From: Catajapyx aquilonaris
Lineage: Eukaryota
Reading direction: 5' to 3'
Length of the DNA: 40,701 nucleotides
Assembly: GCA_000934665.2 (NCBI GenBank)
Contig: KZ538911.1
Location: 1-40,701, forward strand
In this document: in pieces, positions 1 through 40,701 of the stretch
Layout: each line of letters starts with the position of its first letter
Position numbering within the stretch: position 1 is the first letter of the stretch
Made by a program: the position numbers and the translations under genes
The notes under the pieces: model-generated
Told to the model about the DNA's origin: nothing
The model's input: the letters and a program-made list of their open reading frames with translations, nothing else
The model's database searches: none

Positions 1-1
1 C

Positions 2-96
2 ACTGTAGGCCGCAGGCCGAGAAAAGAGCGAGCGAAGCGAGCGGTTTTCAAGGCCAGCGCCCTAGGAAAATACGAGCGGAGCGAGGGTTTTCCTAG
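2..96 (+). mobile_element. Short non-autonomous Helitron-end-like element
   Basis: Two hairpin modules CTAG(G)AAAA..CGAGCG(A/G)AGCGAG..TTTT(C)CTAG; ends CTAG|T. 93/95 identical to the reverse complement of 40468-40562. Confidence 0.6.
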
Positions 97-235
97 TGTA
101 TTATTAAAATCCTTCGTTGTATATGGTTATGCCTTCTGATTGGTCCGAGTACGAGTAAACAGCGCTTACTAACATTGTTGAGGTCATTTCCATGGAAAAC
201 CCAAAGCAATTCACAAACAATCTGACCTTCACCAC

Positions 236-284
236 CGCAGGCCGATGGCTTAGAAAAAAACGAGCGATGCGAGGGTTTTTCTAG
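236..284 (+). mobile_element. Degenerate copy of the same Helitron-end-like module
   Basis: tagaaaaaaacgagcgatgcgagggtttttctag|t. Confidence 0.5.
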
Positions 285-2225
285 TCTATCTATATAGTAT
301 AAAATAATGCAAAACATGTCTCTGGATTTCTATAGAATAACCGGGTTCGACACTCGACTATTTCTGCGAATTTCCGTCCTCATTTCCTCCCTCTAGTCAT
401 TAACCTTACCTATAGCAAGAAAAAAACGCATTAACAATGATAATAAAGGCAAACACCACCCTAATACAAGGCGGTTCAGACCTAGCACGGAGCAAGTGAT
501 TATACTTAATGGCATTTAAAGATATAGTAAAAAAAGAACACCCTGGAATATGGCCTCATAACCGCGCGTTTCTGCAAGAATGCGTTTGCCAAATTTTGCT
601 TCTTCGCGGCCCGAGCTTGTGAGACTCCCTACCTATTCTTTACGAGGTGTAATGAACCTTACCCGTCCCATAAATCAGGGCTGTATCATTGTGCCGCCCA
701 AGGTATCGCAGTTGTAAAGTGATTTTTAGTCCAGTCGTTACATTAGAAACTTCCTGGGGCTTCCGCATCGCGTGGGTCGTAGTCTTTGGAGGGGGGGGGG
801 GGNTGAGTTTGAACCCAGACACTCCCAAAGTGGCCCAAGCTTCCTGACCAAAAGCTTTGATGGTGATTATCCGATTGAAGTTTGATCCCCCTGTGCATGA
901 CCTCTTGCGGTCGCCAGAGTGCCCCGTACAGACTTGCCTCCAGGGCTCCCGGAGAAATCCGGAAGCTCCCATTTGCCCTCTGGGACCCAGGCTATTGATT
1001 GCCTTGCTCCTTTCCCTTGCCCCCCTACCTTCTATTTCTAGATGCCATGGCCTCTTGTCTCCCCCTCCACCTTATACCCTCCCAATCTACTTCATGTAGC
1101 CTCACGCAATATTGTTCTCCATTTAGTGTCCTCATCCCCCAAGCACAAAAGCAAATGGGACGCAAAGAATCGCGAAGACTACTTCAAACAGTTACCAGTC
1201 CCTTATTGGACAGAATGACGTTTTTTTTCCCTATAGGAAAGGAAAGAAAAAAAATGACGGGGCCTGACATTTTAATCTAGCCAGCGCCATTTATATTTGT
1301 CTGCACTGTACAGACGCTCGAGGAGAAATTTTGACCTACTTGGATTCGGATGCGTCAACACAGGTCGATGATTCATGTAGTGCGTACACCCACAACTAAG
1401 GGTTCGCATTGTTAAAATCCACCGCATTTTTCATCTGGTTTCAGCTAAAAACTTCAACGATTTATAAAGCAAATTATCAGCGCAATGGCCAATTACAGCA
1501 TGGCAAAACATTGTCGAGTGCAACAACCGGCCATGAGCCATAACAACCTGCCGCAGCCTCCGTATATCCCGAGATTTTTGAGCCCGAAATATCGACAAAG
1601 TGAAGGATATAACAGGGGAAAGAGGATCCATTTTCCACTGCCGCTGTACGTCGGACACACGCGGCGCATGCGAGCATTCCCCTCACCATATATACATTCG
1701 CTCTGCAAAAAAATAAGCGGATTTAAAAAAAATGCACGTTCATATATAGCAAGGTAACGCTTTTGTTGCAGGATCTGATTTTGACAGCCACGTTTCTCGT
1801 TTTGACTCGCACACGAAACGAGTCCAAACTCCAGTGTGTCTCCCGCCCCATGTTCCTCTCAACTGTATCCATCAGGCACTGAAAATTGCAGATTTCACTT
1901 CGAGCTTTCTAAATTGCATGGTGCAATCATGGTGGTGACGCTGCCTGAATCGAAAATCCGCTCTGAATTATGGTCGGGGTCTGGAAAAAGGTTCTATATG
2001 CGCAAAATGTAAATATAAACTGTTTTAGTCAATTATTTCAGTTAGTTATTACAAGCGTAAAAACCTCAGGACATGGTATATTGCGAATTTTAATGGCGGT
2101 AAATGGCATTGATTAATCCAGCCACGGTCGCACATTGTCAATATGTCATTGATGTCATTGCAGAAGTTATTTCATAAGCCCTTCCACTGTTGGATGTGCC
2201 GCCAAAACTTACAGCATATTACATA

Positions 2226-2458
2226 GCAAAAATTGTTTAATTGCTTTTTTTTCATGGCGTTAAACTTGCATGAAAATCTCTCAAAGTCTGTATACAAACC
2301 AAATGTGCTCATCTCTCCCGGACCGCGGTTACTCCAATTTCATAGTGAAATTAGGCAAAATTTTAATTGGTTTCTTTTTTTAAAATGGGTTGAAGCCTTT
2401 CACGGATACTTTCATGAACAGCTACAAAAGTCTGCATACAAACAAAATGTGCTCATCT
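2226..2458. repeat. Degenerate direct duplication (about 130-145 bp period)
   Basis: aaagtctg(t/c)atacaaac(c/a)aaatgtgctcatct and gcaaaa..tttaattg each occur twice. Confidence 0.7.
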
Positions 2459-4870
2459 ATCAAGCTGAGTAATCTCACCAAGTCCATACATTTTTTCCAC
2501 GCGGCCATCAGCCATCGCATCGAGTAAATGAAGATCTGGGAGTGCTCCCTATCAGGTAATGAAATCGGTCTTATCTATAACCCCCTCCTCCTCTTTCAAC
2601 TCTTCACTTATTCCGTCTGGACAGGTCCATAACAGTAACATATACCTCTTTATTACTCCAAAGCAACACTGATTTTAGTTCCTCATTTTGAGTGCACAAG
2701 GTCGAAATTTACGCCCGCCCAAACTTTGGTGCCGGGTGATTGGTGCCGGGTTTTATAACGCTATAATGTGCGTACAAGGCACGTTTGGTTGCGAATTGTT
2801 TGCCAGGGTTCAACGCCAGCTTATTAATCCGATTAGCTTATATGGATGTAATTCGCCCCCTCGCGTCATCAGTTGCATACAAACCCTCCAAGTGCGATCT
2901 ATATCCCCGCCGAACACCCAATAGCTATACAGCATTTTCCATGCATATAAGCACCTTGCTCTGTGTATGACTTTTGATGGCTATACAGCAGACACGCAAA
3001 TTGCAGCCACATTATACCAAACACCTCATTAGAAATTACCGCTCTATTGAGCCGCGTCCAAAAACCAGACATGGATTTTTCTCCGTGACGACATGCACCC
3101 GAATAACAGGCCAATCACAGTCAATAACCTTCCACGCACTCGACACTGTAAAAATTCCCGGGCAGGTTACGCAAGATCAGCAAGGCTATTTTTCACTCGC
3201 ATAATTACTATAGCACTCCGTTATGTTGATGTACAGCAAACTCCCCGTATGTATATGCATCGTTGAGTAAAATCGCCACTGAATGACGAAACAGTTACGC
3301 AAGCCACCGCCGTTGGGTCAGTTTCCGTAATCAAAATGTATACAGAGCATTTATGTAACCATATTAGCAAACATTTACGTTTTGTACCTCACAATTCAAG
3401 GTACAGTGTACTGTACACATGGTACTGCTCAACAAATATTTCCAGGGGCACACATTCCACGCATTTTCACCTTTACCCTTCTCATGAACCTTTGGACAAT
3501 GGCCACCCTGCATATGACTGGTTAGTGCCAAAATTGCATGCAGTTTATTACCACGATTACCTCCAGAGCCAAATTCCATAAGCAAATATGAAATTTTGCG
3601 CCCTGGAAAACAAGTTTAACCAACTATAGTTTGCGCCAGTGGCAGTTAGGTCTATACAACTGTATAGGTTTAACGATTTATGAACGCAACTTTATCATCA
3701 TCGCCATGCAGTAATGTTACGCCCCCAGACCAAATAATTAATCCAAATTTGCAGCTCGTTACAGAGAGAGAGGAGGGGGGGAAAAAAACAGGTTCACAAA
3801 GAGCATAGAATTTATCCAAGTTGCAGTTGCTGAAACCGAGCCCAGGTCCCAGAGAAGCCTGCAGAAAAGTTCAAAGGACGTGATAAAACCTGCATTAGTT
3901 TCCAATTCCAGCCCCTGCCTTGCACAAGGTTCTAGGGGGGGNNNNNNNNNNNNNNNNNNNGGGGGGAGAGGTCCTGCTGAATGGAAAAGGTCATGCAGGT
4001 GCACAAGCCTCCAGGCCTCGACACACGCAAGTAACCCGGAATCTGCAAACATAGCCTGAGAGGAGGGCTAGAGAGGCGAGATCCCCGAGAAAAAAAAAAG
4101 CGCTTCGGTCCAAAACCATCACGCCGCAATTAATATTGCAGCTTAACTACACCCTCACGCCAGTTGCGCCCCGTGATTTTTATATGCACTTGGTTCAAAA
4201 TCATTACTTTCGCAAGGTGCCAACCTTACGCCTCCATCCACCATGCGGAATTCCCGGTGACACACACACACAAAAACATATAACATCCATTCAATAATGA
4301 AGCTGCATACTCAAACTATAGAGGTAATGTTTCCACAGTACTTGGTATATCAATGACGGATCGATTCAACGCAAGCTTTCGGTTGATACTGTTCAACACT
4401 GCGCTCTCTCCCCACCCTTTAGTACCCGCCCACCCACCCCAAAAAATACAATGTGGAGGATTCCAAATGTCGGACTTTTTTTTTTCTTTCTCCCCACTGG
4501 AAAATTAGAAAAGGGGCCGCGGTTTAGGGCCGGCTTTTTATCGAGCTAACCCTGGCAGATGAAGTGCACTTGCAGCACCTTCAAGCTAAGTTGCGAATTT
4601 ATTGCGCCAACATTTCACGTAAAGATACGGGGGAATTGCCTCTATATGTACGGGATTTTCGTGGGGATTCAGCACCTGCTGCAGCTAACAAAAAAAAAAA
4701 AAGTGCTAACCGTAGTACTGCATGGTAATTTTTATCCCAATTGAAAAGCGACATTGTAATCGGATTCTGCACCAATTTGGCTCTTGATAGTTTTTGGTAC
4801 AGCTACTGTTGAGACACCTTTTAATGCAAAATTGATACAATAAATTGGTGCAAAGTTTGAATGAAACACA

Positions 4871-4979
4871 GGGTGGAATTTTCATCCCACTGCCAGTTAC
4901 TGCTAACTTAGCAGTACCAGTGATGGGGATTGTTACTGTTAAGTTAGCAGTAACTAGCAGTCGGATGAAAATTCCACCC
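4871..4979. mobile_element. Palindromic MITE-like element (about 47-bp arms)
   Basis: gggtggaattttcatcc..agttactgctaactta / taagttagcagtaact..ggatgaaaattccaccc; no clear TSD. Confidence 0.7.
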
Positions 4980-5898
4980 ATATATAGGCATTAGGTTCAA
5001 TAAATTTACAATGTACCTAACAATTGCGTGTTTTCTTCCACTCTGGATAATTACAGTCAAATTTCAGATCCTATGTATATATTTAGTTCAGATTAATTTT
5101 ACGGCTGCCTGACCAATCCATCGGTTAACTCACAACCTACATTCTTAAAACCAGCCCTTACAAAATCCGTGTAACCAGTTGGGAAGGGGGGGGGCTAAGC
5201 CTATCGATTCGACCAAATCCGTATCAAATCAGGTGACCTGCAAGAATGACGCATAGGAAACCCGATTGGATACGTGTACAACATACCTTTCCTAACGCCG
5301 CACAGGCCGAACACACACACGCACAATTATCCACGCAAAAATCCTCAAAAATTTCACACTACACGGGGGCGGATGCAGCAAGATGAGACGGAAGTCAATC
5401 GGGCTAAGTTCCAGCAGCCTTGTGCAGGCTCCAGCAACAGCGTCCTCCGCGTCCTCTTTCCAACGGCACAGAGAGACACCACGTCCTCATCATCACCATC
5501 CTGATCTCCTCCGGTTCCACCACATTGTCCAGTGTGGCGTCTCTCCAGCTCAGGCGCCCCTTCCAGACTACTGCTATCCATGGGCTACCCACTCCCCCAA
5601 CACGCAAGGTTGCCAATCTTCCCGGACTCTCCCCACACCCCCCTACCTTCTCTCTATACTCCCCAAAGCTACGTAACCCACCCCACCCACTGCATTGCCA
5701 CGTGCCGCCCAAACACCAACTCGGACACCTACGCCTGCTCTGAATGCTGATTTCTTCTTTTTCTCAGGCTAACTTTTGAAGATGTTTAGGATGATGAGGT
5801 GACATTGAATAGGAACCATCAGGCAGGACGCGATTGAAAGGCTATCTGGTCAGGGTGTGCATACAATACATTGTGTTAAAACTGCTCACACCTCAGTG

Positions 5899-6018
5899 CC
5901 CCCGACGGTATCTCCACCTTGTGGTGGTGGGTCTTGCGTTTATCCCGTGACCCCAAGAGCTATGCAGGCGGTAGCTTCGTCTACTGGTAGGGACATCCAA
6001 GTCAGACAGGTCTTTGGG
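5899..6018 (+). repeat. RTE-LINE 5' UTR-like dispersed repeat, copy 1
   Basis: Shares ggtatctccaccttg..tggtggg and cttcgtctactgg.aggg..caag..aggtc with 19277-19394. Resembles from memory the CCTTGTCGTGG...AGGG..CCCAAG leader of RTE-clade elements. Confidence 0.5.
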
Positions 6019-9000
6019 ATAGAAGACACAGTTTCTGTCTCCATCTGCCCCATACCTTCTAGCCAGATAGCCGTTGGCTCCTTCCTAATAAACCTTAACC
6101 ACAGATACAGTGCAGGTTCATTATCCCAGCAGTGTACACGAAGGGTGCATTGTTGTTTATCCGGCTAGTATCTTTGGGTGCCACACAGCTAATCAGTGCT
6201 GGGCTTGGGGCAGTATGTATGACTCCTGCTCTCATCCATACTGTCTCTGTAAAACAGCGACCAACATCGCCTCTCTCTCTGATAACATCTGTGACACGTC
6301 AGGGTCCAGGGCCAAACACGGAATGACCACATATTTCAAACGTGTCCCGGAAGGTGTGTGCCTAGAAAAGGCGGTGCCATGTGATTGTTGAAATGGCAAC
6401 GTGGGGAAGGGATCCCCCCTACCCATACCCAACCCCACCCTGTGTCTCCCCCACACTCTCACCACGCAGAAATCAATAGGCGGAATGAGCCGCGCAGGCC
6501 CAAACTGGCCCAAGGAAAACCCTAGGAAGGAGCCAAACACCCAAAACGAATGCCTGGCTTCAGCCAAAATGTCTCTTGGAAACTATGCTGTCTCCTAACC
6601 GGACGCCTACGTGCGTCTTACACGCGCGAAAACGTTCCAGATCTAACAAGGCGAAGTGTAGTTTAAAAATGCATACGTATCTGCAGTGACGCCGTCACGT
6701 CTCGCGGACGCCAACGATACGATTCTGACGCTGTGAGAGAGTCACATGATCTAAACTAGCCAATCACCAGCAAATGCTGCCTGATTCACAATTGCTTCAT
6801 TTGGATCACTCGGTTTGCCGCAGTTATTTGTCAACAAAGTAACAGGCCCTCGCAAACTTGTACTGTACACCAGATTACTATGTGCATCACAATGCACTGC
6901 TAAACAAGCCGGTTCATAAACCCGGCTGTCATGCAGTCACGGCCCCCTGCGGGTCACCTATCACAACTGTCACAAAGGTGTGGGAACACTCGGAACACAC
7001 ATACTCCTGTGTCCCCTACCAGTACAATGAATACACAGTACCATTACAAACCCCCCCATAGAAAATAATGACACAGTAGCATCGTTAAAAAAAACAGCAA
7101 AAATAATTGTTAGCTTTGGGACACGACTGTTGTAGTCACATTGTGGCAAGCGCTGTTTACAGCCATCTGGACGTCCAAATCGAAGTGGAAACGAGTCAAA
7201 GGCGTCCAAAAGAGCAAGCCTTTAATCGCTTCAAACCTCTTCAAGCTTTCTACGGGTTTGTTGTCTGGAGTTCAACAAACAACTCTTTTTTTTCTTTCTT
7301 TTTTTTTTTTACACATCCTCCCATCATCCAACGGTCCAAAGAGGATTCGACCCACTCGCAAAATTTAATTATCGGCTGGGTCCTCTTTTCACGAATATTT
7401 GGGAACTAATGCAATCCAGTAAGAGGCGGTGTAAAAAAAAAAGAAGAAAAAAAAGAGAGACAAACATTTCATCCCTTACTTCAAACCCGCACCTTTTTTT
7501 TCTACCATCTCTCAGAGTCGGCCTGATGAAAATGCAACCAGAGAAAAGCTTCGAAAAGCGATTATTCACCTCAGTGGAATTTGGAGGCTGGAGCTTTGCA
7601 TTTTGAGGCCCAATCCGATTTTTTGTCCCTCCCTCTCTCTCTCTTTCCCTGGAGTGGATGGAAATTCGAGAGGTGGAATGCAAAAAAAAAAAGTACAAAA
7701 CAAAGTTATAGGAATCGGTCTGGGAGACAATTACACTTGCTGTTTTTTGAGGGGTCAGGTTTACAGTGTACTTAAGCGCTTCCACTTGAGACTCCTTCGG
7801 GTTTATTCTGATTGGCAGTAAAATCGGCGATTCAGGATTACTTCCAGGACACTGCATTCTATAAAACCCCCTTGGTAAGTATCTAACAAACCTATCCTAG
7901 ATCGCGACCACTGACGCTAAACCACATCACGTTAGTCATGTTCAGAAGTTGAACCACTAAAAACCACTAATAATCCCAGTTCAACCTGCTGCAGATGTGG
8001 ATATTACCGCCAGTGCTTTGATAATGCGTATTATAAATTATGGAAACTAAAATTGTCAGATCGTAGTTGGCCCCCGCTTATATCATCGCCATTCCACTGC
8101 AAAGGACGTCACAAGTGACAGGAAAATTGACGCCTTTTCCCTGGAGGTAGGTGGGTGCAAAATATTTCATGCACCTGTACAGTAACCGCCATGGAAAAAA
8201 TATGACATAACAGACTGGCAGTTTTGTTGTGCGCACTCAGCCCACGACAAAAAAGTTCAAAAAGTCAACAACTATGAGGCGGTTGCAATCTTGACATAAT
8301 TCTGAGTCGCCCAAGTTTCCACACCCGCCTTGTTTGCAAGTGCGGAAATAGCGCCAGCGGTCGGAATTTCCTTACGAAATGATCAGTTGGCGCTCAGGGG
8401 CAAAACCTAACCCTCCCAAATAAATAATCCGCATGGTCCTCGTCAGCCATGGCCTGAGCACAAATCCCCCCCTCAACCTCCATACACCCTCCCAACTCCC
8501 ACGATCGATCTCTCAAAATCCCTGACCGTAATTGTGACTTTGGGATTGCACACGTCGCGCTCCGTTTACTGGAAGAGAGTCCCTTTTTTTCGGTACGCTG
8601 ATGCCCATATCACCCACCCACCCCTCCAAAAAACTCTGCTGTCAAATCCAGTCCCGGAACGAATTGTGGTCTTGCTAACCACTACTTTGCCCCTGACCAA
8701 ATATTTGCTCGCACATAAACCCGCACAATTCATTTCGAGAAGGAACTACCGTACGTCCTGGTACATGAGCCGCATCCTAATTTTAGGGGACGGAAAGGTC
8801 ACTCGTGTGCGCGTAATTTTTTTGAAGGTCCCACTGGGGTGACCAGATGGCTTCAGTTGCATTCGCTTATTCCTAACCAACTAACCAACCAGTAGGTTTC
8901 AAGAACAAAGGAACGAAAGGCGAATGACCCGTACCCATTCGTTCTTCTTTGTTGGCGACAAATGATTCCTTCAGGCCTTATTAGCTCTTCGTTGCCAGGC

Positions 9001-12000
9001 CAAAGGTAACGTTGAACGGGCACCTAGCGACCCAAGCCACTAAAATACAAGGTTACATTTGGAAAAAGGAAGAGAATCGCATGAGCGGGCTTACAGTAAA
9101 AATGGGCCTTCTGGGAATCCTGTCTCGGTCAAGCTCGGATTTTATTCCACCTAGTGGCAAGTTAAGCCTCTTTTCTCACATTGAGAGAGCGCACTTGCGG
9201 TGGGGGACTTGTTGGGTATATCCCCTTTCAAGAATCGGAGGATCCCATCCCTCCAGGGGGAAAAGAGATGGTTGGAAGAGGTGGTGACCACTCGCGACCA
9301 CCAAATGAAGCCTAGCAATATCGCGTAATGGAAAATTCGAGCCACGAGGACTCTAAGAGTGCGGAGCAAGTGGAAGGGTTAGCAAGCAAGGAGGGGTATA
9401 TAGAAGGGTAATTGAAAATTCCGTAGGGAATATGATGGATGGATGGAAGGGGATCTCTACCTGCTGAATTTCTAAGCGGGGTTGATTTATCCCCGATTTT
9501 GCCTATCGATTGCGTCGATACAGTTTACCTTTCCGCGTACCCCTCATGTTCAACCTCATCACATGCCATCTATGCCTCAGCTTATGAAACGTGTCAATGC
9601 CAGGATTACCCCCAGCAATCGACCAGTATAACGGTGGACGATCTATAGAGCACACCCTTGTTTTCCTCTGCTGATTGGTTTTGGCTCGATTCTGCTGCGA
9701 ACGCCTCATTAGAGTCCAATAGATTTATGGACCTCCGTTAGCTAAGTGGTAACGGCTCGAGGTCCTGGAAAGGAGGAGACAAAACCGGCAGTTGTTACTG
9801 CTTGTTTATCTTGAGGAAAGAATTAGCTCATTTAGTTTCCCTTCTGGCAATTACGAAGCTCTGTCTTCTACGCCCTCGGTTTCATGTGTTTCCGAACTGC
9901 GAACCCAGAGAGATCTCGGGGAACAATAACACGTGGAGGACCCTGCACCACCCCCACGGTTTAGCTAAACAATGTCGCTAACTTTCATTCACCTCCTGCA
10001 CACTTCAAATCCCTGCACACTCAATGTAAAATGGCCATTCTATATACGTACGACACAGGCACCTGGAACTCGGCGAATTTAACACGGCACAAAAGGAGTG
10101 ACAGAAAGTTACTGGGGAGTATTTTGACATTTGGAACTAAACTCTCGGATTAGCTTGTATGTAACGCTAGTCTAGATGGCCAGGATTAAACTTGGTACAA
10201 TGGACCATAACTCATTCTGAAGCATCGCCAGGATTCCATACACTCTCCATTTTATGCAGACTACTTTGCAGTTAACCTTCTGATGAGAGTTATCATCCTG
10301 GTTAGTACGCAACCGCACGCTTGTAGCACCGGGAGTATAACCTGCAGGCGCACAGAACGACTCCAAGGGCATTATCAGTATTGGACATTGATGATATAGT
10401 TGGTTCATGTCAATACACAACTTATACGATTGTTGGACTGACTCCTGCTCGTCTGGTATACGTTCTCTCTGTTAGAAAAATAAAAGCAAGCTACAGTACC
10501 TGTCCATCAGATTTCGAGCACAAACAAGTCCGCAAATTTTCAGGGACCTGGACGTAACTCAAAGGGACGGATCAGGAGGTAAGGTGGGTGGGAACATATA
10601 GAAGGCAGGGTGCACCGGGCTGAAAGCCACTTAGACTGCATCTACTCCATGAAATTGCTGCTCCGAAATCTCCTTTCTAGCGCAGAAGGTCACCTCTCAC
10701 ATTATATAAAAAAAGCGGACCCTATATACCTCATTAGGGTCAAGTGGATATCTCAACAACCTGCAGGCCATATAAGAAATGACTGAATTATTTAAAAAAA
10801 ATTAAATTCAAGCAGCACCGAACTCCTGACTTTTTCCATCCCACAACAAAACGACCATTTTGAACCAATTAACCTCCTGCAACCCATTATCAGTTGCGGG
10901 GGGGAGAGAATATTTTGCAGGGGTGAGTTGAAAAAGCAGCCACGCCCATCTCACGAGTCCCCACCACCCCTTTCGAATAGCCAGTTTTAATGGAATTCTC
11001 CTTGGGAACTTCCGGGGGGAGAAAATATACATGATTCTCATCCCGAAATTAATCCCACTAAATTCTGGTCGTGTGGGCTGAATTTGAACCAATGGGAACG
11101 GGCCCGTGCTGCCGGCGGAGTCAATAAATTCCTCTGCGGAGAGTATGGGCAGGACACTGTACCCTGGAGTTTACAACTGGCTTTAGACGATTATGGAGCC
11201 AGATATAGATGGCCTTAAATGCCTTTCCTGCTTTACGTGCGGGCTTATCAACAGGGCAGTGCGTCTGCTTGGGGTTCACGCCCGTCTGCCCAATTCAGGA
11301 TGTACCGATACCTCATCGCCAGTTGGTTGAAACCAATCGTTGTTAGCTCATAAATATAAATACGTAAGCAAAAATCGTTATCAGTTCCGTATTAATAGCT
11401 CCCATACGCATAGCTAAGATGAATTATGCTAGTCTACAAATTCAGCAGTCTAAAAAAGAAAGTTCACATGTCACTAGGAGTAATCGAAATGACATGCAGA
11501 AAACCTATTAGTTCAGCATTTTCCGCAATACCCATTTTACGTAATTTGAATCGCAAATTCTTGAATTGGAGATAACAACATTAGTAACATTACTCGGGCC
11601 AAGGTGCAGCACTTTTTATATCTTTTAAAAAACCAAGCTCGTCCAAAAATAAGCAAGCCGCCTGGCGTAATGAAAATTTTAATTATACGATATATTTATA
11701 GTAACAAACACAACACTGAGGTAATATAAGCCGTCACCTTTTGCATTTTCCTTTAATGTTTACAGAACGACTGTAATATTAACCCGTGCGCTTTTTCAGT
11801 TTATATACACACCCCCAACTGCTCTGCGTCTGTAGAGGAGGAGTAAAACTAATGCGACTGTAATTTACAAGCATTCCCGGGGACATGACGTAGGCCAAGC
11901 GCAAAAAAAAAGGGGGGGGGGGTTTAGAAATAAAATATTCTGACGTCTACCCTAGGTAAATGTGATTAGCACTTTCCATTATGCTGTTGTGCTTGCGTAA

Positions 12001-13755
12001 TTGCATTAGGAGGCAATTTCCATGACTCTCATACTTAAAGGACAGGGCCAAGAAAATCAACTCGTGCCCTTCATCCTTCCGTGTATGCACCCCAAGAGAT
12101 TCTTTTGCTGCACGGGTCGGTCCAGCATCCAGGGGCAAATAACATCCCCCCTGGTTGTTGGACCAGCCCGTCGTGAAATAGAGGCGCAAAAGTTGCATAA
12201 CAGGTTAGGATAAGCCGGAAAGGTTCATCGATATAGAGCTGCCCGGAGCTTCTAAAATAAACCGTGTATTGGACCGATCCCGTGGGCACTACGTGCTAAA
12301 GGGGGCATTAACGTCAACACAAGCAGTCAATAATCACTATAAAAGAACTCAATGCTCTTGTTTTCGTGCCAATATCGCTCTTAATATATTCCCGTTTACA
12401 AGGCAAAAAAAAACTCTGCATAAATCATGTAAAAACAATAACGCACAGGCCCATTCTCGCATGAAATATTGCGGCGAAAGTCTACAGCAATGACATTTTC
12501 TCTCTCCCTTTTTTTTGGCATGAAGTTTTGAGCCCCCCCNNNNNNCCCCCCCCCCCCCGCAAAAAAAAAAAACAACCTCCAATCTCGGCTCGTCCCGGTA
12601 TGCATCAAGTAGCAAGCGCCCTTAGAAAATAAGACCCTTTTGCAAAAGGCCACCAATCCAATTTGCAATTGCGGTCCAAAACGCAAAGCCTCCGCCCTTC
12701 AGAAAATCTGCATCAAACGTGACTACGCTGCATATTTCATATAATAAAACCCCCAGCCCTTCCAGTCACAACTTCGCTCTGGACCATTTATCCAAACTTT
12801 CTGGGAAGTCCTGCAGGGTAAAGTGTGGGGGGAATGGAAAGGAATATATAGACAGAGAAAAGGGGGAGAAGAAAAACGAATATTCGTCTCTTCCCCTGTG
12901 CCCTGCAATTTCAGTTGCAGCCTACAGTTGCGCTTATCGATATCTATCGGTCACCTATTTTACACATTTTCGAAGAGGGACCCACGGGCCTTTCGCTTCC
13001 TGCTTTTAGACGTCCTTTTTTTTTCTCTCCCATCCACACTGCTAAAAAGATAATAAAATGATCTTCAGTTTGGGAAGATGGCAAAATGCATTTTGGACCT
13101 GTCGCCTTGGCCTTGACGCCAGGACCGACCAATAATCGATCGGGATGGCACAGCCTCACCCCCCACCGAAATCTCCTGGCCCCAACCCTCCCTTCCTGTT
13201 CAACCAACCAGGGGGTGGGCCGACGAGCCCGTGACGTCATAAATCGCAATTCTGAACCCCNCCCCCCCCCCCCCCCGAAACACACCAATTTTGAGCATTC
13301 TCTCAACTGCGTCGGGTTGGGACAACGCTCCGAGCAATTTCATTTGGGGAGCAGCCTTGCAACCTTTGGCATGGGAAATATCAGATATGAACAATTTTCC
13401 TGGCCCTTCATGCGCGCTTATCGGCCAGCCAAAATCTAGTTGCGCGGAAGGTAATGGTGGCAAAGGTAAAAAAATATCATCATATACAGAATTAACTAGG
13501 CGTGACATTTGTCTCTGCACTGTGTACGCGTCGACTTATCATCTAGGTGCATGTATTCACGGTTCAGTAATGGCAGGTTCTCTCTCTATAGCTGTCAGAG
13601 GTTGGGAAGCACATTATCGGAGCTCTGGTGGGCTTTTTCCGCGCGGTGACTCATCACCAACGTGCAAGTAGTACTATTTACCCCCCCCCTGAGAGCGGCA
13701 GTAGTGTGCAGATGAGCCTATGCGCCATCTGGTAATGGCATATCGTCCAAATGCA

Positions 13756-14053
13756 ACCGAAGCAATGGTGGCCGAGGGGATATGGTATCCGACTGCTAAT
13801 CGGGAGGTCCTGGTTTCGAATCCCGGTGCCGGCAACTCTAACCGTGGTTTTCTGTGGTTTCCCACGGTTTCTCCAGGAGAATTCCGGAGTTGTTTCCTAA
13901 ACTAATAGGCCACAGCCGCCTCCTTCCTTTCCTATCCTATCCCAAAAAGCGCAGTAAAAACGAAACGAAGAGTTCCAGTCAAAAAAATACATATATCCCC
14001 CCTAAAGAGCCGCCGGCTGATAACGGGGTATGAATTATTATATTATTATTATT
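13756..14053 (+). mobile_element. tRNA-derived SINE with (TAT)n tail and 16-bp TSD
   Basis: A box TGGCCGAGGGG, B box GGTTTCGAATCC, arm ccga-ctgctaa-tcgg. TSD atatcgtccaaatgca at 13740-55 and 14054-69. Confidence 0.9.
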
Positions 14054-17000
14054 ATATCGTCCAAATGCAGGGCCGGGCAGTGTTGTCAAATTTTAGCAAC
14101 GGATCCACTGCTAGTATATGAAATGTTAGAGGTTAAGTGACCTGCAGTGACTACAGGTTCACATACTGCTTAAGAATTACGGTGCGAAAAAAAAAAACTT
14201 CGGGAAATGTTAACCCGACAGCAATTTCCGAGTGAACGACTGGGCAATTTCCAGGCAATATATCCCCCCCTACCTCTCACATGGATGGAAAACGACAGCG
14301 TCCCTTCGGCGAACGAGCATCGCCACCCTGGAAATTATTCTTCGCAGCAACCTAATTCCGAAATTCATCCCCTTCATCCCAACAGTCATTCCGGCATGCG
14401 TTTCATAAATTATTCTCTCACTAAATTTTATTCCTTCTAATATTCCGGAAAGGGGGCCTTAGGGAGGGAAAGGACCAGACCCAGTTACTTTTGGGGAGTC
14501 AATAGTTTGAGGCCCCATGCTCAGGGAAAACATGGCGGTGTCTTTGATCCTCGCCCACTTGGGTTACCCTCCAAACCTTGTTATATGCAGCGCCACCAAT
14601 TAATATTGCTTGGACCGAACTTCTTGTTGTCATGGGCTCAATTTTGTAAGACACGGACACGTCATACTCAATCCGTCACGTGCCTGCACATTTAAACCGC
14701 CTCATTAAAACATTTTCTAGTGGGGGGAGCTACATAAAGGAAGACTCGTTAATCCTGCAGAGTGTGCCACGCGATGCATATTTTAAGGAGGAGAATTATG
14801 CGGAGAGATGAGCATTTAAAATATAGAGAGCTGCATGATAAATCAAAACTTGGTTATGCGGCTGATGAGAGTATCAATATTGCAGGCCTTGCTTGTGCCT
14901 GCCAGTTCGAATTACTTGGATAATTAAAGCGTCGAAAAGTTTGAGTTAATCATGTTGCTTGGAAAACTAGAGCGTGCATTTTTCATCCCAAAGTTTCACG
15001 CACATAAACACTCACTGGTGCGAGCGTAATGCAATGTGACAGTTTGCATCGATGGTATTCCAAATTCTGAATCTATACATTTATGGCATCAATATATTGA
15101 TCTCATTGATTATTACTTATCTGTTAACAGTAAAACACCGGCTGGTCCACCCACAAAAAAATATCTGGACTATACTACTACCGTGGAATATCTGTATGTC
15201 AGATTACTCTGATAGTCACCTCGAATTATAGTGCAGTACATTTCAATCGCCAAATATAGGAATTCAGCACTGGGAAAATCTGCATAGCCCTATACTTGGT
15301 TCATGGAATCAGCATAATCAATGACAGTATCTAACAATGTAACATAACCTGAAAAAGGGGAAACAGTCATATTTCACAGTTGCTGGACACACACAGGTAC
15401 AGTACAACTTGGATTATTGTTAACTTACAGTTTAGTGTTCAAAGCGTGTAGGTCAACTTTTAGTTTATGATGCATGCAAAGCCATACCGAAGCAGACAGT
15501 GCAGGTCAGCATAATGCACTGAACTGCTGTAAGGCCATTTTCTCAGCACTCATTGTATCAAGGCTATGCATACTCGCACTGCAAACTTACAATGTTTGTT
15601 CTGCTATTGTATTCACAATATGTTGACTTTCAGTCCTCCACTTAATGATAAAGCAAAAAAAAAAGGCATTGTTTCAGAATAAACATCAGGCCACCTTAGG
15701 TCAATGATGCAATTACAAATCGAAAAAAAACTTTGCCGTGCTCTCTAGAGAAATTAATATTCACGTATCTAGGAGGCCCCCAATGACTGTTCCAATTAAT
15801 ACCAATCTTCATGCAATTAAAATCTAAGTGAACTTCAGGAAAGTGCATAGGAAAAAGGCAGGCAAACATTTTCCGGGTCTTCTGACAGTGCTGGTATGCA
15901 TAATAGTGCGGGCCTACACAAATTACACGCATTCAATTTCATATGATATCCTCATTACTGCATTTTTGTCAACATGCCATAATTACACTATGCTCATGAC
16001 CCGCATCAACACTACATTGCAGGATGTCAGCCAATATCATAATTTTTGCACTGATTTAATTAAACCCCTTTAGACATAACATTTCCATCATGTCATGGCG
16101 AGACATTTTTCAGTGAAATTCTGACTGACACTCCACATCGGGGCTAATAAGTATAAAATATATATCCCATTAAATGGAAGCACCTGTCTTTCTTTCACTG
16201 CATATATTGTTAACTTTCACTTCGTCATCCAGCCCTTGAGAATGGCATCATCTGAAACTTAAACTGCTTGTCACTTGCGCCTCGTCTGCCTCTGTGCAAT
16301 TTATCCCATTTTACAAATGCCTATCACCTTCCTATCTATTCCCAGGAGCCTATTCCATCACACCAGCAAAATCCCTTAACCCTCATCCAGCCGTTAACTT
16401 TCTGCTCCGCATCTGTAGAATTTTAGAAACAAAATGGGCTCCAACTAGGTTTTATCTCACCGACCTTCCCCATAAAAGTGCTAATGTTCATTTATTTTAC
16501 GGATGGCACAGCACACATCACATGGCTTAAAAACGTTATTTTGGCCTCAACAATTTCATATTCATGCACTACTTTGGGACAATGGACGTTTAATGCAATG
16601 GGCAACTTTACCATGATCCACACATTCACTTTAATCAAAACTAATATTTTTGAGTGTGCATGTATAATTTTACGGCACTGATCCAGCTCCCTCTTGGATC
16701 CTGATGATCCCAACGTTAATAATAGGAGCAAACATACTCAGCTTTGAACCAGGTCGTGCTTTAAAAAAAATTATCTATGCAGGATTCCACTTTTAGAGTG
16801 GGCTATAAGAAATTTCATAAGTGTAAGTCCAAATACCTCAATAACAAAAGAGGTTGTCACAATCTACTTTCCTTTTTATAACTATGGGCACATCATCTAC
16901 TTGTTTTACATAAAATTCACGCCAGTCAGTAAATCAGTCATTGTTATACTGCAGTTATTTGCACAGATTGACATTTAAATTATGGCCACAATCGACATAT

Positions 17001-17331
17001 GGCACCAGCCTGAATAGCTTATTAAAACTTGTAAAATCATTACAGAGATGGGACATCAATTTCAGCAATTTTCTCCCTCATTACATTAACAAAATAATAT
17101 ACCACTGCAACATTTGAACCACAAATGAATTCTGACCAATCTCTATTTTGTAATTACTTATCACATCCTCCTGCACTACTTTTAACTGTTTTAAGTGCCT
17201 TACATGATACTGCATTACAGCTCTAACTGTAGAGTAGCAAAGCTGTCAACAGCAACAGAAAGTGCTGTATGACTCCCACTGTATGTGGGAGTGCTCGGAT
17301 AAAAGAGGAATTAGAGCATACAGTAAGTACT

Positions 17332-17492
17332 TTTTTCTTTCGCATTTTTCTCTCCGGTGTGAGGAGGGGAGACTGGTGCAAGTGCGTTGCCTTTATGTTG
17401 GGGGTCAGGTTGCAATACAACCCCCTGGGTGTGAACCAGGACCTCCCGATTAGCAGTCGGACACCTTATCCACTCCACCAACCTGCTTCGGT
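17332..17492 (-). mobile_element. Short tRNA-derived SINE with A-rich tail and 11-bp TSD
   Basis: Head accgaagca..tccgactgctaatcgggaggtcctggtt shared with the 13756 copy. TSD cagtaagtact at 17321-31 and 17493-503. Confidence 0.85.
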
Positions 17493-18016
17493 CAGTAAGT
17501 ACTGTAGGTATTACTGTAACATCTCTTGGTATTCTTGCATTAGCATTAAAGCGGCATACTACTGCACTGCAGGTTCACAGCAACTAAGCCCACCCAACAC
17601 AAAAAACTACTCCTTCACACTACAGTTACACACAGCCTGCTTCATCTCCAAATGTGTCAGACATCATAATTACCTACGAATTATTATGCAAAGAGCCTGC
17701 CACATTTAGAAAGTAACTTCCGTGTGTGGGGCAATCAACCAAAAAAATTAATGTCTGATCAAATTCAGTCAAGTGCAAGAGAGTTTTAATTTTTCTCACG
17801 TTTGATTGAAAAACGTGCATGGGAGCAACAACAAAATACTAAAGTCGCCATATTACATTGATTGTGCACCAGCAGTGTCTAACCACTGTCAGATGCAGTA
17901 TGTGGTAGTGCTCTTGCAGATAATTTTTCCAATTAAATTTTACTGCCTTCCTTAACCACATTCCTTTAATACAAAACATGCACCATTGGAATGTTTTTTT
18001 TTGCCATCATCTGGTA

Positions 18017-18179
18017 CAGTGTTGGACATTAATCGAGGCATAGTGCTAGCCACATTTTCCGAAGCGGCAGAAGAAGGAATCTTGCTCGCCCGGTTTGCAC
18101 TATCCTTATCTTCGATTCCTTCTTCTGCCGCTTCGGAAAATGTCACTAGCACTATGCCTCGATTATATGTCCAGCACTG
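18017..18179. mobile_element. Tc1/mariner-type MITE
   Basis: TA|CAGTG...CACTG|TA with about 65-bp near-perfect TIRs. Confidence 0.88.
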
Positions 18180-18632
18180 TACACTGTAATGAAACGAGCT
18201 CATGTTCACAACTATGACAAACCTTTTCAAGGTTCACGTCCTGTGTCAAAAGAAGAAGTTGCACAAGCCATACTCTCCAAAATGCAGGCTTTCATAACCA
18301 GAATTTCCAACCAGATGTAAATTAAGAGGTGTTTCAAAGAAATATATTTTGAGCCCTATGGAAGGACCCATTCCAGAATTGGTTATACCATAGTATCCAA
18401 ATATTTCGAGACTGTTGAAAATAACGTTAAATGAAAGTAGCAAAACTGAGATTTTTTCTATTGCCTAGGCCTCTATGGTTATTCCAAGTTTGAAAGTGAT
18501 GAATTTTTAATAAGTCTTTTTTGTGAGATTCAATAAGAATATGAAAGTCACGAAATTGCAATTTTGTGGCTGTTAAAATGGCTGGGATACAAAATTCCCA
18601 TAATTTACGTCTCAAGCAGAGAATACCTCATA

Positions 18633-18793
18633 CGAGATGGTCTAGTCTAGTGGTTAGGCATTAAGGTGGCTATTCAGGAGGTCCTGGGTTCCATGCCAGC
18701 GCTAGCCAGACTCTGGCTTTCTATGATGAGTTTCCTGTGAGCAATTCCAAGTTGGTTTCCTTCACATAATGGCCACTTCTGTCTACTTTCCTT
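18633..18793 (+). mobile_element. Old degenerate tRNA-derived SINE related to the 13756 family
   Basis: tagtctagtggttagg..ggaggtcctgggttc..aattcc..gttggtttcct..ggccac. Confidence 0.55.
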
Positions 18794-19276
18794 TACAGTG
18801 CCTTACAAATTGAGTTAATTACCATTAATGTGTCCTTCGTAGCCTGGTTCACCATTACATGGTAAGGCTCAGAAGCCACACAGGTATGTAACACCGAATC
18901 TCTACGATTCAACCATTTTTTCGTCCTCATGCCTGCTACTTTCTGCCCAGATCCCAGGGTGCCAAATTTATGGAATGGCATTATTGCAGCACGTAGTCAT
19001 ATGCAGAATTGTCTTTGCTGAGAGGCACTTGATGAGTTAGAATGTGCACCACTATCACTCTTCAATATCCTGACCAACCACTATACACATGTACACTTTC
19101 ATCCTCTCTGTTATCTTTGCCTAGGCTATATGGAAAGGCACAAATAAACCCATTAGTGCTTTTTGTTACTTCGTCACTGTATGTTAAAGCCATATAGCGA
19201 CAGTAAAATAATTTTCCCAAATGAGGGACGGTCATCAGGGACCAGATTAACGTCAGTTGCACAAATAATGCAACAG

Positions 19277-19394
19277 CCCCCCTGATGGTATCTCCACCTT
19301 GCCATGGTGGGAGGCTCGTGTTTCTCTAGCGACCCACTTGTGGTAACTTCGTCTACTGGCAGGGTCACTCAAGCCTGGAAAGGTCCTTGTGGGG
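19277..19394 (+). repeat. RTE-LINE 5' UTR-like dispersed repeat, copy 2
   Basis: Homologous to 5899-6018. Confidence 0.5.
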
Positions 19395-20939
19395 TAGTAT
19401 TGTGTCATGATGACTGTCACCATTCCGCATATAGAAATTTCTTTCCTGTCTCCTTTCTTTCTGAAAAAATACGCAGCAACGTAGATCCATCCAAACCACT
19501 GACGTACTACCACTTCTTTAATTTGAGAGGAATCCTCAAATTTTATCCCTGACGTGACAGGCTCTATCCTTGAGCACTTTTCTATCGGATGATATACTTC
19601 CCTCCCTGCCTGTACGGCTACCTACAAGATCCAAAGCTAGCCAATATCAAACCACAGAAAATATTACTTTCAAATGTAACTATGTCTGCTGAACATGCTG
19701 TGCTTGTCACATGTGTTAAACATTTACACGGGCATTATCAAAGGACATATTTCATCAAACTGCCTGCATAAAAAGCCAAATCTCAAGTGGGATATGGGAA
19801 TAAGATTTCACATGGACTCTACCTTTCGCCTAGAACCCATTACTACCTGAATGAAGTTCACCTGGTTGTCTAATTCACTTATGTAATTATCTATAAATAA
19901 CCTGTGAGCATTCATATCCGATTGATCCCCATGAGAACCACAGTCGCTCGGTCAGTAGCTTCTCATATACCACGGTACGTAAGGTCAGCAGAGTGATTGT
20001 TATGGGTCACCTAGCCAAAAATTGCACTGGAAATGCAAGGGGAAGTACACGCTACAAAAGTTCCACACGTCATCGATATAAGCCATAAATACAATGAAAC
20101 CATGCCCTTCGGTCTGCACACAATGAAAATTTGTCCACTAAATGAAATGTTGATTTTAAGTGTACTATGATGGATTATTTCAGCCAATTTTTGGCATGCA
20201 TCATGAAAACCTCAGCTATCTCATGATCATATACCATCCGGAAATCATGATCATCTCGGGGAAAAATCCTGATTTTAGTGATGTGTGTGAACGGCCTTAG
20301 TGGGAAAGATTACACGCAATAGAAATCATTCCGTCTAATAAGTACACCCTAAACTATCAGGTCAAAGCATCTTTTGCTTCTTATCCTATACACGCAGGTG
20401 TCATTTACACATGAATTATAATACAGTCAAACTTCCCTAAGTCAAAGTGCATCTTATTTGCTGCCAACGTTTACGAGAGCTTAACATCACTGGATTTAAA
20501 CAACCAGGATATATGGTTAACCTGCTTCTAAGTTATCGTTGTTCCATTCTTCTACTAGACCCCCGTGTTCTCCGCACCATTGTCCGTCCAGCCGCACTTC
20601 ATCTGAGCAACTGTACAGTACTGTTCAACTGTGAATTAAGCACAATATTATTAAACTTACCAGGCTGCTCTTTTTCTTCTTATTATTCTTTTTTTTTGGA
20701 GAGAATCCACCACACCCCTTATTAGAACAGGACCGAAGGGGGCTGAATGATGAGTGGGGCGGGTCGAGCCCCTCTGGCCCCTGCTTGGTTTGGAACAAAC
20801 ACCCGGAATCAGACCACCATCATCTCTGCTGCCCCTTTTCCGATCAGTGGAACCCGGTTTTTGCACTAGTATTTTTTTCTCTTCTAAATTTTTTTTTCAC
20901 TTGTTCAAGTCACTACAAGTACAAGAGGCACACAACATG

Positions 20940-21330
20940 ATGTGACGTCACAAGCACCCCCACCTCCACCCCTTCCCATCCTCCCCCACCACTTTCAGAC
21001 TAAGGTGCGTTCGCTTTAGAAATTAACTTACATATACTATTCAACGCTATAACCAACCAATCATATCACTGTACATCCCTATGCACATGCGCTGTCACAT
21101 CACAACTGGAGTGTGTGAACCACTCTGGCGGGATTTGTTAAAAGGTTAGGACGCCGCCATGTTGCAGCGCTAACAGTCACGTGATGTGATTCATGCTGTC
21201 TTATTGGTCCACAAGCGTAGGATTTGCAATATGGCGGCCGCCTTGTAGCTTCCAAGAGGCTTCAATATGGATGAGCTGTTGGCGCCCTTGTTTGAATTGG
21301 CAACGTTGGCAAGATGGCGCCTAATTTGGA
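20940..21330. promoter_or_regulatory. Promoter-like motif cluster
   Basis: TGACGTCA (20943-50); C-rich tract (20956-20990); YY1-type motifs in both orientations (GCCGCCATGTT 21153-63, AATATGGCGGC 21228-38, AAGATGGCG 21311-19); GTCACGTGA (21176-84); ATTGG (21203-07); CpG-rich relative to flanks. Confidence 0.5.
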
Positions 21331-21933
21331 AAACTAGTTGGTTCTTATTTTAAGGTTTTGCTTGTAAATCTGGCTGTAAATCTGGCTTGTAAATCTGTAA
21401 ATCTGGGCGTAAAGGTGACACAGGGAGGGCTGCACAGTCGATGTGGGAAATGTATGGTAAAACCCGAGTAAAACTATAAAGTACAACAACGCCAGAAATT
21501 GGGTATAAATTTTGAGAGTGACTAAAATAATAGTTTATTTCTTTCTGTGTACAATAAAAAATATACTGGGAGTTTCAATATCACAAACTGTCATTCCTAC
21601 TACTAACTAAATACCTCAGGTACTAAATTTCACACCTCATGATTGTCTGTAATCATGCCATGATTAATTTCAGAAATAGCACCTGACTTAATGACACATC
21701 TACAATGTAACATTGCTTCTCAGGATTACGCTGGGTAAATTTTAAAAAAATTGTGTGCATTTAACTTGCACTATATGCTTTGTAACACAGTACAAACTGA
21801 TGAAATGTTGCGTCAGGTAATATTTGTACTATATGGATTCTTTGGCTTTAGATGTCTGGCAACTAACAATCAACTGGGATGGCACATGGCAGACATTCAC
21901 AGCCCAAAATATTAAGAAAAAATCAACGTAAAA

Positions 21934-22049
21934 ATAAAGGCAAAAAAAAGTTGTTAAAAATTTGCGTAAACCGAGTTATCAATTTTCAATGTAGATAAAG
22001 GCAAAGAATAATCGTTAAAAATGTGTGTAAAGTGAGTTATCAATTTTCA
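21934..22049. repeat. 61-bp imperfect tandem duplication in the paralog 3' UTR
   Basis: ataaaggcaaa..gttaaaaat..gtaaa..gagttatcaattttca at 21934 and 21995. Confidence 0.8.
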
Positions 22050-22236
22050 CTGGGGAATGCTTGTAACCGGTGCTTTCTCAACATGCTGCTAGAAGAGTCT
22101 GGCATGATGTCATTCACGGCGGGAAAGTTCTCCAGACATCTGCAAATAAATATCAAAATGTATTAATTTTAGTGTGTGCAACTTTTTTAACATTATAAAA
22201 AATGAAACCTTGCAGACACTTACCAAATGTTCAGTC

Positions 22237-22270
22237 TTACAGCAAAGAGCAGCTCTTCTTAGGGGACAAA
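22237..22270 (-). CDS. Paralog terminal coding exon (Y)LSPKKSCSLL*; exon continues to a donor after 22224
   Basis: ttaattccccag| acceptor and TTG|gtaagt donor; next acceptor tttatttgcag| at 22139; AATAAA at 21539-21534. Confidence 0.62.
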
Positions 22271-23945
22271 CTGGGGAATTAAATAAAATATGTTTTCATT
22301 GTTATTAATGTATTAGCCTTGAATCACTGTCAGTCTAGGAAGCTTAATAATGTGCATGAAGTACTGTACTCCTTTCTTAGGAAATATTCTAAGTGATTCA
22401 AAGCAATAAAACAATTTCAATGGTATAGTAGCAATCATGCTTACTACTGCTGCACTTTTTCCATGATCCCTTCATACATTTCGTTGATCCTCTCCATGTT
22501 GGTTTCCTTCCCTACAATTACTACCTTGGGTCCCCTCCGAGGTTTAGTAGCGTCATATACTTCAACATCAAGACCAACGTTAGACAGTTTCAGTTGCTTC
22601 TTGAGGTGGGTAACCGAGTGCATCCAGGGTAACTCAAAAGTTAACATCACTGGCTGCATGCCAATGAGCAGCGACCTGGCCGTAATCACATCATCAACCT
22701 GGCCAGTGATGTTCACCAGGCTCTTCTTCACTGGAGGCAGGGAATCATTCGTGGGATCATTACTGTCTATGACAGTGTGGGTGTCCTCCATCAGCTTCTG
22801 AAGGTTGCATCTACCTGGCCCCATGATGAAGGAGTGGTATTTGAGGCGGATGTCCAAAATGTTGCGAGCAACCTTTTTTGGGGGGGAAAAAAGTTCATTG
22901 TCAGTAAATAATTTTGCCACTTCAGTTACTTTAATTCTTACTGTCTGAATCCCCAGCTCCTCCATGATGTGCTTAACGGCCATCGCCACATTTTGTGCCA
23001 TCATCTGAACTCCCTGAACCATGATCAGAATCTGAGTTGGAGGTCTTGTGGAAAATTTAACCTGCCAAGAAAAAGTGCAACAATTTTAGTTGAGTTGATA
23101 ATTTTCCTTAGCTATGGCAAAATGTACTTTAACAGATATATTATCTTCTTGTCTGACAACCTTTAACAGCAACACGTCTTACTAATTAGTACTGTATGTA
23201 TGCAATAATTACCTCAACTTCGTATATTCTTTCCATGACGACTGCAAATGCCTGGAAAATATGTTCATTGGGCCAGGCCGCGAAGAAAACTGGAGCATCC
23301 ACAAGAAACCGGATGACCAGGGGGCTGATCATCTAATGATAGAAATAACACTAATTAGTTCTTCCCCAAAATATTAATTATTATTTATGCTTGGAAAAAA
23401 AATGTGTGTGTGAGAGAGAGAAACAGTTACATTTTCAATCTGAGGTTGAAAGATTCCTTTGATCCCATTGAGATATTTAACATACCCGGATAACCTTGCG
23501 TGACACGTTCAGGGCATGCAGGTCACATCCTGCGATGACAACTCGGTTGTTCTTCTCCCAGACATCCATCTTGTTGGTATCTGCGAAGTGGATGGAACAT
23601 CCTGTCCACTGGCATATTGTCCGGACTCGCCATCCATTTTGGCCAATAAGTCCTGGGTGCTCATTGTAGGGTACTTCCATCTTCAGCCTTAGATGGCTCT
23701 GAATATTACGCACACTCTGTTGCTACAGAATTGTTCATAAAGTATGACACATTGTTTTTCTGCTACACTTCAGCAAGTCTAGGAAAATGTTCACCAACTC
23801 ATTCAAACATTTTAAATAAATTTTAAGCTTGCCATTACATCAAACGCACCTAATCAGATACCAAGTGACATAATTTTGGATGTCACCTTAATTAATGTAT
23901 AATTAGGTGTCATAAGATACTCACACGGCTTCTCTGGCCATCCAT
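22237..23945 (-). CDS. Divergent SAM-less Bicaudal-C paralog (KH2-KHL1-KH3-KHL2 only), about 319 aa, predicted C-terminus PKKSCSLL*
   Basis: Exons (minus): 23945-23925, 23722-23486, 23332-23213, 23061-22942, 22872-22445, 22270-22237 = 960 nt, open and phase-compatible. LKMEVPYNEHPGLIGQNG..GCSIHFADTN..EKNNRVVIAG, ISPLVIRF, KKSLVNITG..ARSLLIGMQPVMLTFELP align colinearly with the neighbouring BicC. The first and last exons are less certain than the core. Confidence 0.85.
22445..23061 (-). CDS. BicC-like paralog exons 23061-22942 and 22872-22445 (separated by an in-frame 69-nt intron)
   Basis: ORF track 22444..23022; counterparts of BicC exons 7 and 8+9. Confidence 0.9.
23213..23332 (-). CDS. 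BicC-like paralog exon (MISPLVIRF...RIYEVE)
   Basis: cattag| and GAG|gtaatt, 120 nt; counterpart of BicC exon 6. Confidence 0.88.
23486..23722 (-). CDS. BicC-like paralog KH2 exon
   Basis: ctgtag| and CGG|gtatgt, 237 nt; counterpart of BicC exon 5. Confidence 0.9.
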
Positions 23946-25148
23946 GATACATGCATAAAGTGGGCTAGAACGGAAAACAATTACATCATTTATGTATTAA
24001 TAATTTTTTAATGTGCACTGTAGCTTAGCATGCAAGTCACTATAGTTGAAAACCTAATACGGCAAATTATTTTTTAAATAATTACTTCGCATGCAATGAT
24101 GAAGAATCAGGATTTTTTTTTTAAAAAAAAAGTTCGGTGCACTTGTGGTCATGTGTTCTATGTGTGAAAGGTAGCAAATGTATCAAAAAAAATCTTTAAT
24201 AAAAAGGAACCTATTGAAATGAGTTAAATGGAATCTCTCTCTCGAAAAAAAACTGCAGTTTCTACCAGTACCTTTCGTCGCCTCGAAAATGAAAAATGAA
24301 AAAAAAAAGCAGAGACGTTTCTACAACCTGCATAATTATGCAGTATGCCTCTCGTTTATCGTCAATTTTCGCGGTTCTTTTCGTTATCGTTAATTACGGA
24401 CAAGCAGTGGTGTACTGCCCTGATGTAAACGAATTACTTGTCAGATCACAACATGCCAAAATTTTTATCCTACATTTTTTTCCGAGAGGTTTTACCTACT
24501 TTCCAACAGTACACCTGATTTTTACAATATTACCATTCATTACCCGAAATAATGACGACAAGTAAAACTAACCAGGCTTTTCAGATTTGGTATGTCCTCT
24601 TCGAGACGTCAAGCACACTACCTTTCTCATGGACGATGGACTACTGAACTTTTGAATTGAGAAGCCAGTAACACATATCTGAAGTTTTACTCGAGTTCCC
24701 ACGCTTTTCCCGACCTTCCCATTGGTCCTTCGGAAAATCGCGTCGAAAAACAACGCCAGATGATTTCGGCGCAGCTTCGGAGGTCGCTTACCTTTTGGTC
24801 CACATGTGGTAAAGGTAAATATATATAAAGGACGCGGGAATTTGACCGACAAAGAAGCCGATCTTCTGTTGATTCCCACCTTTTGATTATAACCTCTGCA
24901 GGTGAGAAACTTGGTGAGCAGGTGAGGAAAAAAATAAGTTATGACGCATTTACTTTTGGCAAATAATCTCGGGATAGGTATCGTAATTTAATGGTGATTA
25001 TCTTTTAATTCAACAGGTGTACAGTACATCACTGGTGAAGTTGAGCTCAGCATGACCTGCGACATTGGAGGGGTCAAAAAAAAAAGAAGCCAAAGACGAT
25101 GTACGTACTCGGACAAATCCAAAAATCACTTAAAACCAATTGGCACAT

Positions 25149-26594
25149 TTTATTTTTGTGGACAGTCCTACTAACACATCTTTCAAGAAGTAACCACTGG
25201 ATGCTGGAAATAACAAGCAGGATGATGTAAATTTAAAAAAAAATATTTTAAAAGGAACAGAACCAGTCTTTATTAAAAGTTACATGTATCGTTGTAATGC
25301 CGCACACTACAACTAAGGTCAGTGAATTGGAAGACTCGTGACTTACGTGAACAGCATTGTCATATTATAATAATTTACAATGTTGGATAAATGGAGAGTA
25401 CTGCATGGTAGCAGTATTTGTGAGCTACTTACGAATGAGTGATAGGCAGTCAAGTTGTTTTAAGTCACATTTTCAGCGTACAATATTTTTTTTTGATTTT
25501 ATGCAGTAGCCTGGACATCCCGACAAAACATGCTGCAGTGATCCTTGCTATAATTGTGAACTCCTGTGTACCGCATAACAATTATAACAATGATCACTTC
25601 AGCTTATTTTGCCAGGAATTCAACGTCCAAGCACAAAAGCAACTCCGTGTATTATTGATGTCTAGACAAATGCCAATAACCCCAGACTATACATGCACTC
25701 TTTTTAAAAACACTTCACATACAAATAAGTGATCATTATTATAATTGTTAAGTAATTTTGCACCTCTCAGCTCCAGGCTGATACATTTTTGCTTTTAAAT
25801 AGATCTTGTTATGTAACGATAAATTGACCAAAGATTTGTTTTTTTCTTTTCAGCCTTGCCAGATTCCAGTGTAATTGTTGGGTGTTTAATTGCGGCAGAT
25901 TGGCCCATAACGCAATCGTTCGCTTCACAATTGCGTTTTACAAGGCAACAGATTTGAACGCCTGCAATTAAGGGTCAACAATATACTTACTGAAGTTAGC
26001 AGTGCATAGTGCATAGTGCCAACATGAGGGAAAAGTTACAAGGCCAAAAACTTACTATAAATGATATCTTGTCAGATGCAAAAAATGTGTATTATTATTA
26101 AGGCATTACCCAAAAAAAAACATTTAAATTTCATGTCTGATTTGTTTGAGATTCATGATAAATACGCATGCCTTTTTTTTCCAATCGAAAAAAGGTACTT
26201 TTCGCACAAGTACAACCCCACCTAATAAGGTTTTTTTTCTCTCTCTTCAAAACTAGTGTGGCCATTACTTTGCATGCCTGTAGCACAAACACTCAATGTG
26301 CACTTAAAGCTATTTTGGACGAAAGTGTCTACTAGTACTAATAAATATCATTCTCTCTGAATATATCACATACAAATGAGCCTGTCCCGACAGGAGGAAA
26401 AATAATAATAATAATAAATGTGTCACTGGAAAAACATAAGGCACGCAAAGCAATATAAATTGCTAAGGCACACAAACTTTATAATTTATGTGCCTTTGCC
26501 ATAAAAATTGCTAATCAATAGCCTCCTTAGCTTCAGGTCTTGGTCCTTAAGTCGCTTTGGTTTCGGGTCAGTTGCGGTCAAGTCTTCGGCATCC
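25149..26594 (-). promoter_or_regulatory. Putative BicC 3' UTR (about 1.4 kb) with poly(A) signals and miRNA seed sites
   Basis: The first minus-strand AATAAA hexamers I found after the stop are at 25274-25269 and 25154-25149. GTGCCTTA occurs twice and GTCTTCCA once in the interval. Confidence 0.6.
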
Positions 26595-26644
26595 TCAACA
26601 GAAGTGGTGACCATTGTGGAACGCCTTGGAGTCTCCTTTAATTT
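26595..26644 (-). CDS. BicC: BicC last coding exon (EIKGDSKAFHNGHHFC*)
   Basis: catttcag| acceptor; phase 1 gives SAM helix 5 continuation 'AISEIK'; TGA at 26597-26595. Confidence 0.75.
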
Positions 26645-27051
26645 CTGAAATGAAAGGCATTAAATGCATTCAGTGTTGCTATTTTTTAGTGCTATTATTT
26701 TATGTAATTACTAATCACTTATAGAAACAGTTTCGGACAAATTGTGTGCTACACAAGACAATTTCAGTAGCAAGAGGGCGACACAGTGGCCGAGTGGTTA
26801 GCGCCACAGCCTTCCACCTCTAAGGTCCCGAGTTCAATCCCCGGGTCGGACGGAGGATACTTATGTGGATAGAGTTTCGATGGGTTCTCTCCGTGTTCGC
26901 GTGGGTTTTCTCGGGGTTCTCCTGTTTCCTCCCACTATCAAAATCCATCACATTACAGGCAAATTATTAAGTCGGTTATTCAAAAGATGATCCCCTAAGA
27001 GGCCCAGGGACCTATCACGGAGTATCCATTATTATATTATTATTATTATTA

Positions 27052-27084
<33 letters not shown>

Positions 27085-30000
27085 TCAGTAGCAAAAGGTC
27101 CAGAATATGCCAGCAACCTATACATGCATCCCTCCGAACAAAAGACTTCCAGATGCCAAAGTTTGGAGCTTGTACTGACCCGAAATGGCGCTCAGCATTC
27201 TCTTACGATGGCCAAACGGACGCACTCCCAATTGTTCCTCCAATTCCTTGTCCTTGAGTTGCAGAAAGATTTCTAAGTCCACCTCTTGCTTCATAAAGTT
27301 GTCTGAAATGCAATGCTTTTTTTTTTAACAACGCTGATCTGAATTCTGGTCAGTACACGACAAACAAGTTATACTGACCAATGTACTTCTCAAGATTGAT
27401 GATAGTCAGCACAGAGGCAATGTCCTTAGCATTCTTCAGAGCGTTTTCGTCATGTCGAGGAAGGGGAAGAGACTCGAAGTGGCTGCTGGAGCCAAGAGGT
27501 AGTGCCCCCTTGTTATTCCCTCCTTTCTTGTTGTTGTTGTTAGTGTCATTGGGAAGTCCATAATTTCCGTCAATGTCAATGTGGTCAAGAGCAGGTCGCT
27601 CCAGCCAGGGCATGCCATTGGTTTTCATGTCCTGAAAAAAAAAAATTTAGTTCATGAGTCGAGCTGCTTCAAAATTGCACAAGCTAAACTTATCCACTAG
27701 TTATAACTCAAGAATAATAGCAGAGTGCCGAAACAGTTGACAAGACTACTTACCACATCATTAGGCACTAAAGCACTCTCCTGTTGTTTCTGCTGTTGCT
27801 TTTTCTTCTCCTCAATCAGGACGGATTCAGGCATGGATCGGCTGAATCCATAGCCAACCCAGTCTGATGTGGGAATGCGAGGCTCGCTAGCCACAGGCTT
27901 CTGCTGCATTGCTGTCAAAACACAGCAAGAGGATTATTATTTTAACATTGCATTCTGAGCGACCCTTAGGAGTGAGACAAGTATTCTAAATGACTTTACC
28001 TTGCACTGCTTGCAGCTTCTTCGTGTCATAGTCAAACAGGCTACTATGATTTGCCCTTAATCGCAGCTGATTCATCTCATAACCCGGGGCACGTCTCTCC
28101 GGAAGGATGAGGGTCAGATCTGGATAAAGTGATTCAGGTTATGAAATGATCTTCAATCTCATCTCCTTTCCTACATACAAGTAGCATTAAAAACTTACCT
28201 GAACCAAGGCTATCATTGCTGCGGTTGATAAGTGTTGACGTTGAATTGTTTGGGGAGCTGCAAGCTGACATCCCTGAGGGAAACTGGCTGTCATCACTTG
28301 TTGGAGACAAATTGCGAGGACTGGTGTATGGACTTGATGTTGAACTGTCTGTGCTGCAGGTAGCGCTTGCTGTGAATGAAATTGTAGAACACTGTTTTAA
28401 GCCATGGATTAACAAGGCGATGGAAAGTTACTGCCAGTTGAGATTCATTCAAACTTGCCTGGACGTAAGAACAAGTCATCCACATCACTTGGGCGTCGTC
28501 GGTGATGGTGGTGTCCTCCTCCCATCATGTATCCTGTGTATGGCTTCATTCCAAGCTGATTTCCACCAATAACGGAGAAGGAAGCAGGTGAAAAGAAGGG
28601 CTGGGACGACGGGGTAGGAGACAAGGGACGGAAGTACGGAGGATTGGCTGATGGCGGGCCAGAAGTGGTGGCGGCAGGTGGGAAGACCGAGGAAGGTGAA
28701 TTGCGGACAGGTGGCCAGGGAGAGCTGCACATCCCTGGGCGAATGAGGCTCTGCATTGGAAGGTCTGCAGAGAAAGAAATACAATGAGCTTGTGACTTCC
28801 ACATCATTTTGTCAAGTAAATTTTTTTTTTCTTTTACATCACCACCAATGATGCTAAATTTTCAAAAGTTGAACCCACCCCATCCAACTGTGGCGAGACG
28901 ACAATTTCAAACTTACTGATCCCATAGAGTGGTGTGATAGCAGGGACGTTGTATGCCTCAGGAATCTTGACCTGCACTGGTGGCCCCTCTGCGATTCCCA
29001 GGATCTGCCGACGTGCTTCGTAAACATTGGCAATATTCCTCTCCGTGCCCTTGATGACCACCGAAACGGCCAGCTGCTTTTTCTTTGGGTGCACATTGAT
29101 CGTCACGCCCAATGTCTCGATCAGTTGGGTTTGCTTAAGCATGTCTGGCTGCGATTCCTCATGAATGTCAAACATCAACACCACTGGTAGAGAGCCCTTA
29201 AATAAAAAATATAAGTCACACTTTATACCACAAGTCACCAGAGAGAGAGAGCATTCAACATGAAACTCTTGAAAAATTCAGAATAAAATACTACTACTAT
29301 TTTGTGTTAAATCTGGGAATAAAATTTCATCTTTAAATGCCCACTTTTTCATAAACACGACTAAACACTTTTTAACTTACAATAAGCTGCTGTCGAGCAG
29401 CATGCACATTTTGCACCCCTCCAGTGATGGTGACGTTGCTCTTCTGCAGTGGAGATATATTAGGGTCAGTAGCATCATGCACCATGATTTGGGTGCTGGT
29501 CCCTTGCATAATGGCCTGTAGATTGTAATAATTGCGTCCCAAAACAGCCGAGTGATGCTGTGGTGAAATCTCCATCGAGTTCTTCACCATGACCGTGTTC
29601 TGCAGAGTAAAGGCAAGTGATTCATGTGCTCCTCTGGAAATTTTGCAACAACTTACAGTGACACCAGCGCAGTAATAGTCCATCAGGTGCAGCACGGCCT
29701 TCTCAATATCTTCACCCTGCTCTTCGCAGCCCTTAACTGACACGCACATTCCTCTCATCTTACCCCATTTTGGGAAAGACACCTAAAAAAGATGATAGTA
29801 CATGTATAGTGCGTAAGTGCAACTCCCACTCAGCCATCTGGCACATTACACATGTGCAGTGTTCATATTGTGAATTTAATTAATTACGAGAAATTCTTTT
29901 ATTAGGTTGCGTACATGTGAAAGTTGAACTTTTCACCTTAGTCCATTGGATATCATTGGTAATTTTTTAAATAAATATCTCAATAGTTACTTAGAATGTG

Positions 30001-33000
30001 GCTGAAACTTGTAATAAATAAATCTGAAGCCCACCTGTACTTTGTACTGGTCCTGTACTTGCTGGACAACAGGATTGTTAGGATCAGGCAAAGGCTGAAG
30101 CACATTCATGTAAGGCAGCTCGAAGTAGATGATCAGTGGGCTCAACTCCTGTGAAAGCAACAGTAAGATTATAAAACTGGTCCACCAATTAAATTTCAAG
30201 ATGTTATGACAGTGTCTGAGAATTTTATTTGCTTCCAGAGAATTTAATCCAACAGTGACACGACGAACTGAATTAAAAATTAAAATCTTGAGCGATGCAC
30301 TGATAATACTTTCATAGGCTAATATGTGCCCAGTTCTTAGATGTCCGATATCTTTTTGAGACTTAAATTGGTTCATACCCTGACACGAGCCCTGGCACTT
30401 TCCACTGCATCGATTTCCCCCGAGATGGAGACTTGGTTGCTCTTCTCCACCATGCTGGTGCGGTTGGAGTCTGGGAAATGGATGTGGCACTTGGTAGCGT
30501 CCATCACCTGCTGGATGATCCTCCCACCACGTCCGATAATGTGGGAGTGCTCGTTGTAGCTCACATCCATCTTCAGCGTCACTCTTGGTGTCTGAAATTA
30601 CACAAAAAAGAAATTAGACACAATTGCCTTAAAAACAGAGCATTACTTCCATGACACTTACACGTGTGTCTAGCACAGCTAGAATCTTCTCCTTAGCCGA
30701 ACGCACATCTTCTATCTTGCCAACAACTCGAATATGTGGATCTGAAAAATATTAAAACATTTTCTGTACTATTGTAAATTGTGAGGATTTACACTCTTAC
30801 TATCTGCATTACATTTTAATTCACAATTTTCTCAGATTGTACAGTGCACATTTGCAACAGAGTTTGTTATTTTTAGCAGAGTATATTCATTAACAATGCA
30901 TTAATGATTGCTTTATGCATTATGCCAATGCATAGATGGAGTAAATATGGAAACGCGAGCAGAAGTTTTACGAATTAAGCCATGCATGTCCCTTTCTCCC
31001 TGAGGTGTTCCAGCCTTCCCTTGTAAATGACATAATATTGCAAAGTGTCCAGAATGCAAATATTTACATTGCATGAACCATACACTTCCAAGGCTACTGT
31101 CAGAAGAATGTGACCCACCCTGCATGTCCGATAAAACATCAATATGAGGAACACAAAAGCCAACCTGGACACCCAAAAGGGATTACCTAATTGTATTTCA
31201 AGAATTTTGCCTTCTTACCCACGAAAAATGAACATTTCCGCCAACTTCGCCCATTCAATTTGGGCATTTTTTTTTCAGGCGCAGTCCCACAAAAAAAAAG
31301 CAGCCCATGTCGCAACCCAAAGGGGCAAAAAAAAAAAAATACATGCTTCACGACCCTTTACTCAACACGCGACATACCGTGTTGTTGTCCCAAAAAAATG
31401 CAAAAAAAAAGGGGGGGGGGGCATTAAAAAGATTTCGCCGAATCCGAATATTCAATTGCGGCTCACATACACTTTGCAAATTAAATGTTCTTGGCACATG
31501 CAGCTAAACAAACGATCCAGCCTGGAGCACCATACACTTTTAATTATCTTTCCATCATTGTCCAACTTTCCAGAAGGGCACAGTCCGGGGAGGGCATATA
31601 TTAGTAATGCATCTTCCTCACATGTTGCAGGGCCAAAGGCATAAAAAATGGATGGTCATCCAGAAATCGACTAGCCAAGTAGCTGCATACACACCTGCAA
31701 AGGCGTTTCTGCCTATCGATCTCTAAAGCCTCCTGGCCCCCCCTAAAATCCCCCCCTTGTTGTCTGACCAACGTTTTCTCATAATAGGTTTATCACATTT
31801 GCACTAATCAGCAAGCATAAAAATTGGGGATGAAAAAAAAAAAGAGCGCAAACGCTGCCTCCCCAAAAAATTAAACCTGAGCTTGTCAGCTATCAATTGT
31901 TAAAAGTAATTGTAATAATGTCACATAAGAAATGAATTGTTGAATTGAATGTCACCTTGTAGCCAACATGTACTGTACCCTAGTTCTATTCCTGAACTAG
32001 CGTGTCGTGATTAATTGAAAATCTGGAAATTTCCAGGGAGCACATTCTCAAGTTTTAAAAATTCGGTTGGTCTAATTACAAGGCGGATCAATCATAAATC
32101 AGCCAGTTGTCACCCCAGCCCCCTTTCATTTTAATCTGGTGGAAAATTGGCAGGCTTGCGTTATGATACAATAACATGCATTTACTTGTCGAGGTCACTA
32201 GGTCGAAAGGCGCATCGAAGTTTAGGAGTATTGACGACACAAAAGGCAACGATTACCGGGTATAATCGACTGAGCACATTTGGATGTTAACTATTGATTA
32301 AAAGGTTGCCATAACATACCCGGATAGTGATGAATCTAGCAGAATAAGTGCAATTGCTCTGAAGACATGCGCTGCTGTTAAACTTATGTTTGCAAACATG
32401 ACAATTGTAATTAAAAATTTTCACTCACCTTTCTTGGACTTTGCTCCAACTTTGAGGCGCGAAGGCCAGGCAATAGTGGTCGACGTCTCTTCCATAATCT
32501 GAATGGAAGAAAAACATGTCACACGCCGTCCTCACAGGTCACACTGCGCCTTGGTTGTTTAAAAATTCCACATACATGATACATGCGTGAATATGACGTC
32601 TGCATCTCACTGGTGCAGAGAGAAGTAAATTCTCCTTCTCTCACCAACAGTCTCACCTTCCCCAACCCCAACATCCACAGTGGGCCAATCACAAGCCTTT
32701 TTGCCCTCCCACATTTCCAATCCCCAGTCTCAGTGAAACCCCCCTTTTAAAAATTTGGGAGAACCCCCCGCGAGAGATAGGACCTAAGGACTTCACATGC
32801 ACATGTGACTAATTACATGCTGCATCTTTTAAATCCCTCAAAAAGTGTTGCATCTGCAATTGCGTCACTGCAGTAGTTCCTATACCCAATTAAGTTTCCA
32901 CTGGTATTGAATGGTCGCAAGTTTAATTGCAAATCGAATCAAATGTAACTCACCCTTTGGAAGAACACCTCCGCATTTTCCACCTCATCGCTTCCACCTG

Positions 33001-34514
33001 CAAGTAAACATCGACAGTGTCACACTTGCACCAACAAAAATATGACAGCCTGTTTGAACTGTCCTGAACATTAAATTTTACAACCAACAAATGATTCACG
33101 GAAGCACCCAAGTCAAGGTTTATTCCAGGAAGCAAGAGAGCAATTATTATTCTTGGGGGAGGTAATATTTCTCAATAGTTATCCACCTTCAGATTGTAAC
33201 GTGAACTATAGTCAATTTCTTCAGGTTGCTATCAGTAATATTGTCTACATAAAAACCTTTTTAGCTAAGTCTGGCCATACGTTTAACTCCCCCCCTTGTC
33301 GGTATATATCGACGTCCTACTACCTTTTTTTTTTCTTTCTAGGAATGCAGGAGGCGAAAAATGGATTGCATGATTCTACATACACACACGCCACTTGATA
33401 TGACCAGGACTCAATAGTTTGTTCAATACTACAATATCACCTTGGAGCACACTCTTGCACACTACAGGCTGCTGGAATTACAAAAAATATATATATATAT
33501 TCTTAAAGAAATTAATGACCTCACTGGACTCGCCAGATAACAGACACACGCACCACAAAGACGTGTTTAAAAAATGGCCAGGCCGTGGTTAAATGGGCAC
33601 CGCGACCAATTACCCATGGACATAAATCCGACGGGTCCTGAAAAAGGAAACGCTGTTTACTAAAATCGGGCCACCAGACACCCGACACCGTTCAAGATAA
33701 GCTAGTGTGGCATTATAAACAAAAAAAAAAAACCCTCTCAGACTTCGCAATTAAAAGCACGGGGTCCAGCCTTCCGTCTAAATGGCGACACTGCAGGGTC
33801 AATCCTCGAATAATTACATATTTACAACTGGATGCATCAAAAAAGGTTCGACCCCATTTTTTTTTCCTTCCAAGAATAAATTATGTAAGTCAGGCCAACT
33901 CACATATCAATAACTTCCCCCCCAAACAATTATCTGATCAAAGAGTACTTTGCTCTGTCCTTATAATATGCATGAATTTTGGTGATTGTCCCTTGCAATC
34001 GTAATGACTGGACGTATTAGGTCACTGTACTGACAAGTCAAATAGCTCTCCCAATGACTTAAAAGAGATACACTATTTTATACCCTGTAAGGTCTAAATC
34101 CGTATCATGGATCCAATCTTTTTTGGCATTTCGATTGAAGGCATCCAGTTGGCAATGGCATTCAGGCCACGGAATTCACGCAAAGCAATTTTTGAAACGA
34201 TCGATTGCATGCGTGTGTATAAAAGCTGCGGATATACTTCCAGAAAAATCGAGCCTAGTTGTATACTCCACAGCGCACATTTAATTTCGGCAGTGGTCAA
34301 ATGGCGAGTTTGAAACTGCCCCAATTTTACCTTGCAGCATTGCCTCCAGTCCACGCCGGTTGACCCGAAACCTGTCCTCGCAGGTGCCCTCGCCCAGGTC
34401 ACAAATCTCCTCCCGGCTGCCCAAAGTGGACATGGTGTCCGAATATTCAGACACACTGTCCTGAACCCCACCGCTGGCCTCGGACAGCACCAGTTGTCCA
34501 AACATGAGATACAT
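26595..34514 (-). CDS. BicC: Bicaudal-C homolog (KH + SAM RNA-binding translational regulator), complete 16-exon CDS, about 836 aa
   Basis: Exons (minus): 34514-34331, 32997-32954, 32498-32429, 30741-30662, 30591-30379, 30148-30035, 29782-29657, 29599-29381, 29196-28917, 28764-28459, 28369-28199, 28119-28000, 27911-27754, 27631-27379, 27302-27180, 26644-26595. Total 2511 nt with all phases compatible. Family motifs: EDRFRVNRRGLEAMLQ, FFQRIMEETSTTIAWPSRLKVGAKSKKDPHIRVVG, RVTLKMDVSYNEHSHIIGRGG, CHIHFPDSNR, PRIPTSDWVGYGFSRSMP, SAM FMKQEVDLEIFLQL...FGHRKRMLSAISEI. Confidence 0.96.
26774..27081 (+). mobile_element. V-SINE-like tRNA-derived SINE in the last BicC intron (antisense)
   Basis: A box TGGCCGAGTGG, B box AGTTCAATCC, core gttctctccgtgttcgcgtgggttttctcggggttctcctgtttcctcccac, (ATT)n tail. 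TSD atttcagtagcaa at 26761-73 and 27082-94. Confidence 0.88.
27180..27302 (-). CDS. BicC: BicC exon 15, SAM domain core
   Basis: atttcag| and |gtcagt, 123 nt; DNFMKQEVDLEIFLQLKDKELEEQLGVRPFGHRKRMLSAIS. Confidence 0.94.
27379..27631 (-). CDS. BicC: BicC exon 14 (linker plus SAM helix 1, DIASVLTIINLEKYI)
   Basis: tttttcag| and |gtcagt, 253 nt. Confidence 0.92.
27754..27911 (-). CDS. BicC: BicC exon 13 (AMQQKPVASEPRIPTSDWVGYGFSRSMP)
   Basis: ttttgacag| and |gtaagt, 158 nt; conserved pre-SAM BicC motif. Confidence 0.94.
28000..28119 (-). CDS. BicC: BicC exon 12 (ERRAPGYE...FDYDTKKLQAVQ)
   Basis: tttatccag| and |gtaaag, 120 nt; RRAPG and DY..KKL motifs of the family. Confidence 0.9.
28199..28369 (-). 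CDS. BicC: BicC exon 11, Ser/Thr-rich linker
   Basis: ttcacag| and |gtaagt, 171 nt. Confidence 0.85.
28459..28764 (-). CDS. BicC: BicC exon 10, Ser/Pro-rich linker with GGGHHHHRRR; ends at a GC donor
   Basis: tctctgcag| and CAG|gcaagt, 306 nt, phase 1 to 1. Confidence 0.82.
28917..29196 (-). CDS. BicC: BicC exon 9 (GSLPVVLMFD...IKGTERNIANVYEARRQILG)
   Basis: tttaag| and |gtaagt, 280 nt. Confidence 0.94.
29381..29599 (-). CDS. BicC: BicC exon 8, KH3 (EISPQHHSAVLGRN...ARQQLI)
   Basis: ctctgcag| and |gtaagt, 219 nt. Confidence 0.94.
29657..29782 (-). CDS. BicC: BicC exon 7 (VSFPKW...YYCAGVT)
   Basis: ttttttag| and |gtaagt, 126 nt. Confidence 0.92.
30035..30148 (-). CDS. BicC: BicC exon 6 (ELSPLIIYFELP...QYKVQ)
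   Basis: ttcacag| and |gtgggc, 114 nt. Confidence 0.93.
30379..30591 (-). CDS. BicC: BicC exon 5, KH2 (IIGRGG loop)
   Basis: tttcag| and |gtatga, 213 nt; matches ORF track 30373..30582. Confidence 0.96.
30662..30741 (-). CDS. BicC: BicC exon 4 (DPHIRVVGKIEDVRSAKEKILAVLDTR), KH1
   Basis: tttttcag| and |gtaagt, 80 nt. Confidence 0.95.
32429..32498 (-). CDS. BicC: BicC exon 3 (IMEETSTTIAWPSRLKVGAKSKK), KH1
   Basis: ttcag| and |gtgagt, 70 nt; highly conserved BicC peptide. Confidence 0.95.
32954..32997 (-). CDS. BicC: BicC exon 2 (GGSDEVENAEVFFQR)
   Basis: ttgcag| acceptor and |gtgagt donor, 44 nt, phase 1 to 0, FFQ motif preceding IMEET. Confidence 0.88.
34331..34514 (-). CDS. BicC: BicC coding exon 1 (MYLMFG...EDRFRVNRRGLEAMLQ)
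   Basis: aaaaccATG start context, conserved BicC N-terminal motif, donor AAG|gtaaaa, phase 1. Confidence 0.88.
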
Positions 34515-37500
34515 GGTTTTTTTTTCGCTTTGTTTCTCACCGAAAAGTTAAAGGCCAGAACCAGCTGGCCACTTATGTTGCGAATAATATAAAATATCCA
34601 CCAGGGAGTGTCCCACCAAACAGTCCAACCAGCCTGCGTCCGTCTCTATGTCTGATGGCTGGAGACGTCGTTACCTTAGATTCCCCCCTCTCTATACCTA
34701 CTCCCCCAACCAGCAAACTCGTTACGTCACAAGGGTTTCGCGTGCGAGGAACCAACCCCCCATCCAATCCACCCACCCACCCACCTATACAAAACTGTCT
34801 AATGCCAATATCTACAGTATAAGTCAAGCTGATTTCCCTGGGAATGTCGTTGTCCAAAAATGAATCATTACGCCCATTTCACCAATGTTGCCAATTAATA
34901 TCCAATTGCACGAGTTGGTCCATCACGACTGACGATGATTAATATGAATGGCCATAATGTTGGTAAAAATATGCGTTACATTGTCAACATCGAGATGTTT
35001 ACTAAACAATGATGGATGTTACAGGTTGGTACGACTCATCACACTCAAGCACTTTTTGAAAATCCCATTAGGTTGTAAGAACTAATGAGCGTTTTGTTGG
35101 TCGTGTTATTAAATCATTACAGGGAGGCGTATCCCGATTGAGCATCTGTTAAGCAATGGCTTAAGTTCACACGTAATTGCTGTCAGAAGAGGTCACCAGT
35201 TAAAAGGAGGAGGGCCCAATTGCTGACACTTTATCAACAAGAAGGACAGCACAGAGCACTCAGCGCGGACCTATGAAAGCTCAGTAAACTCGTCGAAATA
35301 TGATCAATTGATGGCATTTTGATTAATAATGGCATTAATAATAACGATTCATTTCTTACAGTGACAATGATCGATAATTATCATCATCATTTTGTGTTGT
35401 TTTATTGCCCTTCTTATCAGGTACACTTTCAAAAACGAAACAATTTCTTCATCATATACATAAGTTGCTTTGAAGGATATTTACTGTGCAAAGCCTATTT
35501 TGAATGTAGTTATATTTTTTCTCGACTTGGGTTGCACTTTTCGAAAGAAAAAAAGAGACAAATTATAAATATTTTATTTATTGATTGATTGACTTATTAT
35601 GAAGCCCCTTTCGAGGGCATAACCCTTTTTGGCGGAGACAAATTAAAAATATGCATGGACATTTTCCTATTGCCGCAGTCTTCCCTGCATTTGTAAAAAA
35701 AATATATATATATATAAATATTTTGCAAACTGTTACATAAAGATCATTGTGTAACCACATTAAAAGGTGCAGGATGATTCAATTTTGTCACGTATTATAC
35801 CTTTGTTTGTCCACAATTTTCGTTTTATGATTCTTAAAAGAAGTTCTGACTGCTATGCAATGGGCTCTACATCTGAACATTATGTACGCGCATAACCAGG
35901 CTAACTGTGCATTGAGTAACTAGCATCGATGAAATTAATCAAGTGCCTGAAAACTCTTCAGAAGTCAAGCACAGAATATGTGCTTCATAAAGCCACATCT
36001 TCCGTAGTTCTACTGGGTTGTAAGTGCATCATAAGCATTTTGCAGTCTCACAGAACCAAAGAGTTTAACTAGCCTTATCTTTGCAAACACTATTTTGTGT
36101 TTGCATAGTAAAACCTGACTGTCATAAATACCAAGACATGTGAATAAATAAGGCTAATTACATATGTTCCTTTGCAGTACTGTTATAAAATGGGAACAGT
36201 ATTTCTCAAGGGGTGTACGAACCGTATATGAATATTAAGAAATGCTATCCGTAACTGGAGGCAGTGGAAAATGTCAGCAAGATATTATCACATTGTCGAT
36301 ATCATCATTCCAACTTTTGGGTCACAACTTGGTCGGCAACATAGTCACTATTAATTTCACAACAATTGCAGCCACTTTAATTAAATTGTTAAATTTCCAT
36401 TATGACATTTTCCACTGTCTACACATTACAAATTTGTCTCCCCTGTAACATACGGTACTTTATTAGCACCACAGGTACCGGTACATGAAAACTCCAGAAT
36501 CAATTATCTTGACTCTCGGGACAAGGGTTTTAAACTTTTGTGATCTCTTCAATGCTACTAAACCTGATCTTGTAGCCATTGTAATAATGTGTACCTAGTA
36601 CTTACCAATGGTAGAGAGCACATGATGTGAAAAATGTGAAACTTCATTATCCGAGTCGAATCCACTTCAAGCAATGCAAACAACCAATGCTGTTGCTTAT
36701 GCATTATGTGGGCGTATGAATTTATTTAATTATTATCCACTTCAGTACCTGAAAATGTACACATCTTGTCAGTTGTCAATTTCACCAGTTTCAATATAAT
36801 TAACTCTTTGGCTATCTATGAGAATGCACTCTAATATATTTCAGCCTTTGATTCACTTCTAAAATATTTTAAATCATGTGTAAATAATTATATGATTTTC
36901 TCTAATTGTAAGTTAAAGTGACATAATAAATCTAAGTTAAAGTGACCATAATTTTTCTACCTAGACTCCCCCAAAAAATTCAAGAAACTAATAGGACACT
37001 TGCTTTTTCACACAAGAGAAGTCTTTAAAAAGATATTCAAGTCTTCCCATGCATTTCGTACCAGCTTCTCCATCAAAATGTTGAAGTTAATCAAGTGCTG
37101 GACCACTCTAACAGGCGACACACACTCTAGAACTAATCAGGGGCCGCCCCGGGGCCACAAAAAGGCGCACGTGAAATTAATGTGAACCGGTCAAATTTCG
37201 GATGCGCCCGACTGACATTAGTGACGTAATAGGAAGAAAAAAAATGGCGCGAACAATTTAGACAACCCCCCCCACTCGGCACTAACTCTTTATCTAAAAG
37301 CAAAGAATTGCGTTTGTTGCCTCTACAAACTTCATATAATTTTTACGAGTTATTAAGCACACATTATTGAATAAAACGTTTGCTTAATAAGCCGAGAAGT
37401 TGTTGCCGCCCAGATGGGAGTCTCTTGTGGAAGATGGGTGCGTTCAAAAGTTGATGGTTGTAATATTAATTTTCATTAATTAATTAATTAATATTAGTGT

Positions 37501-37643
37501 CGTCGCTCATAGCTGATTTTGCAGTTAATTTAAAAAGCAATTCAATTATTTTAAGTCGGAACTTATTAAAAATGGGCACAGTAGGCTATATAATATTATT
37601 TTATGGCCATTCGATGTGCAATTATGTCCTACTTAATCATATT

Positions 37644-37870
37644 CAGAGCTGGGCAAGCTAACCGGAATTTATTAGCTCAGCTAACTTCCGCTAACAGCTA
37701 ATTCGGTTAGTAATCCATGGGCGGCGCTAAATTGCTAATGATAAACAGCTATAGAATGATTAGGGGGGTTTCCACTAACCTTTCTAGCTGTTAAGAATTA
37801 ACGATTTGGTGATGTCCATGGTTTTCTGAGCAAGTTAGCTGTTATCGAAAGTTAGCTGTGCCCACCTCTG
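37644..37870. mobile_element. hAT-type MITE
   Basis: TIRs CAGAGCTGGGCA / TGCCCACCTCTG; 8-bp TSD atcatatt / atcatatg; subterminal GCTAAC / GTTAGC repeats. Confidence 0.8.
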
Positions 37871-38101
37871 ATCATATGTAATGGTGATAAGCACATTCAG
37901 CAAATTCATACAGTATTAATGGAATTCACATTAAAATACGTATTTGAATCTATATTTCCGAATAGTCTTGAAGTTCGGCAGCCTTTTGAATTATTATTAC
38001 CCAAAATTTGCATCGTTTGCAATGCCGAGTTTTTCAGAGTGATTTATCTTCATTCATTCATCATATCCATTCATTCATTTATCGTGATATTTTCCATATA
38101 A

Positions 38102-38226
38102 GGGCCGGTTTCACCGAGCTCAGTATATGATAAAACCAGGGTATTTCTCAAAATCCCTATCTATTTGTATGGATTTTCCTAAAGAAACCTGGTTTTATCA
38201 TATACCAAGCTCGGTGCAACCGGCCC
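38102..38226. mobile_element. PIF/Harbinger-type MITE
   Basis: TAA|GGGCCGGTT..ccgagct..gtatatgataaaaccagg / cctggttttatcatatac..agctcgg..AACCGGCCC|TAA. Confidence 0.85.
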
Positions 38227-38867
38227 TAAATGGGTAGTCAGCGATGACGGAGACTCGAGTTAATCCATTTGAATGGGGTCCTAGCCTTGGTCTGGGATTT
38301 GGGTAATTTGTACACGACGAATAGCTCAACCGTACATATATGTATAAACATGCATTCCGAAACTTTTTGGCACCCGAATGTCATTACTCGATAAATATTA
38401 TTATCGGGGGGTTTAAAATTCACTCTGAAATTGGCTGGTGTAAGGGACGTGTTTCTTCAAACAAAAAAACACCAAAATTCATTTAAAAATAAGGAGGTTT
38501 TTTTAAAACACAGGTTTGCAAAATGTAGGATAGGATCCCATTCAATAATATGTCTTCATTGTGTAATATATCATAAATTAATTACGGCGAACAGCGCTGA
38601 ATGCGGCCGCATTTGACCAAAGGACAACAATTTCTCAATAATTAATCACTCACTGCAGTAGCAATAATGACCAATATAATTTAATCCTTGCACCCTGCCA
38701 TTTACTGAGTTTAACTCGTTACCTACAGTACATTATACGATCATAGAGTTATGTAGATTCAGTGACATATTATTTAAATTTCTTATTTAATATTAATTTT
38801 CATATTATTATATTTTATTTTAGTTTTATAATGATTTTATGTTCATATTTATTTATTATTGTATTTT

Positions 38868-38961
38868 TATTCATTGTTTTATATTGCTTATACTGTATTT
38901 ATTCATTGTTTTATATTGTTTATACTGTATTTATTCATTGTTTTATATTGTTTATACTGTA
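38868..38961. repeat. 32-bp AT-rich tandem repeat, about 3 copies
   Basis: tattcattgttttatattg(c/t)ttatactgta starts at 38868, 38900 and 38932. Confidence 0.85.
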
Positions 38962-39074
38962 CTTTTATTTTTATTTTCAGTTTTGTTTCGTATTTACAGT
39001 ATTTCTTATTAGTTTATTCTATTTATTATTATGCATTTATTCTATTCATTATTTACTGTATATTTATATTAATA

Positions 39075-39417
39075 GGGGAGACGGAGTGGCGCCGCGGTAA
39101 CGTGCGCGCCCACGGATGTTAAGGTCCCGGGTTCGATCCCAGCCCGGGGACACCCCCTTCATCTCGTGCAGAGGTCGGTCACCTCTGGCTTCGTCTCGGG
39201 TGGTATTTCCTACAGACTAAACCACTCGGGGGAGCTCACTAAAATGGCCACACGTCAGATGCACTGCACTTGCACATCCCCTCCTGTCATCCTGCCCGTG
39301 GGCCCGGGCGTTACGTATAAAGGCTCCAATGTACACAACAAATAAAGGTCCATGCGATAAACCCAGATAGGGTGAAAGCATTACCCAACCAATTATTATT
39401 ATTAAATTATTATCAAT
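39075..39417 (+). mobile_element. tRNA-derived SINE with (ATT)n tail
   Basis: A box TGGCGCCGCGG, B box GGTTCGATCCC; candidate TSD tatatttatattaat at 39059-73 and 39418-32. Confidence 0.8.
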
Positions 39418-39467
39418 TATATTTATATTAATTAATAAATATGACTGCAATTCATTTTATGCATTTA

Positions 39468-39528
39468 CTAGGAAAACCCTCGCTCCGCTCGCCTTTTCCT
39501 AGGACGCAGGCCTAGAAAACTACTCGCG
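39468..39528 (-). mobile_element. Truncated copy of the Helitron-end-like element
   Basis: ctaggaaaaccctcgctccgctcg..ttttcctagg, same terminus as the 40468 copy. Confidence 0.6.
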
Positions 39529-40029
39529 CGGTGTAGGACATGTTCTTAATGATGCTCACCCAACAATTATCCTCATCATACCCTCCCCCCTCTCTCCCCC
39601 CCCTCCTTACATTAAACCTTTGACGGCTAAGTACATCATAATATTATTATGATGTCCTGAGGGTTTTTGAATTTGGTGCGCGAGGATGTGCATAGAGAAG
39701 ACGAACTTTTCAGTGCCAAACCCGGTTCAATATGCTCCTGCCATCTCTGGGACGGTGACTCAACTACCATGGCAACTCCAGATCCCCCCCCCCCTCCCCC
39801 CTGTTCCCGCCAAGTCGAGTCGTATATGCCAAGGTCACGTTGCTCCCACGTGATCGCTTATGTAAACATGTTCCCTCAGTACAGGGTGCCCGTAAAGTAT
39901 GGACTCTGGGAAGTTTTTTTTAAAAGTTACCCCGTGATAAGGCGGAGCCTTTTTAGGGGGGTGGAATACCACCATTTCACTTCATTTTTCTAGATTTTAA
40001 CTTCAATATCCAGTGCAAGGAGTCAAGGA

Positions 40030-40257
40030 TGTAGGGTAGGGGTAGGGATTTTTGGGGAGGGAACATAGGTGCAAGTGCAAGATCTGTAAAGGGGTCATGT
40101 TCTGTTCCCCAGGAGGTTAGGTTGCCAGACACCTCCTTGGTGCAGGTCAGAGACCCTCCTGACGCAGGTGAAAGGGAACTCCCCAGGCAGGGATCGAATC
40201 TGGGGCCTTTCACTCAGCAAGCCGAGACGTTACCATCTCGGACATCTACACCTCCCC
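40030..40257 (-). mobile_element. Degenerate tRNA-derived SINE
   Basis: Head ggggagg..tgtccgagatggtaacg..gattcgatccc; body shares gcaacct(a/g)acc and gcacttgcacc with the 17.4-kb SINE. Confidence 0.65.
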
Positions 40258-40467
40258 GAGCCTTGGGAGTTTATCAAAGTACAGTGTTGTGGTAATATTA
40301 TGTAACCATAAGAACAATGTACCATAGTCACTGAGTAAACTTGTGAGGCCTATCGACTTTCTGAGAGCCGGACGATTCTGAAAAGTTTATTATGCGGGAC
40401 ACCCAGTATATGAATTTTTCTCCGGCATTTTACAATCAAAAGGACCGCCACGAATTTAAATGATTAA

Positions 40468-40562
40468 CTAGGAAAACCCTCGCTCCGCTCGTATTTTCCT
40501 AGGGCGCTGGCCTAGAAAACCGCTCGCTTCGCTCGCTCTTTTCTAGGCCTGCGGCCTACAGT
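40468..40562 (-). mobile_element. Short non-autonomous Helitron-end-like element, inverted relative to 2-96
   Basis: Direct sequence comparison shows 2 mismatches in 95 bp. Confidence 0.6.
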
Positions 40563-40701
40563 ACCGGTACCCACCACATTTTCAATCTCTTCGGACTTAT
40601 TGCTAGTGATGATGCCAATCATATCCACATCCCCCACTCTCACCCGTTCCTCCATGCATTCACATATCCGTGATTCCCTATCCTGCGACCAATCTGCAAT
40701 C

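Follow-up and report, generated by a model that had tools for sequence, protein, structure and literature searches.

The window analyzed here, a stretch of 40,701 nucleotides from Catajapyx aquilonaris (contig KZ538911.1, positions 1 to 40,701), holds two related genes on its minus strand, a full-length Bicaudal-C (BicC) gene and a shorter copy adjoining it. The full-length gene occupies the following positions.

27118..32495, minus strand, full-length Bicaudal-C gene (Pfam; tblastn with P0006, P0001, and P0029; junctions)

This gene matches the Pfam families KH_1 (5.5e-16 and 2.8e-9), KH_BICC1 (1.7e-18), and SAM_1 (3e-11), in a layout that runs from an N-terminal KH-like part through the KH domains, a KH_BICC1 module, and a long low-complexity middle to the SAM domain. 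With three BicC proteins as queries, tblastn located its N-terminal KH module (the KH_BICC1_1st region, “WPSRLKVGAKSKKDPHIRV”) at 32495-32430 and 30742-30662. The gene may start upstream of these positions, and no boundary is set for its last exon. The closest relatives of its first KH exon are echinoderm BicCs (74-75% identity), which indicates an invertebrate source lacking any close relative among the proteins searched, and a search with one of its exons for longer proteins returned none. A further 221 open reading frames (ORFs) of the window produced only two Pfam matches, both below threshold and at chance level.

The exons of the second gene, hereafter the paralog, are read as follows.

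23925..23941, minus strand, possible first coding exon, uncertain (ATG plus 6 codons, then GTGAGT; from reading of the sequence)
23486..23722, minus strand, exon with the first KH domain (Pfam KH_1, 1.5e-9; 45% identity over 53 amino acids [aa] to the neighboring gene)
23213..23332, minus strand, exon with the linker or KH-like part (open frame bordered by AG and GTAATT)
22942..23061, minus strand, exon with the KH_BICC1-like part (Pfam KH_BICC1 at 22.7 bits, under the cutoff of 27 bits; junctions)
22447..22872, minus strand, large exon with the second KH domain and the last KH-like module (KH_1, 3e-7; 39% identity over 70 aa; tblastn)

By its sequence, this locus is a shortened, fast-diverging tandem copy of the adjoining Bicaudal-C gene, duplicated at the DNA level. 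The identification as a BicC paralog, already made in the earlier note, is borne out by two KH_1 matches (1.5e-9 in 23477-23722 and 3e-7 in 22444-23085), by 39-45% identity to the neighbor, and by three shared introns. All three are in phase 0 and coincide in the alignment of the two genes: one follows the first KH domain, one follows “...V(Q/E)”, and one precedes the second KH domain. An intron that the neighbor has between its second KH domain and last KH-like module is absent from the paralog. Like Bicaudal-C/BICC1, the paralog has KH and KH-like modules in the family's order (KH, KH-like, KH, KH-like, with KH domains of type I). Its KH_BICC1 match is weak, at 22.7 bits (E = 8.7e-5), where the curated cutoff is 27 and the neighbor scores 66.6 bits. 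Its exons have GC contents of 47-50% and its introns 29-32%; exon 23213..23332, for example, has 48%, with flanking introns at 29% and 31%.

Unlike Bicaudal-C/BICC1, the predicted product lacks the N-terminal KH-like module, the long central region, and the SAM polymerization domain; read from its exons, the paralog retains only the central KH/KH-like block of about 300 residues. Pfam found no SAM match among 97 minus-strand ORFs of at least 45 aa at positions 1-22300, that is, in the 22 kb downstream of the paralog, and relaxed tblastx of this downstream region against the 3' half of the neighbor gave a best E value of 0.18. A SAM domain divided among shorter exons, or located outside the window, would have escaped these searches. 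The N-terminal module was likewise absent from 23722-27000 by tblastn with three BicC proteins. The earlier proposal that the paralog had traded its SAM domain for a prenylation motif is supported as to the absence of SAM but too strong in the word “traded,” since the N-terminal KH-like module and the central region are missing as well. We also considered that the downstream region might be a relic of the neighbor's 3' exons and ruled this out, the relaxed tblastx value of 0.18 being the best obtained.

The paralog has diverged much further than its neighbor, with about 27-35% identity to other BicCs as opposed to 42-55% for the neighbor. When searched by phmmer against 1.84 billion representatives, it produced 158 hits, none with an E value below 1e-30; the best matches were all BicC-like proteins (E down to 4e-19), ordinary BicCs at 26-42% identity. 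No orthologue was found among proteins of near length, none of the 48 stretches matched in a protein-pattern scan of metagenomes was a relative, and an exact 33-nt scan of metagenome contigs returned no match. Many of the best 150 BicC-family matches have a C-terminal ...W ending, which the paralog does not. This divergence, with no homologue above 42% identity among the 1.84 billion representatives, is what would be seen if the paralog were a dying or untranscribed copy and all the signals downstream of it were noise, as are the altered KH loops (GXXG of the first KH domain reads GQNG in the paralog and GRGG in the neighbor) and the poorly defined 5' end: the possible first exon lies in a 60-nt GC island (23906-23981) and has a donor of 8.4 bits, but the acceptor needed at 23722 scores only -4.3 bits. 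We nevertheless regard a dying copy as very unlikely. About 301 codons remain open over four exons, uninterrupted by stops or frameshifts even though the sequence has diverged by roughly 60% from the neighbor, GT/AG borders are intact at all three conserved intron positions, and the GC contrast between exons and introns has been retained.

The last ORF of the paralog ends, on the minus strand, as ...GTG CAG CAG TA/G TAA GCA, in which GTAAGC starts at 22444. The elements at and beyond this point are as follows (slashes mark proposed exon borders).

22444..22446, minus strand, apparent TAG stop overlapped by a donor, TA/GTAAGC (intron G at 22444)
22271..22444, minus strand, candidate 174-nt intron (GC 30%, as in the confirmed introns of the paralog)
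22241..22270, minus strand, candidate 30-nt mini-exon (T + LSPKKSCSL + CT; GC 47%)
22235..22240, minus strand, second donor, CT/GTAAGA, overlapping TAA (junction 22241/22240; 4.4 bits)
22218..22223, minus strand, third donor, TTTG/GTAAGT, exon end 22224 (7.4 bits, top 1.3% of GTs)
22040..22139, minus strand, “exon B” (99 nt, 22139-22041, with TGA at 22042-22040; acceptor, GC island, and open frame)
21934..22049, no strand assigned, 61-nt tandem repeat, 1.9 copies with 85% matches (repeat search)
21534..21539, minus strand, first canonical AATAAA behind the paralog (motif search)

Splice sites were scored with matrices from only 10 donors and 9 acceptors, and non-exon DNA of the same window supplied the chance levels. 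At the TAG, the donor scores 4.6 bits (top 7% of 4498 GTs), within the 0.7-9.5 bits of the confirmed donors by leave-one-out. The acceptor, ...aattccccAG/T, has its AG at 22272-22271, so that the exon begins at 22270; its score of 6.4 bits places it in the top 2.6% of 4505 AGs. The sequence is as the earlier note had it: the TAG at 22446-22444 is split by a GTAAGC donor, and a join of 22445 to 22270 makes a Tyr codon (TA+T), followed by LSPKKSCSLL and a TAA at 22239-22237, with the Cys codon at 22251-22249; the alternative donor that it had named at 22241 is also present. The proposed splice is plausible, with site scores in the confirmed range and fitting GC borders, but does not establish CSLL as the end of the protein.

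What the mini-exon encodes last depends on which downstream donor is used. Reading through it adds Leu and reaches the TAA at 22239-22237, so that the frame closes as CSLL-stop. Use of the second donor, whose core is identical to that of the confirmed donor at 22941, would remove this TAA, leaving the Cys internal and no CaaX motif, whereas use of the third (22224/22223), which lies 17 nt beyond the second and is the strongest of the three, would keep the TAA and end the protein in CSLL, with the intron 15 nt behind the stop. Skipping the mini-exon altogether (22445 to 22139) remakes a stop, TA+A = TAA. Enumeration of the splice sites thus allows three products: one with no tail, one with an 11-residue tail ending in CSLL, and one with a 43-residue tail; only the second has a Cys exactly four residues from its C terminus.

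Base composition suggests that the mini-exon and exon B are real exons. From the last confirmed exon to the far flank of exon B, GC content runs 48/30/47/27/47/26% and switches exactly at the proposed borders, exon B standing at 47% between flanks of 26% and the gap between it and the mini-exon at 27%. A strict GC-island test failed at all 33,666 non-exon positions, and the only two loci of the window to pass it are exon B and the confirmed exon 23213..23332. A 60-nt version of the test flags the mini-exon (22208-22276), though 7 of its 11 flagged loci are without explanation. The acceptor of exon B (tatttatttgcAG/A) scores 13.4 bits (top 0.2% of AGs), and 32 codons are open behind it in the frame of the 22241 donor, up to the TGA at 22042-22040, where GC falls. 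That frame, set by the splice chain, is the only one open through exon B, and its codon score is +1.35 bits (-14.3 and -11.3 in the other two). We also examined whether exon B might be an RNA gene and ruled this out: Rfam (E up to 1) returned one chance match of 0.81 elsewhere, and there was no tRNA.

The paralog mRNA is probably spliced past the TAG, so that the extension is real, and the 3' end of the gene is most likely not the TAG. One alternative, which we find rather unlikely, is a tailless protein ending in ...KVQQ: either the TAG would be a real stop in an unspliced 3' untranslated region, or the 22445-to-22139 splice would restore TAA and leave exon B untranslated. Such an end would coincide with a natural domain boundary, 6 residues past the final conserved helix of the KH-like module, the path to the strongest acceptor (22139) leads to an immediate TAA, and the neighbor has no intron at this position, its exon continuing for about 24 more codons, which also counts against an extended product. 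Overlap of a stop by GTAAG or GTGAG is, moreover, not rare genome-wide, affecting 108 of 3768 random stop trinucleotides (2.9%), but for TAG specifically the figure is just 7 of 790 (0.9%). An ending at the TAG would also give no account of why the mini-exon and exon B have exon-like GC or why exon B has an open frame, and the roughly 900 nt of minus strand between 22444 and 21539 contain neither AATAAA nor ATTAAA.

In the model that we prefer, to which we assign a probability of about 0.4, the truncated KH-only duplicate would bypass its TAG by splicing 22445/22444 into the mini-exon (22270-22241) and 22241/22240 into exon B (22139 onward). The added 43-residue tail would probably be disordered and soluble, with the cysteine of “CSLL” internal; a CSLL-ended, geranylgeranylated form would be expected only if the 22224/22223 donor were used or the mini-exon were the last exon. 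These splices are predicted from DNA alone, and several of their features weigh against the model: the TAG donor is weaker than 7 of 10 confirmed donors, an exon of 30 nt is unusually short, the 22241 donor, at 4.4 bits, has a stronger competitor for its acceptor in the 22224 donor (7.4 bits), and the codon score of exon B is weakly coding-like, being reached by 10% of 2094 open non-coding stretches. The poor definition of the paralog's 5' end counts against it as well. In a chain simulation, a bypassing donor and acceptor of at least the observed quality were found at 58 of 2776 random stops, with an extension of at least 43 residues at 12, a Cys at position -4 at 5, and a CxxL/F ending at none. 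These frequencies make the arrangement rarer than chance would easily give, with the proviso that the motif was chosen after the fact.

The KH-only product of the preferred model may act as a non-polymerizing KH module that competes with or modulates full BicC for RNA targets or for partners such as CCR4-NOT. According to the BicC review PMC9491823, the BicC KH region binds RNA and binding of CNOT1/3 needs the KH domains, whereas the central region accounts for translational repression and SAM for polymerization, in agreement with what the earlier note had said of the SAM domain. Alternatively, the product may serve as a protein-binding platform, as the KH-only relative GLD-3 does. The paralog resembles GLD-3 of Caenorhabditis elegans, a BicC relative that to our knowledge also lacks SAM, in its KH-only architecture, and the KH block of GLD-3 is a protein-interaction platform. 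Its first KH domain binds GLD-2, and its KH region showed no RNA binding, according to PMC3352585. The paralog differs from GLD-3 in having arisen from a normal BicC by local tandem duplication, and its sequence likeness to GLD-3 (PDB 3n89) is marginal (E = 0.14, 15 bits).

A second alternative to the preferred model is the one favored in the earlier note: the 22445-to-22270 splice would give a protein ending in ...KKSCSLL, to which GGTase-I would add a geranylgeranyl group, tethering the KH-only protein to a membrane. We take this alternative to cover both routes to the ending, a terminal mini-exon or use of the 22224 donor, and we consider it unlikely. Join and motif both match the first description exactly, and C-S-L-L as read has the Leu at X and the aliphatic a2 of a CaaX motif; CxxL/F endings arose in none of the 2776 simulated chains and in 0.53% of 1132 tails behind acceptor-like sites. 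Use of the 22224 donor preserves the TAA; this donor is not only the strongest of the three but also the nearest to the very strong 22139 acceptor, and the stop lies just 15 nt ahead of its junction. CSLL is also the C terminus of RAC2, which carries a 20-carbon lipid, and the table in PMC7674641 agrees with the earlier note on this ending. In OAS1 p46, the choice of 3' splice site sets a CaaX ending in which Leu at X directs GGTase-I; according to PMC8357416, this ending is necessary and sufficient for geranylgeranylation and leads to endomembranes.

Against a lipid anchor, leaving exon B untranslated would turn its 47% GC, its in-register open frame, and its stop at the GC drop into coincidences. 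Only two lysines precede the Cys, and only 7 residues separate it from the last helix. Among the best 150 BicC-family matches, 4 have a Cys at -4, no more than the 4.2% of random tails. One candidate for a prenylated BicC, P0093 (ending in CFLL), was rejected, as it is a 179-aa fragment that matches the ordinary BicC P0076 except at its end. RAC2 shares the four-residue ending but belongs to the Rho GTPases and has both a hypervariable region and RhoGDI cycling, whereas the paralog's CSLL is one of three frame outcomes. OAS1 p46 and ZAP-L, reportedly likewise an RNA-binding protein given its CaaX by choice of 3' splice form, are the nearest documented cases found of CaaX gain by splice choice in RNA-binding proteins; they belong to other protein families, however, and their isoforms and lipid have been demonstrated, whereas the paralog is known from DNA. 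No paper found in the literature relevantly linked Bicc1 with CaaX, nor was BicC among the listed matches for prenylated KH or RNA-binding proteins. We rate it as rather unlikely that a CSLL-ended isoform is made and as improbable that a functional prenylated BicC paralog results. Similarly improbable is that the two donors 17 nt apart form a switch between a soluble 43-residue tail and a geranylgeranylated CSLL membrane form of the KH-only paralog.

BicC proteins are thought to combine KH-mediated binding of RNA and CCR4-NOT with SAM-driven polymerization into granules, and a natural, long-lived copy of the KH block would provide a ready-made test of what this block does alone, as a competitor, an adaptor, or a decoy. 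If only the long-tail or no-tail form is made, the paralog would be an ordinary truncated gene duplicate. A CSLL isoform, should it exist, would link an mRNA-regulating protein of embryonic polarity to membranes through a lipid, and if the two donors do act as a switch, the BicC family would gain its first lipid-anchored member, in which the anchor replaces SAM-driven granules.

A self-BLAST of 22446-21701 returned only the 61-nt tandem repeat, and the TGA that closes the frame of exon B lies inside the first copy of this repeat.

The window is animal-like DNA with short introns and carries two BicC-like genes, both in minus orientation. The one lying upstream (about 32495-27118, -), whose exon layout was taken from tblastn with three BicC proteins, is a complete Bicaudal-C, with Pfam matches to KH_1 (5.5e-16 and 2.8e-9), KH_BICC1 (1.7e-18), and SAM_1 (3e-11). 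Its best database relative over the whole protein is amphioxus BicC (47%), and its first KH exon is closest to echinoderm BicCs (74-75%); the protein collection therefore contains no close relative of the source. The second half of the SAM domain lies in a stop-to-stop frame (27118-27324, -) that extends to a TAG at 27120-27118, and many BicCs have the C-terminal ending ...W. Directly behind this SAM exon lies a long ATT/AAT-type simple repeat (27015-27191), which ORF lists translate as poly-Ile or poly-Asn.

The downstream gene, here the paralog, has about 301 open codons over four exons:

Exons of the paralog
23722-23486, minus strand, exon
23332-23213, minus strand, exon
23061-22942, minus strand, exon
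22872-22447, minus strand, exon

An earlier note had called this gene a SAM-less BicC duplicate, and it is one. Its Pfam matches are two KH_1 domains (1.5e-9 and 3e-7) plus KH_BICC1 below threshold, and three introns are common to both genes at the same alignment positions and in the same phase, making the paralog a DNA-level duplicate, not a retrocopy. The intron separating the second KH domain from the next KH-like module in the full BicC has been lost from the paralog (paralog 22872-22447 versus neighbor 29380-29197). Identity between the two genes is 45% and 39% in the two KH regions; to other BicCs it is about 27-35% for the paralog and 42-55% for its neighbor. The BicC central region is missing, as is the N-terminal KH-like module in tblastn with the three BicC proteins; none of the 97 minus-strand ORFs of at least 45 aa in 1-22300 matches SAM, and relaxed tblastx against the neighbor's 3' half gave a best E of 0.18. 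Searches of protein collections and metagenomes returned no orthologue of the paralog. Its architecture makes the locus a new variant within the known BicC family.

Two homologous short introns, 29656-29600 in the full BicC (57 nt) and 22941-22873 in the paralog (69 nt), both minus strand, are stop-free multiples of three, such that retention of either would add residues, not truncate. Between the genes, an exon-like GC island (26486-26659, -; about 50% GC, flanks 31-33%) follows an acceptor-like tttcatttcAG and has an open frame of 57 aa that matches nothing in Pfam; it could belong to the full BicC as a last exon, to the paralog as a 5' exon, or to another gene.

The long open frame of the paralog (23085-22444, -) ends ...GTG CAG CAG TAG TAA GCA, and the G of the TAG (22446-22444) starts a GTAAGC. 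An AG at 22272-22271 follows a pyrimidine-rich run, and the first base behind it is 22270; a 22445-22270 junction yields TA+T, Tyr, after which 30 bases encode L S P K K S C S L and leave CT over, and unspliced read-on supplies Leu and then TAA (22239-22237). This confirms the coordinates and translation given in the earlier note. The S-P-K-K (22263-22252, -) fits the minimal CDK-type phosphorylation pattern, and this putative site would sit just before the Cys. We scored sites with small position matrices from the confirmed splice sites (10 donors, 9 acceptors) of both BicC-like genes, in which the confirmed donors have a leave-one-out range of 0.7-9.5.

Candidate features beyond the frame of the paralog (minus strand)
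22444, donor, 4.6 bits, top 7% of 4498 GTs
22444-22271, candidate intron, 30% GC
22270, acceptor, 6.4 bits, top 2.6% of 4505 AGs
22270-22241, 30-nt mini-exon, 47% GC
22240-22140, gap, 27% GC
22139-22041, exon B, 47% GC
22040-21900, behind exon B, 26% GC

The exon-like and intron-like alternation of the paralog (exons 47-50% GC, introns 29-32%) thus carries on 3' of the TAG. A strict island test (GC of at least 46% over 99 nt and at most 30% in each 100-nt flank) is passed by none of 33,666 non-exon positions and, in the whole window, only by exon B and one confirmed paralog exon. A looser 60-nt test flags the mini-exon too, yet 7 of the 11 loci flagged are unexplained. No site scores higher than the acceptor before exon B (13.4 bits, top 0.2% of AGs), and exon B has no Rfam family, no tRNA, and no second copy within the window. 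Because of the GC alternation, the strict island test, and this acceptor, there is fair evidence that the transcript runs past the TAG and is spliced; we put the probability of a spliced extension at about 65%.

All paths through sites scoring at least as high as those observed lead to exactly three products. Joining 22445 straight to 22139 gives TA+A, a TAA, and a protein without a tail, identical to the unspliced form; that the paralog protein has no tail is somewhat unlikely. Stopping at the mini-exon TAA gives the CSLL end and requires either polyadenylation behind the mini-exon or the donor TTTG|GTAAGT (22224|22223), the strongest of the three candidate donors at 7.4 bits. The donor CT|GTAAGA (22241|22240, 4.4 bits) overlaps the TAA and removes it, leading in frame through 32 codons of exon B to a TGA (22042-22040), with the Cys internal. 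Exon B is open in this frame only (the remaining two score -14.3 and -11.3 bits) and the TGA coincides with the fall in GC, but the donor is weaker than its competitor at 22224, a 30-nt exon is very small, and the codon score of +1.35 bits, which only about 10% of the 2094 non-coding open stretches attain, gives weak support; this long tail may be the main form, at somewhat short of even odds. The first canonical poly(A) signal, at 21539, is compatible with all three. A 61-nt tandem repeat (21934-22049, 1.9 copies, 85% matches) begins within the last codons of the exon B frame, and since the closing TGA lies inside its first copy, this frame may have acquired its present end recently. Of the spliced, CaaL-ended tail suggested earlier, the splicing is favored by GC pattern and site scores, but the CaaL motif is one of three frame outcomes and not the one that the sequence best supports; appreciable production of a CSLL-ended isoform is unlikely.

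Chance levels were taken from the window's own non-exon DNA, in which GTAAG or GTGAG overlaps 108 of 3768 stop trinucleotides (7 of 790 for TAG alone) and read-outs after acceptor-like sites (n = 1132) have Cys at -4 in 4.2% and a CxxL/F end in 0.53%. In a chain simulation with thresholds slightly under the observed scores of the 22444 donor and 22270 acceptor, 58 of 2776 random stops had both a bypassing donor and an acceptor, 12 gained at least 43 residues, 5 had Cys at -4, and none ended in CxxL/F. The combination of TAG donor and CSLL is uncommon; genome-wide, though, a few such cases should arise by chance, and the motif was spotted post hoc.

Were a CSLL-ended protein made, its lipidation would be likely, because the RAC2 ending CSLL is listed with a 20-carbon lipid in a table of PMC7674641 and because, in passages of PMC8357416, OAS1 p46, whose CaaX has Leu at X, carries a geranylgeranyl group, its four CaaX residues being necessary for the lipid and sufficient once transferred to another isoform. 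Among the 150 best BicC-family matches, 4 have Cys at -4, not above the 4.2% of random tails. One match ends in CFLL; it is a fragment of an ordinary BicC, and we rejected it as a prenylated BicC. We found no relevant paper linking Bicc1 with CaaX, and none of the matches listed for prenylated KH-domain proteins concerns BicC. A prenylated paralog is a testable minority reading.

In BicC, according to sections of PMC9491823, the KH region binds RNA and the KH domains are needed for CNOT1/3 binding, the central region accounts for translational repression, and SAM for polymerization; a paralog with the KH block only would therefore bind some BicC partners without repressing or polymerizing, and might act as a competitor, modulator, or adaptor. 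Its first KH loop reads GQNG where the neighbor has GRGG, recalling the KH block of GLD-3, described in part of PMC3352585 as a protein platform for which RNA binding was not detected, although the sequence link is marginal (PDB accession number 3n89, E = 0.14).

Elsewhere, Pfam gives a single family match in the left third of the window, which is richer in GC: a weak, sub-threshold match to cytochrome c oxidase subunit VIIc at 4396-4545 (-; E = 0.0036, 18 bits versus a cut-off of 25).

Follow-up and report, generated by a model that had tools for sequence, protein, structure and literature searches.

Bicaudal-C/BICC1 proteins (Drosophila Bic-C, vertebrate Bicc1) and nematode GLD-3 are the described systems closest to the locus reported here. 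According to excerpts of a study of Bicc1 (PMC8249388), a basic X is required in a GXXG loop, RNA binding depends on the KH2 loop with a contribution from KH1, and the KH repeat of the mouse protein recruits CCR4-NOT, co-precipitating Cnot1/Cnot3 without need for RNA or the SAM domain. Self-interaction of Bicc1 is described, in part of another report (PMC10232731), as mediated by the KH region via KH1. For GLD-3, a portion of PMC4931106 states that residues 13–88, which are N-terminal to the four-KH platform, wrap around, bind, and activate GLD-2; the platform itself reportedly does not bind RNA (excerpt of a review, PMC3352585).

The window analyzed is a stretch of 40,701 nucleotides on contig KZ538911.1 of Catajapyx aquilonaris. 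It contains a canonical BicC gene and, 3' of it, a short KH-only paralog, both on the minus strand (Table 1). The head-to-tail, same-strand arrangement proposed in the initial annotation of this DNA is thus correct, but the genes, placed there less than 3 kb apart, are separated by ~3.44 kb, measured between the stop of BicC and the ATG of the paralog. The BicC micro-exon was located via a scan for AG..GT exons of the required phase, and the resulting gene model is in frame; in the last BicC exon, the tblastn alignment with a homologue reaches to within 5 residues of the homologue's own C terminus. The paralog has neither frameshifts nor internal stops in any of its four exons, as had been noted. 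Its three introns (153, 151, and 69 nt) are all GT-AG with 14–15 pyrimidines of 20 in their acceptor tracts, and its ORF ends a few codons past KH-like 2 in tandem stops, TAG (22446–22444) followed by TAA (22443–22441). Translation could start at ATG 23680, which encodes the conserved Met in LKM(D/E)V, a motif that opens KH2; this ATG is flanked by an A at −3 and a G at +4. In the spacer, tblastn and profile HMMs detected no BicC-like coding similarity, and ORFs of at least 75 aa contained no Pfam domains.

Table 1. Features of canonical BicC and its paralog in the window (a slash marks an intron position)
Feature	Position	Strand	Remarks
Canonical BicC, ATG to stop	27118..34514	-	ATG 34514, stop 27120-27118
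BicC exon 1	34331..34514	-	ATG 34514; RFRV..R..LE N-terminal motif; N-terminal HMM on ORF 34284-34547, E 3.7e-6
BicC 44-nt micro-exon	32954..32997	-	..AE.FF.. segment; puts exon 1 and KH1 back in frame
BicC KH1, first half	32429..32498	-	HMM E 6e-10
BicC KH1, second half	30662..30741	-	phase-0 end ..LDTR/; HMM E 1.2e-10
BicC KH2 exon	30379..30591	-	GXXG loop GRGG; Pfam KH_1 E 5.5e-16
BicC KH-like 1, first part	30035..30148	-	/ELSPL.. to ..YKVQ/
BicC KH-like 1, second part	29657..29782	-	then 57-nt in-frame intron
BicC KH3 exon	29381..29599	-	Pfam KH_1 E 2.8e-9; ends ..QQLI/ at intron absent from paralog
BicC KH-like 2 exon	28917..29196	-	Pfam KH_BICC1 E 1e-18
BicC Ser/Pro-rich linker exons	27353..28861	-	extent from ORFs and tblastn; C-terminal HMM E 7e-17, 4.1e-6, 4.7e-4
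BicC PT..W.G.GFS motif	~27829-27912	-	within linker stretch
BicC SAM, first half	ORF 27353-27646	-	within linker stretch
BicC last exon, SAM second half	27118..27324	-	stop 27120-27118; Pfam SAM_1 E 3e-11
Spacer between genes	23699..27117	-	~3.4 kb
Paralog, ATG to stop	22444..23680	-	4 exons, 287 codons
Paralog exon 1, KH2	23486..23698	-	ATG 23680; coding 23680-23486; GXXG loop GQNG; Pfam KH_1 E 1.1e-9
Paralog exon 2, KH-like 1 first part	23213..23332	-	/MISPL.. to ..YEVE/
Paralog exon 3, KH-like 1 second part	22942..23061	-	then 69-nt in-frame GT-AG intron 22941-22873
Paralog exon 4, KH3 and KH-like 2 fused	22441..22872	-	coding to 22444; Pfam KH_1 E 2.7e-7

Judged from gene structure and sequence, the paralog arose long ago from the adjoining BicC by tandem duplication at the DNA level, and the duplication was partial: the copy comprises only the exons from KH2 to KH-like 2. 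The intron positions R/xxSPL, Y.V./V.F, and T/xx are identical in the two genes and in phase 0. These common positions and phases bear out the earlier proposal of a DNA-level tandem duplication rather than retrocopying, and a processed pseudogene or retrocopy is ruled out by three GT-AG introns at parental positions. Four shared positions had been claimed; three are exact, whereas the boundary before KH2 agrees with that of BicC only to within one codon. The LI/GS intron of BicC (29380–29197) is missing in the paralog, a difference that the initial annotation did not mention. The 205-aa C-terminal ORF of the paralog gave E ≤ 6e-4 for all 150 relatives among the matches listed, every one a BicC-like or vigilin-like KH protein (best E 4e-19, 31% identity), and the 14 of 20 looked-up clusters that carry a source name are all BicC-type or unnamed, from arthropods, amphioxus, or nematode. 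A 38-row maximum-likelihood tree places the paralog and its neighbour in one unresolved pancrustacean/hexapod polytomy, and a clade of the two is not rejected by the AU test (delta lnL 1.59, p 0.38). The phylogeny of KH regions that had been suggested as a check sets the paralog amid pancrustacean BicC, in a tree without any GLD-3 sequence. By its BicC-like closest relatives and common gene structure, the paralog belongs by descent to the Bicaudal-C/BICC1 family.

The two copies have diverged extensively. The paralog is identical to its neighbour at 88 of 278 aligned codons (32%); across this block, the neighbour and an insect BicC share 55% identity. Four-fold sites in identical residues differ in 31 of 41 cases, synonymous sites are saturated, NG86 gives pS 0.70 and dN 0.76, and outside the coding sequence the loci show no nucleotide similarity to each other. 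By sequence comparison, the evolutionary rate of the paralog has been three to five times that of its BicC parent: Tajima relative-rate counts are 93 versus 20 when an insect serves as outgroup and 67 versus 24 when amphioxus does, and its end branch in the tree is 2.69 versus 0.66 (~4-fold), in keeping with its first description as a fast-evolving duplicate. The collections searched yielded no orthologue of the paralog, and the evidence for selection on it is therefore read from one sequence.

Despite this divergence, the paralog looks to be selectively maintained as an intact coding sequence. When the parental sequence was allowed to evolve neutrally in simulations, with 3000 runs per value of K, an open frame survived in 0.4% of the runs at K = 0.2 and in none at each K of at least 0.3. 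The GC3 of the paralog is 0.59 as compared with 0.30 in its introns and 0.33–0.35 in the flanks, matching the BicC parent (0.61 versus 0.32) despite the saturated synonymous sites. The family consensus residue is kept at 27 of 36 columns with at least 90% conservation, 24 of 52 at 70–90%, 12 of 35 at 50–70%, and 5 of 48 below 50% (Fisher p 2e-6); only columns in which the neighbour equals the consensus were counted, the neighbour standing in for the ancestor, which is a weak substitute in the least conserved class. A decaying unprocessed pseudogene, the outcome that would have undone the initial annotation, finds no support in the paralog itself: frame and splice sites are intact, GC3 is not at background, and the simulations speak against it.

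The domain content agrees with the earlier account of a protein that lacks KH1, the Ser-rich linker, the PT..W.G.GFS motif, and SAM; the N-terminal region of BicC is likewise missing. Searches with 150 BicC representatives (tblastn) gave matches at these two loci only, and the N-terminal/KH1 and C-terminal profile HMMs, KH cross-hits aside, recognized canonical exons only. The N-terminal/KH1 family (KH_BICC1_1st, PF24234) was found neither in the paralog exons nor in 23,722–27,100, and downstream of the paralog neither strand of the window shows SAM or linker similarity. What remains is KH2, KH-like 1, KH3, and KH-like 2 in the same order as in Bicaudal-C/BICC1. Both type I KH domains (PF00013) exceed the KH_1 cut-off of 21.5 bits, with 38.3 bits (E 1.1e-9) in exon 1 and 30.7 bits (E 2.7e-7) in exon 4. 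KH-like 1 matches KH_BICC1 (PF22985) weakly, at 21.6 bits, which is under the 27-bit cut-off, and KH-like 2 has no Pfam KH_BICC1 sequence match. Of the four-domain block for which structure prediction had been proposed, the KH3-KHL2 half encoded by exon 4 was modelled with AlphaFold2 (mean pLDDT 90.2, pTM 0.74); in the model, KH-like 2 forms a high-confidence beta-alpha-beta-beta-alpha unit that packs against KH3 and superposes on GLD-3 KH4-KH5, and this half folds onto the GLD-3 platform. In Foldseek, GLD-3 (3n89_A) was the sole solved structure to superpose both exon 4 domains (TM 0.69, rmsd 4.5 Å, 143 columns, KH3-KHL2 half only), as compared with TM ~0.4 and rmsd ~12 Å for other tandem-KH entries. 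Because AlphaFold worked from an alignment of the BicC family and 3n89 is already known to the method, the sequence is compatible with this fold rather than independently proven to adopt it.

A similar reduction occurs in the P0141 cluster, which consists of four unnamed, transcript-derived proteins of 347 aa that extend from KH2 to KH-like 2 only, provided that no 5' part of the ORF is missing; KH_1 and KH_BICC1 each match twice, and KH1 and SAM are lacking. As in the paralog, the Met start is at the KH2 boundary (MKLD..) and the KH3 loop begins GPG; the identity to the paralog is only 28%, however, and there is an extra tail of ~60 residues. A clade of P0141 and the paralog is disfavoured (delta lnL 24.9, AU p 0.024), so P0141 is probably an independent truncation.

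The paralog is predicted to encode a four-KH platform of 287 residues that stands alone and would correspond to the globular unit of the GLD-3 crystal structure. In its KH2 loop, GQNG replaces GK/RGG, so that the basic residue is lost and both glycines are kept; among 73 pattern-matched family rows, GKGG occurs in 46 and GRGG in 14, and GQNG is found in the paralog alone. The KH3 loop is GPGR in place of GXXG. Together with the absence of KH1, these loops suggest that RNA binding by the paralog is probably poor or nil, and without a SAM domain it cannot enter BicC polymers via SAM-SAM contacts. We therefore lean, on balance, toward the reading that this old, intact, fast-evolving partial duplicate probably serves as a protein-docking KH platform that modulates BicC. 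By analogy with vertebrate Bicc1 rather than with an arthropod protein, it may act as a soluble docking module for partners of the BicC KH platform and, being unable to polymerise, could plausibly modulate BicC complexes, one of the options raised in the initial annotation; most simply, it would antagonise BicC-dependent mRNA repression.

Because both KH2 glycines are kept, the paralog might still bind RNA and so act as a competitor, its KH2 and KH3 holding BicC target mRNAs with no SAM domain to concentrate or silence them, so that the targets would be protected. The preserved KH core around the loop, the significant KH_1 matches, and the essential role of KH2 in Bicc1 (in the same excerpts of PMC8249388) are in line with such a competitor. 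We consider it unlikely, however, given the uniquely altered KH2 loop, the GPGR of KH3, the loss of the contributory KH1, and the report, in the review excerpt cited above (PMC3352585), that the GLD-3 platform does not bind RNA. A bolder form of the docking-platform reading, which we hold to be rather unlikely, is an "anti-BicC": a platform devoid of RNA binding and polymerisation that would be an endogenous dominant-negative, titrating CCR4-NOT away from BicC or capping the KH1-mediated cross-links of BicC granules. If so, its fast evolution would reflect a regulatory or conflict-prone role, and the paralog, P0141, and nematode GLD-3 would be SAM-less derivatives of BicC that evolved repeatedly, as a general means of tuning BicC condensates.

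Quite unlikely is the alternative that the four exons are not a gene of their own but an alternative 3' block of the BicC unit, with BicC exon 4 (..LDTR/) spliced to 23698 in read-through transcripts to give a SAM-less isoform of GLD-3 architecture (N terminus, KH1, and an alternative KH2-KHL2). The block lies on the same strand 3.4 kb 3' of BicC, the exon 4 donor and the 23698 acceptor are both in phase 0, the inherited AG (23700–23699) is kept with no stop between it and the ATG, and the only canonical poly(A) hexamer past the BicC stop in the spacer is a single ATTAAA at 26642, ~480 nt on. The phase match, however, is inherited and expected under either reading, and the splice must jump the rest of BicC, terminal exon included. 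The acceptor itself has 9 pyrimidines of 20 as compared with 14–16 of 20 at the eight other acceptors examined, and this weak tract suggests that it is no longer used.

It is improbable that the paralog functioned through most of its history but was silenced recently and is now an unexpressed pseudogene that has yet to acquire disabling mutations. No AATAAA or ATTAAA occurs within 740 nt after its stop, and the failure to find an orthologue in the collections searched would also fit; but with ORF, splice sites, and GC3 all intact, any silencing must have come very late, with K since then far smaller than 0.2.

Least probable is the GLD-3-like cofactor of the initial annotation, an activator of a GLD-2-type cytoplasmic poly(A) polymerase, for which the missing SAM domain, the best superposition of the modelled KH3-KHL2 pair on 3n89_A, and the status of 3n89 as the only, marginal PDB sequence match (E 0.1) could be cited, but which is left unsupported because the paralog, which begins with KH2, lacks any counterpart to the GLD-2-binding residues 13–88 described in the portion of PMC4931106 cited above, tblastn and HMM searches detecting no upstream coding exon for such a segment, and which is further opposed by the lack of any paralog exon match to the GLD-3-specific families PF22801 and PF22467 at E ≤ 1 and by the grouping with pancrustacean BicC. 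Like GLD-3, the paralog has non-canonical KH loops, and it covers exactly the four-domain KH2-KH5 platform of 3N89. It differs in having no long C-terminal region and, judged from its place among BicC sequences, in having arisen separately within pancrustacean BicC. The only nematode row in the tree set, P0077, carries SAM.

The window contains a complete Bicaudal-C (BicC) gene on the minus strand, recognized by scanning ORFs from stop to stop and by reading the sequence directly, and, as the initial annotation had observed, a KH-only duplicate beside it. The modelled BicC exons have GT-AG at every intron. Exon 2 is a 44-nt micro-exon, located by a phase-constrained search, that links the N-terminal motif to KH1, codes for ..AE.FF.., and is needed because exon 1 and KH1 are otherwise out of frame. 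It was missed by tblastn, and such an exon is easily overlooked in similarity searches. The Ser/Pro-rich linker, the PT..W.G.GFS motif, and the SAM domain are backed by Pfam, tblastn, and a C-terminal profile HMM. The KH3 loop, encoded by exon 8, is GRNY and departs from GXXG, and the corresponding loops in other arthropod BicC rows are GRNN or GKQS; KH3 seems to be non-canonical in this lineage, the parent gene included. The A/T-rich trinucleotide repeat, a short distance past the BicC stop, shows up in several frames as stretches of I, N or Y. Two open frames in the spacer have no Pfam match and no BicC similarity and are therefore probably non-coding.

Features of the BicC locus, its paralog and their surroundings
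Feature	Position (nt)	Strand	Remark
Canonical BicC, exons 1-9 (modelled)	34514-34331, 32997-32954, 32498-32429, 30741-30662, 30591-30379, 30148-30035, 29782-29657, 29599-29381, 29196-28917	minus	exon 2, micro-exon
Canonical BicC, Ser/Pro-rich linker ORFs	downstream of the modelled exons	minus	
Canonical BicC, PT..W.G.GFS motif	about 27912-27829	minus	
Canonical BicC, SAM	27646-27353 + 27324-27121, stop 27120-27118	minus	Pfam SAM_1, E 3e-11
A/T-rich trinucleotide repeat	about 27020-27100		
Spacer open frames	26486-26659, 24571-24987	minus	57 aa, 139 aa
Paralog, exons 1-4	23680-23486, 23332-23213, 23061-22942, 22872-22444	minus	
Homologous short introns	29600-29656 (BicC), 22873-22941 (paralog)	minus	57 nt, 69 nt
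Short N runs	803, 3942-3960, 12540-12545, 13261		

The paralog comprises 287 codons in four exons, with TAG followed by TAA at the end, and its three introns (153, 151, and 69 nt) all have GT-AG borders. Its ATG lies about 3.44 kb beyond the BicC stop, a larger gap than the distance of under 3 kb first proposed, and the whole feature is on the minus strand. Pfam KH_1 matches exon 1 (E 1.1e-9) and exon 4 (E 2.7e-7), and KH_BICC1 gives a match below threshold in exon 3. The alignment with the neighbouring BicC has 32% identity (90/280 or 88/278 positions, by alignment), and its gaps are small and in-frame. The paralog had been described as lacking KH1, the Ser-rich linker, the PT..W.G.GFS motif, and SAM, and the searches agree: all tblastn matches of 150 BicC proteins at E<=0.01 fell within 22,350-23,716 or 27,000-34,522 on the minus strand, with no similarity to KH1, the N terminus, the linker motif, or SAM near the paralog, and N-terminal and C-terminal profile HMMs matched canonical exons alone, KH cross-hits aside.

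Intron positions and phases common to the two genes indicate that the paralog arose by DNA-level tandem duplication and not by retrocopying, as had been suggested. The introns R|xxSPL, Y.V.|V.F, and T|xx interrupt both genes at an identical codon boundary, all in phase 0, and the acceptor before the paralog KH2 lies at most one codon from the parental acceptor. The canonical LI|GS intron is not shared, so that KH3 and KH-like 2 are in one paralog exon; to this extent the initial list of shared boundaries is corrected. One pair of homologous introns, between KH-like 1 and KH3, is very short in both genes. Both members are multiples of three and stop-free, so that retention would add 19 or 23 residues with the frame intact; given their lengths, this state could be due to chance.

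By its sequence divergence, the duplication is old in neutral terms because synonymous sites are saturated and non-coding similarity is gone. At four-fold degenerate sites in identical residues, 31 of 41 differ between paralog and neighbour, and the NG86 estimates are pS 0.70 (dS about 2, saturated), pN 0.48, and dN 0.76; pairwise dN/dS is uninformative because of this saturation. Sensitive blastn between the two loci aligned no non-coding sequence; its two marginal matches both fall within homologous coding motifs.

Four independent lines of evidence say that the paralog, as a predicted coding gene, has been under purifying selection through most of its history. (i) In neutral simulations that started from the parental segment with local non-coding base composition (3000 runs per K), the 287-codon frame stayed open in 0.4% of runs at K=0.2 and in none of 3000 at K=0.3, 0.4, 0.58, 0.8, or 1.0; the second-position distance alone gives K about 0.58. 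(ii) The paralog acceptor tracts have 14-15 pyrimidines in 20, and GT-AG is kept in every intron. (iii) GC3 is 0.59 in the paralog as compared with 0.30 in its introns and 0.33-0.35 in the flanks, and the parent has a like contrast (0.61 versus 0.32) despite synonymous saturation between the copies. (iv) Where the neighbour has the consensus residue of 36 other BicC proteins, that residue is also found in the paralog at 27/36 columns with >=90% conservation, 24/52 with 70-90%, 12/35 with 50-70%, and 5/48 with <50%, a comparison in which the ancestor is only approximated, least well in the <50% class. Substitution is thus uneven (Fisher p 2e-6; chi-square over the first three classes, p 0.0017). 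A decaying pseudogene, which the initial annotation had named as the alternative, is therefore unlikely: the frame is free of frameshifts and stops, as first noted, and splice sites and GC3 are kept. Against a live gene, the 740 nt that follow the paralog stop have neither AATAAA nor ATTAAA, and no orthologue of the paralog was found in the collections searched.

When 1.84 billion representative proteins were scanned by HMMER, the 205-aa C-terminal ORF of the paralog had 158 matches at E<=0.001, the top one with E 4e-19 and 31% identity, and no match at E<=1e-30. Source names were available for 14 of the 20 clusters inspected, and all 14 were BicC-type or unnamed proteins, from insects, crab, barnacle, spider, millipede, amphioxus, and nematode. 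Among proteins of near length to the 205-aa ORF, a word-based search returned 65 candidate orthologues, none significant. The canonical KH-like 2 exon, searched in the same way at longer lengths, gave 260 candidates, again none significant, so that the lineage seems to be absent from that collection and the blanks for a paralog orthologue are uninformative. A metagenome scan for an orthologue had 48 pattern matches with none confirmed, the ESM Atlas returned generic KH clusters only, below 0.9, and a narrow literature search (tandem duplication, crustaceans) found no paper on an arthropod BicC paralog.

Removal of seven isoform or cluster-member rows left 107 full-coverage rows, of which 38 were chosen for a maximum likelihood tree (LG+C20+F+G4); the 69 omitted include the vigilin outgroup P0069. 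In this tree, the branching among paralog, neighbour, and hexapod and crustacean BicC is unresolved (a polytomy), and neither window sequence belongs to the clade, of moderate support (82/88), that unites deuterostome, chelicerate, myriapod, and other sequences. A tree constrained to join the two as a clade is 1.59 log-likelihood units worse, a difference at which the AU test does not reject it (p 0.38); the data thus allow a lineage-specific duplication but do not demonstrate it. Quick trees had placed the paralog within the decapod BicC clade (SH-aLRT 80-83), a position that was dropped when the careful tree did not recover it. The fast evolution ascribed to the paralog is supported: its end branch is 2.69 as compared with 0.66 for the neighbour and a median of 0.33, its identity to an insect BicC over the shared block is 29% versus 55% for the neighbour, and in Tajima relative-rate tests the differences unique to paralog and neighbour number 93 and 20 with an insect outgroup (p 7e-12) and 67 and 24 with amphioxus (p 7e-6).

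A second protein limited to the KH platform is represented by P0141, a 347-aa cluster of four members (with P0165, P0166, and P0167) on transcript-like contigs of about 1.4 kb. As read, it has a Met at the KH2 boundary and two KH_1 and two KH_BICC1 matches, without KH1 or SAM. As a query at near lengths it returned itself alone. With P0141 and the paralog constrained to one clade, the log-likelihood falls by 24.9 units (AU p 0.024); this grouping is disfavoured, so P0141 is probably an independent truncation, and it hints at a repeated origin of BicC derivatives reduced to the KH platform.

In passages of PMC4931106, PMC3352585, and PMC8249388, Nakel et al. (2010) is cited for the GLD-3 structure, which defines the four-domain block as a rigid platform, and the predicted paralog product is exactly this block. 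AlphaFold2 modelling of the last paralog exon (142 aa, 46-row family alignment) gave the secondary structure expected of a KH and a KH-like domain, at a mean pLDDT of 90.2 and pTM of 0.74. In Foldseek, GLD-3 (3n89_A) was the sole solved chain to superpose both domains (TM 0.69, rmsd 4.5 A), the remaining tandem-KH structures having TM about 0.4 and rmsd about 12 A. Because the family alignment was used and the method was trained on 3n89, the model indicates that the paralog sequence is still compatible with the GLD-3 platform, and no more than that. Like GLD-3, the paralog is derived from BicC but lacks SAM, and its KH loops are non-canonical. Unlike GLD-3, it has nothing ahead of KH2. According to passages of PMC4931106, the part of GLD-3 that binds and activates GLD-2 is an N-terminal segment, residues 13-88, which is the "first KH domain" of older literature (passages of PMC3352585); the paralog has no equivalent. 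The GLD-3-specific Pfam families have no match in the paralog, a PDB sequence search with the 205-aa ORF gave a single marginal match, to GLD-3 (E 0.1), and one with exon 1 gave nothing meaningful. The proposal of a GLD-3-like cofactor is thus not supported.

The predicted start Met of the paralog is the one conserved in the LKM(D/E)V motif, with A at -3 and G at +4. The inherited acceptor upstream of this ATG has 9 pyrimidines in 20 versus 14-16 in eight other acceptors, a degradation suggesting that exon 1 now serves as a first exon. The KH2 loop is GQNG, unique among 73 family rows (GKGG in 46, GRGG in 14), and the KH3 loop is GPGR. The pI of 7.7 (neighbour, 6.8; family median, 9.1) and the net charge do not discriminate. 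BicC/BICC1 silences mRNAs by means of RNA-binding KH domains and a polymerising SAM domain. A functional GXXG loop, as described in sections of PMC8249388 and PMC10232731, has at least one basic X. Sections of PMC8249388 further report that in mouse Bicc1 the KH2 loop is essential for RNA binding, with a contribution from KH1, and that co-precipitation of Cnot1 and Cnot3 with the KH repeat depends on neither RNA nor SAM; in passages of PMC10232731, the KH repeat self-interacts, KH1 suffices for pull-down, and SAM nucleates polymers. When the loop changes and the loss of KH1 and SAM are combined with these vertebrate data, the best available mechanism, by analogy, is that of a non-polymerising modulator of BicC complexes: the predicted protein would be a soluble platform, impaired in RNA binding, whose modulating effect would come from engaging partners of the KH block of BicC.

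The locus would represent a naturally evolved and selectively maintained predicted protein that is exactly the rigid KH2-KHL2 platform. To our knowledge, the roles of the KH and SAM domains of BicC have so far been separated by means of engineered deletions, to which this gene, with an altered RNA-contact loop and both KH1 and SAM removed, offers a natural counterpart. If expressed, the paralog would be a ready probe of the platform alone, for example in partner docking or antagonism of BicC granules, and a second route to a SAM-less regulator in the BicC family besides nematode GLD-3; if not, it is just a partial duplicate that has been preserved unusually well.

Elsewhere in the window, 80 further ORFs of at least 75 aa have no Pfam match, and no ORF of this size in positions 1-14000 contains a Pfam domain. 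The G+C content of that region, 0.42-0.48, is above that of the rest of the window.
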